This document shows positions 1 to 64,000 of a stretch of DNA of 64,000 nt, one piece after another. Numbering within the stretch: position 1 is the first letter of the stretch; every line of letters starts with the position of its first letter. Made by a program: the position numbers and the translations under genes. The notes below the pieces were generated by a model. That model was not told the DNA's origin, searched no databases, and saw nothing but the letters and a program-made list of their open reading frames with translations. Origin of the DNA: Deltaproteobacteria bacterium (GTDB taxonomy: Bacteria; Myxococcota_A; Polyangia; Fen-1088). The stretch covers positions 64,001 through 128,000 of the forward strand of contig JANRKS010000017.1 of NCBI GenBank assembly GCA_033763315.1, in the 5' to 3' direction.

Positions 1-426
1 GGGCGCCATTCCTGTCATCAAGCGGTATTTCAGGGCGAGGCGACGCATGATCGTGCGCCGATCGGGTTGCATCTCTGCGTAAGGCGAAGCTTCGAGCGCT
101 GGCAGCTCCGCCACCTGCGCCGTCCACAGATCCTCGGGCGCCGCGGGTTCGGCGGCCTCGGTCTTCGCGTCACTGCCCTCCAAAAAGAACCGTAGTTCGG
201 CGGCGCGCGTCTCCGCGGTCTCGTCGTTGGCGGTGACATAAACGAAGGGCGCATCGGGTGCCCATCTCCGCCACGCCTCGATGGCCAGCGCAACGCCTAA
301 CGCGCCCTCGGCTCCCACCACCCGGGCGACAGAGGTTTGACCCTTTGCCCTCGATTCCGTGGCGATGGCCGCAAGTTGCGCGATGGCCTCGCGCAAAGGC
401 GCGTGTGCAGTGGGATCGGTCGCCAT
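1..426 (-). CDS. mfd: Transcription-repair coupling factor Mfd, N-terminal part (runs off the left edge)
   Basis: Not in the ORF track because there is no stop in the window. ATG at 426 is preceded by AAGGA. Translation MATDPTAHAPLREA...PFVYVTANDETAETRAAELRFFL...ELPALEASPYAEMQPDRRTIMRRLALKYRL resembles the UvrB-homology N-terminus of Mfd (LP..E..PY....P......RL..L.RL). Confidence 0.75.
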   Translation of the reverse strand, partial: MATDPTAHAPLREAIAQLAAIATESRAKGQTSVARVVGAEGALGVALAIEAWRRWAPDAPFVYVTANDETAETRAAELRFFLEGSDAKTEAAEPAAPEDLWTAQVAELPALEASPYAEMQPDRRTIMRRLALKYRLMTGMAP

Positions 427-584
427 TCGTCCTTGTGGTGACTGCCACGCGGGCAACCCGTGTCAAGGATGGCGGCCGGCGCTGCAGGCTGAAGCGGCCT
501 TTTTTGCTTCAGATCACGGTGCCCGTTGACCTGGTAGCGGGAAGGCGTCTATCGTGGTCCTCCCGTCAGCTCTTGGAGGAGTAC

Positions 585-989
585 ATGACCCGCGCCTTTC
601 GTTGTTTCTCGTTGGCTGCTCTCGCCTTCGTGTCCTTGTCAACCGTGGCTTGCGAGAGAAAAGGTGGCCCTGTCACCGTGGTTCGCATCGAGCCCGACAA
701 TGGAACCACCTCGGGTGGTGACCAGGTCACGATCATTGGCTCTGGCTTCGAACCCGGTCAAACCACCGCCGAGGTTCGCTTTGGTCGCAAACGTGCCGAA
801 GGCGTCGTCATTGCTTCGACGTCGGCGATCAACGTAACCACACCTCCAAGCGATCGCGGTCCCACGGAAGTCACCGTGATTCTCAATGACGGCAAGGCCT
901 TCACAATCCCGAACGGCTTTCGCTTCATCGAGCCGCAAGACGCCTCGAAAGTGCGCGAAGCGTACCTGAAGACGCAGCAAGTGAAGTAA
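585..989 (+). CDS. IPT/TIG-domain lipoprotein
   Basis: ATG 585 with GGAGGA RBS at 575-580; lipobox STVAC; IPT/TIG pattern IEPDNGTTSGGDQVTIIGSGF...VRFG...INVTTPP...F.F. Confidence 0.8.
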   Translation: MTRAFRCFSLAALAFVSLSTVACERKGGPVTVVRIEPDNGTTSGGDQVTIIGSGFEPGQTTAEVRFGRKRAEGVVIASTSAINVTTPPSDRGPTEVTVILNDGKAFTIPNGFRFIEPQDASKVREAYLKTQQVK

Positions 990-1005
990 CGCGGCCTAAA
1001 ACGGC

Positions 1006-1046
1006 AGAAGCGGCCTCCTCTCAAACAGAGGTGAGCCGCTTTTGTT
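1006..1046. terminator. Intrinsic terminator between convergent genes
   Basis: AAGCGGC...CCTCT-CAAAC-AGAGG...GCCGCTT followed by TTG TTG on the + strand. Confidence 0.6.
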
Positions 1047-1059
1047 GTGCGTGTGCGGT

Positions 1060-2262
1060 TTAGATCTTGAACGTGACGCGGAACAACTGTTGCCCCATCA
1101 GCAACAAGCTGCCCGAAGGAATTTCTCGGCTGGCCTCCAAGCGCACGAACGTGCCGTTGGACGATCCGAGGTCTTGCAAATAAACCATGCCGTCGCGCAC
1201 CGAGATGCGCGCGTGGGTGGCTGAAACGTAGCCGTCTTCGGGGAACAAGATGTCGCCGCGCTCGCGGCCAAGCACGATGGCCTCCTCGAAGATAGGGAAA
1301 GCGGGCCCATCAACGTCGCGCCCGACGATCACGGAGATACGGCCCCAATAACCGGGGTTGGGCGTGCCGATGATTTCAGTTCCGTCCTCAAGCGGCTCAG
1401 GCGGTGCGATCACATCGAAACGCAGCAGCTCTTGGCCAATGCGGAAGATGCTGCCCGAGCCCAAAGATTCCTCTTCGGTTAGCTTCACGAAAACACCGTT
1501 GAGGCTCTTGAGATCACGAACCGTGAGCCCCGTGGGACCGAGCAGGAACTCAGCGTGACGAGGCGATAGATAAGGGTCGGCATCGAACAGCGAGCCCTGA
1601 CCACGGCCAACCAGGTTCTCCCCGGCGGCGATGGGGTGTTGCCCGCCTTCGGAGCCATCGGGACGGATCAACGTAAGGTGACCCTGTGGCACCGTTTTGA
1701 CAGGTACTGCCATGAACATCGTTCGAGGTACCGCAGCCGCGGCCGGCTTCGCAGCCACAGGTGCCGCGGGTAGAGATGCCGGGGCCGGGCCAGGGCTTGA
1801 CGGGGGCCTCAATCGGTAGCCGCAGCGCCCACAGAACGCCTTGCCGGCCTGAATGGGCGCACCGCAACTGGGACAATCGGTGGTGCCGCCTGTGGGGCCG
1901 GGAACCGAGGGGGCGCCGCCTGGGCCGGAAGGCGCACTGCCTGGGGAGGGCATAGGTGCGGCCACAGGAGGCGAGGGCAAGATCGTGGGGCTGTAAGCCA
2001 CGGGCGCCGGCGTGGGACCGCTTGGAGGCGCCATGGGGGGCGGCGTGTATCCGCGCGCCGCTGCCAGTGCTCCGGTGCCGGCACGCTGAGGTGCGATGCC
2101 CGCCACAGGTGCCCGCGGCAAGCTGGTGTTGGAAGCGGGCGCAGGCGCTGCCGTGGGCGATTGTGTGCCGGTGGCCGCACGCGCTGGCATTTTGGCGCCA
2201 CAGCCAAGGCAGAACTTGTAGTGGTCCTGATTTTCTTTGCCGCAGCTTGGACAGACGATCAC
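1060..2262 (-). CDS. Zinc-ribbon + tandem FHA domain protein
   Basis: CPSCG...FCLGCG and CPSCG...FCGRCG ribbons, a Pro-rich linker, and two FHA domains with GR / SxxH / NG motifs (VGRG..LSPRH..SLNGVF; LGRE..VSATH..SSNGTF). Confidence 0.9.
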   Translation of the reverse strand: MIVCPSCGKENQDHYKFCLGCGAKMPARAATGTQSPTAAPAPASNTSLPRAPVAGIAPQRAGTGALAAARGYTPPPMAPPSGPTPAPVAYSPTILPSPPVAAPMPSPGSAPSGPGGAPSVPGPTGGTTDCPSCGAPIQAGKAFCGRCGYRLRPPSSPGPAPASLPAAPVAAKPAAAAVPRTMFMAVPVKTVPQGHLTLIRPDGSEGGQHPIAAGENLVGRGQGSLFDADPYLSPRHAEFLLGPTGLTVRDLKSLNGVFVKLTEEESLGSGSIFRIGQELLRFDVIAPPEPLEDGTEIIGTPNPGYWGRISVIVGRDVDGPAFPIFEEAIVLGRERGDILFPEDGYVSATHARISVRDGMVYLQDLGSSNGTFVRLEASREIPSGSLLLMGQQLFRVTFKI

Positions 2263-2313
2263 TTGAGCCCCCCAGACGTGCGCCGATTCGCGAACAGATA
2301 TGCCATGGCCATA

Positions 2314-3291
2314 CTACGAGATCTCCACGCGAAGCAGTTGTTGCCCTATGAAGACGTAGTCCCCATGTTGCAGTTGCACTTCATCGGTGATGCGCGTGAA
2401 GGTGCCGTTCTTTGATCCCATGTCTTTAAGCAGGAACGAGCCATCTGATCCCGTGGTCAGCTCTGCGTGGTGGCCCGAGATAAAAGGGTCGTCGGGAAAA
2501 TTCACGTCGCAGTGTTCGCGCCCGATCGTCAACTTGTCTTCGCGGGCGCGATAAATCAAACCGATGTCGCCACCGCGCAGGCGCTGAATCAATTTGATCT
2601 TCGAGGCGCGGCGGGGGCTGGCGTAAAAGTATGTGCCTTCGGCGTCTGGTTGCGGCCCCATGTCAGGCGCCACGGCTTCAACTTCCAGCAGCTGCTCGCC
2701 CACCAGGAAGACCGACCCTGAATCAAGCGGCACCGGCTGCTTGATGCGCATGAACACGCCGTTGACCGACTCTTCGTCTCGCACAAACAGACGGTTTTCT
2801 TTGTAGAAAAAATTCGCGTGCCGTGGCGACAGCAGCGAATCCTCGGGAAACAAAATCGCGCCTTCTTCGCGTCCGGCAATGTGCTCTGTGCCGTTGAGCT
2901 GATACGAAACACCGTCGGGAATATCGCCACGCACCAATATCAGCTTCGCGCGACCCGGCGCCTGCACGCCCGAGAAGAACATGGTCTTCCCACCTGAAGC
3001 CAGATGCGGAACGGGTGCCACCGGCACGTCGTCCATGCGGTTTCCACACTGACCGCAAAAGCGATCGGTGACAGGCACTTCGTGTCCACAGCTCGGGCAA
3101 ATCTTGACTGACATGGGCGAGGTTTCCGCTATTCCACGGGCGTTGGTACTAGCAACAGGCACGCCAAAGTGGCCCGCTCCCGTTCCGATGGATGCCCCGC
3201 AATGAAAACACGAAGTGACGCCAAGGGCTAGTAGTGCGTCACAGGAAGGGCAGACCAGGCCAATGGACATTCTTAACGCTGGATTTTCCAT
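2314..3291 (-). CDS. Zinc-ribbon + tandem FHA domain protein (paralog of 1060-2262)
   Basis: CPSCD...CFHCG and CPSCG...FCGQCG; FHA motifs AGRE..LSPRH..SVNGVF and IGRE..ISGHH..SKNGTF. Alternative start at 3270. Confidence 0.9.
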   Translation of the reverse strand: MENPALRMSIGLVCPSCDALLALGVTSCFHCGASIGTGAGHFGVPVASTNARGIAETSPMSVKICPSCGHEVPVTDRFCGQCGNRMDDVPVAPVPHLASGGKTMFFSGVQAPGRAKLILVRGDIPDGVSYQLNGTEHIAGREEGAILFPEDSLLSPRHANFFYKENRLFVRDEESVNGVFMRIKQPVPLDSGSVFLVGEQLLEVEAVAPDMGPQPDAEGTYFYASPRRASKIKLIQRLRGGDIGLIYRAREDKLTIGREHCDVNFPDDPFISGHHAELTTGSDGSFLLKDMGSKNGTFTRITDEVQLQHGDYVFIGQQLLRVEIS

Positions 3292-3350
3292 CGGATTTGG
3301 CCCCTGTCAATAGCGGCCCGCCGCGCTGCGTTCCGTTTGCTTCGCCGGCT

Positions 3351-6215
3351 CTAAGGGCAAGCGCCAACGACATCCGCCCGCAAAGCGTCCCTGATGGCGC
3401 CGTTCTTTGCGGCGGGTGTCAGGAGGCACTGGCAGACATCGTTACGGTGTTTTCCTCCCGTTGAGGTGACTCGACGCACGGCCGGCCGCAACCACCGAAC
3501 CAAGGTGGAGGATCCGCACGCGGCCGCTTCGTCCGTCTCCAACGCGCGTTCTAACTCCAGGGGCGAAACAGGCGCACCCCAGGCGTCCTTCAAATAGATC
3601 GTTGGTGCACGGGCACAGGCAGGCCCCCAAAGGGCGGTCTTTTCGAGGGCGGCCAAGTCAGCGGCGTCAGTCGCAACCCGGTCCTGTTGTCTCCACGCCG
3701 CCGCCATCCGGATGGCGGCCCGGGTGACCGACAGGGAATCAACGTCTTTCGCAAAGGCCGCCGGGCGGCACGCCGTCCAAAACGCATCCCTTGCCATGGC
3801 GGCTTGCACGGCCTCGCCATCCCACGCGCGTGCGGCGGGGCCTTCTGCACCGACCTGGCGCGCCGGCCACGCCTCGAGTTGCCGAAGCGTTGGGGCGGTC
3901 TTCTCTGTCGCGCCCAACAACACTCCCAAGGCGGCCTCGCTGGTGGGCGTTGCGGATCGCAGGGCCAGGTGCCACAGCGTGCACCTGCCGGTCGCGAATT
4001 CGGCAGCCGAAGCTTGGGCCGTGACAAATAGGTACGGCAGCTGGGCGTCGCGGCCGAACCCAAGATCGGCCGCTGCACCGGCCCCGCGAAGCGACAACCA
4101 AGAATCGAGCGCCATCGCCGCCGTCACTTGCGGTTGGCTGGGATCCTTGAAGGTGTGCTGCAAACGCTCGATGACCGCTTGATCAGCAAACGCACGCAGC
4201 GCCCAAAGGACGAAGGGCTTAAGCTCTCCCTCGGCGCTGTCGGCGAGCCGCACCAGCGCTGACGGGAGCTCGGCCGCACGGGCTTTCCGGTCTGCTCCTG
4301 GGTTGTGAACCGCGCCGATCGCCCACAGCATGGCACGCGTTACCCGCCGGTCAGCGCCACTTTGCAAAGCCGGTTCCCAGATGGACTTGTCGAACACCTG
4401 CAACGCCTTCAGTGATCCCAAAGAGAGTAGCGCGAATGCGGCCTGCTCATACTGCTTCGCGATGAGCGCTCGGGGAACGTAATGAACAAGCGGCTCGATT
4501 AGTTCTTTGCGCTGCAGTTGCCCCGCAAGTTGAAGAGCCAGCGCACCTGGTGCAGAGGCGCGCGCGAATGTGCGTTGCAAGGGTGCCACTGTCGCGTCGG
4601 CCACGGCATCCCACGCAGGCGCGCCTTCAATGGTGTGCGACGCTTTCAGCCGGTGCCAGCGTGCGACCACCGCGATGTGCAAGTCGTCGGCCTCTTCTGT
4701 GGGGGGCGCTTCGGCCGCGCACCACTGCTCAAGAGGGAGCAAACAATCGTTCACCGAACAGAGCTCCAAAAGATTTGGCACCGCACTGAGATCCGCCCCC
4801 GAAGCCCATAAGTTCGTAAGATGGCCGTGGCGCAATAAAAACTCCGCCCATGAACGCTGGCTTTGCGGATCGTTGGCCAATGCCTGTTCCGCGCGCGTGA
4901 GCGCATGGGCATCTTCGGCAACTCGCAGTTCCGCGATCGCCGCGTATTCGCGCACGATGCGAGGTTCGCTGACGAGCCCAAGCGCTTGCTCGGCCCTGGC
5001 TTCGGCGCTTTGCAAGTCTCCGCGCTTGCGTTCAAGTCGGCTCATTTCCAGCAGCAGGGTGGCTCGTTGGGCCGCGGACACCGTGACCGCTTCACGTTCG
5101 AATCGGGCAAGCCACCTCAAGGCCTCCGCCACACGGTTGCCCGCCGCGAACACCTCAAGCGCTGCGCGCAACACACGCATATCCGAGGGCGCTTGTATTG
5201 CTTCAAGCAGGGCCAACGCTTTGTCAGGCGCGTTCAAAGCGGCCTGCACACGTGCCAGCATTACACTTCGCGCCACCACATCCGCGCTTGTGTCGCTTCC
5301 AATGATGTCTAGCGCTTGCTTCTGCTGCGCGGGTTTGGCCGCTTGCACCAACGCAAGCAACTGCAGGCGTGCGTATTCAGCCGGTGCTTCCGTGGGAGCA
5401 GCTGCGATCACTTGAGTCCACCATTTTACCGCCGCAGGAACGTCGTCTCGCTTGGCCGCCACCTTGGCACGCAGCTGCCAAAGCTCAGGCGCTGCGTGTT
5501 GCGGTATCGCGGTGACAGCGTTGAGCGTCGTTTGCGCTTCGGTGATCATGTCGTGTGAGAACAAGACGTCGGCCAGTGTCAGCTGACCTCGCCACCGCGG
5601 TGAAATACGTGACGTCAACTCTATCCACGCTTTTTCAGCCAAGCCACGGCGACCTTGGCGGTGATGCATTTCTCCTATTCCCAAACGCGCGGGTGCGAAC
5701 GAAGCATCAATGGCCAGCGCCTTGCTGAAAAGCTGTTGTGCTTGCAGATCGTCTCCGCTGGCCAATCGCTCTTCGGCCAAGCGCGTGAAATCGGCAGCCG
5801 TGCGCGGCGGTGGTTTGGGTGGCGTTTGCGACGAGCCTGGGGAGAACGCTTCCTGCACGTCAGGCAAACCTGCCAGCGACGTGAGTTGTGCCTTGTGCAT
5901 GGATGCGCGTGCTTCCTCAAAACTTCCGCGCAACGCCTGCACGCGCGCCAGGGAGCCCCATGCGACCCGGTCTTCCGGCGCTAACTTCACTCGCTTCTCA
6001 AGCAGCTGTTGCAGCTCCGTAAGACTGCGTCGCCGGCGGGCTTGTTGCTCCAGCCCCGCCATGTCACTTGGTGACGCGCGTGACCCGCTCGTCAACTTGG
6101 CGAACGCTGCTGACATCCATGCCTTGGCGTCCAAGTCATCGCTCGCGGCGTGACCGCTGCTTGGCCGAGCCAATAGCATCGACACCATCACGGCCAGCGC
6201 GGCTGACCGATTCAC
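3351..6215 (-). CDS. Secreted TPR/helical-repeat protein
   Basis: 954-aa ORF with an N-terminal signal peptide and Ala/Leu-rich TPR-like repeats (e.g. AQQLFSKALAIDASFAPARLGIGEMH). Confidence 0.7.
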   Translation of the reverse strand: MNRSAALAVMVSMLLARPSSGHAASDDLDAKAWMSAAFAKLTSGSRASPSDMAGLEQQARRRRSLTELQQLLEKRVKLAPEDRVAWGSLARVQALRGSFEEARASMHKAQLTSLAGLPDVQEAFSPGSSQTPPKPPPRTAADFTRLAEERLASGDDLQAQQLFSKALAIDASFAPARLGIGEMHHRQGRRGLAEKAWIELTSRISPRWRGQLTLADVLFSHDMITEAQTTLNAVTAIPQHAAPELWQLRAKVAAKRDDVPAAVKWWTQVIAAAPTEAPAEYARLQLLALVQAAKPAQQKQALDIIGSDTSADVVARSVMLARVQAALNAPDKALALLEAIQAPSDMRVLRAALEVFAAGNRVAEALRWLARFEREAVTVSAAQRATLLLEMSRLERKRGDLQSAEARAEQALGLVSEPRIVREYAAIAELRVAEDAHALTRAEQALANDPQSQRSWAEFLLRHGHLTNLWASGADLSAVPNLLELCSVNDCLLPLEQWCAAEAPPTEEADDLHIAVVARWHRLKASHTIEGAPAWDAVADATVAPLQRTFARASAPGALALQLAGQLQRKELIEPLVHYVPRALIAKQYEQAAFALLSLGSLKALQVFDKSIWEPALQSGADRRVTRAMLWAIGAVHNPGADRKARAAELPSALVRLADSAEGELKPFVLWALRAFADQAVIERLQHTFKDPSQPQVTAAMALDSWLSLRGAGAAADLGFGRDAQLPYLFVTAQASAAEFATGRCTLWHLALRSATPTSEAALGVLLGATEKTAPTLRQLEAWPARQVGAEGPAARAWDGEAVQAAMARDAFWTACRPAAFAKDVDSLSVTRAAIRMAAAWRQQDRVATDAADLAALEKTALWGPACARAPTIYLKDAWGAPVSPLELERALETDEAAACGSSTLVRWLRPAVRRVTSTGGKHRNDVCQCLLTPAAKNGAIRDALRADVVGACP

Positions 6216-6218
6216 CGC

Positions 6219-6482
6219 CTAGCTCCCGCAGCGGCTTCGTAGAAACGACATAACCGCGGCTTTCACTCGCTCCGGCATCTTCACTGCGAAACACTCGCGC
6301 GACACTTCGGGGGTGCGCCGGTAAGTCTCGAAGAACGCCACACATTCGGGGCAGGCGTCCAAATGCTCCCGGAAGTGGCTGCTCTCCGCCGTCGGCAGCG
6401 CGCCATCGAGATAGTCAAGCGCGTAGTCTACGACTTGCCTACAGCCTAAATTCGTGGCGTTTGGAGACTTACAGTTAGACAC
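6219..6482 (-). CDS. zf-HC2 (ZAS) anti-sigma-factor-like small protein
   Basis: C...LDYLDGAL...F.EHLDACPEC: HxxxCxxC ZAS motif; no transmembrane segment. Confidence 0.85.
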   Translation of the reverse strand: MSNCKSPNATNLGCRQVVDYALDYLDGALPTAESSHFREHLDACPECVAFFETYRRTPEVSRECFAVKMPERVKAAVMSFLRSRCGS

Positions 6483-6682
6483 GTTTACTCAAATATAGCC
6501 GAATTGTTCGCGAGGAAACCACCAATACCACGCGCTATGCCTCGCCACAGCTGGTGTGCCCGTATGATTCCACGTGTTGACGGTGGTTTCATATATCATC
6601 CCATTCGGTTGCGTCACCGCTTGACATTCGTGGCCCCCGGCCAGCAAATGCGGCCCTTGTTACGTGCGCGCGGCGCTTCTTC

Positions 6683-7828
6683 ATGACTCTGCTTACCGAA
6701 ATCACGCCGTCTGACGTTGAAACCGACTTTACCGGCCGCCCGTGGGCCAGCCGGCAAATGGCACGGGCTCGGGCGGCTTGGCCACACGGTCCCATGACCG
6801 TGCCGTGCGCTGGTCTGGGCGAGCTGCGGCTATCTGTGTCAGCCCTGGCCCCCGTTGAAAGCCAGACCACGGCGGGTGTTGGCACGTGTGAGTCGTTCGC
6901 TCTGTGGCGCGGTGGCCGCCACGGTCGCCTCGACGTTGATGCACGATTTGCAGTGGCGGTGGCGGGGCATTTGCTGGGAACGCCTTCGAATCTGCCCATG
7001 TCGCGCATGCTGTCGCCCGGTGAGCGCGGGGCGATCGGCGCGTTGGTGGCGGTCGTCTTGGATCATGCAGGTGCCCCTTTGGCCGTGGCGGTCGATCCAC
7101 CAGACGCGGTACCCCTGAGGCTTGATTTGCAAGTGGAGCTCGATCTCATTTACTCACCGCAGGGCCCAACGCCGGGTTCGCCTCACGCCGGCTGGGCGCG
7201 TCTGTTTTTGCCATGGTCCTGGTTCGATACGGGGGCAACGTTGTGGTCGAACCTGTCGCGCGTCCCTTTCCCGGTGGCGGTTGAGCTAGCCCGGACGCAA
7301 ATCGATCGCGCAAGCTTCGCGACTTTGGAACCGGGCGACGCGCTTGTGTTCGACGGCATCGCCATGCCAACTGCGTGGCCGCGCGAGGCGCGCCTCGTCG
7401 TGGGCGCTTTCGCGGCACCGGCTTCGCTAGAGCCATCAGTTTTACGTCTCACGGGGCCGTTCGCTCCGGTCGATGTCACCATTGAACCGCACACCACTTT
7501 GACAACCGCGGTCCCGGCGTGGAAGGCTGGCTCTTCCATGAGCAGCACAGTTGAGATGAGCTCCGTTGGCAGCGCCCCCGCGCAAGATGCGCCTTCTGCC
7601 TCGCTCGCGCAGGCGCTGGCCACCACCCCCGTCGAAGTGGTGGCCGAAATCGGGCGTCTTGTCTTAACCGGCGCTGAACTGGCCGGCCTCGAGCAGGGAG
7701 AAGTTTTCACGTTGGGCACGGCCGCGAAAGGCACGATTACCTTGAGCGTCGCAGGCCGTCCCGTGGCCAAGGGCGCGCTCGTGAACGTTGACGGCACCTT
7801 TGGCGTGCGCGTCACCGAACGCTATTGA
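6683..7828 (+). CDS. SctQ/FliM-FliN family (SpoA domain) C-ring-like protein
   Basis: Two SpoA-like units: VPFPVAVELARTQI....ATLEPGDALVF and TPVEVVAEIGRLVL....LAGLEQGEVFTL...VAGRPVAKGALVNVDGTFGVRVT. Confidence 0.75.
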   Translation: MTLLTEITPSDVETDFTGRPWASRQMARARAAWPHGPMTVPCAGLGELRLSVSALAPVESQTTAGVGTCESFALWRGGRHGRLDVDARFAVAVAGHLLGTPSNLPMSRMLSPGERGAIGALVAVVLDHAGAPLAVAVDPPDAVPLRLDLQVELDLIYSPQGPTPGSPHAGWARLFLPWSWFDTGATLWSNLSRVPFPVAVELARTQIDRASFATLEPGDALVFDGIAMPTAWPREARLVVGAFAAPASLEPSVLRLTGPFAPVDVTIEPHTTLTTAVPAWKAGSSMSSTVEMSSVGSAPAQDAPSASLAQALATTPVEVVAEIGRLVLTGAELAGLEQGEVFTLGTAAKGTITLSVAGRPVAKGALVNVDGTFGVRVTERY

Positions 7829-7875
7829 TGGCTGTGTCCCAACTTCGCCAAACGCCATAGCAAAACGAAGCCACG

Positions 7876-9228
7876 TCAGCTGGTGGCGGCCTGCAAATCG
7901 GCCTCTTGCGCTGCCGCCGTTTTTAAATGGTCAAGCAGGCTGGCCGCCTTTTTCCACGAGGGCGCCGTTGCCAGCAATCGTCCAACGAGCGCCGCCCACA
8001 CTGAGGGATCCGCTCTTAGAGCCGCCACGCGCGCGACCGTGGCAGACAGCTCATCGGCGGTGAGCTCTTTGTAGAACAACGCATTTCCCGTTAGCGACAA
8101 GCTGTCCCATTCCACCAAGAAGTCATGCGCGGCGGAATGCACCGGAATCAAGGGGAGGGCCCCATAGCGTAATGGCCGGCCCGCCGACCTGCCGATGAGG
8201 TCTGTGTCGTCAAGCAACCACCACGCGTCTGATGCGGCCATCATAAGACGAATGTCTTCGTCTTGGGCGTCCGCCACCATGGCGATCTTGGTGGGGTGCT
8301 CGATCGCGAATACCGAGGCCCGCTCAACCAACGCCTTTTCGCCGAGCGCGGGCAAAATCACGAAGCAGTCGCGTTTTGTGATCAACGGCAAGGCGTCAAC
8401 CAAGGCTTTGCCGCCTGGGCCTTCCAAGCGCGGCCCTGTCGAGAGCACCGGCCAACGTGCGTCCACGCTCACAGACAACCGCTTCAGCAACGCCTTGCGA
8501 GCGTCGTTTTTGCCCTGCGGTTTCGCGGCGTCAAACGGTGTGGGCAACGCGGGATCGGCGGCTGGGTCGAACGGGGGCTCATCGCAGCCGAATTGCAAGG
8601 CGATGATGGGTTCGTCCGAGGGCCGCGTTGCCAGTTCGGGCGCAGCCTCAAGCTTGCGGGCCGCCGCGCGGCTGGGCGCGAGCACGGCCTGAGCGGCAGA
8701 GACGCCAAACGACGCGAGCGCCGGCGAATCGGCCGCTGACAAACCCACGGTTTTGGCCTCTGCCGGCGAGAAACGGCCCGTGGTTTCGCCCGTGGGCAGA
8801 ACGAATAGCTTTGCGGCGGCGGTGAGGCGTGCCATCGCCACAACGGAAGCTTCACCCCAACCGATCACAACTTCTGGCTTAAGCAGCCCGTCCTGAAACA
8901 GCGAAACCGCGGCGCCACCCAGCTGCAAAGCGCGTTCGCCAGGGCTGGTGCTGTCGCTTTCTAAAACCAGGAGCTGGGGATCCGAGGCAGAAAAGTTGCC
9001 TTCGTACAGCGCCAATTCCACGGGGCCCTCGGCGGTTTCCACGCGCGCTTTGCGTAAGCGCTTGGCCAAACCGGGCAGGGCCGAGGCCTCGACACCCGTG
9101 GCGATGGTTAAAATGGTGACTCGGTGTTTTAACTCGAGCAGCCCACGCGCCAAACCCCACGCGCTTTTCGCGGCTTCGGTTCGGCCCAAGGGGGCAACTT
9201 TTTCGGTAACGAAGAGGTATTCGGACAT
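7876..9228 (-). CDS. Glycogen synthase (GT5/GlgA)-like protein, catalytically degenerate
   Basis: GlgA-like scaffold (LFVTEKVAP..., FDPAADPAL, GKNDARKAL, LRYGALPLI, TGNALFY, SWKKAA), but KTGGL, HDW, RL..QKG and SRFEPCGL are all absent. Confidence 0.65.
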   Translation of the reverse strand: MSEYLFVTEKVAPLGRTEAAKSAWGLARGLLELKHRVTILTIATGVEASALPGLAKRLRKARVETAEGPVELALYEGNFSASDPQLLVLESDSTSPGERALQLGGAAVSLFQDGLLKPEVVIGWGEASVVAMARLTAAAKLFVLPTGETTGRFSPAEAKTVGLSAADSPALASFGVSAAQAVLAPSRAAARKLEAAPELATRPSDEPIIALQFGCDEPPFDPAADPALPTPFDAAKPQGKNDARKALLKRLSVSVDARWPVLSTGPRLEGPGGKALVDALPLITKRDCFVILPALGEKALVERASVFAIEHPTKIAMVADAQDEDIRLMMAASDAWWLLDDTDLIGRSAGRPLRYGALPLIPVHSAAHDFLVEWDSLSLTGNALFYKELTADELSATVARVAALRADPSVWAALVGRLLATAPSWKKAASLLDHLKTAAAQEADLQAATS

Positions 9229-9278
9229 GCGTGGTTTTTAAGGGAACTCTGCACGCATCATTCCCAGACCCGGCGCAC

Positions 9279-9329
9279 AAAAGCAACGGGCGGTTCGACT
9301 TTTGGTCAGAACCGCCCCGAGCTTTCTTT
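9279..9329 (-). terminator. Terminator hairpin downstream of cdbA
   Basis: GGGCGGTTC (9288-9296) / GAACCGCCC (9309-9317) inverted repeat, flanked by A-rich and T-rich tracts. Confidence 0.65.
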
Positions 9330-9357
9330 CGGTGTGTTTACGATCGAACCACCAACG

Positions 9358-9561
9358 TCACTCGTTGGCGCCGCGTTCGTCGTCTTCCCCTGGGAACTCG
9401 TTAACCGATGGATACTTCATGATTTCCTTGCGGGAAATCTTCCATGCTTTCTGAACGATCCAGGACAGCGACCTATCTTGGCGCGCTGCTTCTTCCTGTA
9501 TCTCCTTCAGCATTTCTTCAGGGAAGTAGAGACTTTGTTTCCTCTTATCGGACCCGGCCAT
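9358..9561 (-). CDS. cdbA: CdbA-like ribbon-helix-helix nucleoid-associated, c-di-GMP-binding protein (TIGR04563 / MXAN_4361 family)
   Basis: MAGSDKRKQSLYFPEEMLKEIQEEAARQDRSLSWIVQKAWKI is closely similar to Myxococcus CdbA as I recall it; GAGGGGAG RBS. Confidence 0.9.
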   Translation of the reverse strand: MAGSDKRKQSLYFPEEMLKEIQEEAARQDRSLSWIVQKAWKISRKEIMKYPSVNEFPGEDDERGANE

Positions 9562-9627
9562 TGAGCTCCCCTCAGTAAGGAATCAGCACTGTGTAATACG
9601 GTCGCGCACATTTAGTCACCGATTTAA

Positions 9628-9692
9628 TTTTCTGTCAAGCAAGTGTCGTTTTCTGTTCGGGTTTTCTGTCTTGGTTTTGTCTTGGTTCTGTT
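9628..9692. repeat. Array of degenerate TTTTCTGT/TGTC direct repeats in the cdbA-dksA intergenic region
   Basis: TTTTCTGT at 9628, 9649 and 9662; TGTCTTGGTT at 9667 and 9678; TGT cores at 9633, 9644, 9654, 9667, 9678 and 9689. A perfect TTGACA lies on the - strand at 9633-9638. Confidence 0.6.
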
Positions 9693-9881
9693 GAGGCTTT
9701 GGGGGCAGGCGATGAAGAAAATGGTTCCACACAGGGCCACTCGCGATAAAATTGGCGCCCCAAGGAACCAAATCGAGGCCAAGGGAGTTCTGGCTTGAGG
9801 CGGGTTTGATTTGTGCTGCAACCACATAGGGCCCATGCCGGGCACGTCCCGGAATGTGACCTTGCCAGGGGGAATCTCACG

Positions 9882-10259
9882 ATGGAAGGCACCCAGCTGA
9901 AGAAGAAGGATCTCAAGAAATGGCGAGACATTCTTGAGAGCCGACGCAAAGAGATCTTGAAGACGGCGCAACGGACGCTGAACGAAGACATGACGCTCGA
10001 CTCCGACGATTTGGCCGACGAAATGGATTTGGCCTCGTCCGAATACCTGCACGCGTTCAACTTTCGCTTACGCGGGCGCGAGAAGCATTACCTGACGAAG
10101 ATCGACGAAGCCATCGAACGCATCGACAACGGGACGTTTGGAATTTGTGAGGAGTGCGATGAACCGATCTCGCCAAAGCGCCTGGAGGCCCGGTTGGAAA
10201 CCACCCTCTGCATTCGCTGCAAGGAGGACCAGGAACGTTTGGAAAAGGCGTACGGATAA
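9882..10259 (+). CDS. dksA: DksA/TraR family C4 zinc-finger RNAP-binding factor
   Basis: Coiled-coil tip DEMDLA (DxxDxA); FGICEECDEPI...RLEA....TLCIRCKE. Confidence 0.9.
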   Translation: MEGTQLKKKDLKKWRDILESRRKEILKTAQRTLNEDMTLDSDDLADEMDLASSEYLHAFNFRLRGREKHYLTKIDEAIERIDNGTFGICEECDEPISPKRLEARLETTLCIRCKEDQERLEKAYG

Positions 10260-10282
10260 GTTCGCCGCCTAAATTCAGGTCT

Positions 10283-10311
10283 AGAACGCCGCGCTCTCTG
10301 TGCGGCGTTTT
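10283..10311 (+). terminator. Intrinsic terminator after dksA
   Basis: AACGCCGCGC-TCTCT-GTGCGGCGTT followed by TT. Confidence 0.65.
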
Positions 10312-10344
10312 GCGTTCTGGCCCGCCGCGCGGGATTCTTAAGGG

Positions 10345-11187
10345 GTGAGGTTGTTGATCGCCGCTTTCGCCGTGTGCTGCACCGCTGGATGTACCGGCGT
10401 TTTTGCGCGCTTGCCAGGCGAGCCCTTGTCGTATGGCGATCACGGCACGGGCCTGCTGTTCAGCCGAGGCAGCCTGCCACCAGACGGCGACGGATACGCC
10501 GTGCCCAGCGCTTGGCGCGTTCGCAACGCGCTTTACACCACACCGCAGATACAGGAGGCGCTCGTCCGTTCGTTTGCTTTGGTGAATCGCCTTTACCCCG
10601 GCAGTGTTGCGCCGTTGGGCGACATTGCCCGCAAGGGTGGGGGCGCGGCGGCGGGACATGGCTCGCATCGCAGCGGGCGTGACGTGGATGTTTTCTTTTA
10701 CGCCCTTGATGGCGAAGGGCGGCCGTTGCCAGCGGGCGAAGCGATGTTGAAGTTCAACAGCCGAGGGCAAGCGGTGGCGTGGTCTCCCCCGTTTGGGCAG
10801 AAGCCCCCTAAGCGACCCATCCCCAAGGCTACGTTCGATGTGAAGCGCTCGTGGGCCCTCGTTCGGGCGTGGTTGACTGACCCTGCCGTGCAGGTGCAGT
10901 GGGTTTTCATTCAAAAAGACCTGGCTGCCATGGTGGTGGCCCAGGCCGTCCGCGAGGGCGAGCCGCCCGACCTCGTCGCAAAGGCCCTGGAACTGTTGCG
11001 ACAACCCGGCGATTCAGCGCCGCACGACGATCACATGCACGTGCGTTTTTATTGTGACCCCGGGCAACGCGCGGCTGGGTGCGTGGACCGAGGGCCGCAA
11101 CGTTGGCTAAAGAAGTACTGGAAGTATCTGCCCGCGCACCCTGCGCCCATGGACGAGCCAACCCTGCTTACCATCGACGTCCGCTGA
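10345..11187 (+). CDS. Penicillin-insensitive murein endopeptidase (MepA-like) lipoprotein
   Basis: GDIARKGGG...HGSHRSGRDVD and HDDHMHVRFYC zinc ligands; N-terminal signal ending TAGC. Confidence 0.85.
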   Translation: MRLLIAAFAVCCTAGCTGVFARLPGEPLSYGDHGTGLLFSRGSLPPDGDGYAVPSAWRVRNALYTTPQIQEALVRSFALVNRLYPGSVAPLGDIARKGGGAAAGHGSHRSGRDVDVFFYALDGEGRPLPAGEAMLKFNSRGQAVAWSPPFGQKPPKRPIPKATFDVKRSWALVRAWLTDPAVQVQWVFIQKDLAAMVVAQAVREGEPPDLVAKALELLRQPGDSAPHDDHMHVRFYCDPGQRAAGCVDRGPQRWLKKYWKYLPAHPAPMDEPTLLTIDVR

Positions 11188-11478
11188 TTCACGCCCGTCT
11201 GTGCGCCACGATGTGGTGTCCGCGGGTTTTGCGCTCTGACGTGAAGGCTGGGGCCGGTCCGACGGTGCGAGCGCTGTTGCCGGATTGTTGCAGAAGCGCG
11301 TTCTGAAGGCCCACGTCGGCGCTTTGTCCACAGGCGCCTTTGTCGCGGTTTTTGTGCGTTTTTGCGCTTCTTCAGCGTGTGTGCGCACACCGCTTCACCT
11401 GAACAAATTGCCTCGTATTTTCTCCGCGCTTTTCGATTGAGTGAAATCTATTCAGTAGAGTACATTGAGTGCCGTCCA

Positions 11479-12078
11479 ATGAAGAGAACTCAGGCACTCG
11501 AGCTGCAAGAAACGCTGCCGAAGCCCGCCGTCGCGCGGGTGTCGGCCGTTTTGGAAGAGCCCGAGTTGCAGGAGATCGAACGCATGTGGCCGGGCGGATT
11601 GACGTCGCGCCAAATCGTCGATGTGTTTGAGTCGCGTGGCGTTCGGTTCTCCGAGGCCACACTTCGCAAGTACGTTCAACTGGGCCTCTTGCCTCGTTCC
11701 GTGCGCGTGGGGCGTAAAGGCAAACACATGGGTTCGATGGGGATTTATCCGTCGAACGTCGTTCGCCGCGTGAACGTGGTGAAAAAGATGATGGCGGACA
11801 ACCACACCATCGAAGACATCCAGCGAGCGTTCGTTCGCTTTAAGGACGACATCGATGCGGTGGAAGTGAGCTTGCGCGAACTTATTTCGGGCTTCGAGCG
11901 TGAAGCCCGCGACGCGAACTTGCCGACCGCACGTCGGCAATCGCTGGAGAAAGAAATTTCAGAGGCCCGGAAAGCGGCGTCCGACTTGGTACGCCGGATC
12001 GCGGACCTCGAGCACAGGTTGTCAATGCCAGACGAGGACTCTGGCACTGCCGTCGGGGGCGGGGCGGATTTGTTCTAG
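11479..12078 (+). CDS. MerR-family HTH DNA-binding protein with C-terminal coiled coil
   Basis: SEATLRKYVQLGLLPRSVRVGRKG...G.YP..VVRRVNVVKKMM...TIEDI winged MerR pattern; ATG at 11479. Confidence 0.75.
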   Translation: MKRTQALELQETLPKPAVARVSAVLEEPELQEIERMWPGGLTSRQIVDVFESRGVRFSEATLRKYVQLGLLPRSVRVGRKGKHMGSMGIYPSNVVRRVNVVKKMMADNHTIEDIQRAFVRFKDDIDAVEVSLRELISGFEREARDANLPTARRQSLEKEISEARKAASDLVRRIADLEHRLSMPDEDSGTAVGGGADLF

Positions 12079-12117
12079 GTGGTGCCTGACTGCCACCAGA
12101 AAAAGGCGAAAAGCGAC

Positions 12118-12660
12118 ATGGATATGGACGAGGTCACAGCAAACGCAAAATCACAGGACTCCAAGGTTAGGCTTAAGGTTTACACCGAGCCCGACGATGC
12201 CACACCGCAACCGGAGGTGGCTCGCTTGCGAAGGAAAGTACGTCCAGATGATGATGGCAGGGTTCGTTCACGGACCATTGCGCGTCGTTACCTGACGAAA
12301 GAAGAAAAGGTTCTCTCAGAAACGCTGCCCTACCCAGAAGAGGTGGAGCGGCCCCACACGCGCGAACAATGCTTGACCATGCCCCGGCCTTGCCCGTTCG
12401 TAAGCTGTGGTCATCACTTATACCTGGACGTGAATCCGGAAAGTGGCGCCATCAAGCTGAACTTCCCTCATCTAGAGGTGTGGGAAATGCCTGAGACGTG
12501 CGCCCTTGACGTGGCGGATCGTGGCGGCACCACTTTGGAAGAGGTGGGCGCCATCATGAATCTGACCCGCGAGCGCATTCGTCAGGTCGAGGTGCGTGGG
12601 CTCCAGAAGCTGCGCACCAACAAGGACGTGGAGCTCGACCTGCCGCCTGAGCGCCCGTAG
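12118..12660 (+). CDS. Sigma-70 region 4-like HTH DNA-binding protein with Cys/His-rich domain
   Basis: [27 protein letters not shown] (sigma region 4) preceded by C.....[11 protein letters not shown]...TCALD. No sigma region 2. Confidence 0.8.
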
Positions 12661-12805
12661 TCTGTTCGCTTGACGCCTTTTTGTAACGCCGTTCGCGTGT
12701 GCCCACTAGATGACCTCGGGCCGCGGACGGCGTTCTTATTTCCCGCGGGCGGGCCGGCGCACGTTTGGGAAGAACCATCCCGGCGCTTGGAGCATCATAA
12801 GCACA

Positions 12806-14236
12806 ATGGCTGCCATCGCGACTTCTCCCCTCGATCAGATCGATGCCAAACTCGCGGAACGTTTGTTGGCTGCAGCCCTCGAAGGCGGCGCTGATTACGC
12901 GGACCTTTATTTTGAATACGCGGCGGGAGCCCATTTCGGCTTCGAAGACGGCCAGGTCAAAAGCGTTGGCAAGGGCGTGACGTTGGGGTTGGGCGTTCGC
13001 GTACTGAAAGGCGACTCCACAGGTTACGCTTACACCGAAGAGCTGGCTGAAGATCGCATGCTGGAAGCCGCTCGCACCGCGGGGCGGATCGCGGCGGCGG
13101 GCGGCGGTGCTGGGCCCGTGGCTTTGACGCGCGTGTCGGGGCTCGATCTGTACAAGATCAACGAGGCACCTTGGGATCGACCGGGCGCCGAGAAGGTCGA
13201 GATGTTGCGGCAGGCCGATCGCGCGGCTCGTGCTTATGACCCGAGGATTGTGCGCGTGGAGGTTGGATGGGGCGAGAGCCTTAAGGACGTTCTTGTGGTC
13301 ACCTCAGATGGAAAGATCGCGCGCGATTTTCAACCGATGATCCGCTTCACAGTGGGTGCGGTGGCTGAAGAAGGGGGACAACGGCAAACGGGGCGTTCGG
13401 CGGGAGCCGCGCGCCGCGGGATGGAGCTGTTTCGCATTGAGGGCCAAAGTCCGAGCGAACACGGCACCGAAGCGGCGCGCTTGGCCATCGCGATGCTCAA
13501 GGCCGAGGACGCGCCGGCGGGGCCGATGGAAGTGGTGCTGGGCCCGGGCGAATCAGGAATTTTGTTGCACGAGGCGGTGGGTCATGGCCTGGAGGCAGAC
13601 TTCAACCGCAAGAAGACATCGAACTATACCGACATGATCGGCCAGTCCGTGGCTTCTCCTTTGGTGACCGTGGTGGACGACGGCACCTTGATGAACGCGC
13701 GTGGTTCAATCAACGTGGATGACGAAGGCAACCCCGGTAGGCGCAATGTGCTCATCGAAAACGGCAAGCTGGTGGCGTACATGCAGGATCGCATTTCGTC
13801 GAAGCACTTCGGCACCCAAGCCTCGGGCAACGGCCGGCGCGAAAGCTTCCGACATGAACCGCTGCCCCGCATGACGAACACATTGATGATGGCGGGCCAA
13901 GATGAACCGGGTGACATCATCCGTTCGGTTAAGAAGGGCATCTACGCGAAACACTTTTCGGGTGGCCAAGTGAACATTTCAAACGGCGACTTCGTGTTTT
14001 CGTTGACGGAGAGTTATCTCATTGAAGATGGCAAACTCACGGCGCCGCTCAAAGGCGTGAACTTGATTGGCAACGGGCCGGACGTGCTGCGCAAGGTGGT
14101 GATGGTGGGCAACGATTTCCAGTTGTCGCCCGGCACTTGGACGTGCGGCAAAGATGGGCAGAGCGTGCCTGTGGGCATTGGCAATCCCACGATGAAGATT
14201 TCGGAGATCACTGTGGGAGGCACAAAAGCGCAATGA
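12806..14236 (+). CDS. tldD: Metalloprotease TldD
   Basis: GILLHEAVGHGLEADFNRK, DDEGNP, GNGRRES, PRMTNT, CGKDGQSVPVG. Confidence 0.95.
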   Translation: MAAIATSPLDQIDAKLAERLLAAALEGGADYADLYFEYAAGAHFGFEDGQVKSVGKGVTLGLGVRVLKGDSTGYAYTEELAEDRMLEAARTAGRIAAAGGGAGPVALTRVSGLDLYKINEAPWDRPGAEKVEMLRQADRAARAYDPRIVRVEVGWGESLKDVLVVTSDGKIARDFQPMIRFTVGAVAEEGGQRQTGRSAGAARRGMELFRIEGQSPSEHGTEAARLAIAMLKAEDAPAGPMEVVLGPGESGILLHEAVGHGLEADFNRKKTSNYTDMIGQSVASPLVTVVDDGTLMNARGSINVDDEGNPGRRNVLIENGKLVAYMQDRISSKHFGTQASGNGRRESFRHEPLPRMTNTLMMAGQDEPGDIIRSVKKGIYAKHFSGGQVNISNGDFVFSLTESYLIEDGKLTAPLKGVNLIGNGPDVLRKVVMVGNDFQLSPGTWTCGKDGQSVPVGIGNPTMKISEITVGGTKAQ

Positions 14237-15606
14237 GCACGAACAAACGATTGCCCGAAGCGGCGGCCTGTCAGCGGGCCGCTGAGCAGATGCTCTCCTA
14301 TGCGCTTGAGGCCGGCGCCGATGGCGTTGAAGTGATGGTGCGCGATGGTGCCGAGCTTGAAGTGCGGTTGCGCTTGGGCGAGCCAGAGCTCATCAAAGAG
14401 GCAGGTAGCCGTGCTTTGGGTTTGCGGGTCATCAAAGATCAGCGGCCTGCCGTGACGTATACGTCGGACTTCACCGAAGAAGGCCTGCGCCGCTTGGCGC
14501 GCGAGAGCGTTGAGCTGGCTTCGCTGGCCGAGCCCGATCCGTTCGCGCTGTTGCCCGCTCGAGAAGTGATGGCGCGCACCGTGCCCGACTTGGATCTGTG
14601 GGACGACGAAGTTCCGAATCTAACTGTGGAACTGGCGCTGGAATGGACCAAGCGCGGTGAAGCCGCCGCACAAGCCCGCGACAAACGCATCACCAATTCA
14701 GATGGAGCGTCGTTCTCACGCGTGGTGGGCGCCACCGCGTTTGCGACGTCCGCAGGTTTTTCGGGCGGCTACCGCGGCACGTATGTTTCGTTGGTGGTGC
14801 AGCCCTTGGCTGACGACGAAGGCGGCAAAAAGCGCAACGGCAGCTGGTGGACAGGGGGGCGGTTCGTTTCGGCCTTGGAGACGCCTGAATCGGTGGGCCA
14901 GACGGCCGCCGATCGCACGCTTGCTCAATTGGGTTCGCAAAAAGTGGCCACCTGCGAGGTGCCGGTGATCTTCGCTCCTGAAGCGGGCCGGTCATTGATG
15001 GGGAAATTGGCGGGCGTGACATCTGGCGGGGCAGTGTGGCGTAAGAGCACGTACTTGGCAGACCGAGAGGGAACCGAGGTGGCTTCGCCTTTGATTCACA
15101 TCGTTGACGATCCCTTGATCCCGCGGGCTCCCGGCTCACGGCCCTTTGATGGTGAGGGTCTGGCGAGCCGTCCGAATGTGATCGTTGACGGGGGAATTCT
15201 GCGCACCTTCTTGTGCGATACCTACGCCGCTCGCAAACTCAACCGTGTGTCGACGGGGTCAGCGGGGCGAGGCATTGGTGGCAGCGCGCACGTGACGACA
15301 TCCAACTTGATCTTACGCGCGGGCAGCACGCCGAAGGCGAAGCTTGAGCAGTTGCCTGAAGCGTTTTATGTCACGCATTTGATGGGCTTTGGATTCAATG
15401 CGGTGACGGGAGATTTTTCTCAGGGCGCTTCGGGGTTTTGGATCAAGAACGGCGAACGCGCCTTTCCCGTCAGCGAAGTCACGATCTCTTCAAGCTTTGA
15501 CAACCTTTGGAAAAACGTTGATGCCTTGGGCGACGATCTAGACGCACGTTCCTCCGTGCAGGTCCCGACCATTCGCGTGTCGCATATGATGATCGCTGGC
15601 CGCTGA
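14233..15606 (+). CDS. pmbA: TldE/PmbA protein
   Basis: ATGA overlap with tldD; SRPFDGEG, STGSAGR, TGDFSQGASGFWI, PVSEVTI; lacks HExxxH. Confidence 0.9.
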   Translation: MSTNKRLPEAAACQRAAEQMLSYALEAGADGVEVMVRDGAELEVRLRLGEPELIKEAGSRALGLRVIKDQRPAVTYTSDFTEEGLRRLARESVELASLAEPDPFALLPAREVMARTVPDLDLWDDEVPNLTVELALEWTKRGEAAAQARDKRITNSDGASFSRVVGATAFATSAGFSGGYRGTYVSLVVQPLADDEGGKKRNGSWWTGGRFVSALETPESVGQTAADRTLAQLGSQKVATCEVPVIFAPEAGRSLMGKLAGVTSGGAVWRKSTYLADREGTEVASPLIHIVDDPLIPRAPGSRPFDGEGLASRPNVIVDGGILRTFLCDTYAARKLNRVSTGSAGRGIGGSAHVTTSNLILRAGSTPKAKLEQLPEAFYVTHLMGFGFNAVTGDFSQGASGFWIKNGERAFPVSEVTISSSFDNLWKNVDALGDDLDARSSVQVPTIRVSHMMIAGR

Positions 15607-15622
15607 GGTGTGAGGCGCAGCG

Positions 15623-15979
15623 ATGTTCGAGGTCAGCATCGTCGGCGGCCTGATTGTGTTTGGCGCGATCGTTGCGTTGCTGTCAGGCGAGGGCTTGATC
15701 TTCGGTGGCGCTCTGTTGACGGCGTTGGGCTTTGTGGTGGGAGTCCCGGCCGCGTTTGTGTATCACGCGAAGCTTTACGCGGCGCTCAAGCGCGCGGGTG
15801 TGGTGCCTGCAAGGTGGTGGATTTCGCCCATGAAGCACCACGAGACGGCCGGTGAGCGTGCCGAAGAGGGCTTCGCCTGGGCGTTTCGCTTGGGAGCGGC
15901 CGGTTTCGTTGTGATTGTCTTGGGCTGCCTTTTGGCCGCAATCGGCCTGTGGAAGCTGCGGGTGCAGGGCGACGCGTAA
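15623..15979 (+). CDS. Small membrane protein (3 predicted TM helices), unknown function
   Basis: 118-aa hydrophobic ORF with a GAGG RBS, directly after pmbA. Confidence 0.65.
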   Translation: MFEVSIVGGLIVFGAIVALLSGEGLIFGGALLTALGFVVGVPAAFVYHAKLYAALKRAGVVPARWWISPMKHHETAGERAEEGFAWAFRLGAAGFVVIVLGCLLAAIGLWKLRVQGDA

Positions 15980-16018
15980 ATGGTCCCCCCCCTTGCGAAA
16001 TTTCAGCTTGCGCTTTCG

Positions 16019-16032
16019 TTAACCTAGGTTAA
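16019..16032. promoter_or_regulatory. Perfect 14-bp palindrome, probable MarR operator
   Basis: TTAACCTAGGTTAA lies 10 nt upstream of the MarR GTG start in an AT-rich promoter patch (TTGCGC at 16008). Confidence 0.7.
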
Positions 16033-16042
16033 ATATTGAGCT

Positions 16043-16537
16043 GTGGCAAAGACTGCGCATGACGAAATCCATACGGCGATCGCTGGTCTGCAGCGGTTGG
16101 CGGATGCGTTTGGCGTGCGGCGCAGCCAGTTGGCGGGGGTGGTTGGCTTAACGGATCACCAGTGGGGTGTGCTGGAGGAGATCGCCACGGAGCACTTCAT
16201 GCCCAGCATGTTTGCGCGCCGGCGCCAAAGTTCGGCCGCGGCTGTTTCGAAGACGTTGCGACAACTGTTGGATAAAGGGCTGATTGCTGCAGAAGTGTCG
16301 AAGGGGGATGGCCGGCAACGCGACTATGTGTTGACAGCCAAGGGAGAGAAGATCATGAGCCGCCTGCGCGAAAGCCGCCAAGGCGCGATTGATGAGATTT
16401 GGGCTGATCTGGATAGGCAAGACTTGAAGGCGTTTGCGCGGTTCTCTGCGCAGTTGGCCGACCGCTTGGAACGATATGCAGAGCGAATTGGGAGCAAGGA
16501 AGACAATGGGAAAGACGCTGTACGAAAAGGTGTTTGA
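16043..16537 (+). CDS. MarR-family transcriptional regulator
   Basis: [10 protein letters not shown]...[16 protein letters not shown]......[13 protein letters not shown]. Confidence 0.9.
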
Positions 16538-17921
16538 GCGCCACACGGTGGCACGTTTGCCTTCGGGGCAATACCAACTGTTGATGGGCCTGCACCTGAT
16601 TCACGAGGTCACCTCGCCCCAGGCGTTCAGCATGATCGACGAGCGCGGGCTCAAGGTGATGTACCCACAGCGCACGTTCGCGACTGTGGATCACATCGTG
16701 CCCACCACCAGCCAATTGCGGCCGTTCGCGGATTCGTTGGCGGAACAAATGATGGTGCACTTGGAACGCAACGTGAAGAAGCACAACATCCGCTTCTTTG
16801 CGCCGGAGCGCCATGAGCAAGGCATCGTGCACGTGGTTGGCCCTGAGCAAGGCTTAACCCAACCAGGCATGACGATTTGCTGCGGCGATTCTCACACGTC
16901 CACGCACGGCGCGTTTGGCGCGATCGCGTTCGGCATCGGCACATCGCAAGTGCGCGACGTTTTGGCCACGCAAACCTTGGCGATGGGCAAACTCAAAGTG
17001 CGTCGCATCGAGGTCAACGGCAAGTTGCGTCCCGGCGTGTATGCGAAAGATGTGGTGCTCTACATCACCAACAAGCTGGGCGTGAACGGCGGCGTGGGTT
17101 ATGCGTATGAATACGCGGGCGATGTGTTCGACAACTTCACGATGGATGAGCGCATGACTGTGTGCAACATGTCCATCGAAGGCGGCGCACGTTGTGGCTA
17201 CGTCAATCCAGACAACACCACGTACGAATACCTCAAGGGCCGGCCTTACGCGCCCAAAGGTGCTGCGTGGGATAAGGCCGTGGCTGATTGGAACAGCTTG
17301 CGCAGCGATGCGGACGCCGCTTACGACGACGTCGTGAAATACAACGCCGCCGACATCGAGCCGATGGTTACCTGGGGCATCACGCCGGGGCAATCTGTGG
17401 GCGTCAAAGACGCAATCCCTGCGAAGTCTGCGTTCCCCGCGGATGAGCAAGAGTCGGCCGACGAGGCGTACAAGTATATGTCTTTCGACGCGGGGCAACC
17501 CATCGCCGGCACGAAGATCAACGTTGCCTTTATCGGGTCGTGCACCAATGGACGCCTAAGTGACTTCGAAGAAGTGGTGCGTTTGCTCAAGCGCGGTTCA
17601 TTCAAGGTGGCCGAAGGCGTGCGTGCGCTAGTGGTACCTGGCTCACAAACGGTGCAAGCCGAAATGGTGAAGCGTGGATATGACAAGCTGTTCACGGAGG
17701 CAGGCTTTGAGTTCCGCGAAGCGGGCTGCTCGATGTGCTTGGCGATGAATCCCGACAAGCTCAAAGGGCGCGAGGTGTGCGCTTCGTCCTCGAACCGAAA
17801 TTTCAAGGGCCGTCAGGGCTCGCCCACAGGACGTACCTTGTTGATGAGCCCTGCGATGGTGGCGGCGGCCGCGATCAAGGGCGAAGTCACCGACGCGCGG
17901 GAACTGTTTTCGATCTCGTAG
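16506..17921 (+). CDS. leuC: 3-isopropylmalate dehydratase large subunit
   Basis: [57 protein letters not shown]. Confidence 0.97.
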
Positions 17922-17947
17922 TGGTTGCCAGCCAGAAGGATAAGACA

Positions 17948-18562
17948 ATGGAAGACGTGAAACGAACAGTGTTAAGCGGGCACGCGTTGCCCTTGCGTGG
18001 CAACGACATCGACACGGATCGCATCATCCCCGCGCGCTTCTTACGCACGGTCACCTTCGAAGGCCTGGGCGACCACGCCTTTGAGGACGATCGTTTGCAG
18101 CTCAAAGCCGCGGGCAAGACGCACGCCTACGATGAACCGCGGTTTGCGGGCGCGCAGGTGTTGTTGGTGAACAAGAACTTCGGCTGCGGCTCTTCGCGTG
18201 AACACGCCCCACAAGCGATCATGCGGTGGGGCAAGGGCGTCAAGGTCATCATCGGCGAAAGCTTCGCTGAGATTTTCTACGGCAACTGCATCGCGCTTGG
18301 CATCCCGTGCCCGACAGTTTCGGAAGCCACGATTGAGGCGCTGCAATCGGCGGTTGAAGCCGCTGCCTCGCTGCAGGTCACTGTTGATCTCAACAGCAAG
18401 ACGATCACGTGTGGCGACAAGACGTTCCCCTTCGATATGCCGGAGGGGCCGCGCCAACAATTCCTCGAAGGCCGCTGGGATTCCTCCGCTGAACTGTTGG
18501 CCAACGCGAGCAAGATCGCGCAAACAGCGAGCAAGCTCCCCTACTTCAACGACTTTCAATAG
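17948..18562 (+). CDS. leuD: 3-isopropylmalate dehydratase small subunit
   Basis: [34 protein letters not shown]. Confidence 0.97.
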
Positions 18563-18578
18563 TCGGCGGCAAGAACGT

Positions 18579-18611
18579 GGTGCGGAGACGCTGCAACGAG
18601 GTCTCTGCACC
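18579..18611. terminator. Hairpin between convergent leuD and kinase genes
   Basis: GGTGCGGAGAC / GTCTCTGCACC inverted repeat (one G-U pair). Confidence 0.55.
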
Positions 18612-18613
18612 GT

Positions 18614-20077
18614 TTAGAAGGGATTGTCTCGAATCAGACGCGGGTCTTCTTTGGCAGGTCTTTCGGGCGTGCCTTTCGCCCCGCGCTCACCTTGGCGCTC
18701 GCGGACCGGCCGTTCGGGGAATTTTTCGACGACAGGTGGCTGCGGCGCCTTGGTTGGTGGCGGCACACCTTGCCCGCGAGGCTCGACAATCGGTGCCGCG
18801 GTTGGCTGGACCGGGGCCGATTCGATTGAAGGTTGGGGCAAGCTGACCCTGGGAGCGTGTGCTTTGGTAGCCATGGTCCTGATGATCAAGGCAACCGCGA
18901 CCGCCAAAGTGGCGATGACACCTATCGCCCTCCAAGCGGAGCCCGAACGAGGGCGGGCGAGCTTGCGTCTGACCTCGTCGCCATTTTCTTGAAAACCCAC
19001 TTTGGTGGCAACGTTTGGCAAGTGCGCCGTGGAGCTGGCGAACGGCTGGGCCGAGTTGGGGCTGTACCAGCTCGAGAGGTTGCTGGCCAAAGACGCGAAC
19101 TTTTGCCCGACATCCGCTACCGACGCGGGCCTGCGGCTCACATCTTTTTCGAGACACGACATGACCAGGTGGCGTAGCGGCTCTGAAGCCACCTCACTTG
19201 CCAGGATCGGTGGTGCGTCTTGGGTTAGTAGCTTCGAAACGATTTCGGCATACGTGTTGCCGTCAAATGGCATTCGTCGTGTGAGCGCTTGGTAAAGAAC
19301 GACCCCCATCGCATAGATGTCGGCGCGGTGATCAATTTTTTGCCCCAACGCCTGCTCCGGCGACATGAAATGCGGGGTTCCCATAACAGTGCCCGTCTGG
19401 GTGGCAGAAAGCGGATCGGCTCTGTCAGCTAGCTTTGCGATGCCGAAGTCCAACACCTTCAAGTAGGGCTCGGCGTGCTTTGGGCGCGCCAGCCATAAGT
19501 TTTCAGGCTTGAGGTCGCGATGAACGATGTGCTCCCGGTGAGCGGCCTCCAAGGCGCTACAAGCTTGGGCCGCGATCCACGAGAGTTCACCTGGAGGAAT
19601 GGGACCGGCTTCAAGACGGGCTGCCAACGTCTGGCCCTCCAAGTACTCCATAATGAAGTACTGGCGTCCGTCCTGCAGCTGACCGAATGAGAAGATGTCG
19701 ATGATGTTGCGGTGACCGATCTTGTTTACCGCGCGAGCCTCATCTACAAAGCGGCGCACGAGTTCCGGGTCGAATGACAACGCAGCGGAGAGCACTTTGA
19801 TCGCAACCCGTTTGCCAATCACGGGATGTGACGCCAGATACACGGCGCCCATGCCACCACGGCCGAGGACGCCTTCGACGACGTATTCGGCAACGACAAA
19901 CCCATTGGTCAAATCGGCTCCGGGCGCCAAGACCGGATTTGATTTCGGGTCAGCCGCGGCGGGCATGGGCGTGTGTCCACCGGCGTGGCCCTGCCGCGTG
20001 CTGGACTGCTTGGCGGGAGTGGCTGAACCGCTCCCGTCAAACAGAAGAGTCTCTTCAATACCGGTTTGTTTTGTCAA
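18614..20077 (-). CDS. Membrane-bound Hanks-type Ser/Thr protein kinase
   Basis: LGRGGMGAVY, VAIK, HRDLKPEN, DFG, GTPHFMSPEQ, DIYAMG; one TM helix, Pro-rich tail ending DNPF. Confidence 0.95.
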   Translation of the reverse strand: MTKQTGIEETLLFDGSGSATPAKQSSTRQGHAGGHTPMPAAADPKSNPVLAPGADLTNGFVVAEYVVEGVLGRGGMGAVYLASHPVIGKRVAIKVLSAALSFDPELVRRFVDEARAVNKIGHRNIIDIFSFGQLQDGRQYFIMEYLEGQTLAARLEAGPIPPGELSWIAAQACSALEAAHREHIVHRDLKPENLWLARPKHAEPYLKVLDFGIAKLADRADPLSATQTGTVMGTPHFMSPEQALGQKIDHRADIYAMGVVLYQALTRRMPFDGNTYAEIVSKLLTQDAPPILASEVASEPLRHLVMSCLEKDVSRRPASVADVGQKFASLASNLSSWYSPNSAQPFASSTAHLPNVATKVGFQENGDEVRRKLARPRSGSAWRAIGVIATLAVAVALIIRTMATKAHAPRVSLPQPSIESAPVQPTAAPIVEPRGQGVPPPTKAPQPPVVEKFPERPVRERQGERGAKGTPERPAKEDPRLIRDNPF

Positions 20078-20095
20078 TCGTTTGGTTCGCCCACG

Positions 20096-22069
20096 TTAGT
20101 AGACGATGATCTTATTGTTGGCGGCCTGTATGTACCAACGCTTCGGCGTGTTCAATGTGCCCGTGTACGTACCCGTCGGGAAGGGGCTGTCTGATAGGGT
20201 TGTTTCGCTCACCGTGATGTTGTTCGGGCTCATCGGGCGCGCGTCATAGATGGCGTAGCTGTTTGAGTAAGCGGGATCAGGGTTGAAGGCATTGGCACCG
20301 GGCTGGGCCGCCGTGCCGAGGTCGATGGTCTTCGTTTCAGTGAGGGCGCGCAGGCCATAGTAATAGTAACCCTGAAACTTTGTGTTGCGGAACGTGGCGT
20401 CGCCCGATCGGACATCCACGCTGGTTCCGCCGCCTACAAACGAGCTATCCGTTACGGTGAGCTTCAAACCATTAAAGTCCAGCCCCGTGTAGGATCCGGT
20501 GTTGGGGCGATTGACCGTTGATTTGGTGAAGGTGGCAAGGGTCTTTTCCTTGCCGTCGATGTTCACACCACCGGTGAAAATGACTTTGTTGAAGATCACG
20601 CTGTAGTCGGAGCTGGCACCCGTTGCCGTGAAGGCGATTCCCGTTGCGTCCTTGGCGGCCACCGTGGCGTCCTCAATGTTCACTGCGCCCTTGTCCGCTG
20701 AAAGATAAAACCCCGTGGTCGTTGACGATCCGATCGTGCCTTTGCCCTTCCACGTGAACACCAGGTTCTTTCCGTAAAGGTAAGCGGAGTACGAGCCGGT
20801 TTCGGTGATCGCGCTGTCGTCGCCCGAGAACGAGATTTCAACGTTCTCCCCGTTTTGAACGTAGATACCGTAGTACTGCGCGTTCGAGATCTTGACGTTC
20901 TCAAACGTCAATTTCGCCGGTTTCGTCAGGGAAACACCGTAGCGGAAATAGCTGACGGTGAGGTTCTTGACGGTTAACAAGGCGTTCGGTTGGTTCAGGA
21001 CCAAACCGTCTACCGTGCTTAACCCTACAAGCTTCGTACCAGCTGCACTTTGACCGACGATTGTGACCCCCGACGGAATGGGATCTTTGAAATCCTCACC
21101 GCCATCTTTGTCGTAGGTTCCATCAAGTAACGAAATAGTGTCACCTGCATCCGCGACTGACAGAGCCTTCTTGAAAGTGCGGTAAGGCTCCGCGGTGGTT
21201 CCGCGGTTTGTATCTAGGCCGGTGGGGGATGCCGTGATGGCTGTGACTGAGAGCACCGCTGCTTTGGTTACGACTCCAGACGATGTCTTGAACGACAGGT
21301 CTTTCGGACCGATGGCTGAGCCATGCAGACATGACACCCGAATCGTCACGGAGGTGGCCGTATTGCCGTCCTGAATCGTGGCTCGGCAGTCACCAACCGT
21401 CGGTTCCGTCGCCCCTGCCAAACCGGCGGGCGCTGTAACCGTGATTAGGACACCCAACTCGCCTTGTCGTACCAGAGGCTTGTCGACGATAACGGCATCG
21501 ACGGGGACGGGCGTGTTGATCGCGGCGTCGGCGCCTGTACCAGCGTCAATCCCCTGGCCGCCATCTGCTCCCGGCGCCAAGGCGTCTGTGCCACCGCCGT
21601 CAACCGGAGTCATGACAGGTGGTGTACCGGGCTTCAGCTTGCCCGTGACCGGATCGATTTCGCTTGGATCGGCACAAACGCTTTCCACGCAGCTTTGACC
21701 CTTGGTGCAGTCCACCGACGTCACGCACTGGTTGCGGCACTGAAAGTCCGTGGCGCAGACCAGCGGCTGTTTGCAGTCCGAATTGTATGTGCAGCGTTGT
21801 TCGGCAGGGAGCTGGCACACATTGAAATTCGACGCGTCCTTCACACACCGTTGGCCCAGGGGGCAGTCGCGCGTCTCCTTGCACGCTTCGTGGCAGGTGC
21901 CAAACGAGCATGACAAGGGATTGTTACACTCGCTATTTTGCACGCAGGGTGTACCCGTGGGCGGCGTTGAACTCGAACTGCCACATGAGAAAACCGCCCA
22001 GGCGCCAACGACGGCACCCACAGCAATCGCAATTCGGAGCGTTAGGTTAGCGTTCAAGTTCTGTTTCAC
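20096..22069 (-). CDS. Lipoprotein with Cys-rich repeats and DUF1565 / parallel beta-helix (pectin-lyase-like) domain
   Basis: Lipobox VFSC; Cys-rich C..NSEC...C repeats; G.DTNRGT.AEPYRTFKKAL..A.AGDTI.LLDGTY, then beta-helix repeats. Confidence 0.75.
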   Translation of the reverse strand: MKQNLNANLTLRIAIAVGAVVGAWAVFSCGSSSSTPPTGTPCVQNSECNNPLSCSFGTCHEACKETRDCPLGQRCVKDASNFNVCQLPAEQRCTYNSDCKQPLVCATDFQCRNQCVTSVDCTKGQSCVESVCADPSEIDPVTGKLKPGTPPVMTPVDGGGTDALAPGADGGQGIDAGTGADAAINTPVPVDAVIVDKPLVRQGELGVLITVTAPAGLAGATEPTVGDCRATIQDGNTATSVTIRVSCLHGSAIGPKDLSFKTSSGVVTKAAVLSVTAITASPTGLDTNRGTTAEPYRTFKKALSVADAGDTISLLDGTYDKDGGEDFKDPIPSGVTIVGQSAAGTKLVGLSTVDGLVLNQPNALLTVKNLTVSYFRYGVSLTKPAKLTFENVKISNAQYYGIYVQNGENVEISFSGDDSAITETGSYSAYLYGKNLVFTWKGKGTIGSSTTTGFYLSADKGAVNIEDATVAAKDATGIAFTATGASSDYSVIFNKVIFTGGVNIDGKEKTLATFTKSTVNRPNTGSYTGLDFNGLKLTVTDSSFVGGGTSVDVRSGDATFRNTKFQGYYYYGLRALTETKTIDLGTAAQPGANAFNPDPAYSNSYAIYDARPMSPNNITVSETTLSDSPFPTGTYTGTLNTPKRWYIQAANNKIIVY

Positions 22070-22198
22070 GAGAAATTCTCCCCTGGAGGACGTGCTCCAT
22101 CCTCACTGTAAGTTAGGCGGTTTGGGCGGTGTGCCGGCGCATTGTACCCATCGCAAGAACGCAGCGGGCGCAAAAAGTTCCGCCCCCGTTGTAACGTT

Positions 22199-23686
22199 TT
22201 AAAAGCGCCCCTCGGCTCGTAGTCCGGCGAAGCTAGGGGTGACCTCGATGCGGGGCGCCCACGAGAAGCTGGGACCCGTGTCCCGTGCCAACGGGTTACG
22301 CCACAGCAGGATCGCCCCCGCCACCGCGCCGGCCACGCCGACCCCCGCGGCCGCCAAGCCCACCGTTCGTCGCGTGGCTTGGGTGTCAACCTCTTGAGAT
22401 TGTTTGTTGAACTCAGAGATGCACAGGGTGTGGTTGCCGGCGCCCTTGGGATCGCACACAGCTCCTGGCAAGAAGGTCAACTGCGTTGCCTTCAAGGTGT
22501 CTTGCGCATCACCATGACGGGCGTGGGCCACCACCGCCAAGGTGCCCCCCGCAAGAGCTACCACGCCACCCGCAACCAAGGTCGACCATCCCAAGGTCCG
22601 CACCGCGCGCACACGTTCGGCCCTGGCGCTGCGTGTCTGGGCGGTGGGGGCCAAGGATACCTTCACGACGGTGAGCGATTTCACCTCCACCACGCGGTTC
22701 GTAACCTCAAAGCCGCCGCGTTCAACCAACAAGGTGTGCGGACCGAGAGGAAGCTTTATTGGCGCGCGGTAGACGCCCAAATCAACGCCATCCACGCGAA
22801 TGGACGCATCGGGCTCACTGATGTCTAGTGACAACGTCCCTTGTTCTGCGCCGGCTTCGCGATCAAGCAAAAGGGGCATTGCCAGTTCCGCGCTGGCGCC
22901 ATCACCTAACGTGATCTCACGCCTCGCAGTCGCGTAGCCAGGGCGACGCAACTCAACCACCCGTTTGCCCGGCTTCACCGTAAGCGACGAAAGCAAGGGC
23001 GTCACGCCCACACGCTGGTCATCCACAAATACCTCGGCGCCAGGCACAGGCGACCGAACAAAAACGTGTGCCAACGTGACCTCGCTAGGTTCAAGCTCAA
23101 ACGAAACCGACTCTCGCGAACCGCCCGCCAACGTGACTTCTTTGCGCAAAGGCATGTGACCAGCCGCCAAGGCACCCACGAGGTGCGTACCGCTCGAAAC
23201 GCGCACTGTCGTTAAGAGGCCGGGTGAGGTGCTTCGGCCCGCCTCGACGCCGTTGATTTCGATAATCGCGGGGACGTTCGTGGCCACGACCAGTTGGGCA
23301 ACCCGTTTGCTCTGTTCGTCGCGCGTGCGTTTAGCGATCTCGATATTGTTCGCTGAGAGAGGGCCAGGATCGGACAGAACTTTTTCCAATGTGTCTGTGG
23401 CTTCGACCGGGCGGTTCATGGCCGCGTACACGATCCCTATGTTGTAGAGCACCAAGCGGTTCGGAACGAGTAGATAGGTCTTTTTGAACTCGGCCAGGGC
23501 GCCCGCATTGTCGCCTTCATCGAACAACGCGAGGCCACGGTTGAAACGCTCACGTGCCTCCGTTCTCACGTCGGGCGTCTCTTCGGCACCAGCTTGGCTG
23601 GAAGCTAGGCAAGAGGCTGCAAAGGCCAAGAGCTGAAGGCCCAAAAGGAACACGCTGCGAGTTACCAAACGTCTACGTTGGCGCAT
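22199..23686 (-). CDS. TPR + PEGA domain protein
   Basis: EARERFNRGLALF...ALAEFKK...LYNIG helical unit; three PEGA repeats (VPGAEVFVDDQRVGVTP); C-terminal GLRAEGRF. Confidence 0.85.
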   Translation of the reverse strand: MRQRRRLVTRSVFLLGLQLLAFAASCLASSQAGAEETPDVRTEARERFNRGLALFDEGDNAGALAEFKKTYLLVPNRLVLYNIGIVYAAMNRPVEATDTLEKVLSDPGPLSANNIEIAKRTRDEQSKRVAQLVVATNVPAIIEINGVEAGRSTSPGLLTTVRVSSGTHLVGALAAGHMPLRKEVTLAGGSRESVSFELEPSEVTLAHVFVRSPVPGAEVFVDDQRVGVTPLLSSLTVKPGKRVVELRRPGYATARREITLGDGASAELAMPLLLDREAGAEQGTLSLDISEPDASIRVDGVDLGVYRAPIKLPLGPHTLLVERGGFEVTNRVVEVKSLTVVKVSLAPTAQTRSARAERVRAVRTLGWSTLVAGGVVALAGGTLAVVAHARHGDAQDTLKATQLTFLPGAVCDPKGAGNHTLCISEFNKQSQEVDTQATRRTVGLAAAGVGVAGAVAGAILLWRNPLARDTGPSFSWAPRIEVTPSFAGLRAEGRF

Positions 23687-23814
23687 AGGTGCAAAGTAGC
23701 ACAACTGCCACGACGCCTCTTCGTCACAGAAGCCTTCCGTCGCGTGGGCGTGGCTTCAATCGAAGTGCAGCGCATTTGGTTCCGAAGCCGCCCTTTGCTC
23801 GCTAAGCTGCTCAC

Positions 23815-25212
23815 GTGAGCTTCATCGTGGGGTTGGGTGTGGTGGGGGCGCTGTTGCTGTTCATGGCGCTCAGCTCCTCGTTTCTGCAGAAGATATTTGT
23901 CTCCAGCGCGCTGGTGTATCTGACCGTCGGCGTGGCCGTGGGGCCAGTGGGCCTGGGATGGTTGCGCATCGATCTCGAAGTCGCTGCGCCTTGGCTTGAA
24001 CGGCTGACAGAGGTGGCCGTCACGATTTCCTTGTTTATTAGCGGGTTGAAGCTGCGGGCTCCTATTCGCTCCGCACATTGGCGGGCGGCGTTGATGTTGG
24101 CTGGGCCAGTGATGTTGATGTGCATTTGCGGCGTCGCCGTCTTTGCGCATTTGACCTTGGGCCTTGGGGTGGCGTCCGCCTTGTTGTTGGGGGCGATGTT
24201 GGCGCCCACGGATCCTGTGCTGGCGAGCGCCATCGCCGTGAACAGCGCGTCTGATCTGGATCGCATGCGCTACGGTCTTTCCGGTGAGGCAGGACTTAAC
24301 GACGGCGCGGCATTTCCGTTCGTTGTCCTTGCGCTAATGTGGATGCAGCACGATGGCCCCGGTGCGTGGCTTGGCGTTTGGGCCTTGCACCGTTTGCTGT
24401 GGGCGATACCAGCGGCCTTGGCGCTTGGCTACTTTGCGGGGCGAGGCATCGGGTTGGTGGCGATTGCCACGCGCAAATTTGAGCGATCAAACACGGGCCC
24501 CAATGACTTCCTTGCCTTGGCGCTAATCGCGCTGTCGTATGCGGCCGCCGATCTTATCGGCGCGTGGGGCTTTTTGGCAGCGTTTGCGGCAGGTCTGGGG
24601 TTGCGGCGCGCAGAGCTCCAAGTTGTGAAGGCCTCGCCGCATCCTGAAGCCCACAAAGCTCCGGTGGTGAGCGCGGGCTCTGAGGATTCGGACGCCGGTC
24701 TACTGGACGTCGCTCACCCACCCGCGGAGCGGCTTGTACATCCGGCCGTCGATGCGGATAGATTGGACCAGCCTGCTGTGGCGGCGGGCGCGTTGGTGGC
24801 TGATGTGTTGTCGTTTGGCGATACGGCCGAGCGATTGCTTGAAGTGACTTTGATGGTGATGATCGGTGCTTGCCTTGTGACCCATTGGGACGCGCGCGCT
24901 GTTCCTTTGGCCCTGATGCTGTTTGTGGCGTTACGGCCGATGGCGGCGAACCTATTCTTGCTGGGTTCACCCACAAGCTCGGCGCAACGGACGTTGATGG
25001 CGTGGTTCGGCATCCGCGGGATCGGCAGCCTCTATTACCTGGCCTATGCGCTCAACCACGGCATCGATCGCGGCGACGCGCGCGTGGTGGTGAACCTCAC
25101 CGTGAGCGTGGTGGCCTTGAGCGTCTTGTTGCACGGCGCTTCGTCGCAGCCGCTTTTGCAGTGGTATTCACGCCTTTTGGAAGCCAAGCAACGCAAGCGC
25201 GCGCCGGCCTGA
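23815..25212 (+). CDS. CPA1/NhaP-family cation:proton antiporter
   Basis: LAPTDPVLA, SGEAGLNDG, WFGIRGIGS, SVLLHG; multi-pass membrane protein. Confidence 0.92.
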   Translation: MSFIVGLGVVGALLLFMALSSSFLQKIFVSSALVYLTVGVAVGPVGLGWLRIDLEVAAPWLERLTEVAVTISLFISGLKLRAPIRSAHWRAALMLAGPVMLMCICGVAVFAHLTLGLGVASALLLGAMLAPTDPVLASAIAVNSASDLDRMRYGLSGEAGLNDGAAFPFVVLALMWMQHDGPGAWLGVWALHRLLWAIPAALALGYFAGRGIGLVAIATRKFERSNTGPNDFLALALIALSYAAADLIGAWGFLAAFAAGLGLRRAELQVVKASPHPEAHKAPVVSAGSEDSDAGLLDVAHPPAERLVHPAVDADRLDQPAVAAGALVADVLSFGDTAERLLEVTLMVMIGACLVTHWDARAVPLALMLFVALRPMAANLFLLGSPTSSAQRTLMAWFGIRGIGSLYYLAYALNHGIDRGDARVVVNLTVSVVALSVLLHGASSQPLLQWYSRLLEAKQRKRAPA

Positions 25213-25228
25213 ACACCGGCCCCGTTTT

Positions 25229-26056
25229 TCAATCCAAAGCCAAACCCGCGAGCGCGGCGCGCACTTCCACGAGCACGTGGCTGTGCAACGCACCATTGGA
25301 CGCCACCAACCCTCGAAGGTTGTGAAGCTCGGGCAGGTCGTAACGCAAAGGGTTTCCATCTAAGTCGGTGAGGAGGCCGCCTGCGGCTTCTAGGATGGCT
25401 TGTGGGCCGCAGGTATCCCAAAGCTTTGTGTGGATGCCCGGGTAAACGAACAAATCGCGCGCGTCTTCGGCGATCAATCCCAGTTTAAGGCCCACGCCTC
25501 CGGTGTTTGTTTCGTCCTTGATATGCAAACGCTCGCGAATCGCATTGATCTTGGGCGATCGGTGCTGCTTCGACGCAACCAAGCGGATGCGCGAAGGATC
25601 CGCCTGCGAGGACACGCGCAGTGGCCGGCGTTGCCCGTCCGATTCAACCCAATGTTCACCGCCCACCACGGCGGCATAAGTTCTGTGCGTGGAAGGCTGG
25701 GCCACCACACCCAGCACAGGACTGCCTTCAATCGCCAGCCCGATCATCACGGCAAAACCGTTTTCGCCGCGGATGAAATCTTTCGTGCCATCGATCGGAT
25801 CCACCATCCAGACCCGGCTGTGGTTGTGTCGGCTGCCGTCGTCTGGCAATTCTTCGGACAAGATGGCGTCGCCGGGAAACGCCGCACGCAGGTGAGCGAC
25901 GATCAGCGCATTGGCGCGGCGGTCGGCCTCCGTGACCGGCTCATCACCGTCTTTCCATTCGACGTTGATCTGGTTGCCGCGGTACGCGCGCACGAGATCA
26001 GCTGCGGCGATCGCGATGTTGTAGGCGGTCTGCAATTCGTGGGCAAGGCGACTCAC
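25229..26056 (-). CDS. cysQ: 3'(2'),5'-bisphosphate nucleotidase CysQ / inositol monophosphatase family
   Basis: PVTEAD, ILSEE, WMVDPIDGTKDF, WDTCGPQAILEAAGG. Confidence 0.85.
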   Translation of the reverse strand: MSRLAHELQTAYNIAIAAADLVRAYRGNQINVEWKDGDEPVTEADRRANALIVAHLRAAFPGDAILSEELPDDGSRHNHSRVWMVDPIDGTKDFIRGENGFAVMIGLAIEGSPVLGVVAQPSTHRTYAAVVGGEHWVESDGQRRPLRVSSQADPSRIRLVASKQHRSPKINAIRERLHIKDETNTGGVGLKLGLIAEDARDLFVYPGIHTKLWDTCGPQAILEAAGGLLTDLDGNPLRYDLPELHNLRGLVASNGALHSHVLVEVRAALAGLALD

Positions 26057-26073
26057 ACAACAAAACTAGCACG

Positions 26074-27309
26074 CTAAGCGGGCGCGTTCGCCATGTGGTC
26101 GAGATCCGCCACCAAAGCTTTGCGGCCCCACAAAAGCACGAAGCCGGCGCACGCAAGCAGCAGGACCGTTATCAGCACGGGAATGCGCAGGCCGACGCGA
26201 TCGGACGCGATGCCGATGAGGATAGGGGACAACACATCGCCCAGGGCATGGATGCAAAACGTGTTAACGCCGAACGCCCGTTCACGAACGTGCGGGGGCA
26301 GGCCATTGGCGATGGCTGCGTTTAACGGGCCCGTGTTCAAGAACAGCAAAAACAACGTCAAAAACAATCCGGGCCAATAGATGTACGGCGAATTGCCCAA
26401 CACGGCCGCAACGGAAAACGGCGCCGACAATAGCAAGGCGCGCCCTGAGAATTGAAAGTGGCCATGTTTGTGCCGGGATGCCGCCGCGTCACCCCAACGG
26501 CCGCCGAGCAACGTTCCAGCGAAGCCCGCCACCACAACGCACACACCAAACCCCATCGTGGCCGCGGCGAGGCTTAGGTGGTGCTGGCGCTGGTAATAGG
26601 TGGGCATCCACACGGCCAGGCCACCCATCGCGAATGTGTAGATGGTTTGAGCCGCGGTGTTGAACACAAAACTTCGCTTGGAGCGCAACAGGCGCAAAGT
26701 GGCGCCCAGCGCCAGCGGGGGCGTGGCAGCTTGCTTGTGGGGGCCGCGCTCAACATCGCGGAAAAACAAAAACATCACGGCCAAGAGCAGTCCGGGCACG
26801 CTGGCGATGAAAAACGCCACGCGGTAGCCGTAGGCCGCACCCACCGCGCCCCCGATCTGGTAGCCAAGCGCGGTGCCCACGGGGATGGCGGCGTAAAAGA
26901 ATGACATCGCCCGGCCACGCCGCAGCGCTGGGTAGGCATCGGAAATCAATGTGGGCGTGACCACTGCGTATGTGGCTTCGCCTAACCCGACGAGGGCTCG
27001 CGCGATCAACAGGACGCCATACGATGGGGCGAGGCCGGAGCCCGCGGTGGCGAGGCTGAAGCCCATCGCCCCGAAGGCGGCCAACCGAAAGCGATTCTGT
27101 GTTGTGGCCAGCCAGCCGGCCAACGGGCAGATCACTGTGTACACGATCATCAAGCTGCTTTGCAGGGCGCCCCCCTGCGCGTCCGAAAGGGACATATCGG
27201 CCAGAATCAAGGGCAGCACGGCGGCGGCCAAGAACCGGTCGAAGTAATTAAGGACGTTGAGCGAGGTCAGCGCCGCCAGCGTGGCTTTCGGGGACAGGGC
27301 GTAACGCAC
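26074..27309 (-). CDS. MFS transporter, Spinster-like
   Basis: LNVLNYFDR, ARALVGLGEA, IPVGTALG, IHALGDVLSP; about 12 TM helices. Confidence 0.9.
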   Translation of the reverse strand: MRYALSPKATLAALTSLNVLNYFDRFLAAAVLPLILADMSLSDAQGGALQSSLMIVYTVICPLAGWLATTQNRFRLAAFGAMGFSLATAGSGLAPSYGVLLIARALVGLGEATYAVVTPTLISDAYPALRRGRAMSFFYAAIPVGTALGYQIGGAVGAAYGYRVAFFIASVPGLLLAVMFLFFRDVERGPHKQAATPPLALGATLRLLRSKRSFVFNTAAQTIYTFAMGGLAVWMPTYYQRQHHLSLAAATMGFGVCVVVAGFAGTLLGGRWGDAAASRHKHGHFQFSGRALLLSAPFSVAAVLGNSPYIYWPGLFLTLFLLFLNTGPLNAAIANGLPPHVRERAFGVNTFCIHALGDVLSPILIGIASDRVGLRIPVLITVLLLACAGFVLLWGRKALVADLDHMANAPA

Positions 27310-27354
27310 GGCAAGGGCCTACCACGAGTGCCGTGCGCAGGGTAGAGTCCGCCC

Positions 27355-27798
27355 ATGCCAACGCTGAATGAGATCCTGACCCGGCCGGGGATTCGTCCCC
27401 AGGTTGTCAAAGACGCCGAACGGGTCGTTGAAGAAGAAGTCGATTCTAAGGGCCTGACGGGGTTGCCGATCAAAGCGGCCTATAAGATCGTCAAGACGGT
27501 CAAGCCTGGCTTCGTGCCTGAGGTGCTCGATCACTTGGTGGAAGACTTTGCTAAGGCGCTCGATCCCTTGTACCAAGAAGCCGTGGTGGCAAAGATGCCG
27601 CTCGACGCCTACTTGGCCAGCCGTTCGAGTCAAGCGGCGGAAGCCCTGCTCGCGATCACGGATGGCCGCGCGGGCAACGCGAAGAACCAAATGGTGAAAT
27701 CAACCTACGAGAAGCTGCGCCCGACCGCGAAGAAACACGTGGAAGCCGCAATTCCCCGCGTCAGTCGCATGGTTGCCAAGCACGCCAACAACGGCTGA
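27355..27798 (+). CDS. Conserved helical protein (DUF6918-like)
   Basis: VV.D...VEEEV.SKG..G..IKAAYK.VK.VKPG...ALLAITD.RA...YEKLRP.AKKHVEAAIPR. Confidence 0.65.
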   Translation: MPTLNEILTRPGIRPQVVKDAERVVEEEVDSKGLTGLPIKAAYKIVKTVKPGFVPEVLDHLVEDFAKALDPLYQEAVVAKMPLDAYLASRSSQAAEALLAITDGRAGNAKNQMVKSTYEKLRPTAKKHVEAAIPRVSRMVAKHANNG

Positions 27799-27812
27799 TT
27801 TTTGCTTGTGTG

Positions 27813-27856
27813 CCGAAACGCCCCGCGGCTTCGCAGTGAAGCGCGCGGGGTTTCGG
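27813..27856. terminator. Bidirectional terminator hairpin
   Basis: CCGAAAC-G-CCCCGCG...CGCGGGG-TTTCGG long inverted repeat between convergent genes. Confidence 0.65.
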
Positions 27857-27859
27857 TCT

Positions 27860-29491
27860 TTAGACCCCCGGGGCCACCGCCGGTGTCACGCCGCTTTCGA
27901 TCAAATGATACTCAAAGGCGTCGATCAGAGCCTCCCACGAGGCATCCACCACGTTCTCGTTTACGCCCACCGTTGAGAACGTGCGCGTTGTGTGGCCCTG
28001 CGGATCCAGCACAACAAACTCGCTGACCACGCGCACCTTGGCCGCCGTTTCTTGCACGCCGCTGACCACGCGCACTTTGTAGTCGCGCAAATGCAGCGAA
28101 TCCACTTGGGGGTAATAACCTCGCAGGCCTTTGCGAAGCGCGCTGTCGAGCGCGTGGATGGGGCCGCCGCCTTCGGCCACGTGTTGTTCAAGCACGCCGC
28201 CCACGACGGTTTTCACGGTGGCTTCGGTTGCGGCCGTTTCACCCGCTTGTTTGCGCACCACGCAGCGGTAATAGCGGTGCTCCCAGTAGGGGTGGCGCTG
28301 ACCGAGTTCCGTGCGGACGAGCAATTCCAACGAAGCGTCGGCGGCCTCGAACACATAGCCCATGTTTTCAAGATCTTGCACCCGCCCCAACACGCGCCGA
28401 AGCAAGGCCTTGTCGTCGGCCAAGCCGAATTTGCGTCCCACCAGCGCGGCGATGTTGGATTGCCCGGAAAGTTCACTCACCAGCACTTTGCGACGGTTGC
28501 CCACCGACGCGGGATCGATGTGCTCGTAGCTGCGCGCCAAACGCGCGATGGCGTGCACATGCATGCCGCCCTTGTGCGCGAAGGCCGAAGCGCCCACGAA
28601 CGGTTGGTTTGCGATAGGGGCCAGGTTCGCCACTTCGTAAACGAAGCGGGATACGTCCGTGAGTTTTGCGATGTTGGCGCCTTCGCCGAGGCAGGAAAGC
28701 CCCATCTTGAGTTGCAGGTTGGCGGCCACCGCCAGCAAATCTACGTTGCCACAGCGTTCGCCGATGCCGTTGATGGTGCCTTGCACTTGAAACGCACCGC
28801 CTTTAACGGCGGCCAAGGTGTTGGCCACGGCCAGGCCACCGTCGTTGTGGCAGTGGATGCCGAACAGCGCTTGTGGGCCCAACATCGCGCGTGCCGCCCA
28901 CAGAGCCTCGGTGATGTGCTCGGGTAAGGATCCACCGTTCGTATCGCACAGGATGAAACGCGTCGCGCCTGCGTTTTTTGCAGCCAGCAAGGTCTTGAGC
29001 GCGTAGTCGGCATTGGCGCGAAAGCCATCGAAGAAGTGTTCGGCGTCGTAAAACACCTCGCGTCCGGCCTGGGCGCAGAAGGCCACGGACTCGGCGATCA
29101 TGTCGATGTTCTCGTCACGCGACACGCGCAGCACTTCATCGACGTGCAGATCCCAGGTTTTGCCGACGATCGTCACCACGGGCGTCTCGGCGGCCACCAA
29201 GGCGCGCATGCCCTCGTCGTCAGCGGCGTTGACACCGCGGCGGCGGGTCATGCCGAACGCGGCCACGCGGCTGTGTTTCAGCTTTAACGTGCGAACCGCT
29301 GCGAAGTACGCTTCATCCTTGGGGTTCGACAAAGGGTAACCACCCTCGATCACGTCGATGCCCAGATCATCGAGGATCTGCGTGATCTTGATCTTGTCCG
29401 CCAAGGAGAAACTGACGCCCTCGCTTTGGGCGCCATCACGCAAGGTCGTGTCATACATTTCGACCTTAGAGGCGGTGTCGGGGTGGCTCAT
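27860..29491 (-). CDS. cimA: Citramalate synthase (DRE-TIM family with regulatory domain)
   Basis: YDTTLRDGAQSEG, EGGYP.SNPKD, GKTWDLHV, YDAEHFFDG, HCHND, AHKGGMH, YEHIDP..VGN, SELSG.SN, TVGV.EN...ASW.AL. Confidence 0.92.
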   Translation of the reverse strand: MSHPDTASKVEMYDTTLRDGAQSEGVSFSLADKIKITQILDDLGIDVIEGGYPLSNPKDEAYFAAVRTLKLKHSRVAAFGMTRRRGVNAADDEGMRALVAAETPVVTIVGKTWDLHVDEVLRVSRDENIDMIAESVAFCAQAGREVFYDAEHFFDGFRANADYALKTLLAAKNAGATRFILCDTNGGSLPEHITEALWAARAMLGPQALFGIHCHNDGGLAVANTLAAVKGGAFQVQGTINGIGERCGNVDLLAVAANLQLKMGLSCLGEGANIAKLTDVSRFVYEVANLAPIANQPFVGASAFAHKGGMHVHAIARLARSYEHIDPASVGNRRKVLVSELSGQSNIAALVGRKFGLADDKALLRRVLGRVQDLENMGYVFEAADASLELLVRTELGQRHPYWEHRYYRCVVRKQAGETAATEATVKTVVGGVLEQHVAEGGGPIHALDSALRKGLRGYYPQVDSLHLRDYKVRVVSGVQETAAKVRVVSEFVVLDPQGHTTRTFSTVGVNENVVDASWEALIDAFEYHLIESGVTPAVAPGV

Positions 29492-29550
29492 GACGATCTT
29501 TCCTTTCCAGACTCAAACAGTGGCAAACGGAGATAATGGTTTGCGGGGCC

Positions 29551-29586
29551 AAAACAAAAAAGCCCCGCCGGGTGGGCAGGGCTTTT
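29551..29586 (-). terminator. Attenuator terminator upstream of cimA
   Basis: On the - strand: AAAAGCCCTGCC-CACCC-GGCGGGGCTTTTTTGTTTT. Confidence 0.85.
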
Positions 29587-29607
29587 AAGCGTTGGGCAAC
29601 GATTCCC

Positions 29608-29682
29608 CTACCAGCGTGCAATGGCCATCCGGCGCCCAATGGCGCCAATAATGATCCGAATGCTGGTGCGGGGAGAATTCAT
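29608..29682 (-). CDS. Ile-rich leader peptide of cimA (MNSPRTSIRIIIGAIGRRMAIARW)
   Basis: 24-codon ORF with 6 Ile codons (ATT CGG ATC ATT ATT GGC GCC ATT ... ATT), immediately upstream of a terminator; too short for the ORF track. Confidence 0.85.
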   Translation of the reverse strand: MNSPRTSIRIIIGAIGRRMAIARW

Positions 29683-29692
29683 CGAGTGAACT

Positions 29693-29721
29693 TTTATAGC
29701 CTGGGCATGTGAGCAATGCAA
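29693..29721 (-). promoter_or_regulatory. Sigma70-type promoter of the cimA leader
   Basis: TTGCAT (29721-29716) - 17 nt - TATAAA (29698-29693), 10 nt upstream of the leader ATG. Confidence 0.7.
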
Positions 29722-29739
29722 TTGCGGCTTTGCACGGTC

Positions 29740-30396
29740 TTAAACCTTGGCTTCGCGGGCGCGCGCCAACAGCAGCCGCAAAACCTCGGGGGATTGTGCG
29801 CCTTCGACGGCCAGCAAGCCTTTGGCACTGGGCGCCAAGAACAGCGGCACACCACCCACCCCTAGGGCCGCCGCGCGGGCCACATCTTGCTCAACCGCGT
29901 CGTCGCCAGCGCCGCTTTGCAACGCGGCTTTCACTTCGCCAAGATCCACAGAGACCTTGTGGCGTTCAAGCGCGGCCATGACATCTGCGAGCATACCTAC
30001 GTTTGCGCCCTCTTCGAAATGCGCGCGGAACAGCGCTTCTGTGGCGGCGTTGCCTTCGCCTAAGGCGGCACACACCTTGATCGCCCGGTGCGCCAGCTTT
30101 GTATTCGCGGCCACCTTCATGGCTTCAAAATCAAAGCGAATACCCACCGATTTCCCCGCCTGCGTGACGCGATCAAACGCGGCCTGAACGGCCCCCTCGC
30201 TGCCGAACTTCTGCCTGTAAAATTCGTGGGCGGGCAGACCTTCGGCGGGCAGACCTGGCTGCAGCATGAAGGCTCGCCAGGTGATGCTGACCTCGTCGGC
30301 GTTCGCGTCGCTGCCCAACGTCTCGAACAGACGTCGCTTGCCAATAAAGCACCAAGGGCACGCGATGTCAGAGAAGACTTCAAGGTTGACGGCCAT
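29740..30396 (-). CDS. DsbA-family (FrnE-like) oxidoreductase
   Basis: VFSDIACPWCFIGKRRL, NT..AHR, GVGGVPLF. Confidence 0.9.
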   Translation of the reverse strand: MAVNLEVFSDIACPWCFIGKRRLFETLGSDANADEVSITWRAFMLQPGLPAEGLPAHEFYRQKFGSEGAVQAAFDRVTQAGKSVGIRFDFEAMKVAANTKLAHRAIKVCAALGEGNAATEALFRAHFEEGANVGMLADVMAALERHKVSVDLGEVKAALQSGAGDDAVEQDVARAAALGVGGVPLFLAPSAKGLLAVEGAQSPEVLRLLLARAREAKV

Positions 30397-30486
30397 GATG
30401 AAGCTTGGATGCCCGCGGCCGGTCGAGGTTCCAAGCCTTTACGCCGATAGACCAAACGCTTTGAGTGTAGGGTGTTAAGAAACAGC

Positions 30487-31188
30487 ATGACAATGTTCGA
30501 CGCAACTGCGACGTCTTGGCTTTTGCGCCTGGGTTTTTTGTCGCTGGGCCTTGCCCTGGCGGTGTTCTGGCTGGTGGTCCCCCCGGGGGGCAAACCGCGC
30601 CTGTTTCGGGGCGTTGTTGTGGCGGGGTGGCTCGGTGCCGCCCTGGCACTTTCGCGCTTGGAGGGCCTGCGCGATTTCAGCGGCTTTCCGCCACCGCTGC
30701 TCCGCGTGCTGCTTGTGATGCTGCTCTGTTTGGTTGCGTTGGCGTTTTCACCTTGGGGGCGCCGTCTGGCGCGCGCTTTGCCGTTGTGGCTTCTCGTTGG
30801 CTTCCAGAGCTTTCGCGTTGTGGTCGAGTTGCTGTTGCACAGCGCTTATTCGCACGGCTTGATCGGAGCGCAGATGACATACCTGGGGCGCAACTTGGAC
30901 ATCGTGTCGGGTATCAGCGCCTTGGCCATGGCCGTGGTGCTATACAAGCGTGCGTTGCCCAAAGCGTGGTTGTGGGCCTGGAACTTTGTGGGCCTGGCCC
31001 TGTTGGTGAACATATTGGTGGTGGCGGCATTATCGATGCCCACACCGGCACGCGTGTTCATGCAAGGGCCGCCGAATGTGTTTGTGGCGTATTGGCCGTT
31101 CATTCTATTGCCAACGGCCATGGTTGCCTCGGCTTGGTTCGGCCACATGTTGCTGACGTCTCGGCTTTTGCAGCGCGATTCAGGGTAA
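30487..31188 (+). CDS. Integral membrane protein, unknown function
   Basis: About 7 TM helices; LVGFQSFRVVVE, MTY.GRNLDI, WPFILLP motifs of a conserved hypothetical family. Confidence 0.7.
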   Translation: MTMFDATATSWLLRLGFLSLGLALAVFWLVVPPGGKPRLFRGVVVAGWLGAALALSRLEGLRDFSGFPPPLLRVLLVMLLCLVALAFSPWGRRLARALPLWLLVGFQSFRVVVELLLHSAYSHGLIGAQMTYLGRNLDIVSGISALAMAVVLYKRALPKAWLWAWNFVGLALLVNILVVAALSMPTPARVFMQGPPNVFVAYWPFILLPTAMVASAWFGHMLLTSRLLQRDSG

Positions 31189-32868
31189 AACCTGCTGCAC
31201 CTGCAGGCCATTTAGGGCGCGCAGTTGCATCGCCAGGCCATGCCTGAGCTCGTGTTGGGTGACCCTGAATAAAACAACGTTGCGCCCTTTCCTGAGGCTT
31301 GCCACCACGCTGTCGTCGCCAAGTTTAAGGCCGCGCGAAACGTTGCGGGCCAACACGCGGGTGCCGTTGACGAACACGCTGAGGCCGTCGTTGCTGCCAA
31401 GCTGCATATCCACTTGTCCATCGCTTGCGGCGTCCAAGATAAGGCGTGCGTACACAACCGTTTTCTTAGGGTGATCGAGCGCGGTTTCAAGATCCAACGC
31501 CCGACTCACCACGGGCTCCTTCCGCCACGAAACGCTCTGGGGATCCGTCTCGGGAGGGTGGGCCTGGTCGAACGACGCCGGCGAAAGATCGAAAAGATAA
31601 ACTGGCGATAACTCAAGCGCTTCGATGAACACTTCGTCTGTTTCTTCGATGCTCACGTTATAGGTTTTGGGCTGCACAAGCGTGCGCATCGCCAATCCGG
31701 CTTCTTTGGCCCACAGATGCAGGCTCTGTTGTGCAAGCGGCGTGGTGTCCAAGGTCTTTGATAGGTCGCTTACGTCGATGCCCAGCGTGCGCCACGATGT
31801 GGATTGCAGATCGGATCGACGTTGCGCTTCTCGCCACAAGTCGGCGCTGGCTTTGTTCCATGGTGCCTCGGGCAGGTTTGCCAGATCAACGTCCCCGCGT
31901 TTGTTTGGCGGCAGCACGGCCAGCTCATGACCATCGACCAGCAAGCGCAGGTTCTTGCGCGATGGCCAACTCTTGACCTGCATGCGCAAGCGGTTCCATG
32001 CTTGTGCCACTTTAACAGCCTCGCCTTTGCGGCCTACGGGCGGTAGGAACAGCGGCACATAAGCAAGTTGTGCGGCAAAGGACAGCTGGCCTGGTTTGCG
32101 CGTGGTGTTGGCCACGGAGACACCCTTCGAACCGGTCACGTTGTGGCCGTCAACCACAATGGTGCCGAGCTCCTTGGGCGCGTCGAAGGCTTGCAACGCA
32201 GGGGCGGCCAACACAAGGTGGCCTGCCTCGTTGGGGTGCACGCCATCAGGAATCAGCACGGGTGATGGTGAGGCTTGTTCGGCAAAAGGCCGAAACGCCG
32301 AAAAGAGATCGATGACGGGCAGCTTCTGCTCGCGCGCCACCTCCTTTACAGCCTCGGCTAGGCCGGCCAAAGTTTCGTTGTAATGCTCAAGGTATAGCGC
32401 GAAGAATGAATTCGCAGCGGGCGGCGTGCACAGCAGCGGGCGCGCACCGACGTTCCTTATCTTCGCCACCAAAGCTTGCAAGCCTTGTTTGTAGTGCAAG
32501 CGAATCGCGGCGTCGGGCGGCACGTATTTGCCGTCGTTCATACCGAAATTTACAACCACGATCGTTGGCTTAAGCGGTGCCACGTCGCGGTCAAACCGCG
32601 TAAGAGCTTCGTCCACTTTATTGCCGCCGATGCCGGCGTTCCAAAACAGCAAGCGCTTGCGCGGAAAGCGAGCGATGAGGAACGTCTCAATGTAAGCCGT
32701 GTAAAGGTTCTGCTGCGTGATGCTATCGCCGAAGAACACGATCGTTTCTTCGTCGCCGAGTGGAATCTTTATTTGGGCAGGAGCGGCCGCCCGCACGGGC
32801 GTTGCCATCAAAGTGGCAAGGCATACGGTGGCAAACCAATGGCAAGCGCGTGGGGTAGGCACGCGCAT
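31180..32868 (-). CDS. Secreted SGNH/GDSL hydrolase with C-terminal beta-sandwich
   Basis: FFGDSIT, NAGIGG, FGMND, DGVHPN..GH; C-terminal LGSNDG..V.VNG...LRKGRN.VL.RV. Confidence 0.85.
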   Translation of the reverse strand: MRVPTPRACHWFATVCLATLMATPVRAAAPAQIKIPLGDEETIVFFGDSITQQNLYTAYIETFLIARFPRKRLLFWNAGIGGNKVDEALTRFDRDVAPLKPTIVVVNFGMNDGKYVPPDAAIRLHYKQGLQALVAKIRNVGARPLLCTPPAANSFFALYLEHYNETLAGLAEAVKEVAREQKLPVIDLFSAFRPFAEQASPSPVLIPDGVHPNEAGHLVLAAPALQAFDAPKELGTIVVDGHNVTGSKGVSVANTTRKPGQLSFAAQLAYVPLFLPPVGRKGEAVKVAQAWNRLRMQVKSWPSRKNLRLLVDGHELAVLPPNKRGDVDLANLPEAPWNKASADLWREAQRRSDLQSTSWRTLGIDVSDLSKTLDTTPLAQQSLHLWAKEAGLAMRTLVQPKTYNVSIEETDEVFIEALELSPVYLFDLSPASFDQAHPPETDPQSVSWRKEPVVSRALDLETALDHPKKTVVYARLILDAASDGQVDMQLGSNDGLSVFVNGTRVLARNVSRGLKLGDDSVVASLRKGRNVVLFRVTQHELRHGLAMQLRALNGLQVQQVLP

Positions 32869-32894
32869 GATGTGCCCGCGCGTGGATGCGCCTG

Positions 32895-33206
32895 TCAAGC
32901 GGCTTGAGCTTGCACCTGTGTTCGCAGCCACTTATCGGCAATGAACGTGCCGAACGGAACCACCGCCGCCACAAACAACAGGAACACCCGAACCAGCGGC
33001 CACATCCGGCTTGCAGTGGCTTGCCCCAAGGAAACCACATACCAGATGAACAAGATGCCATGCACCCAGCCCACGTATTTGACGGCGTAAGGCCAATGCG
33101 CCACGTACTTCAACGGCATCGCTATGCCCATCAAGGTTAAAAATGAGATGCCTTCAAGCAGCCCCACGAGGCGAAGGCGTTCCACGCTGCGGTCGGTGTT
33201 CTGCAT
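32895..33206 (-). CDS. DUF3817-family membrane protein
   Basis: [20 protein letters not shown]...G.VHG.LF..Y...VPFGTF. Confidence 0.8.
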
Positions 33207-33290
33207 GGGCGAACGCATAGCACGCGCCAGATGAAGCCTGCGGTACAAACGCGGTTGGCGTGGGCCCCGCTAGATGGCAAAGTCACAGCC

Positions 33291-33620
33291 ATGGCTACTG
33301 AACTGCAGATACAAGATCTTGTGCAAGGCACCGGCGACGAGGCGACAGCGGGGCAAACCGTCAGCGTTCACTACACGGGCTGGTTGACGGACGGCACCAA
33401 GTTCGATAGCTCTTTGGACCGCGGCAAGCCCTTCGCGTTCCGGTTGGGCGCCGGCATGGTCATCAAAGGATGGGACCAGGGCGTGGCGGGCATGAAAGTG
33501 GGTGGCAAACGCAAGCTCACGATTCCGGCGGAGCTTGGCTACGGCCAAAGGGGCGCTGGCGGTGTGATCCCACCAGGCGCCACGTTGGTTTTTGATGTTG
33601 AGCTGCTCGGCGTGTCGTAG
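33291..33620 (+). CDS. FKBP-type peptidyl-prolyl isomerase
   Basis: [56 protein letters not shown]. Confidence 0.95.
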
Positions 33621-33636
33621 ACGGCCGGGCGCCCTC

Positions 33637-34137
33637 TCATTCCTCTAGCAACGCTCGCAACATCCACGCGGTTTTCTCGTGGATGTCCAGGCGTTGGGTC
33701 AGCAGATCCGCTGTGGGCTGATCGTTGGCTTCGTCCGCCAGCGGAAAGATGCGACGTGCCGTGCGTGCCACAGCCTCGTGACCATCGGCCAAAAGGCTCA
33801 CCATCTCCATGGCCTTAGGCGGCGACGATGGTGCGTCTTTTAGCGAACTCAGCTTGCTAAATTGCGCGTAGGATCCGGGCGCCACGTGCCCCAAAGAGCG
33901 AATGCGTTCAGCGATCGGATCCACGGCGTTCCATAGCTCCGTGTATTGGGTCATGAACATGGCGTGAAGCGTGTTGAACATGGGCCCGGTCACGTTCCAG
34001 TGGAAATTGTGAGTGGTGAGATAGAGCGTGTAGGTATCGGCCAACAGTTCGGAAAGGCCTTTGGTGATCGCTTCGCGATCGCCGTCCGTGATGCCAATGT
34101 TAGGACCCGCGGCGGATTTGGATTTCTTCTTGGACAT
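33637..34137 (-). CDS. dps: Dps DNA starvation/stationary phase protection protein
   Basis: [41 protein letters not shown]; AAGGAG RBS before ATG 34137. Confidence 0.95.
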
Positions 34138-34279
34138 TCGATCTCCTTGAGTGATGGCAAACTTTACGCGCGATCGCGGGCTGACGAAAGCGTCCGTCGC
34201 GTGTGTGCTGAGCGTAAAGACGTGCTTCTCGGGCACAAAAGCAGAAGCAATCGAGCGCGGCTCGGGTAATGTTTCGACC

Positions 34280-35140
34280 ATGTATTCGGCCCCCGGCTCA
34301 AGGCGCAGCACGCTCATCAACGCAGCAGCCGCCGTTGTTGGGTTGTCAGCTTCACGCCTCGCATTTGCCAGAGCCACCCAGGGAACGGTGCACTTTGGAC
34401 TGATACTGAAGATGAAGGAGGATCTGCAGACGAATTGGCAAGCGGCGCTGGCGCGTGTGGCAGGCTTGGGGATCAAAGAGGTAGAGTTCCCGGGCACGCT
34501 TGGAAACTCGGCCGCCGCGTGTCGCAAAGTGCTTGATGAGTTAGGGATAAGGGCGCTGGGCGGAGGCAGTGTTTACAAGGATTTGGTCGCAACGATGGAT
34601 GAGGTCCTAGAGACTTCGGCGGTGCTCGGCAAACGATACGTGTACTGTTACTGGCCTTGGCTTGACGGGGGCAAGGACAAGACGGCGGATGACTGGAAGC
34701 GTTTGGCAGGGACGATGAACCATCTGGGAGCGCGTGTGAAACGCGGTGGTCTTACGCTGGCCTACCACAACCACGACATGGAATTTCTGCCCATCGCCAA
34801 CGACGCGCGTGTGCCCTTCGATTTGCTGCTGGAGCACACCGATCCATCGCTCGTGACGATGCAGCTGGATCTTTGGTGGGTGAACAAAGCGAAAGCGTCG
34901 CCAGTTCCGTTTATGAAACGGCACCCGGGACGGTTTGCGAGCTTTCACATCAAAGAGCCAAACAACACGCCCGAGGCGGGCATGGCCTGTGACGGAGGCA
35001 GTTTTACAAACATCGCGACCATCCTCCGTGCGGGAAAAGCGGCAGGGGTGAAACACTTTGTGATTGAAAACGAAGATCCCAAAGATCACTACAAGTGTGC
35101 GGCGCGCACGTTGGGTTACCTAAAGTCCCTTCACATCTGA
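34280..35140 (+). CDS. Sugar phosphate isomerase/epimerase (xylose-isomerase-like TIM barrel) with putative Tat signal
   Basis: [15 protein letters not shown] signal; [24 protein letters not shown]. Confidence 0.8.
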
Positions 35141-35173
35141 TCGCATTTCGATGCAACGATACGAGGAGGTTGT

Positions 35174-35644
35174 ATGAGTTCATCAAAACCACGAGTTTCC
35201 TTGTCGGAGTTGATTGATGTGCTTGACGACGCGGAATCGTGGACGCGGTTTCACTATGTGGATCGCGACAGCGGGGCGGTGGAGACAGCGCTGACTGAAG
35301 AAGTGGATGGCGACGGCAACTTCGCCGACGTACGCCAAGATGTATCGCGGTTTGTACCGGTCAAGCCTTTGCCCAAATGGGTGCGTCTGCAGGTCCGCGA
35401 ACAGTTTGTGGAACGCATCGTGGACGATCCGACCTTGCGTCTTCAACTTTTGGAGGCCTTGCGTGGGCCGCAGCCCTTGCTCGAGTTTCAAAAATATTTG
35501 CGTCGAGACGGGCGTTTGATGGACCAATTCTTGGCGTTCCGTCTGCAAGCGTTCAACGACGCGGCCAACGCTTGGCTGGATGAAAATAAGGTGCGCGCGT
35601 CTTTGGGTGATGCTGCAAAGACGGCCGACGCGCCCCAAAACTAA
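35174..35644 (+). CDS. UPF0158-family protein
   Basis: YVDRDSG.V...RFVPV.P...F...I.D..LR.QL..AL.G..P...F; GAGGAGG RBS. Confidence 0.7.
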   Translation: MSSSKPRVSLSELIDVLDDAESWTRFHYVDRDSGAVETALTEEVDGDGNFADVRQDVSRFVPVKPLPKWVRLQVREQFVERIVDDPTLRLQLLEALRGPQPLLEFQKYLRRDGRLMDQFLAFRLQAFNDAANAWLDENKVRASLGDAAKTADAPQN

Positions 35645-35793
35645 CGCTGTGTGCCTGCGACACGCACGCGCAAAGCCGCAAAAAACGCACTTTTCCCAAC
35701 TCTTGTCATAAAGACCGGCGTACACTTACCGTCGGTTTAGGTCGACCTGGCCACGGGCTGGGTGTTTGCAGGCGCTCGAACAGGGGAGTCGCG

Positions 35794-36933
35794 ATGTATC
35801 CGCAGTCGAAGTTCTCGGGGTACGAACGAGGCAGCAACACACAGGCTTGGCAGCCTGCGCAGCCTTGGCCACAGCACCACCTTACACCGCCGCCTCCCGC
35901 CGCGCACCCTGCATGGCCTCAACCGCAAGGCGAAGTACAGTGGCCTCCGCCCTTGCGTGTGGTGCCGCAACATGAGCCGTTCTTGGCGTGCCAGTCGCCG
36001 TCGAAAGCACGCGCTTGGAAGGCCAAACTCTTTGTTTTGGCGGCTGTTTTTGGCGCCGGTGCATACGCGAGGCCGTTCCTTGAGACGCACTTTGTTGGCC
36101 TGCCCGGCGACAGCTGGGTGGTGGCCTCTTACGCCCAAGCCCAGCTTCCGTCGTGGGTGCCTTTCTTCGGCGCGCCGGTTGAGACGACGCATTTGTTCCA
36201 TCCCGAGGCGCCTCACGCCGGCATTGTCACGTCGCCGCTGCCGACGCCGCGGGTGGCTCCGGTGCCAACCGCTGCTGCGCCCGCCGACCCTACAATGCCC
36301 GCTGTAAAGGCCGCGGTCCCTGAGGCCACAGCGCCGGTGGTGGCCAAGGTGGAGGAAACGGTGGCCGAGACGCCCCCCGCCCGTCACGCCTCCAGGAAAA
36401 CGCACATCGCCAAGCCTGGCCACACCCGCGTGGCAATGCGCGCGCCCGTGGTCCCTGCGCATGAGCGCCAACCTGTGAGCGAGGCAGAACCCGCTGCGCC
36501 TGAACACGCCGCCCCGCAAGCCGCTGCCCCGGCGGCGCCCGCGCCCAGCAAGCCGGAACCTGCGCCGGCACCCGATCCTTTGGAGGGGCTCCTTCGCCGC
36601 GCCATTTCGTCGTCGGCCCCGCTGGCGGCCAAAACGAGCAACACCACCAACCGCATGCGTTTTCCCGACGAAAAACCCGCTGCGACGCGCGTGGCCCCGG
36701 CCCCCGTACCCGCGCCCAAGCCCGACAGCATCACGGGTGATGTCACTTCGGCGGCAGAAGCCGCGGCGAAAGCCAATGCGGCCGCGGCGACGTCAACACC
36801 CAAGGCCAGCGCTGTAGCTTTGCCAAAAATTCCCGGGAAGGTCCGGGTCAGCGGCGATCCCTTGGAGGGGCTGAACGGCAAAGAGATTGAAGGCAAGCGT
36901 CAAGGCAAGGGCGCCAAGCGCGCCCGGCGTTAA
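35794..36933 (+). CDS. Pro/Ala-rich single-pass membrane protein
   Basis: GGGGAG RBS; TM segment LFVLAAVFGAGAY; long low-complexity region; basic C-terminus. Confidence 0.6.
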   Translation: MYPQSKFSGYERGSNTQAWQPAQPWPQHHLTPPPPAAHPAWPQPQGEVQWPPPLRVVPQHEPFLACQSPSKARAWKAKLFVLAAVFGAGAYARPFLETHFVGLPGDSWVVASYAQAQLPSWVPFFGAPVETTHLFHPEAPHAGIVTSPLPTPRVAPVPTAAAPADPTMPAVKAAVPEATAPVVAKVEETVAETPPARHASRKTHIAKPGHTRVAMRAPVVPAHERQPVSEAEPAAPEHAAPQAAAPAAPAPSKPEPAPAPDPLEGLLRRAISSSAPLAAKTSNTTNRMRFPDEKPAATRVAPAPVPAPKPDSITGDVTSAAEAAAKANAAAATSTPKASAVALPKIPGKVRVSGDPLEGLNGKEIEGKRQGKGAKRARR

Positions 36934-36949
36934 GCGGCAGCCAGCCAAC

Positions 36950-37393
36950 CTAAGCCGGCACGACCAATTCGTCAGAGCCGGCGACGCTAAGCTGGTAATC
37001 GAAGGGCAATTTTTGAATGCCCGCGTGCTCGATGAGCAACGCCAACAGATCCGAGGTGGTGACAAGGCCGATGAGGTTGCCGTTGTCACTCAAGACCGGC
37101 AGGGCATCGATTTTATGCTCAAGCATTTGCTCGGCGACGCGGCTAACCATGGTGGAGGCGGTGCACGTGACCGGCGCCGGCGTCATCGCCTCACCGCACG
37201 TCACCGTCAGCTCTTCGGGGCTGCCCGTAAACCGCAGCACATCGCGGTTTGACAGGATGCCAACCAGACGGCCCGAGGAGATGACTGGCAGGTGCCGGAT
37301 CCGCTTTTCCTCCATGATGCGGCCCGCGACGGCAAGCTTTAGCTCCATCGGTACCACGATCACGTTTCGAGTCATTGCCGCGGCGGTTCTCAC
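36950..37393 (-). CDS. CBS-pair domain protein
   Basis: MEEKRIRHLPV...LVGILS.RD; MLEHKIDALPV...LIGLVT.SD; GGAGGAG RBS. Confidence 0.9.
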   Translation of the reverse strand: MRTAAAMTRNVIVVPMELKLAVAGRIMEEKRIRHLPVISSGRLVGILSNRDVLRFTGSPEELTVTCGEAMTPAPVTCTASTMVSRVAEQMLEHKIDALPVLSDNGNLIGLVTTSDLLALLIEHAGIQKLPFDYQLSVAGSDELVVPA

Positions 37394-37515
37394 AAAGCTC
37401 CTCCATTACACAGGCAAAACCCGCGAAAAGGATTGGCCTTTCCCCAAGCTCGCGCCGTAAGGCTGCCGCATTTGAGGGGCAAAGTCCACTTTGCTGGCGA
37501 ATATCGCGGGCTTTG

Positions 37516-38328
37516 TTAGGCCGGGATGAGGCCGCGGAGGTACTTCACACTCTGCACGGTCCAATCATCCTCAAGCGCGACCGTGGCGTCGATGTTCTCC
37601 TGAGGTGGCGTCCACAGCTCGATGATGGCGTTCGGATCGCGGCCCATCTTGTGGAGCTGCTCAAGCAGCCACGGCACGTTCAACATGCCTTGCCCAGCGG
37701 GGCGTCCTTCAACGGTAAAACCCATCGAATGGCTGGCTCGCACGACTGTGAATTCTTTCACATGCAGGTTCACGCACAATGGCCCCAGCGTGGCCACGAC
37801 GTGGGCTGGGCCTTCAAGCGCGCCGAAGGAGTTGACCGTGTCGAGACAAACACCACAGTGCTTGCTGCCGATCTTTTCGATCATGCGGGCAATGCTCACG
37901 GCGCTGAAACGATCATGGTTTTCTATGGCCAAGGTGACGTTGGCCTTCTCGAAAGCCGGAATCACGCCACGCACAATACCCACGACCTCGTCCGGACTCG
38001 GGTGATGGGTTGCCGTGTCAACCACGACGCGCAGAACTTTGGAGCCAAAGCGTTGTGCGAGCGCGAGGTACGAGAGGAGGTGCGAGGGCCCGATACCCCG
38101 CGTGCCCACTTCGACGGCCACTTCAAGCGCGTTGGCGCGTGCTTCAAGTTGCGCCAGTTCGGCCGCCGGCAGTTCATCCAGAGGGATGTTGTCTGCGATT
38201 TGCACGCGGCGCAGACCCAATTCGTGGGCGCGCTCAACCAAGCCTTGGCCTGTCATGGGTTTCGCAGGCAGACTGCCAGGAACGCCGATGGACCAAGTGT
38301 ATGTATACGAGCCAATCCCGAGTTGCAT
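37516..38328 (-). CDS. Sugar phosphate isomerase/epimerase family TIM barrel
   Basis: LAIENHD, CLDTVNS, NLHVKEF, G.G.L, IIELW. Confidence 0.85.
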   Translation of the reverse strand: MQLGIGSYTYTWSIGVPGSLPAKPMTGQGLVERAHELGLRRVQIADNIPLDELPAAELAQLEARANALEVAVEVGTRGIGPSHLLSYLALAQRFGSKVLRVVVDTATHHPSPDEVVGIVRGVIPAFEKANVTLAIENHDRFSAVSIARMIEKIGSKHCGVCLDTVNSFGALEGPAHVVATLGPLCVNLHVKEFTVVRASHSMGFTVEGRPAGQGMLNVPWLLEQLHKMGRDPNAIIELWTPPQENIDATVALEDDWTVQSVKYLRGLIPA

Positions 38329-38393
38329 TTACTTGTGTAACAGAAAAGCACAAAATGTATCGCCCGACAATGTGCATGTGATAGCCTTTTAAG

Positions 38394-39089
38394 ATGCTTC
38401 TCGAAAAGTTGCGCGCGGAAGTGCTCGACGCCAACCTCGAACTGCAACGTCGCGGTTTGGTGGTGTACACGTTCGGTAACGTGAGCGGCATTTCGCGTCA
38501 AGACGGGCTCGTGGTCATTAAACCGAGCGGCGTTCCCTACGACGCGATGAAGGCAGAGGATTTGGTGATCACGGATCTGGACGGAAAGGTTGTGGAGGGG
38601 AAGCTGCGTCCCTCGTCAGATCTCGCCACGCATCTGGTGCTCTACCGCGCGTTCCCTGAATTGGGAGGCGTGGTTCACACGCATTCCACCTACGCCACCG
38701 CGTGGGCACAAAGCGGCCGTGAGATCCCTTGCTTCGGCACCACGCACGCCGATTATTTTCACGGCAGCATTCCATTGACCCAACCGCTTCGCGACGACGA
38801 GATCAAGGGCGAGTACGAAGCAAACACCGGTAAGGGCATTGTCCGTCGCTTCGAAGCTTTGGATCCGATGAAGTTCCCTGGCGTGCTGGTGGTGGGGCAC
38901 GGACCGTTTTGTTGGGGCCGCACGGCCGATGATGCCGCGCACATGGCTGTGATCATGGAAGAGCTCGCGCGCATGGCGTTTTTATCAGTGTCACTGACGC
39001 CCTCGCTACCGCCCTTGCCGCAGGCTTTAACGGACAAGCACTTTTTGCGTAAGCACGGCCCTGGCGCCTATTACGGGCAAAGCAAATAA
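38394..39089 (+). CDS. araD: L-ribulose-5-phosphate 4-epimerase
   Basis: FGNVSG, VIKPSGV, PSSD..TH, GGVVHTHS, GTTHADYF, HFLRKHGPGAYYGQ. Confidence 0.95.
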   Translation: MLLEKLRAEVLDANLELQRRGLVVYTFGNVSGISRQDGLVVIKPSGVPYDAMKAEDLVITDLDGKVVEGKLRPSSDLATHLVLYRAFPELGGVVHTHSTYATAWAQSGREIPCFGTTHADYFHGSIPLTQPLRDDEIKGEYEANTGKGIVRRFEALDPMKFPGVLVVGHGPFCWGRTADDAAHMAVIMEELARMAFLSVSLTPSLPPLPQALTDKHFLRKHGPGAYYGQSK

Positions 39090-39110
39090 AGCGCACCAAA
39101 GTCGGCCGCT

Positions 39111-40682
39111 TTATACGCGCGCCGACAGCTTGCGCAAGGTGGGCAGAACATCACCGAACGACGCGGGCTCCGCGTTGGGTTTGCCGAAACCGAAATAGAG
39201 CTTCTCGTAAAGAGCGAAGAGCGCTGCATACGTTGCCTGCGCTTCAGGGTTCGGCTCGAATGTGCGGTATTTAGGGCACAAGGCCTCTTGTGCCTCTTGC
39301 ACGGTGCGGAACGTGCCTGCCGCTAGGAAAGCGAATATGGCAGAGCCCAAACTTGTGACCTCGGTCTCGGGCACCAGCACTGGTTTGCCGATCACGTTGG
39401 CGTAGACCTGGTTTAGCACCGCGTTTTTCTGGGGGATGCCGCCGCCGTTGATCACGCGATCGATGCGCACGCCGTGTTGACTCATGCGTTCAAGGATCAC
39501 GCGTGTGTGCATGGCGGTGCCCTCGATCGCGGCAAACAGTTCGTCTTGCGCGGTGTGGGTCAAATTCCATCCGAACGTCACGCCGCCGAGCTCTGGGTTC
39601 ACGAGCACCGTGCGATCACCATTGTCCCACGCGAGGCGTAGCAAACCTGTTTGCGCCGGCTTGTAGTGTTCCAGACCTTGCGAGAGGGCTGCCACCGTTG
39701 TGCTGGCACGCTTGGCGATGGCCTCAAAGATATCGCCCGTGGCTGAAAGGCCCGCTTCAATGCCGAAATGGTCGGGATCTACAGAGCCTTTGACCACGCC
39801 ACACAGGCCCGGAATCAAATCAACAGACTTCGCCATCGCTATGATGCAGGTTGAAGTGCCCACCACATTGACGACGTCGCCTTCGCGACAACCTGCGCCC
39901 AAGGCGTCCCAGTGAGCGTCGAACGCGCCCGTGGGGATAGGGATGCCGGCCGCAAGGCCCAACCGATCGGCCCACACGGGGCTAAGGCGCCCGGCGATGC
40001 GGTTCGATGTGGCATAGCGCCCATTGAGGCGATCGCGCACTTGCCCCAAGAAGGGATCGACCTTGTTCAAGAACGCCTCGGAGGGCAGTCCGCCCAAAGC
40101 TTCGTTCCACAGCCATTTATGCCCCATGGCGCACACACTGCGGGGAACATCAGCGGCGTTGGTGATGCCGCACAAGACGGCGGCCACCATATCGCAGTGC
40201 TCAAGCGCGGTGACGAAGCGGCTGCGCTTGTCGGGGTTGTTGCGAAGCCAATGCAGCAGCTTTGCGAATCCCCATTCGGACGAATACACGCCACCGCACC
40301 ACTTGATCGCTTCCAGATTCTCCGCGTGCGCGATGGCTGTGATTTCTGCGGCCTCAGCGTGGGCCCTGTGATCACACCACAAGTAGTAATCATCGAGTGG
40401 CTCCAGGTTTTCTCCCACGGGGATGACCGTTGAGCCCGTTGTGTCGAGCGCGAGCGCGGCCACCGCTTGACCCTCAACGCCCGCGGTGGCCAACGCCGCC
40501 CGTGTGGCTTTGGCAAGCGCCGCTAGGTGATCTTCATGTCGCTGGGTTGCGAAGTCGACGTTGTCGCGGCTGCGTTGAACGGGGTATTCGCTGCTCGCCG
40601 AACCGAGCCGCCCACGGACGCTGTCGACGATGGAAACGCGAACGCTCTGGGTGCCAAAATCAACCCCTGCAACGATGGCCAT
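39111..40682 (-). CDS. araB: Ribulokinase (FGGY family)
   Basis: GVDFGTQSVR, LDTTGST, WCDHRA, GG.YSSEW.FAK, RS.CAMGHK, GAFDAH, NGDRT.L, GGI.QKN. Confidence 0.9.
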   Translation of the reverse strand: MAIVAGVDFGTQSVRVSIVDSVRGRLGSASSEYPVQRSRDNVDFATQRHEDHLAALAKATRAALATAGVEGQAVAALALDTTGSTVIPVGENLEPLDDYYLWCDHRAHAEAAEITAIAHAENLEAIKWCGGVYSSEWGFAKLLHWLRNNPDKRSRFVTALEHCDMVAAVLCGITNAADVPRSVCAMGHKWLWNEALGGLPSEAFLNKVDPFLGQVRDRLNGRYATSNRIAGRLSPVWADRLGLAAGIPIPTGAFDAHWDALGAGCREGDVVNVVGTSTCIIAMAKSVDLIPGLCGVVKGSVDPDHFGIEAGLSATGDIFEAIAKRASTTVAALSQGLEHYKPAQTGLLRLAWDNGDRTVLVNPELGGVTFGWNLTHTAQDELFAAIEGTAMHTRVILERMSQHGVRIDRVINGGGIPQKNAVLNQVYANVIGKPVLVPETEVTSLGSAIFAFLAAGTFRTVQEAQEALCPKYRTFEPNPEAQATYAALFALYEKLYFGFGKPNAEPASFGDVLPTLRKLSARV

Positions 40683-40874
40683 GTTGCGAACGAGTTTAGC
40701 AGCGCTATCTCACTAGGTACCATAATATTTCATGCTGTATCAGTTCTGGCGACCGGTTGGCAGGCCCTGGTCCGCGGCGCTATGCACGATGGTGCATCAA
40801 AACGTCCGTCTATGTGCACACGCATCGTTGCATTGGTGTTTGTTTGCTTTGCGTCGCCTCTTCGTCGTTGCCTT

Positions 40875-40904
40875 GGGAAGAAAACTTAGCGCTGCGCACT
40901 CTAT
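40875..40904 (+). promoter_or_regulatory. Putative ECF-sigma promoter, copy 1
   Basis: GGGAAG (40875-40880) - N18 - CTCTAT (40899-40904); the GTG start is 6 nt downstream, so the transcript is possibly leaderless. Confidence 0.75.
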
Positions 40905-40910
40905 CTTTGC

Positions 40911-42086
40911 GTGCAGAACAACGCTCGTCACGCAAGGTGCGCTTTGGCTTTCGCTTTCTTGATTGGTGCGTGCTCATCGCCGCCTCCGGAGCCCGGTTCG
41001 GGCGCGGGGGGCGCGGCGGCGGGCGGGGGTGCTGGTTCAGGAAACGGTTCGGCAGGATCCGGTGGTGCAAATTCTGGTTCAGGGGGGATGCCGCCGAGCG
41101 GCGGTAGCGGGGCCGCAGGCTCCTCGAACACAACGGGGGGCAGCGGAGGAGTTGCCTCTGCAGGCGTTCTTGGTCATCCAAAAGCGGGAACGACCTATCC
41201 GGCGCGTAACGGCTTCACGCTGGCGCTGGTGGAGGAGTTCGATGCACCTCTTGATCTCGATAAGGATCCTATCTGGACGTGGTCTGACGGCGGGCTCTCC
41301 GAAGGCGCCGTGCGCTTTGTAAAAGACGCCATATCCTTTGAAGGCGGCATGATGAAGTTGACGGCGTCGAAGTCGCAGGTGCCGGGATCCGATTCTTATG
41401 CTGAACCTGTGTCGAATGCCCCCAAGGGCTTCGTTCCCCTTAAGCCCCTAAAAAGTGGTGAGGTGCGCTCGCGGTTCAACAACTTCCGCTATGGGCGATA
41501 TGAGGTTCGCCTCAAACCTCCCACATCTGATGGCAACTTTATTTCCACGTTGTTCACGTTCCGCACGCCGAAATTCGAGGACTGGCGCGAAATCGACATT
41601 GAGATCACGGCCGACAAACCCAACACCGTGGGCACCAATGTGATCTATGCCAACAACGTGGGGGCGTGGAACGCTTCCATTCAAGAATTCGTCACCGATT
41701 TTCCTGAGGGACCTGACGCAAAAGCGCTCCCTGCGGGTTTCTCACATCAAAACGAATTTCACGAATATGCGTTTGAGTGGTTGCCAGATTCCATCACATG
41801 GTTCGTTGATGGCGTTCCCGTGCGCGTGAAGAAGGCGGGTGCGGGTCTGAAAATCCCCGAAAAATCGGCCAAGGTCATGATGAACTTGTGGATTTTTGCG
41901 ACCTCGGGCGGCTTTGGCGGTGATCCCACAAAGAATGTTTACCCGATGACCGCCCAGTACGATTGGTTTCGGTATTACCGCTGGAACAACGACAAGGATT
42001 ACCCTTGCGCCAATCCACCCGGTTGCTTGCCCGCTGACGATCTGAACAAGAGCAAGAATAACCCCGACGACGGCCTCACTCCCTAG
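40911..42086 (+). CDS. GH16 glycoside hydrolase lipoprotein (EIDIE, lichenase-like)
   Basis: Lipobox LIGAC, Gly/Ser linker, SGEVRS...YGRYEVR, WREIDIE, FHEYAFEW.PD.ITW.VDG, MMNLW, YDWFRYY. Confidence 0.9.
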   Translation: MQNNARHARCALAFAFLIGACSSPPPEPGSGAGGAAAGGGAGSGNGSAGSGGANSGSGGMPPSGGSGAAGSSNTTGGSGGVASAGVLGHPKAGTTYPARNGFTLALVEEFDAPLDLDKDPIWTWSDGGLSEGAVRFVKDAISFEGGMMKLTASKSQVPGSDSYAEPVSNAPKGFVPLKPLKSGEVRSRFNNFRYGRYEVRLKPPTSDGNFISTLFTFRTPKFEDWREIDIEITADKPNTVGTNVIYANNVGAWNASIQEFVTDFPEGPDAKALPAGFSHQNEFHEYAFEWLPDSITWFVDGVPVRVKKAGAGLKIPEKSAKVMMNLWIFATSGGFGGDPTKNVYPMTAQYDWFRYYRWNNDKDYPCANPPGCLPADDLNKSKNNPDDGLTP

Positions 42087-42088
42087 GC

Positions 42089-42730
42089 GTGGCTATGCGC
42101 TGCTTTGTGCCGCTGCTTGCGGCCGGTGTTTGTGCGTGCGGCGCCGATGAAGCGCTCACACGCGTGAACCATCCGGGGCCGCTCGATGAAACGTTTGCTG
42201 TGTCGTCGTTCTTCACGCCCAGTGGCTACATGGGCGATGGCGAAAACCTGGGCTTGCTCAACGGGAAAGTGAACGAAGGTTGCAAAGCCCGGCCCACGGG
42301 CGCCCAAGGCGATTGCTACGTATTCGAGTACCGCGTCGGCGCCCTTGGGTGGGCGGGCGTTTACTGGGTTTACCCTGCAAACAACTGGGGTTCGCGTCCT
42401 GGGCGCAAAGTGCAGGGGGCAGGGTTTAAGAACGTTCGGTTGAAGGCGGCTGTCGATCCGCCGGGAACCACAGTGAACTTCGTTGTGGGTGGCATTGCCG
42501 ATCCGCTGTTGCCCCACCGCGACCGCGTGTCGGCGACGACGAGCGTGAAGCTGAGCAAGGACTGGACGGATGTGGAACTTGACATTGCGGGCCAAGACTT
42601 CTCAGAAGTGATAGGCGCCTTGGCGTGGTCAATGGCCTATCCCACGGCGTTAGGAGATCGCGGTGTGGCGCGCGTTTACCTCGACGACGTGGTGTGGGAC
42701 ATCAACGCCAGCAAAGTTGCGGCACCATGA
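42089..42730 (+). CDS. CBM-like (beta-sandwich) lipoprotein, paralog A
   Basis: Lipobox VCAC; PSGYMGD, C..RP....GDC, WAGVYW.YP.NNWG, YLDDVVW; aromatic-rich with no catalytic motif. Confidence 0.65.
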   Translation: MAMRCFVPLLAAGVCACGADEALTRVNHPGPLDETFAVSSFFTPSGYMGDGENLGLLNGKVNEGCKARPTGAQGDCYVFEYRVGALGWAGVYWVYPANNWGSRPGRKVQGAGFKNVRLKAAVDPPGTTVNFVVGGIADPLLPHRDRVSATTSVKLSKDWTDVELDIAGQDFSEVIGALAWSMAYPTALGDRGVARVYLDDVVWDINASKVAAP

Positions 42731-44481
42731 GACATAGACTGGCGCTGCTGGTCGCTATCGGAGCCTGCGCCTGGGCGATTCCTGCGACGGCGCAAGACGC
42801 AGAACACACGATGCAGAATCCTTACGCCTGTCTCGGCGCTTACGAGGCGGCGGCCAAGGACCACACCATCGCGCAAATGCGTGGTGAGTTAAAAGCGCTG
42901 TTGGCGCGCCAACTGGATGCAGATCTTGGGCGCGACACCTTGGCGGTGGACGCGTGCGTGATTGGTCGTTTGAAAGCCCGCCTCGGTGACGGTGACGCGT
43001 GGGAGTTCTTCGAGCATGCGATTGCCTTGGCACCTCACGAGCCGGGGTTCGAGATGTTTGCTGGCGATTATTGGAGCGGTGTGCGTGGGGCGCATGGGCC
43101 TCTCGCCGCTCGCGCCGAAGATCGCTACCAAGCCGCGCTCACAAAACTGGCGACTTTGCGCGCGGAGGGTAGAGCGCGGCCGTTTCATGATTTGGTCGAA
43201 GAGTGGGTGACCAAACGCTTGATGGTGTTGCATCAGCAAGATGGCGTTGTATTGCTGCCGTGGGCCGATCCGGGGCCTGCCCGCTGGCGGCTGGCACTTG
43301 GTAGCCAGTGGCGCGGCAGCGTTGACACGCGCGATTTCTTCTACAACAACGAGATGAGGCGCTTTGCGGCCGAGGTGATGTTTGCGAATTCCGACGTGCG
43401 CGCAAACGGAAAACTGAACGCGCGCGACGCATGGGACCTGGCGCGGGCGCCGTTGCGTTTGCAGATGGATAACAACTTGCGTCTGCGGCACGTGTGGGCC
43501 GGGCAATTCGATCTTGTGCATTCACAGCACGACGCGCGGCAAACGCAGGTTACAAACTTTTACGATCCCAACCAGATCTTCTCCGATGTGCAGGTACAAG
43601 AGCTGGGCGGGGCTTACACGCAAGCGGTTGCGTTGCCCTGGGCGTTGGACGCGCGCTTGACGCTGGGCTACCGGCGCGTGGACCGCGTGGGCGTGATCGA
43701 GTTTTGGCCCACCAAGCATGAGGCCTTCAATCTGTTCGAGGCACGGCCAAGCCTCGCGAAGTTTGTGGGTTCAAGCAAGGTGTCTTTGGACGGCGTCTAC
43801 GTGCGCATGGATCTACCTGATACGACGGGGGTTCAGGATCAGCGCATGCGGCAAAAGGTGATTCGCGCGCTGGTGCTCGATTGGGCGATCTATGCGCCCG
43901 TGCCGTTGCCGAACGGCGATGCAGGCGTGCTTGGGTTGCGGCCGACGCCGATCCGAGGTTGGCACTTTTACGCCGGCGCGGCGCAAGACCAAGAGGTGTA
44001 TGGCTTGCGCATGGTCACTTTTACCGACCTCTATGCGGGCACCAGGTTTGAAGGCAACGGCGTGTGGGATATCGGGTTGCAGGGCACGTACTTGTTAAGC
44101 CGCAGCACTTTGGTGGATGCCAACGATGTGCAATCGAAGCTTTATAGTGATCCGACGCAAGATTTCGACGGCGTGCAGCTGTCGCTGTTGCCACAACTGC
44201 GCGTCGTGGATCCCGATGCCAAGCCTGGCACTTCAGTCGGGTTTTGGGCGCTTGATTCGCTGATGGTCGTGTTTCCGCTGCAGGCCAGCCTCACCAGCAA
44301 GGGCAACGATCAATTTCGCAACGTCCGCGGCGGCGCGCAGGCCTGGATGAAGCTGTTTGCCGGCCAGCAGGGCACGGCATTTTTGGTGACTGCGGGTGTG
44401 GACGTGCAACATTTCCCCGCGCTTGGCAAAACCATGGCGCTGGGGCAGGTGGCATTGCGAATGGGCTGGGGCGAGCTGTGA
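42727..44481 (+). CDS. Predicted outer-membrane protein (helical/TPR-like N-terminus + beta-barrel), paralog A
   Basis: ATGA-coupled to the upstream gene; Sec signal; amphipathic beta-strands; C-terminal GQVALRMGWGEL. Confidence 0.6.
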   Translation: MRHRLALLVAIGACAWAIPATAQDAEHTMQNPYACLGAYEAAAKDHTIAQMRGELKALLARQLDADLGRDTLAVDACVIGRLKARLGDGDAWEFFEHAIALAPHEPGFEMFAGDYWSGVRGAHGPLAARAEDRYQAALTKLATLRAEGRARPFHDLVEEWVTKRLMVLHQQDGVVLLPWADPGPARWRLALGSQWRGSVDTRDFFYNNEMRRFAAEVMFANSDVRANGKLNARDAWDLARAPLRLQMDNNLRLRHVWAGQFDLVHSQHDARQTQVTNFYDPNQIFSDVQVQELGGAYTQAVALPWALDARLTLGYRRVDRVGVIEFWPTKHEAFNLFEARPSLAKFVGSSKVSLDGVYVRMDLPDTTGVQDQRMRQKVIRALVLDWAIYAPVPLPNGDAGVLGLRPTPIRGWHFYAGAAQDQEVYGLRMVTFTDLYAGTRFEGNGVWDIGLQGTYLLSRSTLVDANDVQSKLYSDPTQDFDGVQLSLLPQLRVVDPDAKPGTSVGFWALDSLMVVFPLQASLTSKGNDQFRNVRGGAQAWMKLFAGQQGTAFLVTAGVDVQHFPALGKTMALGQVALRMGWGEL

Positions 44482-44505
44482 GCCCTGCCGCGATTTGAAG
44501 GGGCG

Positions 44506-46311
44506 CTACTCGATCGGCAGGTAACAGCGGCGCGCATCGGCGTCGCATACTTCACCCGCGCCACAGCGTTCAACCGAGCCCGCAGGGGCGTCGGGACGAC
44601 AGCGCAATTGTTCCGTCCAAAAGCCTAGGTGGTTGTGTTGTTGCGGGGCCTGAAAAGGCAGCCATACCGGAGGCGATGACGGATCTTGCCCGGGCGCTAA
44701 GTTTCCCACGTTGATGGCGGCCATCCACAGCTGCGGCCAGCCGCTATTGGGTAAAATGCTATTGGGCACAACAAAGCCATAATCCGCGCGGGAATTGAAG
44801 GTGATGAACATGAGCTTGTTGTTGTCCTGTTGAAACGGCGCGAATTTCGGCCACGTGCTGGTCAGGTCGGTTCCAATGCTTGCGTTACGCATATCGAACA
44901 CCTCGCCCGTGGCCACCTTGACCAGTCGCAAACGGCTATCGACGTTGTCGTAACTGCTACGACCCTCTTGCTTCTTTGCAGAGACGAAGGCTATCCACTC
45001 ACCGTCCGGAGACCACGTGGGGTAGTAGTGAAACAAATCCGTCGTCTCAGGAACCACGATTCTCCCTTTCCCAAAGGCGCTGTCCTTGAAGGGAATCACG
45101 GCAATTGAGCCATTGAGCACAGACCAAGGCGTGACGTCGTTCGTGCTGACGGTAACCGACACAGAGTCCCCGCGCGGCGACCATTCGGGGAAAAATACCT
45201 TTCCTGTGAGTCCCGCGGCTTGCGGGTTAAGTTTCGTCACAAGGGCTCCGTCGGCGGTACGTAGAACTGAAAGTTGCCCGTTCGATAGCGTGGCGCGATC
45301 GTCGTAGCTCACGAGCACGAGATCCCCAAGCGGGCTAATGCTGCTCATGCTTGCCGGAACGGCCGCTTGGCTGCCAACAATAGGTGCGCCTGGATTATCG
45401 GTAGGCCCTAAGTAAAGGCTGCCCCTTGACGTGCCAGTTGTGAGTGAGATCAGCATGCCGTTGCGGCTGACGGAATGGCATCCGCCGCACTCTGTTGGGT
45501 TCGCGGTGCTGGCAGGCGTGATGAATGGCGTTGCCTTCTTGCCACCGAACACCATCCGCGAGACGACCCCTGTTCGGGTGCCATCTTGCGACGACCAATA
45601 ATAGAAACCTCCCATCACACTCTTGGGCGAAAAACGCAACTTCACCGGCTGTGAACGTGCGACGGCGCCACCCGCAATCTGGGCGCCCTCAATGGAGAGA
45701 AACAATGTGTGCCCTTTGTTGGCCGCGGACACGTTCTTCCAAAGCCATTCGGGCAAAGTGTAAGTGCACTGTTCTTGCGGCGGGGGTGGGCTTACAGGCT
45801 CCTGGGGCCCCCATTCCGGCCGCCTGCAAGGCAGGTAGAAGTCGTACGTCTGAGTGCCGGCGAGGTGGGCGTGAAAAAGCGTCTGTTGATCGCCCCTGGC
45901 ACGCCACCACTGCAGTGTGATCTCTGGCAGGTTCGCCGGGTGCAACGCGCCCTCAAGGGGGTACACGATGCGTGGCGCCTGCGAAGCATCGGGGTCCGTG
46001 GGGCCGCCGAACGCATCAACCAATGAGCTTGAAACTTCGGGCGTGGCCACAAAGCAGCGCTCGCCACAATTCCACGCAGGCGTGGGTGGCACCGGTTCGT
46101 CGTCACAGCCAGGCGTGTTGGGCAGGCATGTGCGGGCGGCATCGAGAAAGTCAGGCAATGAGAACGCATCGCCTTCGGCGTCGGCCCTTGCCATCATCCC
46201 GGCGTCTGCAACGGGCTCACCCACGACTTCCGTAATCCTTTGGCATTGCAGCTGCGTCAGGAGTGACGCAAGCGTTGTGGCACGCACAAGAAAAGAAGCG
46301 GTGGTTCCCAC
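44506..46311 (-). CDS. TolB-like (PD40) beta-propeller protein, probable lipoprotein, paralog A
   Basis: FFPEWSPRG, YYPTWSPDGEWIAF, TWPKFAP, PQLWMAA, PPVWLPFQ; CGGCH at 45475-45489. Start placed at GTG 46311, just after the FecR stop. Confidence 0.75.
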   Translation of the reverse strand: MGTTASFLVRATTLASLLTQLQCQRITEVVGEPVADAGMMARADAEGDAFSLPDFLDAARTCLPNTPGCDDEPVPPTPAWNCGERCFVATPEVSSSLVDAFGGPTDPDASQAPRIVYPLEGALHPANLPEITLQWWRARGDQQTLFHAHLAGTQTYDFYLPCRRPEWGPQEPVSPPPPQEQCTYTLPEWLWKNVSAANKGHTLFLSIEGAQIAGGAVARSQPVKLRFSPKSVMGGFYYWSSQDGTRTGVVSRMVFGGKKATPFITPASTANPTECGGCHSVSRNGMLISLTTGTSRGSLYLGPTDNPGAPIVGSQAAVPASMSSISPLGDLVLVSYDDRATLSNGQLSVLRTADGALVTKLNPQAAGLTGKVFFPEWSPRGDSVSVTVSTNDVTPWSVLNGSIAVIPFKDSAFGKGRIVVPETTDLFHYYPTWSPDGEWIAFVSAKKQEGRSSYDNVDSRLRLVKVATGEVFDMRNASIGTDLTSTWPKFAPFQQDNNKLMFITFNSRADYGFVVPNSILPNSGWPQLWMAAINVGNLAPGQDPSSPPVWLPFQAPQQHNHLGFWTEQLRCRPDAPAGSVERCGAGEVCDADARRCYLPIE

Positions 46312-46325
46312 GAGGTTGCCGGCTG

Positions 46326-47654
46326 TTACGGCCTCGTTAGAGCTTGCAACGATTCTTTGGCGTCTGCAACGTGTCGGCCCCGTGGATACTCCCTTAAATA
46401 CTTGAGCCAGGCCACGCGTGCGTCTGGGCTCTTGAGCAGGCTCAAACAGGTGGCACGGTGAAAAGCCGCGTCGTCCTTGCTGGCCGGGGCGCCGGCCGAG
46501 ATCAGTGACGTATCGTAATACCCAATGGCCACACCACAATTGCCCGCCGTGCGCGTGAGATCGCCTGCTACGCGTGCGACGTCCGAACGGCGTTCACTGG
46601 CCGGAAAGCGACGCAGGAACGCTTGCGCTTCTGCAAGCGCTTCGTCGCGTCTACCTAAGGACGCCAACGTATCGACCAGTGATACGTCGGTTTCCATGCG
46701 CAGCGAGCCTGCGGGAAAGCGCGTGCGGTACGTGCGCCACGTGGCCACGGCGCGACTCGGATCGCTTAGGTCTTCGCGGTAGATGGCGGCCATCTCGTAA
46801 AGTGCGTTTTGTGCGGCCAATCCTGATCCGCGGGCCAACCGTTGGTAAAGCGCCAGCGCTTCTTGCGGCTTATGGTTCGCACGCGCGGCTCGCGCGGCTA
46901 CAGCCAAATGCTGCTCTTCGCTTGGTTCGGCTTTCGGCGCCATCATTGTGACTGGCACGCGTGGGGGGGGCGCGATGTCGATGTTGCGTGCGATGCTCCA
47001 TGATTCGCCTGGTCCTAGACGCACCACGCGGCGCTGCTGCCAGATCTCCACCACCCCGTCTTGCACATCCACAGCCAGCCGGTTGGGTGAAGTATCAACA
47101 ACGAAGCGCGTGCCTGCCACCTGCACGCGGTATTCGGCAAACTTAACGACGAAGCGGTGCCCGGAGGCTTGCGGAGGCACATCGAACGCCACTTTCCCGC
47201 TTTGCACCTCGGGCACGCCTTCGTGATCCAGATGCAACCGCGACGATGGCTGCACATCAGCTTTGGCGTTGCCAGCCACGATCCGCGTGATGCGCTCGTC
47301 GTTGGATGTTTGAATCGTCACGTCGGTAAGGGCCGGCGGCTCTTCTAAGCGTTCGATGCGCCGACGCTGTGGCGCTACCACGGGTGCCTGCGCCACCACC
47401 GAAGTGTGACGTTGTTGCGAGATGTACATTGCCACGCCCGCCGTGCCACACGCCGCGGCCGCCAGGCTGGCCCACAACAGTGTTCGGCGCGGCGCTTGTG
47501 GCGCACGCAGCTGGGGCTCGATGCGAAGCCACAGACGACGCTGCCTGAGATCCGACGGCGGCCCCTGCCGTGCTTCATCCAAAGCTTGCCGCAGCCCTTG
47601 CGTCTGCGGGCTTGACTCGCCATCTGTCTCCAACCACCTGCCATCCCGCCTCAC
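46326..47654 (-). CDS. FecR-domain anti-sigma factor with C-terminal TPR repeats
   Basis: GTGA overlap with the sigma stop; TM helix; FecR G.V.FDV......FVV......V.V.GTRFVV......VDV.DG.V; TPRs (A...WRTYR.RFPAG.L; YLREYPRG). Confidence 0.85.
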   Translation of the reverse strand: MRRDGRWLETDGESSPQTQGLRQALDEARQGPPSDLRQRRLWLRIEPQLRAPQAPRRTLLWASLAAAACGTAGVAMYISQQRHTSVVAQAPVVAPQRRRIERLEEPPALTDVTIQTSNDERITRIVAGNAKADVQPSSRLHLDHEGVPEVQSGKVAFDVPPQASGHRFVVKFAEYRVQVAGTRFVVDTSPNRLAVDVQDGVVEIWQQRRVVRLGPGESWSIARNIDIAPPPRVPVTMMAPKAEPSEEQHLAVAARAARANHKPQEALALYQRLARGSGLAAQNALYEMAAIYREDLSDPSRAVATWRTYRTRFPAGSLRMETDVSLVDTLASLGRRDEALAEAQAFLRRFPASERRSDVARVAGDLTRTAGNCGVAIGYYDTSLISAGAPASKDDAAFHRATCLSLLKSPDARVAWLKYLREYPRGRHVADAKESLQALTRP

Positions 47655-48238
47655 GTCTCGTCCTCCTTGCACATCTTCTCCAGATCTTGTCGGGCGCGAT
47701 GAATGCGCGTCCACACAGTGTTGGGTTTGCAGCCCATAACGTTTGCGATGTCGTTGACCTCCATGCCTTCGATCTCGAACAACGTCAAAGCCATGCGTCT
47801 ATCGGGCGAAAGCCGCCCCAGTATCTGCTGCAGGTATCTTTGCCGGCTGGGAGCGTTTTCCCACCACGGGCCACCGGTTTGCAGCGCCGTGCGCTCACGC
47901 ACGAAGACGTCCGTCAACGCCCGCCGCAACCGGCGCCGCTTGGCAAAACGAATCGATTCACGAACGGTAAGCCGGTAGATCCAAGTGCTAAGCCGCGCGT
48001 CGCCGCGGAAATGCTTCAGGTACTTGTGCAGGAGCACGAAGATCTCTTGGCACAGATCGTCGGCTTCCGCTTCATGCACCCCGACCGTGCGCGCCAAGCG
48101 ATCGATCATCGGAAAGTGATAATCGTAAAGCTGCCGCCAAGCCAGAGGATCCCCCGCCAGGCACGACCGAACCAGCGCCTGCTCGGCGTTGACGTCCGTT
48201 GATTTTGGACGCGGCGTGTGGGATGTGGCGGTGTTCAC
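47651..48238 (-). CDS. ECF RNA polymerase sigma factor
   Basis: AW.QLY, EADDLCQEIF......FRGDARLSTWIYR (region 2); L...RR.AL.LFEIEG....IA..MG...NTVWTRIHRAR (region 4). Confidence 0.95.
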   Translation of the reverse strand: MNTATSHTPRPKSTDVNAEQALVRSCLAGDPLAWRQLYDYHFPMIDRLARTVGVHEAEADDLCQEIFVLLHKYLKHFRGDARLSTWIYRLTVRESIRFAKRRRLRRALTDVFVRERTALQTGGPWWENAPSRQRYLQQILGRLSPDRRMALTLFEIEGMEVNDIANVMGCKPNTVWTRIHRARQDLEKMCKEDET

Positions 48239-48254
48239 TTTGCGCTTAAACCGA

Positions 48255-48284
48255 TTAGAGGTGATGGCCCAAAGCTTCCTTCCC
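48255..48284 (-). promoter_or_regulatory. Putative ECF-sigma promoter, copy 2 (upstream of the sigma gene)
   Basis: On the - strand TCGGGAAGG-N17-CTCTAA (GGGAAG-N18-CTCTAA), 16 nt upstream of the sigma start. Confidence 0.8.
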
Positions 48285-48310
48285 GACCATTCAAAATAAA
48301 GCGCGCCCGC

Positions 48311-49222
48311 TTAATTGATTCGGCCCCAGCCAAGCAAGAGCGCGCCGCCAGCGAGAGCACGCGGGGTGGCAAAAAGCGCATTGCCCTCGGTATCCTTGAT
48401 GGAACGCGGCTGTATCGATAGGCCACCGTGAATGTCTAAGCCCACGACAACACTGTGAAAGGCCGCCAGCCAGCGAACCCGTGCTGTGGCGAAGGGTTCG
48501 GGGCGCCAGGCGCTTCCGGTCGGGATCTGTTGCACCCAATGAAGGCGCGCGCCCGCTTCCAGCGAAGGCGTCAGTGAGGACCAACGTCTGTTCCACGGCA
48601 ATCCCACCCCAAGCGACAGGCCCGCCGATTGTACCTTGATGGCGGTGCCCGTTGGCGCCGTGTCCGTGTGGGGAACCGCTAGATCCAACTGGCCTAGCCA
48701 CGCCAGCCCCTGGGATTGCAACTGAAGCAACAAACCAGGTTCAATCGCCAACTTTTGAGCCCCGGCCACTGATGGCGTTGGGACGCGCACTGACCCTACG
48801 AACGCGACGGCAAGGGCCCTTACAGCCGGCATTGAGGGACGGATGCCAGGAGGGAGCTCGGCGTCTGTTCGCGGCGTAAGTGTCGTGGGAGCTCGGTAGT
48901 CGAAGTCATGTAGATAGCGCGTGACCACCAAAGCCACTGTGTCGGCCAGCACCTCGCACGCGCTGTTGCGAGCGTCGAAGCTGCGTTCAAGCACGGGTTC
49001 GTCGAGCTGGTTCCGCAGCGTGATGTTCAGTTGGTCGCCCAGTCGATAGAGCTCAAGGCGAAAGGCGCCACGATCAACTGTTGCTTTGCTTCGCTCGGCC
49101 AAAGCTGCCTGCACTTGCTGGGGCTGAGGGCAAGTGACGTCTGTGGCCACCACTTTTACGGCGGTCGCATCCAGCGCCGCCGAGAGGGTGATTGCGCCGC
49201 TGGCAAACAGCAACCAGAACAT
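48311..49222 (-). CDS. Exported protein with predicted C-terminal beta-barrel, ECF/FecR-associated
   Basis: Signal peptide; N-terminal domain CP....V...L ... LERSF....ACEVLADTVALVV; amphipathic strands ending GALLLGWGRIN. Confidence 0.6.
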   Translation of the reverse strand: MFWLLFASGAITLSAALDATAVKVVATDVTCPQPQQVQAALAERSKATVDRGAFRLELYRLGDQLNITLRNQLDEPVLERSFDARNSACEVLADTVALVVTRYLHDFDYRAPTTLTPRTDAELPPGIRPSMPAVRALAVAFVGSVRVPTPSVAGAQKLAIEPGLLLQLQSQGLAWLGQLDLAVPHTDTAPTGTAIKVQSAGLSLGVGLPWNRRWSSLTPSLEAGARLHWVQQIPTGSAWRPEPFATARVRWLAAFHSVVVGLDIHGGLSIQPRSIKDTEGNALFATPRALAGGALLLGWGRIN

Positions 49223-49394
49223 CGGCCCACCAGACTACACGAGCCAACGTGTGTCGCAAAGGCTCGCCGTCCGTCGAAGCGCAATTTCAAGCTGCGTGTT
49301 GAAGTTGGCCACAACGTGGCGTGAAAGCGTTTGCCTCGCGCATCTGCGCGGCAGTTGGCCGCGGCTCGATGGCCAGAGCCAATCGCCCTACACG

Positions 49395-51137
49395 TTAGTT
49401 CACCACACGGCCGCATTGGCCATTGTCGCAAACCTCCCCTTCACCACAGCCCGCGCCACCTTCCTTACGGCAAGCGACTTTCTCGGTCCAGTAGCCCAAG
49501 TGATTTTGCTGTCCGATGTCCTGGAAGGGCAGCCACACAGGGGGCAAGGATGGGTCGCCTGAGCCGAGGTTGCGCAAGTCAATCGCGGACATCCACAACT
49601 GAGGACGAGCGTTGTCTTGCGTGGCGCTATTCTTTAGCATCACGCCGTAGTCGATCTTCGTGTTGTATGTGATGAACATCATCTGACCGCCGGCTTGTTG
49701 GAACGGTGCAAATTTCGGCCACGTGGATGTCTTACCTTTGCCCTGGGTCGCGTTGCCCAGTTCATAGATGGTGCCTCCGTCGCGGGACACCAATCGCAAA
49801 CGGCTTTGCGGGTTGTCATAGCTTTTTACAAGCAGGGGCGCTGATGTGAAAGCGATCCACTTTCCATCAGGTGACCACGTTGGGTAAAAATGAAAGGCGT
49901 TTGCTTCCTTCGGCGCCACGATCTGTGCGGCGCCAAACTTGCCGTCGTTGTAGGGGAACACCACGATGTACCCGTTGTTTACGGACCAAGGGCGTTCATC
50001 CTGGTTTGCCAGCGTGGCCACAATCTCCTTGCCGTTGGGTGACCATTCAGGGAAGAACACGCGCGTTTCAGGCGTTCCTAACACCGACGGATTTAGCTGC
50101 GCCACCTCTTTTCCCGTATCCGTGTTCAACACCGCGATGCGACCGTTGCCCTTGGCATCGTTCTGGCCAAAGCTCACCATCACCAGTCGCCCGTCGGGGC
50201 TCAGCGTCGTGATGTGGCCATTGGATTCCGGCTTGGCTGGAGGATCGATCAACTTTGTCTTGGGATCATCGGTGAGGCTCACGGTCAAGTACCCGGCTTG
50301 TTCTGCGGCAAAGGCGATCACACGCCCGTCACGGCTCACGGCGTGGCAGCCGCCGCACATAAAGCGATTGGTGTCGCTCTCAGGTGTGATGAAAGGAACG
50401 GCTTTGCGTGCACCGAACACCAAACGGTACGTTCCCATCAGGGCTGTTGACCAATAGTAGAGTCCGCCGCGCACGGGATCGGGCGAAAAGCTGAATGGCA
50501 ATGGCTTGCTTGACCTTGCTTGAGTTCCGAGTTCGGTTACGACCACCTGCACGCGCTGACCACGGTTTGCCTTTGCCAAGGCCAGCCACGCGCCCGTGGG
50601 CAAGGTGGCGGCACACTCTGTATCATCTTGAGGGCCCAAGCCCGCTGCGGCCATCTCCTTGTCTTTGCAGGCCACAACGAAATCCCAGCGCGTCGTTTTC
50701 GATGCATCACTGAAAATGCGCACACGAAACGCTGTGTTATTCGCGTTTGTGGCCGTACGCCATTGCACGGTGATTTCCGGCAGATTCAGCGGATGCAAAG
50801 AATTAGCGAGCGGGTAGACAATCTCAGGACCCATGGCCGATGGTTCGTCATTTGCCGTCTTGGCCGTATTCACCGCACCTTCGCCACCAGGGACATCGAT
50901 GCCCAAGAAGCAATTGTCCCCGCAATTCCATTCAGCGGGTGGCAAGGGATCGTCCATGTCGCCACCCCCGCCCACCAGCCCCCCATCGCCGAAACCGACG
51001 AAGGGCGGAAAGTATCCGCCGTCTTTATCGAGGGGTAAACCGGATCCGCCCGCGCCTGCGTCGATGTCCAGAACCGCTGTTGCTTGCGAACAAGCAACCA
51101 GAGCGAATAGCCCAACCAACAACCCGGTGCGCAGCAT
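49395..51137 (-). CDS. TolB-like (PD40) beta-propeller lipoprotein, paralog B
   Basis: ATG 51137 with AGGAG RBS; lipobox LVAC; FFPEWSPNG, FYPTWSPDGKWIAF, PPVWLPFQ; CGGCH at 50343-50357. Confidence 0.8.
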   Translation of the reverse strand: MLRTGLLVGLFALVACSQATAVLDIDAGAGGSGLPLDKDGGYFPPFVGFGDGGLVGGGGDMDDPLPPAEWNCGDNCFLGIDVPGGEGAVNTAKTANDEPSAMGPEIVYPLANSLHPLNLPEITVQWRTATNANNTAFRVRIFSDASKTTRWDFVVACKDKEMAAAGLGPQDDTECAATLPTGAWLALAKANRGQRVQVVVTELGTQARSSKPLPFSFSPDPVRGGLYYWSTALMGTYRLVFGARKAVPFITPESDTNRFMCGGCHAVSRDGRVIAFAAEQAGYLTVSLTDDPKTKLIDPPAKPESNGHITTLSPDGRLVMVSFGQNDAKGNGRIAVLNTDTGKEVAQLNPSVLGTPETRVFFPEWSPNGKEIVATLANQDERPWSVNNGYIVVFPYNDGKFGAAQIVAPKEANAFHFYPTWSPDGKWIAFTSAPLLVKSYDNPQSRLRLVSRDGGTIYELGNATQGKGKTSTWPKFAPFQQAGGQMMFITYNTKIDYGVMLKNSATQDNARPQLWMSAIDLRNLGSGDPSLPPVWLPFQDIGQQNHLGYWTEKVACRKEGGAGCGEGEVCDNGQCGRVVN

Positions 51138-51185
51138 CGTTTCTCCTTTAGGTGCCAACAAGCAAGCCAAGAACTTGTTATCGAC

Positions 51186-51215
51186 TTGGAGGTGAAGCGC
51201 ATGCGCAAACTTCCC
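51186..51215 (-). promoter_or_regulatory. Putative ECF-sigma promoter, copy 3
   Basis: On the - strand GGGAAG (51215-51210) - N18 - CTCCAA (51191-51186), upstream of TolB-like B. Confidence 0.7.
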
Positions 51216-51268
51216 GCGGCGTGAAGAAGCGTTGCTGATTCGCAAAGCGCAGATGTCGGTGCTTTTTC

Positions 51269-51298
51269 GGGAAGGTGCGAAGAAAGAGCTCTCTCTAA
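51269..51298 (+). promoter_or_regulatory. Putative ECF-sigma promoter, copy 4
   Basis: TCGGGAAGG-N17-CTCTAA, with both elements identical to copy 2; upstream of the 51333-60975 operon. Confidence 0.8.
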
Positions 51299-51332
51299 AC
51301 AAGCAAACGGTCAGCTTGGAAAGGACACCTCT

Positions 51333-52190
51333 ATGCGCTTTGCTTCTCTGCCTAAGGGCTTTTTTGTTGTTGCTTCATTGATTTGCACGACCGCTGCAGG
51401 GCTTTGGGGTTGCGGCGCTGCCGATCCCGCGCCCAGCACTGGTTCGGGAGGTGGAGGTGGTGCCGCTTCTTCTAACGGGGGTTCGTCAAACAATTCAGGA
51501 ACTGGTGGATCGTCCACCAATACGGGCGGCAGCAATGCCCAAGGTGGAAGTGCCGGCGCGAGCCAGGGCACAGGGGGGACAACAACGTCAGGCACGGCCA
51601 TCGCGTTGCCGCTTGTGGTTACCACTTTCTATAACAACCAGGGTTGGTTCGGTGACGAAGAGGTCAGCAAAGAGTTCAAACCTGGCACCACCATCATCAA
51701 ACAAGCGGATTCAACGTCAGGTCCGTGTGCGATGCGCCCGGCGAACGCGAAGGGGCGTTGTGTGAAGGTGGAATACGCGCCACCTGCGGGCCTCAAGGTT
51801 CCTACGGGCGGCGGCTACGTTGGCGTGTTCTTTCTTACCACCTTGGCCAAGGCGCATCCTGAGTTAATGCCGCCCGCGAAGGCGGGCGATGCCAACTGGG
51901 GCGCTGAGCCCGGTAAAAACATCGCACCCGGTGCCACGAAGATTTCGTTCTCCGCGACATCCGAAACGGCCGGGGCTTCTGTCAGCTTCAAGGCCGGCAC
52001 GAGCGGCACCGGTGGCGATATGTTCGTGGTGCCTGAGACACCCCAGACCTTAACCACGGCGTGGAAGGAATATGAACTACCGCTTGACGGCCAGCCTTAC
52101 GGCAACAGCGTGGTTGGCGGCTTTGCTTGGGTCATTAAGGACACGACGAAGCCCGTCACGTTCTACCTCGACAACATCATTTGGCAGTAG
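51333..52190 (+). CDS. CBM-like lipoprotein with Gly/Ser tether, paralog C
   Basis: AAGGA RBS; lipobox LWGC; GWFGD, C..RP....GRC, NWG..PGK.IAPGATKISF, VVGGFAW, FYLDNIIW. Confidence 0.65.
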   Translation: MRFASLPKGFFVVASLICTTAAGLWGCGAADPAPSTGSGGGGGAASSNGGSSNNSGTGGSSTNTGGSNAQGGSAGASQGTGGTTTSGTAIALPLVVTTFYNNQGWFGDEEVSKEFKPGTTIIKQADSTSGPCAMRPANAKGRCVKVEYAPPAGLKVPTGGGYVGVFFLTTLAKAHPELMPPAKAGDANWGAEPGKNIAPGATKISFSATSETAGASVSFKAGTSGTGGDMFVVPETPQTLTTAWKEYELPLDGQPYGNSVVGGFAWVIKDTTKPVTFYLDNIIWQ

Positions 52191-52205
52191 TGGTTGCGTG
52201 TTCGC

Positions 52206-52231
52206 GGCGGCGTCTTTGCGACGCCGCCTTT
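52206..52231 (+). terminator. Intra-operon hairpin with short U-tract
   Basis: GGCGGCGTC-TTTGC-GACGCCGCC-TTT. Confidence 0.6.
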
Positions 52232-52251
52232 CCCGTTTGCCAGGAGTTACG

Positions 52252-53517
52252 ATGCATCGAAGGCTGTTTGTGATGCCGGTTTTTGTGGCGCTCATATCTT
52301 GTGCGCCGAGCGTCGAAGGCACGCCACCCACCGAGCCCAATACCAACGGAGGACAAGGCGGCCAGAATGTGGCCACGGGGCAAGGCGGACAAACACAAAC
52401 CGTAGGCGGACAAGCTGGTGCTGCAAGCGGTGGAAGCGGAGGATCGACACAGGGAGGAGGCGCCGCAGGCTCAGGTGGCGTAGCGATGCCCAATACGGGA
52501 GGCGCTGCGGGAAGTGTTTCCGTCACAGGGCCAAAGGACACGCGCGCCGTCGTGCGTGCATCAGTTTCCGGCTATGTGTTGCAAGTCGAGCGCAAGGGCG
52601 CTGATGGCAAAACGGCCACAGCCCCTTTTGATATGCGGGGGATCTGTTGGAGCCCCGCAGTCAAGGGTGGCGGACAACCAAACGACGCCGCGTTTGCCGA
52701 GTGGACTGACAAAGACTTCGCGCTGATGGAGGGCGCGAACATCAACACGGTCAAGTCTTACGGCGTCTTGAGTCGTCAGGTGTTGGACAAGATGCTGGCC
52801 CACGGAATCGTCGCCGTGGTGACCGTGCTTGTGCGTGCAGGAGACAACTATGCGGCGGCTGTAAACGCGATCAAAGATCACCCCGCCGTTTTGATGTGGT
52901 TGGTGGGCAACGAGTGGAACTACAACAACCTCTACGGCAGCTGCAATGGCGATGGTTGTTACGACGTTATCAACAACGCCGCCAAGGAAATAAAGCGGCT
53001 GGACCCAAACCATCCGGTGGCGACTTCGTTTGCGCCGCGAGGTGAGATTCCTACGGCCGATGATCTCAAACGGCTCAATGCCATCGATGTGTGGGGACTC
53101 AATATCTATTCCCAGCCGGGCTTTTTCGGCCGGTTTAGCGCATGGAAGGCTCTTGGCGAGGAAACGGGCATCAAGAAGCCCTTCTTCATGAGCGAGTACG
53201 GTCTCGACGCGTTCGACGAAAAGCAGGGGCGCGAGAATCAACCGGGTCATGCGCAAGGCCTGCGCGTGCAAACGGCCGAGATACGGGCGCAGCTAAGTGC
53301 GCGCAACACAAACTTACCGTGCATCGGCGGGACGCCCTTTGAGTGGAGCGACGAATGGTGGAAGTCAGGCGCGCCGGGCAGCCAAGATCGCGGCGGCTTT
53401 CCCAACATAGGCGTGGCGATGGACCAGTTCGCAAACGAGGAGTGGTGGGGCGTTGTGGACATTGATCGCAAACCACGCACGGCTTACGGAGTCCTTCGCG
53501 ACCTTTACGGCCGCTAG
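52252..53517 (+). CDS. Clan GH-A TIM-barrel glycoside hydrolase lipoprotein (GH2-like)
   Basis: AGGAG RBS; lipobox LISC; RGICWSP, D..LM..AN.NTV.SY, KDHPAVLMW.VGNE (acid/base), LDPNHPV, KPFFMSEYG (nucleophile), FEWSDEWWK. Confidence 0.8.
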   Translation: MHRRLFVMPVFVALISCAPSVEGTPPTEPNTNGGQGGQNVATGQGGQTQTVGGQAGAASGGSGGSTQGGGAAGSGGVAMPNTGGAAGSVSVTGPKDTRAVVRASVSGYVLQVERKGADGKTATAPFDMRGICWSPAVKGGGQPNDAAFAEWTDKDFALMEGANINTVKSYGVLSRQVLDKMLAHGIVAVVTVLVRAGDNYAAAVNAIKDHPAVLMWLVGNEWNYNNLYGSCNGDGCYDVINNAAKEIKRLDPNHPVATSFAPRGEIPTADDLKRLNAIDVWGLNIYSQPGFFGRFSAWKALGEETGIKKPFFMSEYGLDAFDEKQGRENQPGHAQGLRVQTAEIRAQLSARNTNLPCIGGTPFEWSDEWWKSGAPGSQDRGGFPNIGVAMDQFANEEWWGVVDIDRKPRTAYGVLRDLYGR

Positions 53518-53536
53518 CCTTTCACGAAAGACCAAG

Positions 53537-54148
53537 ATGCAAATCGGACGAGCGTCGTGCCCGTGGGGCCTGGCTTTACTCATGAGCGCTGGGTGTGGCG
53601 TGGAAGCCATCACCCCTCCCGCCGAACCCATCGCTTTGCCGATGGTGGTCTCGGACTTTTTCTCGCCCGACGGTTTTTGGGGCGACGGTGAAAAGCGTGG
53701 CTCGCTTGACCTACAGCGCGATTGCCCTTCGCGCGCCGCTGGCGCGGTGGGGGATTGTTACCGAGTGAGCTATCTGCCGGGGGCCAAGCGCTACGCGGGC
53801 ATCAACTGGCAATACCCTCACAACAACTGGGGCTTCTGGCCGGGGCGAAAGATCGCTCCCGGAGCCACGAAGATCACGTTCAAAGCACGCGGTGCCAAGG
53901 GTGGCGAGGCTGTGGGTTTTGGCGCCGGGCAAGCAGACGACATGAACGGCTATGGCGATAGCTTCTCGATCTCTCCCCAAACCTTGCAGCTGACCAATAG
54001 CTGGCAGTCGTTCAAGGTGGACTTCTTGGGTGAGGACTACGGGAGAAGCCCGAGCGGAGTCATTGGTGCGTTCATCGCGTCTCCCGCGCCGGGTGAAGGA
54101 GAAGAGCTGGTTGAATTTTTCCTTGATGATCTGAAGTGGGAACGATGA
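53537..54148 (+). CDS. CBM-like lipoprotein, paralog B
   Basis: Lipobox SAGC; PDGFWGD, CPSR....GDC, YAGINWQYPHNNWG..PGRKIAPGATKITF.ARG..GGE.V.F, FFLDDLKW. Confidence 0.65.
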   Translation: MQIGRASCPWGLALLMSAGCGVEAITPPAEPIALPMVVSDFFSPDGFWGDGEKRGSLDLQRDCPSRAAGAVGDCYRVSYLPGAKRYAGINWQYPHNNWGFWPGRKIAPGATKITFKARGAKGGEAVGFGAGQADDMNGYGDSFSISPQTLQLTNSWQSFKVDFLGEDYGRSPSGVIGAFIASPAPGEGEELVEFFLDDLKWER

Positions 54149-55881
54149 GCAAATTTTCACTGTGTCTGTTGCTGGGAATGCTCGGGTTCTCTTCAACAGC
54201 GTTCAGCCAAGAGGCCACCCGAAGCAATCCGTTCGCGTGCTACGGTGCCGCAGAGTCGCTTGTGCAGGGCCTTTCGGCGGCGCAGATCGCCGATCTGGTC
54301 AAATCGCGGCTAGAGGCGCCGCCGTCAGCCACCGAAGGCACCTTCGACGCGGCCAACTGGCATTGCACCAATGGTGAATTGATGCGTCGGGTGGGTGACA
54401 CACGTGCGGCCGCCTCGTACGCCAAGGTCATCGAGATCGATCCGCAAGAGCCTGGTTGGGAACTTTGGTATGGTTTGTACCTGCGCAACACACGCGGCGC
54501 GGCCCACCCGCTGCTCGAGCAGGCCGAAGTCCACTACTACGCGGCGCTCGCCAAACTCTCCGCGCTGGCGGAACGTGGTGCGGAAATGCCGTTTGACGCC
54601 ACCACGAAGGATTGGGTGCAACGTGGTCTCAATATTGTGTATGGCGAGGCGGGTCTGCCGCTGTTTGGGCGTGCATACCCTTACGACGGAGGCAAGCCGT
54701 TCTTGTCGGTGGCGTTTACCTCCATGCTGCGAACCTCGGTGGATACAAACGAGGCAGGCACAGTGGACGATGTGCGGCGGTTTGCTTCGGAGGCTTCATT
54801 CTCCATCTCGGCGCAGCGCTTGAACCGCGCGCTGACGCCGGCGGAGCTCGAAGGCATCGTTCGCACGCCCTTACGTTTGGATTTCTACAATCGGCTGCGT
54901 TTGCGTCTCGGACAGCTGGGTGCGATTGATGTTTCCTATGACGTGTTTCGCGCTTACAAGAGTCAAATCACGCGGTACACCGAACCCAACAACCTTGGCG
55001 ACGTGTCGGTTGAACAAGCGGGACTATCTTTCCAACGCACGCTTGACCTCTATTCGCTGTTCGACCTGCATATTGAGGGCGGCTATCGACGCGTGAGCCG
55101 CGTGGGTGTGGTGGAATGGTTCCCGGATCTGCGCGAGAACATCAACATGTACGAAGCGCATCCCGCGATCTCACGCTTTTTGGGGCCCGACAAGCTGACG
55201 GTGGGCATGCACTATGTTTTTATGGACATTCCGTTTGTCCCCGGCGGTTTGCTTGAAGATCGCTTTCGCGAACGTGCGATACGCGCGTTCTATTTCGACT
55301 ACGCCTTCTACCGCCCCTTGGTGTTGCCTGATCCCGATACCTGGCGCCTGCGTCGGCAATTTACCCGGGGCGTGCATGTGTATGGAGGCTACGCGATGGA
55401 CGATGAAGTGTGGGGCATCCGCGAAGTTCAGCGCCGGGACACTTACCTCGGCAGCACGTTCAAGGGCTTTGCCGGCTTCGATCTCACTTTGCAACTCACC
55501 ACTTTGACGTCGCTCACCGACATCACGACATTTACGGGCGAATCCTATGTGGATCCGATTCAAACCAATAAGCACTTTCGGTCCACGGCCATCTTGCTTT
55601 ACCGCATCGTCGACGAAGACACGATGCCTGGCATGCCAGCTTCGAGTTTGGCGATGATGAACCTGGTTTTTCCAGTGCGGGCCGACTTTACATACAAGGG
55701 CTGGAACGCCTATGAGAACGTTCGTGCCGGCGCCGAGTTGTGGAGCAAGTTCGTGTGGAAGGGCCTTCGCGGCACCAACTTCTTGCTGACCGCAGGCTAC
55801 GACATTCAATACTTTCATCGCGTGGAGCGCCTTGTGCACATGGGCCATCTGGATTTGCGGATGGGATGGAACTACCTGTGA
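54145..55881 (+). CDS. Predicted outer-membrane protein (helical N-terminus + beta-barrel), paralog B
   Basis: ATGA-coupled to the upstream CBM-like gene; Sec signal; collinear with 42727-44481; ends GHLDLRMGWNYL. Confidence 0.6.
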   Translation: MSKFSLCLLLGMLGFSSTAFSQEATRSNPFACYGAAESLVQGLSAAQIADLVKSRLEAPPSATEGTFDAANWHCTNGELMRRVGDTRAAASYAKVIEIDPQEPGWELWYGLYLRNTRGAAHPLLEQAEVHYYAALAKLSALAERGAEMPFDATTKDWVQRGLNIVYGEAGLPLFGRAYPYDGGKPFLSVAFTSMLRTSVDTNEAGTVDDVRRFASEASFSISAQRLNRALTPAELEGIVRTPLRLDFYNRLRLRLGQLGAIDVSYDVFRAYKSQITRYTEPNNLGDVSVEQAGLSFQRTLDLYSLFDLHIEGGYRRVSRVGVVEWFPDLRENINMYEAHPAISRFLGPDKLTVGMHYVFMDIPFVPGGLLEDRFRERAIRAFYFDYAFYRPLVLPDPDTWRLRRQFTRGVHVYGGYAMDDEVWGIREVQRRDTYLGSTFKGFAGFDLTLQLTTLTSLTDITTFTGESYVDPIQTNKHFRSTAILLYRIVDEDTMPGMPASSLAMMNLVFPVRADFTYKGWNAYENVRAGAELWSKFVWKGLRGTNFLLTAGYDIQYFHRVERLVHMGHLDLRMGWNYL

Positions 55882-58214
55882 AGGCATTGCTTTGTTGCTC
55901 TGTTGTCGTTGCATTTACGGGTTGCACGGGCGCCCAGCGTTCCGACGGCGTGGCGGCCAAACGGGTGGAGCCCCATCTGTTGCAGCCTGTGGGGCGTGCC
56001 GCCTATTTGAAGGCGATTCCCGACGGTGAACACCCGCCCTCCAATTTTGCGGGTGTGCCGGTGATGCCCAAGTTCTCTCCCGGCACCACGCAGATGCCGG
56101 TGAGCAATGATTGGTGGTCATCCCTGCTGTGGCAGTTCGATTTTCAGGGCAAGCCGAATCCCTATTCGCAACCTCTGTTTGCGCATCCCTTGGCGGCGCA
56201 GGCGCAAGCGGATGGGTTAAGCATTGGCTATCCTGATGTAGCCGAGGTGAAAGAGCGCACCTTCCTTTATCCGTTTAAGCCAGACTTATTGGTGGGCGTG
56301 AACGGTTTGGCGGCGCCACGGACCACCGTTGAAGCCTACGGCGATTGGACTGTGACGGCGGCGTGGCGTAACGAGGCCAAAGAGGGTGCGTTTGCACAGC
56401 TGTTGGCCACACTGGGGCACGGTCTACCCTTCGTGTATTTGACCGCGCAAGGTGGGAACGCCTTGCTGCACGCGACCGCGGAAGTGCAATTATGGTACGA
56501 CAAGCCGGGCGTCATGGGCCTGACCATAAACGATCACCATTATGGCGTGTTCACTCCGGCTGGCGCCCACTGGAGCCGGCAAGCGCGTGCGTTTACGTCA
56601 AACTTGAACGGCAAAGACTTTTTCTCCGTCGCGGTGTTGCCCGACAACACGCCGGCCACTTTGGCGCTTTACCAAAGGCACGCGTTCGCCTTTGTGAAGA
56701 ATAGCCGTGTGGCCTGGACCTACGATCGCAAAAGCGCGCGCGTCTCAAGTCGCTTTAGTTTCGATATCGAAAACAAACAAGCAGGTCCGGGCTTTTCTTC
56801 CGATCCCCTTGTGGCCCTCTATCCTCACCAGTGGAAGCACACGTCCCAAAAACTGGCGCCGTTTACGTATGCGTCTTCGAGGGGAACGATGAAGGTGGCC
56901 GAGACGTCGACCTTTAGCACGGACCTTGCGTTCCACGGGGTTTTGCCAGCCCTGGCTGCGCCCCCTGTAGATGATGACTTCTATGTGAAGTCCGATCTGC
57001 AAGACGCTGTTCGCGCAGAATTGCGCCGTGCCGATCTGTTTCCCCCCGGCCCCGAGCAAACCAACGGCACCTACTGGAACGGAAAGTCATTGATGCGCGT
57101 GGCGCAGCTGGCTTGGATCGCCGACCAAATCGGCGACGGTGAGTCACGTGATCGCGCTGTGGCCGCTGTACGAAAGCAAATGGAAGCGTGGTTCGATGGC
57201 CAGCCACCCGAGGCCTTCTTTTACGAGAGCCACTGGCGGACGCTGCTGGGCACGCCGGCCGAATACCGCACGGGATGGGAAATGAATGACCATCATTTTC
57301 ACTACGGCTATTTCCTTTACGCGGCAGCGACCTTGGCCAAATTCGATCCCTCGTGGGTACAGCCCGAGGCGTATGGGCAGATGGTAGATCTGCTGATGAA
57401 GGACGCGGCCAACACGGATCGCGATGACACGCAGTTTCCGTTTCTACGACACTTCGATCCGTACGCCGGCCACTCGTGGGCCAATGGCCCGTCGCTGTTC
57501 GCCGAAGGCAACAACGAAGAGTCCTCATCGGAGGATGTGAACTTTGCCGTGGGTGTGCTGCTGTGGGGCGCGCTTACGCAGCGACCTGAGGTTGAGGCGT
57601 TGGGCGCGTACCTGTACACGAACGTGGTCGCCGCCATCGAGAACTATTGGTTCAACATGGATCACGACGTGTTTCCAGCCGCGTTCAAGAAGCCTGTGGT
57701 GGCGATGGTGTGGGGCAGCGGTGGCAAATACGACACCTGGTGGGATCGCAACCCGATCTACGTCCACGGCATCAATATGTTGCCGTTCTCGGGTGGCTCT
57801 TTATACCTTGGCTATCACCCGGGGTTCGTGAAGGAGAATTACCAGTATCTCGTGCAGGCGAACCGCGGCGACGTGCTTTTGTGGCGTGACATTATTTGGA
57901 TGTATTTGGCGCTTTCGGATCCAGCGGAAGCGGCGCGCCTCTACAAAAAGGACCGCTATTTCGATCCGGAGTTTGGCAATTCACACGCGTTTCTCTACCA
58001 CTGGATCGCGTCGCTGCGACGGGCCGGCGCCGTGAACACGGACGTGACGGCTGATGCACCCACGTTCGCCGTGTTCCGCCGCAACAACCAGAATACTTAC
58101 GTGGGATTCAACCCCACTGCCGAAGCACGCACCCTCAGCTTTTCAGATGGCACCACGATGTCATTGCGGCCGCTTGAGTTGCAAAGCCGCACGCAGGGAG
58201 CGGGCAAGCGATGA
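55878..58214 (+). CDS. GH81 endo-1,3-beta-glucanase, lipoprotein
   Basis: GTGA overlap; lipobox FTGC; SNDWWS, NDHHFHYGYF, FP.LR.FDPY.GHSWA.G, GNNEESSSE, HGIN.LP. Confidence 0.92.
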   Translation: MKALLCCSVVVAFTGCTGAQRSDGVAAKRVEPHLLQPVGRAAYLKAIPDGEHPPSNFAGVPVMPKFSPGTTQMPVSNDWWSSLLWQFDFQGKPNPYSQPLFAHPLAAQAQADGLSIGYPDVAEVKERTFLYPFKPDLLVGVNGLAAPRTTVEAYGDWTVTAAWRNEAKEGAFAQLLATLGHGLPFVYLTAQGGNALLHATAEVQLWYDKPGVMGLTINDHHYGVFTPAGAHWSRQARAFTSNLNGKDFFSVAVLPDNTPATLALYQRHAFAFVKNSRVAWTYDRKSARVSSRFSFDIENKQAGPGFSSDPLVALYPHQWKHTSQKLAPFTYASSRGTMKVAETSTFSTDLAFHGVLPALAAPPVDDDFYVKSDLQDAVRAELRRADLFPPGPEQTNGTYWNGKSLMRVAQLAWIADQIGDGESRDRAVAAVRKQMEAWFDGQPPEAFFYESHWRTLLGTPAEYRTGWEMNDHHFHYGYFLYAAATLAKFDPSWVQPEAYGQMVDLLMKDAANTDRDDTQFPFLRHFDPYAGHSWANGPSLFAEGNNEESSSEDVNFAVGVLLWGALTQRPEVEALGAYLYTNVVAAIENYWFNMDHDVFPAAFKKPVVAMVWGSGGKYDTWWDRNPIYVHGINMLPFSGGSLYLGYHPGFVKENYQYLVQANRGDVLLWRDIIWMYLALSDPAEAARLYKKDRYFDPEFGNSHAFLYHWIASLRRAGAVNTDVTADAPTFAVFRRNNQNTYVGFNPTAEARTLSFSDGTTMSLRPLELQSRTQGAGKR

Positions 58215-59011
58215 AGGGGGGCGCCATTTTACCCACCCTGATTTTGTTGACCGTCGGCGCTTGCGGCGGCAGTGAACCGATCAACGAGTGGATCCCCACG
58301 TTTGCGGATGAGTTCGATGGACCAGCCGGGCCTCCGGACGTATCCAAGTGGACGCCGGAGGTCAATGGTCGTGGCGGGGGCAACCAAGAGCTTCAATTCT
58401 ACTCCGACCGACCCGACAACCTGCGCGTGAACGGGATGGGTCAACTGTCGATCACCGCGCGACGCGAGGCCTTCGAGGCGCGCGACTTTACCTCGGCGCG
58501 GATCAACACGCAGGGCAAGTTCGAGCAACAGAACGGCCGCTTTGAGACGCGCATGAAGCTGCCCAAAGGCAAGGGCTACTGGCCGGCGTTTTGGATGTTG
58601 GGAGGCAATTTCGACGACATTGGCTGGCCCAAATGCGGGGAGATCGACGTCATGGAAAACCGCGGTGCCATTCCCTCGACAGTGCTTAGTTCTTTGCACG
58701 GACCTGGCTATCAAGGTGGCAACGCAATCACGGAGCTCTTTCGTCTGAACGAGGGGACGTTTGCCGATGAATTTCACGTGTTCAGTGTGGAATGGGAAGC
58801 CGAACGGATTCGCTTCTCTGTCGACGGAACCAGCTATCACACTGTTGAACGCGCTGGCATGCGCTCTGGTGCCACTTGGGTGTTCGACCACCCATTTTTC
58901 ATGATTTTAAACCTTGCGGTGGGGGGAACGTTTGGTGGTGAGCCAAACGCCGACACCGTGTTTCCCCAAGAGTTGCTGGTGGATTGGGTGCGCGCCTACC
59001 GTCGCCGGTGA
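58211..59011 (+). CDS. GH16 laminarinase-type beta-1,3-glucanase, lipoprotein
   Basis: ATGA overlap; lipobox VGAC; DEFDG, GN.ELQ.Y, TSARI.T, G.WPAFWMLG, WP.CGEIDVME, FHVFSVEW, ILNLAVGG, VDWVR.Y. Confidence 0.93.
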   Translation: MKGGAILPTLILLTVGACGGSEPINEWIPTFADEFDGPAGPPDVSKWTPEVNGRGGGNQELQFYSDRPDNLRVNGMGQLSITARREAFEARDFTSARINTQGKFEQQNGRFETRMKLPKGKGYWPAFWMLGGNFDDIGWPKCGEIDVMENRGAIPSTVLSSLHGPGYQGGNAITELFRLNEGTFADEFHVFSVEWEAERIRFSVDGTSYHTVERAGMRSGATWVFDHPFFMILNLAVGGTFGGEPNADTVFPQELLVDWVRAYRRR

Positions 59012-59091
59012 CGTGGTGGTGGGCGCGCCAGCTGTGAGGCACGCAACAGGCGGCGCCTGGCGGCTGTTCTCGAAAACGGCACCGAACGCGT

Positions 59092-60975
59092 TTGGTTGCG
59101 GAGGTCTATCCCATTCCGAAACACTCCGGGTTCAACAGAGGCGCGGCCGTTCTCGTTTTGTCATGGGCCACAGGTGGGTGCGTTATGCCAGGGGGCGGCG
59201 CCGTGGGAGGTGTGGCCCCGAACGTGAAGGAAACGCAGGCCGACGAAGCGCCAGTGCCTTTGGTGTTCGTGAACCAAACGGGATACTTGCCTGGCCGCCC
59301 AAAGCTCGGGGTTGTGCGCACCGACGTGGTCACGCCTTTGCCGTACACTGTCCGCGATGGTGCGCAGCAGGTTGTCTTTCAAGGACAAACAAGGCCGTTT
59401 GGCAAAGATCCCGCGTCCGGCCTGACCGTGCATCGCATCGACTTCACTGCGTACCAAAAGGAGGGAAAGAGCTTCACGTTGCAAGTTGAGACAACTCCGC
59501 CTGAACGCAGCCATCCTTTTGATCTCGCCAAGGATGTTTACGCCCCGTTGAAATACGACGCGCTCGCGTTTTTCTATCACCAGCGCAGTGGTGTGCCGAT
59601 TGAGCTGCCGTATGCCGGTCAAAGCCAGTGGGTGAGGCCCGCGGGTCACGTCAACGATGATGCGGTTCCGTGCTTGCCGGGGTCGGGGTGCGATTACGAG
59701 CTGAACGTCAAGGGCGGTTGGTACGATGCGGGCGACCACGGCAAGTATGTCGTCAACGGCGGCGTTTCGGTTTGGTTGTTACAGGCCCTGTGGGAACGAT
59801 CTACGATCGTTGGCGCCGAGGCGGCCAAAGCGTTTGGTGACGGTGCCGTAAACATTCCTGAACGCACGAACGGCTTTCCCGATCTCCTGGACGAGGCCAG
59901 GATTGAGCTTGAATTCATGCTGCGCATGCAGGTGCCCAAAGGCGAGCCTCTGGCAGGCATGGTGCACCACAAGATGCACGATCGGGCTTGGACGGCTTTA
60001 GGGTTGCCACCGCATCTCGATAAGCAACCGCGCTTTTTGCACAAGCCAACGACCGCGGCCACCTTGAACCTGGCCGCCGTGGCCGCGCAAGCTTCTCGCC
60101 TGTGGAAGACGCTGGATCCAAAATTCTCTGGCCGGTGTTTACGAGCCGCCAAACGAGCGTTTGCCGCCGCCCACGCACACCCCGCCATGTTTGCGGCGAA
60201 GCAAGGGCAGGGCGGGGGCCCGTATGACGACGACGACGTCAGCGACGAACGTTACTGGGCTGCGGCCGAACTGTTCATCACAACCGGCCTAGACGCCTAC
60301 CTAGAAGTGGTCCGCCAACGGCCCCTTCACGCTAGCCTGTTTGGTGAATCACCGGTACCCGCCAGTGGGGCGTGTTTCTCGTGGCAAAGCACCGCGGCCC
60401 TCGGGGCCTTCTCATTGGCAATGACGTCAAGCCCGTTGCCCGAAAGCGATCGAGAAGCGCTTCGTGCACAAGTGCAGAAAACGGCCGACGAAATCTTGCA
60501 CGTTATCGAGGAACAAGCGTTCGCTTCACCTTTGCGCCCGGGCCCGAAGGGCTATGTGTGGGGCTCGAATGGCGACGCTCTTAGCAACCTTGTGGCCGTG
60601 ACCTTGGCGTATGACTTCACAAAGGGCAGCCACTACGCGGACGCTGTGTCTACCGCCATAGGCTACCTACTGGGCCGCAACCCACTCGATAAATCATACG
60701 TCGCTGGGTACGGGGAGCGTCCTTTGCGCAACCCACACCACCGGTTTTGGGCCCAACAACTGAGCAGCCGCTACCCACCGCCACCGCCGGGCGCCGTGTC
60801 GGGTGGCCCCAACTCTGAATTGCAAGATCCCGTGGCACGCAGGGCTGGCCTTCGCGGCTGTGCGCCGCAAGCGTGTTACGTGGACCACAGCGGGGCGTAT
60901 TCCGTCAACGAGGTGGCCATCAACTGGAACGCCCCGCTTGTGTGGGTGGCGGCGTTCTTGGATGAATTGCGCTGA
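59092..60975 (+). CDS. GH9 cellulase with CelD-like Ig domain
   Basis: VNQTGYLP..PK, FFYHQRSG, GGWYDAGDHGKY, DERYWAAAEL, YLLGRNP...SYV.GYG, HHR, YSVNEVAINWNA. Start uncertain. Confidence 0.92.
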   Translation: MVAEVYPIPKHSGFNRGAAVLVLSWATGGCVMPGGGAVGGVAPNVKETQADEAPVPLVFVNQTGYLPGRPKLGVVRTDVVTPLPYTVRDGAQQVVFQGQTRPFGKDPASGLTVHRIDFTAYQKEGKSFTLQVETTPPERSHPFDLAKDVYAPLKYDALAFFYHQRSGVPIELPYAGQSQWVRPAGHVNDDAVPCLPGSGCDYELNVKGGWYDAGDHGKYVVNGGVSVWLLQALWERSTIVGAEAAKAFGDGAVNIPERTNGFPDLLDEARIELEFMLRMQVPKGEPLAGMVHHKMHDRAWTALGLPPHLDKQPRFLHKPTTAATLNLAAVAAQASRLWKTLDPKFSGRCLRAAKRAFAAAHAHPAMFAAKQGQGGGPYDDDDVSDERYWAAAELFITTGLDAYLEVVRQRPLHASLFGESPVPASGACFSWQSTAALGAFSLAMTSSPLPESDREALRAQVQKTADEILHVIEEQAFASPLRPGPKGYVWGSNGDALSNLVAVTLAYDFTKGSHYADAVSTAIGYLLGRNPLDKSYVAGYGERPLRNPHHRFWAQQLSSRYPPPPPGAVSGGPNSELQDPVARRAGLRGCAPQACYVDHSGAYSVNEVAINWNAPLVWVAAFLDELR

Positions 60976-60981
60976 ACGGAC

Positions 60982-62436
60982 TTACACAAGCAATTCGGTG
61001 ATGGGGCCTTTGCTGTAGGTAGGATCGCCAAACTTTTCTACGGGCGCTCCAAAGGCTTTGGCCAACGTCACCAACAAGTCGTTGTGCTGCCGCATCGCCA
61101 CAGCCTGCGCCATGTATGAGTTCAGCACCGGAAACTGAACAACCTGCTTCGTTTTTAATTTCCCGCCCGCGCTGCCGATCAACACGAACGGCATGTTGAA
61201 GTGATCGTGGTTGGACCCGTTGTCCAGTTCGTTGCCCCAAGCGATCACACATTGATCCAGCAAGGTCTTGCCACCATCGACCGGGAACTGAGATAGGCGT
61301 TTGCACAGATAGGCCACTTCTTCGGCGTAAAAGACGTTGATGTCCGTCATTTGCGCGATCGGCACTTTAAACTGGTCCAGCTGCTGCTGCGTGGGACGCT
61401 CCGCATCCGTGGCTTGCGGCGCCTGGGGCCCAAGCGTGAAAGGCTGGGGCGCTTCGTGCGAGATGCTGTGGTGGTCTTTGCTGTGGCCGAGCCAATCCGC
61501 AACCATCGGGCTGCGCGCTTGCGACATTTGCAAGCTGGCAACGCGCGTGAGATCGCAGGCCAGCGACATCGCGAGCAATTCAATGGCATCACGTGTGGCC
61601 TTGGGAAACGCCTTTGTGCCAGTGATGTTGTCTGGATAGGCACAATCCGCGGACGCGGGTGTGTTGTTGTCGTTTAGGCGGCCCTCAAGTGTGCTCCAGC
61701 CATCGCGGAGCGCATCAAGGTGACGCTTGTCTTCGGTGCACAACTTGGGCGACAAGCGCTGCAGTTCGCCTGAAAGGTGTTGCAACACGCGCTTGCGCAC
61801 CAAAAGCTTTCGCGCTTGCACAGGATCCACCGTTGGCATGGAACCGCCGCCGCCTTTGCCGATGCCCAAGAACAACTGGTCACGCGCGGCGATCGGATCT
61901 TCACGCGGATCCACGGGCGCACCCGGGCCGCTGTAGATCATGCGGTTTTCGATGGTCTTGCCCTGGAAGTCCTCAGGCGCCCGCGCACGAAACTCAAGAC
62001 TCGCGTACTTTGTGCCCGCGCCCTGGCTCATGAGATGCTTCGCGACGGTTTGATCAATTGTCTCACCGGCGGGCGACATCGGCGTGGCGCCTTGTCGACC
62101 ACCGCTCCACAGGGTCGACATGCCGCCTTCATGCGTGCCACCCACGGAAGATGCGACTTTGTTCTGCAAGCCCGTGACGATGTTCATTTTGTCTTTGTAG
62201 GCGTTCAACGGCGCAAGCCAGGGGCGCAGCGTGAAATCGTTGCCCGCTACGTCGGCGCCCCACAGGTGGCGCACCACACCGTTGGGCGTGAACAGCAGAA
62301 TCAAATACCGCTTCTCTTGCGCTGCCCAAGCGGGTAGGGCACGCATGAACGTGGCCGCGGCCGGCAAAGCAAAGGGTGATGCGCCCACGGCACGCAAGAA
62401 CGCGCGACGTTGTTTCGATACGGATTTCATTGGCAT
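60982..62436 (-). CDS. DUF1552-family protein with Tat-like signal
   Basis: QRRAFLRAVG, F.PNG, L.PL...K, TIDQ.VA, LACDLTRVASLQ, HHSISH, LLDQ, EL..G..H. Confidence 0.85.
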   Translation of the reverse strand: MPMKSVSKQRRAFLRAVGASPFALPAAATFMRALPAWAAQEKRYLILLFTPNGVVRHLWGADVAGNDFTLRPWLAPLNAYKDKMNIVTGLQNKVASSVGGTHEGGMSTLWSGGRQGATPMSPAGETIDQTVAKHLMSQGAGTKYASLEFRARAPEDFQGKTIENRMIYSGPGAPVDPREDPIAARDQLFLGIGKGGGGSMPTVDPVQARKLLVRKRVLQHLSGELQRLSPKLCTEDKRHLDALRDGWSTLEGRLNDNNTPASADCAYPDNITGTKAFPKATRDAIELLAMSLACDLTRVASLQMSQARSPMVADWLGHSKDHHSISHEAPQPFTLGPQAPQATDAERPTQQQLDQFKVPIAQMTDINVFYAEEVAYLCKRLSQFPVDGGKTLLDQCVIAWGNELDNGSNHDHFNMPFVLIGSAGGKLKTKQVVQFPVLNSYMAQAVAMRQHNDLLVTLAKAFGAPVEKFGDPTYSKGPITELLV

Positions 62437-64000
62437 GATTGGCCTCCTTGCGCGGCCGCGCGAAAACGAAACGCTGGTGTGCCCACCACGGCCACCAGGG
62501 CCTCCCGCAGGTTCAGGCCACTGGCGTCAAACGCGCGCCACATCTCCTCGAACGAACATGCATCGGCTGTACGCTCTTCGCGCGCCAGGGCCCATCGCAT
62601 CGTTTGAACGGCGTAACACTGTTGCGCTTGCTTGCTGGTGGCCAGCTTCTGGGCCAAGGCAACGGGTCCATCAAACGTGCCTGAAATGTCATCAGGCAGC
62701 TCCGTGAGTTCAGGCTTTTCGATGAAGCCCATGGCCGCCGCCCCCTCTTTATAGGCGCCTATCGCGTCGAAGCGGGCGAAGCCTTTGCCGATCGGATCCA
62801 TGTATCGATGGCAGTTGGCGCACGAGCCTTTGGAATGTTCATCGAACAGCTCTTCATCGCTCTTTCCGGCCACCGGCGGCACATTGGTGTTGGTGCCAGG
62901 CGGCGGCGGCGCCACCGGATCACACAGCAGTTGTTCGCGTACAAGCTTGCCACGCAACACAGGCGAGGTTTGCAGCGCATGCGCGGCGTTCGCCAACACG
63001 CTGGCATGAGTCAGAACGCCTCGGCGCGAAGCGGGGAGGGGCGTGCGCACAAAATCATCGCCGCCGCCAGTCGCACCATAAAACGCACCCACTTCTTTGT
63101 TCGCGAAGGTGTAGTTGGCAGTCAACAGCTCGGTGAAACTGCCACTGTCGTTGCGTGCCACCTCCAAGAAGAATCGTCGCGTTTCTTCCACCATCGCGTT
63201 GCCCAAAGTGGGCGTGAACGTGGGAAAGCTGTTGGCGTCCTTCCCCGCAGGCGGACGTTCCACGTTGAGCCATTGCTGCGCAAAATCCGCCAACGCTGCA
63301 TCTGCCTTGCGATCTTGCAGGAGGCGCCGCGCTTGCTCTTGCACGCCGGCAGCGTTATCAAGTTTGCCGGCGTCCGCGGCAACCAGCAATGCGTCGTCCG
63401 GAACGCTTCGCCACAACGTCAGGGCCAATCGCCCTGCGATCTCCCCTGAGGTCAACGGCACAACGCCACCGGAGCCGGCACCAGACTCAAGCGTATAAAG
63501 AAAGTTCGCTGAAGTAAGAATCGCGCCCACACCCAACTGCAAAGCGGCCTTTGCATCGCTGCTGGCCAAAGCGTCATAGTCGGCCAGCAGTTGTTTCTTT
63601 TCTTCGTCGGCAAAGGTGCCGCGAAACGCTTTGCGCGCGGTGCTTGTCAGCCACCCTTTGATGCACGTTTTATCGGTTTCAGAGGCGCAGCCCGTGACGG
63701 CAGAAACCGTCGATGACACGCGCTCGGCCACATCCAAGGCGGCATTCAAATATTGTTCGGCTGCCAAACCACTGAGCGTGCTTTTCGAATTGCTGTTGAA
63801 CCCGGCCACCTTCTCTTCGGCCACAAAGCCGTCGCCCGGGTGCGTATCGTCTTTAAACAAGTCTCGCACGGCGTTGTTGTATTCAAGCCGCGACAGGCGC
63901 CTTACCGGTTGCCACGCCACCATGGGGGCAGCACACTGGCCGCCGCCACGGTTGCGTTCGCCCAACGCGATGAGAGGCGTTCCGCGCGTGCCATCGTCAG
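62427..64000 (-). CDS. DUF1587/1595/1592/1588/1585 (PSD) domain protein, 5' end beyond the window
   Basis: RRLSRLEYNN.VRDL, RKAFR, S.NFLY..E, EIA.RL...LW.S.PDD.L, RRGVLT, TSPVLRG, CANCH..MDPIG..F..FDAIG. The frame stays open to the right edge. Confidence 0.85.
   Translation of the reverse strand, partial: DDGTRGTPLIALGERNRGGGQCAAPMVAWQPVRRLSRLEYNNAVRDLFKDDTHPGDGFVAEEKVAGFNSNSKSTLSGLAAEQYLNAALDVAERVSSTVSAVTGCASETDKTCIKGWLTSTARKAFRGTFADEEKKQLLADYDALASSDAKAALQLGVGAILTSANFLYTLESGAGSGGVVPLTSGEIAGRLALTLWRSVPDDALLVAADAGKLDNAAGVQEQARRLLQDRKADAALADFAQQWLNVERPPAGKDANSFPTFTPTLGNAMVEETRRFFLEVARNDSGSFTELLTANYTFANKEVGAFYGATGGGDDFVRTPLPASRRGVLTHASVLANAAHALQTSPVLRGKLVREQLLCDPVAPPPPGTNTNVPPVAGKSDEELFDEHSKGSCANCHRYMDPIGKGFARFDAIGAYKEGAAAMGFIEKPELTELPDDISGTFDGPVALAQKLATSKQAQQCYAVQTMRWALAREERTADACSFEEMWRAFDASGLNLREALVAVVGTPAFRFRAAAQGGQSCQ

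Follow-up and report, generated by a model that had tools for sequence, protein, structure and literature searches.

Very likely ECF-type promoter sites before a sigma factor gene and a probable beta-glucan regulon in a Polyangia genome

Autoregulation of ECF sigma factors is textbook knowledge, and in the RpoE geometry (GGAAC..GTC) 18 nt separate positions -31 and -12; in Bacteroidota, SusC/SusD beta-glucan loci are under ECF-type control. The four sites considered here, which lie in a 64,000-nt stretch of a Polyangia genome (contig JANRKS010000017.1; hereafter the window), have the same spacing. Because such autoregulation is so familiar, the motif by itself would be ordinary, and its worth is as a handle on, and readout for, a surface-sensing relay without the usual TonB-dependent receptor. 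As in RpoE/AlgU-type autoregulated promoters (PMC7776599; PMC7826278), a bipartite site precedes the sigma gene itself, the regulon is small and a residue-to-base code applies. However, GGAAG and CTC stand where those promoters have GGAAC and GTC, a difference that we ascribe to two residues, Trp at RpoE position 171 and Arg at position 84. The hexamer GGGAAG has no occurrence in the accessible supplement text of PMC7826278.

The FecI/FecR/FecA system and Pseudomonas FoxI/FoxR/FoxA (PMC11637429) also combine an ECF sigma factor with a FecR-domain anti-sigma factor. There the N-domain of an outer-membrane protein meets the C-terminal part of the anti-sigma factor, a contact that our models predict here too, and in both cases the responding genes probably include the outer-membrane partner. 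The present locus differs in that it has no TonB-dependent receptor: family models detected no TonB-dependent transducer with a signalling domain among the proteins at 31-64 kb, and the partner would be a barrel-like protein of 303 aa whose N-domain is unrelated. In addition, the anti-sigma factor is predicted to dock by its TPR repeats, and glucanases take the place of iron-uptake genes among the targets.

ECF267 of Sorangium and Chondromyces, which are also Polyangia, shares a FecR-like anti-sigma factor fused to TPR repeats at +1 and the lack of a TonB-dependent receptor; in the ECF classification (PMC7826278) its neighbourhood is described as holding one to three protein kinases and its promoter as not conserved, and the activation and targets of such FecR-TPR anti-sigma factors were left open. 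In contrast, the promoter of the present clade is strongly conserved and no kinase gene lies within 25 kb in the window (the nearest is at 18614-20077), although one orthologue locus (L002) has one. The ECF21/Dma switches of Bacteroidota (PMC10927553; PMC7826278) are likewise TonB-free and tied to a beta-barrel of the outer membrane that in some ECF21 subgroups is a protein separate from the anti-sigma factor (PMC7826278). As described in PMC10927553, the Dma barrel is fused to the anti-sigma factor and confined to Bacteroidota, whereas here the barrel is a protein distinct from the FecR-TPR anti-sigma factor and has a predicted docking domain.

With Bacteroidota beta-glucan utilisation loci the present locus shares the clustering of surface glucanases with lipoproteins for binding, a channel in the outer membrane and a dedicated regulator that spans the membrane, as well as GH16, GH81 and GH149-type genes. 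Family models found no tandem SusC/SusD pair at the locus; the SusC/SusD roles appear to fall to TPR-barrels, whose fold is exporter-like, and to CBM30/11-like lipoproteins, and the regulator is an ECF triad, unlike BguR (bioRxiv 10.64898/2026.01.10.698779). The combination of TPR repeats and a 16-strand barrel channel is also that of synthase-dependent exopolysaccharide export (Pga, Pel, Bcs), a likeness at the level of fold only (9-12% identity), and Pfam models detected no linked inner-membrane glycosyltransferase in the window.

Promoter sites and their probable sigma factor

The initial annotation listed four copies of GGGAAG-N18-CTCYAW, and pattern matching in the window confirmed each on its coordinates and strand, with 18-nt spacers of unrelated sequence (Table 1); sites 2 and 4 have TCGGGAAGG and CTCTAA exactly in common. 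All four are intergenic and, when real start codons are used, each is aimed into a gene 6-48 nt downstream. The GH16 mRNA would be leaderless, since the transcription start predicted for site 1 coincides with the first G of that gene's GTG start codon.

Table 1. Promoter sites and genes of the locus (window coordinates)
Feature	Position	Strand	Remarks
Promoter site 1	40875..40904	+	GGGAAG-N18-CTCTAT; predicted TSS 40911
Promoter site 2	48255..48284	-	GGGAAG-N18-CTCTAA; putatively autoregulatory; predicted TSS ~48247
Promoter site 3	51186..51215	-	GGGAAG-N18-CTCCAA; predicted TSS 51179
Promoter site 4	51269..51298	+	GGGAAG-N18-CTCTAA; predicted TSS 51305
GH16 glucanase lipoprotein	40911..42086	+	nearest solved relatives 1,3-1,4-beta-glucanases
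CBM30/CBM11-like carbohydrate-binding lipoprotein	42095..42730	+	paralogue of 53537-54148
TPR + outer-membrane beta-barrel protein	42727..44481	+	35% identity to 54145-55881
PD40 beta-propeller protein A	44506..46311	-	start inferred, open frame to 46539; directly after anti-sigma
Anti-sigma factor	46326..47654	-	likely GTG start overlapping sigma's TGA; open frame begins 47714
ECF sigma factor	47651..48238	-	195 aa; recognition residues R97, W176, T177, H180, R181
Small outer-membrane barrel-like protein	48311..49222	-	303 aa; signal peptide, N-domain, Pro linker, alternating-hydrophobic strands
PD40 beta-propeller lipoprotein B	49395..51137	-	~41% identity to propeller A
CBM-like lipoprotein	51333..52190	+	most conserved target
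GH2-like TIM-barrel hydrolase lipoprotein	52252..53517	+	nearest solved relative a GH158 enzyme
CBM30/CBM11-like lipoprotein	53537..54148	+	
TPR + ~16-strand outer-membrane barrel	54145..55881	+	model without plug domain; fold nearest 4y25, PelB (9h80), BcsC
GH81 family glucanase lipoprotein	55878..58214	+	
GH16 beta-1,3-glucanase/laminarinase-type lipoprotein	58211..59011	+	
GH9 hydrolase	59092..60975	+	80 nt beyond preceding gene

The GGGAAG hexamer occurs 17 times in the window, four times with the -10 element; one copy cited as lacking that element had been misplaced, at 50010 instead of 50050. The full pattern has four matches in the window against none in all 100 shuffles, a contrast whose significance is overstated because the pattern was itself derived from these sites. 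Across the 7.63-Mb genome, the exact pattern is matched eight times at spacer 18 and zero to three times at every other spacer from 12 to 24. A weight matrix trained on the sites before 13 orthologous sigma genes, themselves selected by a regular expression close to the annotated pattern, ranks the four sites within the genome's top 6, and a prior-free search for gapped word pairs returned GGAA..CTA, present in 30 of 38 orthologue upstream regions; when these were shuffled, five times over, the best pair reached 12-14. Genome scan, matrix ranking and prior-free search thus concur that the sites are genuine.

The strict motif lies upstream of 35 of the 38 distinct orthologous sigma genes (36/39 with the resident one), and a relaxed form precedes all 39, the resident gene included, counts that are not independent since the orthologue loci include kin. 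The predicted transcription start is a pyrimidine-purine step in 31 of these 39. The motif precedes none of 29 sister-clade sigma genes and none of 41 distant ECF genes; clade members at E<=1e-45 were found in a single family (f1), with no match in 214 genomes of the class. CTCYAW with N18, although right in the window, is too narrow across relatives, where the -10 core is C-T/C-C and the spacer 18 or 19.

The resident protein exceeds the cut-offs of PF04542 and PF08281 (and scores 71 bits for TIGR02937 against a cut-off of 42.9) and, at 195 aa with regions 2 and 4.2 only, has the layout of ECF (group 4 sigma70) factors. Its W176, T177 and R97 align, via AlgU, with Arg171, Ser172 and Asn84 of the RpoE type. 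In scores derived from mutagenesis (PMC7776599 Dataset S3), Trp reaches 0.92 for -31G (Arg, 0.88 for C), Thr 0.74 for -34G, and Arg sums to 0.49 for -12C (Asn, 0.72 for G), the support at -12 being weak and noisy. The promoter bases match this code, with Trp at -31G, Thr at -34G and, more weakly, Arg at -12C, and the combination R-W-T-H-R at 97/176/177/180/181 is unique to the resident sigma factor among the genome's 59 sigma-like ORFs. At residue level, the GAAG of the -35 element is accounted for by Trp in place of RpoE Arg171. However, -31G alone does not mark a distinct ECF group: the sister clade shares Trp and -31G yet reads TGAYG (its own promoter, TGAYG-N18-CWCTAA-like, was found in 23/29), and has His/Tyr where the resident clade has R181. 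The two sister sigma factors would have orthogonal promoters, GGAAG versus TGAYG.

Taken with this residue match, the conservation supports the earlier view of the sites as autoregulated -35/-10 promoters of ECF type, and we have little doubt that the four motifs serve the resident sigma factor, GGAAG spanning -35 to -31 and CTC spanning -12 to -10. They might instead be read by another sigma factor, or be operators of a different regulator that has the resident sigma gene as one target among others; in eight of the 59 sigma-like ORFs the residue for -31 is aromatic, and a perfect site precedes another ECF gene (C5:139668). Yet in that ECF the residue for -34 is Asn (0.58 for A; PMC7776599 Dataset S3), none of its 19 fetched relatives has a site upstream, the motif tracks the resident clade across genera while missing from the sister clade, and the sites have ECF promoter geometry, all of which makes another reader very improbable. 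In 27 of 38 orthologue loci the barrel gene's final codons contain the -35 element, some of whose conservation could therefore be due to coding. That the whole of it is a by-product of a Gly-Lys barrel end plus chance is exceedingly improbable: the four window sites all lie between genes, the motif is kept in the 11/38 orthologue loci where it is outside the barrel gene, and it precedes all 10 testable homologues of the CBM-like gene behind site 4 (background 6.4%). Moreover, three of the 12 non-autoregulatory matrix matches fall inside a 10.4-kb span, for which the chance is ~6e-7. Sister-clade barrels end in Phe without a Gly-Lys tail, suggesting that the promoter shapes the protein end.

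Extent of the proposed regulon

Conservation, the residue code and the CBM-like homologues support the earlier proposal that the genes driven by this sigma factor may be its own, those of the two glucanase operons and that of the divergently transcribed propeller. That the four sites define the regulon does not quite hold, because there are two further top-scoring sites elsewhere, one before a GH26 beta-1,3-xylanase-like gene and the other being that at C5, and because some glucanase operons of relatives have no site. Among other targets in relatives, the motif precedes GH149 phosphorylase (1/1), GH64 (1/3) and GH16a (1/5) genes, and the GH16 orthologue in G013 (L176) has an equivalent of site 1; no site was found at four GH16a-CBM-barrel operons of genus g11 (L178-L180, L182) or at the operon in L005, though these genomes carry the sigma factor.

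The sigma factor would transcribe the operon to which it belongs (sigma, anti-sigma and propeller A), propeller B and, probably along with it, the small barrel gene, as well as two operons whose products would capture beta-1,3-glucan (and mixed-linkage glucan) at the surface, cleave it and take it up; the distant GH26 gene would probably be transcribed as well, and the second ECF gene possibly. Inclusion of the GH9 hydrolase is uncertain, as it has no site of its own and is absent from orthologue loci.

At the locus, glycan-degrading enzymes are clustered with lipoproteins for binding, a channel in the outer membrane and a regulator, and we regard it as quite probably a beta-glucan utilisation regulon. 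A locus for export or remodelling of self-made beta-glucan, in which the hydrolases trim the polymer, would suit the exporter-like TPR-barrels: the model of the barrel at 54145, with TPR helices and no plug, best matches channels that export polysaccharides (4y25 at Z 20.1, with an rmsd of 3.3 over 268 residues; PelB at Z 19.1, with an rmsd of 4.3 over 341 residues; BcsC, first in Foldseek). However, CymA and chitoporin, which are porins for sugar uptake, come close behind (Z 16-17), no glycosyltransferase or synthase was detected among 27 proteins scanned at 31-64 kb, and in two relatives (G011, G026) the motif-bearing genes accompany a gene for an MFS sugar transporter and a homologue of GH149 beta-1,3-oligosaccharide phosphorylase, a catabolic setting. 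Export therefore strikes us as improbable.

Anti-sigma factor, small barrel and propellers

The anti-sigma factor comprises a short cytoplasmic head, one hydrophobic segment, a FecR domain behind it (PF04773, 37.7 bits) and TPR repeats. It would keep the sigma factor inactive while its periplasmic TPR groove holds the N-domain of the small barrel, which would substitute for the signalling domain of a TonB-dependent transducer. Glucan or its oligosaccharides, perhaps sensed by the propeller lipoprotein, would disturb this complex and free the sigma factor, with positive feedback via site 2. Modelling docks the barrel N-domain into the groove with a score of 0.77, against 0.18 for the best of three controls; this mark is reached by 116/157 solved complexes and 2/215 mismatched pairs, a calibration only roughly valid for the present alignments, and TPR grooves take helices generically. 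The docking runs have at least 80% of contacts in common, with a partner pLDDT of at least 79, and at the predicted interface invariant E341 contacts invariant R102. The sequence pattern and weak matches (an Atlas lead of 0.87 with pTM 0.47; Pfam at E 0.002 in 2/32) tentatively suggest a barrel fold for the 48311 protein. We lean towards a barrel/anti-sigma relay.

It may be that promoter and regulon are correct but the barrel is merely co-regulated or structural, the anti-sigma factor sensing glucan fragments directly or via the propeller. An adjacent barrel gene is missing from 10 of the 38 orthologue loci (three of which have less than 500 nt of upstream DNA), and among orthologue loci with at least 3 kb downstream a propeller lies behind the anti-sigma region in 13 of 18, versus 0/20 sister-clade loci, so that the propeller tracks the clade while the barrel accompanies many unrelated ECFs and specificity must lie elsewhere than in the barrel. 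Against this, all 15 barrel-family genes of the genome lie within 3 kb of an ECF, as do barrel-family genes in 19 of 20 regions from other families, and the predicted interface residues are invariant in both families; we consider a bystander barrel rather unlikely. Propeller A is a candidate ligand-sensing fourth component, a sensing role for the propeller being a tentative suggestion.

The combination of promoters, regulon and anti-sigma/barrel relay is, in our judgement, likely to be the best explanation overall. It is conceivable, though speculative, that the locus represents a Myxococcota system for polysaccharide utilisation, complete and independent of TonB, in which a propeller lipoprotein and a small barrel sense beta-1,3-glucan (e.g., of fungal walls), a TPR anti-sigma factor relays the signal to an ECF with an orthogonal promoter, and a channel of exopolysaccharide-exporter fold, working in reverse, imports oligosaccharides, with about 15 such promoter-insulated barrel/ECF switches running in parallel per genome. 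The locus points to SusC/D-free use of beta-glucan in an uncultured Polyangia family, and since it offers a promoter with a residue rationale, a candidate inducer (beta-1,3-glucan), candidate sensors and predicted interface residues, the scheme is testable by reporter in E. coli or Myxococcus.

The name TolB given to propeller B has to be dropped, because it scores 23 bits for TIGR02800 against a cut-off of 343. For propeller A, a Tol-Pal TolB was likewise rejected, there being no TIGR02800 match and no tol-pal genes at the locus. None of the 16 propeller homologues in relatives has a site of its own, these genes lying within the sigma operon, and site 3 is thus without a counterpart elsewhere. 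Sites 3 and 4 are placed back to back, and transcription from site 3 may run on into 48311-49222.

The promoter motif and its probable sigma factor

The four copies of GGGAAG-N18-CTCYAW that the initial annotation had assigned to the resident ECF sigma lie exactly at the coordinates proposed for them, all in intergenic DNA and each directed into a gene. Only these four of the 17 GGGAAG hexamers in the window are followed by the -10 element; a hexamer that the initial annotation dismissed at 50010 is really at 50050. Across the 7.63-Mb genome, the exact pattern had 8 matches at spacer 18, whereas the other spacers in the 12–24 range each gave between 0 and 3. Because this pattern had been written from the four sites themselves, we trained a weight matrix using only sites upstream of 13 orthologous sigmas: At 18 bits or more, it returned 13 matches at spacer 18 versus 1–5 for the remaining spacers, and four of its top six matches in the genome were those of the window. 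A word-pair search of orthologue upstream regions recovered the motif without prior knowledge of it (30 of 38 regions, versus 12–14 in shuffles). The relaxed form GGGAAG-N-CYC was not enriched genome-wide, with 9 intergenic matches at spacer 18 versus 2–8 elsewhere, counts that depend on a crude gene caller that missed two of the window sites. Exact matches on contigs C26 and C32, being in or against coding DNA, were taken as chance, and a scan for sigma70 promoters and terminators yielded nothing exceeding shuffles.

Of 88 other family genomes, 17 contain an orthologue of the sigma (47–59% identity). Its clade, taken together with a sister clade, is represented in 36 of 36 genomes of the family and in none of 214 other genomes of the class (E<=1e-45). 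After removal of duplicates, 36 of the 39 orthologous sigmas (including that of the window) are preceded by the strict motif and all 39 by its relaxed form, with spacers of 18 (23 sites), 19 (15) and 17 (1); a pyrimidine-purine step occupies one of the two expected start positions at 31 of the 39. The motif precedes none of 29 sister-clade sigmas and none of 41 distant ECFs with sufficient upstream DNA (10 of 51 being excluded as too short). At 27 of 38 loci, the -35 element coincides with the final codons of the barrel gene upstream; the remaining 11, where there is no such overlap, retain the motif as well.

Recognition residues provide an independent line of evidence. W176, T177 and R97 of the sigma align with RpoE-type Arg171, Ser172 and Asn84, and Dataset S3 of PMC7776599 gives Trp 0.92 on -31G (where Arg has 0.88 on C), Thr 0.74 on -34G, and Arg a summed 0.49 on -12C (Asn 0.72 on G), these last values being noisy and assuming the row order -13, -12. 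W176, T177, H180 and R181 are invariant across 43 aligned orthologue matches, and of the 59 sigma-like ORFs in the genome, this one alone has the full set of recognition residues. The sister clade has the Trp and -31G in common with this clade, but His or Tyr replaces R181, and its own site, TGAYG-N18-CWCTAA-like, was present in 23 of 29 cases and has only 2 exact matches at that spacing in the genome under study. Judged by conservation and the residue code, the four sites are very probably a real ECF promoter set that belongs to the resident sigma.

Several features of related loci accompany these patterns. In orthologue loci L001, L002, L005, L007, L057, L060 and others, where the promoter and the end of the barrel protein overlap at the sequence level, the -35 element encodes an extra Gly-Lys-Asn tail; sister-clade barrels terminate at Phe or Phe-X. 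In one subclade (L006, L009, L010, L187, L188), the -10 element is CCCTAT or CCCCAA, barrel and propeller genes are both missing from the immediate surroundings, and a gene for a GH64 or PA14 lipoprotein runs divergently. The sister clade is present in most family genomes, and the promoter of its member on contig C19, TGACGAAG..CTCTAA, overlaps the end of the barrel gene. A search of the genome contigs for related loci with the sigma alone as query returned a single, irrelevant locus. In the literature covered, which included Dataset S3 of PMC7776599 and part of the supplement of PMC7826278, this sigma, its motif and the locus did not appear, and the only pertinent paper on ECF267 was the classification paper (PMC7826278).

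Locus products and a candidate signal relay

Labels of homologues indicate an origin in class Polyangia, phylum Myxococcota. The sigma gene is followed by those for a FecR-TPR anti-sigma, whose likely GTG start overlaps the sigma stop codon, and a PD40 propeller. Behind site 1 lies an operon of a GH16 gene, a CBM-like lipoprotein and a TPR-barrel; behind site 4 lie a CBM-like lipoprotein, a hydrolase nearest GH158, a further CBM-like lipoprotein, a second TPR-barrel, GH81, a laminarinase-type GH16 and perhaps GH9. Most of these proteins have lipoprotein-type N-termini. GH81, GH158 and thaumatin-like domains act on beta-1,3-glucan.

Features of the locus and related features in the genome under study (G000)
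Feature	Location	Description
Site 1	40875-40904 (+)	promoter motif
Site 2	48255-48284 (-)	promoter motif
Site 3	51186-51215 (-)	promoter motif
Site 4	51269-51298 (+)	promoter motif
Sugar genes	37516-40682	FGGY kinase, class II aldolase/epimerase, isomerase-like TIM barrel; divergent from site 1; probable pentose catabolism group
GH16a	40911-42086 (+)	GH16
Propeller A	44506-46311 (-)	PD40
Anti-sigma	46326-47654 (-)	FecR-TPR
Sigma	47651-48238 (-)	ECF
Small barrel	48311-49222 (-)	putative
Propeller B	49395-51137 (-)	
Lipoprotein	51333-52190 (+)	CBM-like
TPR-barrel	54145-55881 (+)	modelled
C21 candidate target	site C21:57828; gene L042:2771-4159	GH26 lipoprotein nearest beta-1,3-xylanases (E 5.6e-59); perfect site
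C5 candidate target	site C5:139668; gene L041:5053-5631 = G000:C5:139052-139630 (-)	divergent ECF, perfect site 8 nt before it
Sister module	G000:C19:376477-381314 = L048:4478-9315	barrel, ECF, FecR-TPR, two lipoproteins without Pfam matches
Propeller paralogues	L049:366-2207; L050:18-1964	PD40, more distant (27% identity); not beside any detected copy of this sigma

The fold of the TPR-barrel at 54145 is taken from a model built on an alignment of 76 sequences (pLDDT 92, pTM 0.87; a single-sequence model reached a pLDDT of only 33), which has TPR helices and a barrel of about 16 strands with no plug. The closest structural matches to this model are polysaccharide channels (4y25, Z 20.1, rmsd 3.3, 268 aligned residues; PelB, Z 19.1, rmsd 4.3, 341 aligned), followed by CymA and chitoporin (Z 16-17). 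The propellers, labelled TolB in the initial annotation, are not TolB, and a sequence search found no solved relatives for them beyond E 0.007. The labels of SusC/D locus and classical FecA-type signalling were likewise rejected.

No TonB-dependent receptor is present in the locus. In the product of 48311-49222, a signal peptide and a conserved N-domain are joined through a Pro linker to a C-terminal part of alternating hydrophobicity, as is usual for small barrels; this pattern identifies it as a putative small barrel, the barrel itself having given no confident model. Its family has 3,736 representatives (E<=0.001) and no solved relatives by sequence; an ECF gene lies within 3 kb of all 15 family copies in this genome and in 19 of 20 regions from other families, and 28 of 38 orthologue loci have the barrel gene upstream of the sigma. 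When the periplasmic part of the anti-sigma (residues 122-462 of a 462-aa open frame) was modelled with the barrel N-domain (residues 28-120), the complex scored 0.77 versus 0.18 for the best control, a level that 116 of 157 solved pairs and 2 of 215 mismatched ones attained, although these counts hold only roughly for such alignments. At least 80% of contacts agreed among runs, with partner pLDDT of at least 79. In the model, helix 91-102 of the N-domain sits in the TPR groove and invariant R102 contacts invariant E341, with the caveat that TPR-helix contacts are generic. The anti-sigma TPR groove would bind the barrel N-domain, giving a TonB-independent relay to the sigma. Because the propeller accompanies this clade only (13 of 18 loci, versus 0 of 20 sister-clade loci), it is a candidate for signal specificity. 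The promoter set is predicted to control a probable beta-1,3-glucan utilisation system through this probable relay.

Such a relay would work similarly to FecIRA/Fox signalling (PMC11637429), but no TonB-dependent transducer was found in this locus. ECF267 (PMC7826278) is alike in anti-sigma architecture and unlike in promoter conservation and kinase context; an ECF is also linked to a barrel in ECF21/Dma (PMC10927553); and the target cluster has its counterpart in the beta-glucan loci of Bacteroidota (BguR preprint, bioRxiv 10.64898/2026.01.10.698779), here without SusC/D. Fungal wall is a plausible candidate substrate, because beta-1,3-glucanases are among the enzymes that myxobacteria turn on fungi, according to a review (PMC10800785).

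Extent and variation of the regulon

The view that the four sites define the regulon is supported for the glucanase operons and is probably incomplete, there being two further top-scoring sites, on contigs C21 and C5. The GH26-like target on C21 has only one partial match among 88 family genomes. No anti-sigma gene lies behind the ECF on C5, and this site, possibly a sigma cascade, is not conserved in 19 relatives of that ECF (35–39% identity; perhaps not orthologues).

In relatives, the relaxed site lies upstream of all 10 testable homologues of the lipoprotein at 51333 (2 others being truncated), against a background of 6.4%, and several of these homologues are fused to a thaumatin domain. 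The site also precedes a GH149 beta-1,3-oligosaccharide phosphorylase homologue of genome G011, one of three GH64 genes and the GH16a orthologue of genome G013, and is absent, as expected, from operon-internal genes. Nine of 88 family genomes contain the TPR-barrel, and eight of these nine also carry the sigma. No site occurs before four GH16a-CBM-barrel operons of genus g11, before the L005 operon, or as an own site upstream of any of 16 propeller homologues, absences that speak against a fixed regulon. In other genomes, several of the exact matches either stand upstream of unrelated genes or appear to be coincidental.

The predicted transcription start of site 1 is the GTG start codon itself. 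Because start codons sit exactly 7 nt past the -10 hexamer (window 40911, L004:6564, L008:4352), the arrangement suggests that several targets have leaderless mRNAs.

Other arrangements were seen among the relatives. A ROK-family sugar repressor gene lies behind a perfect site in G012 (contig C13, L136:1557-2810). A GH149 phosphorylase and an MFS sugar transporter lie inside the glucan cluster of G011 (L004:11648-16509) and G026 (L190:908-5689); GH149 was not found in the genome under study using that query. In genus g11 (L178-L182), the GH16-CBM-barrel operon lacks the motif, is not linked to the sigma and runs divergently from GH81; in L179 and L180 the gap carries a conserved palindrome-like TGCA..TGCA element, possibly the operator of another regulator. 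The GH81 and GH16 genes of G011 (L015:946-4300) are broken across several frames, possibly through assembly errors.
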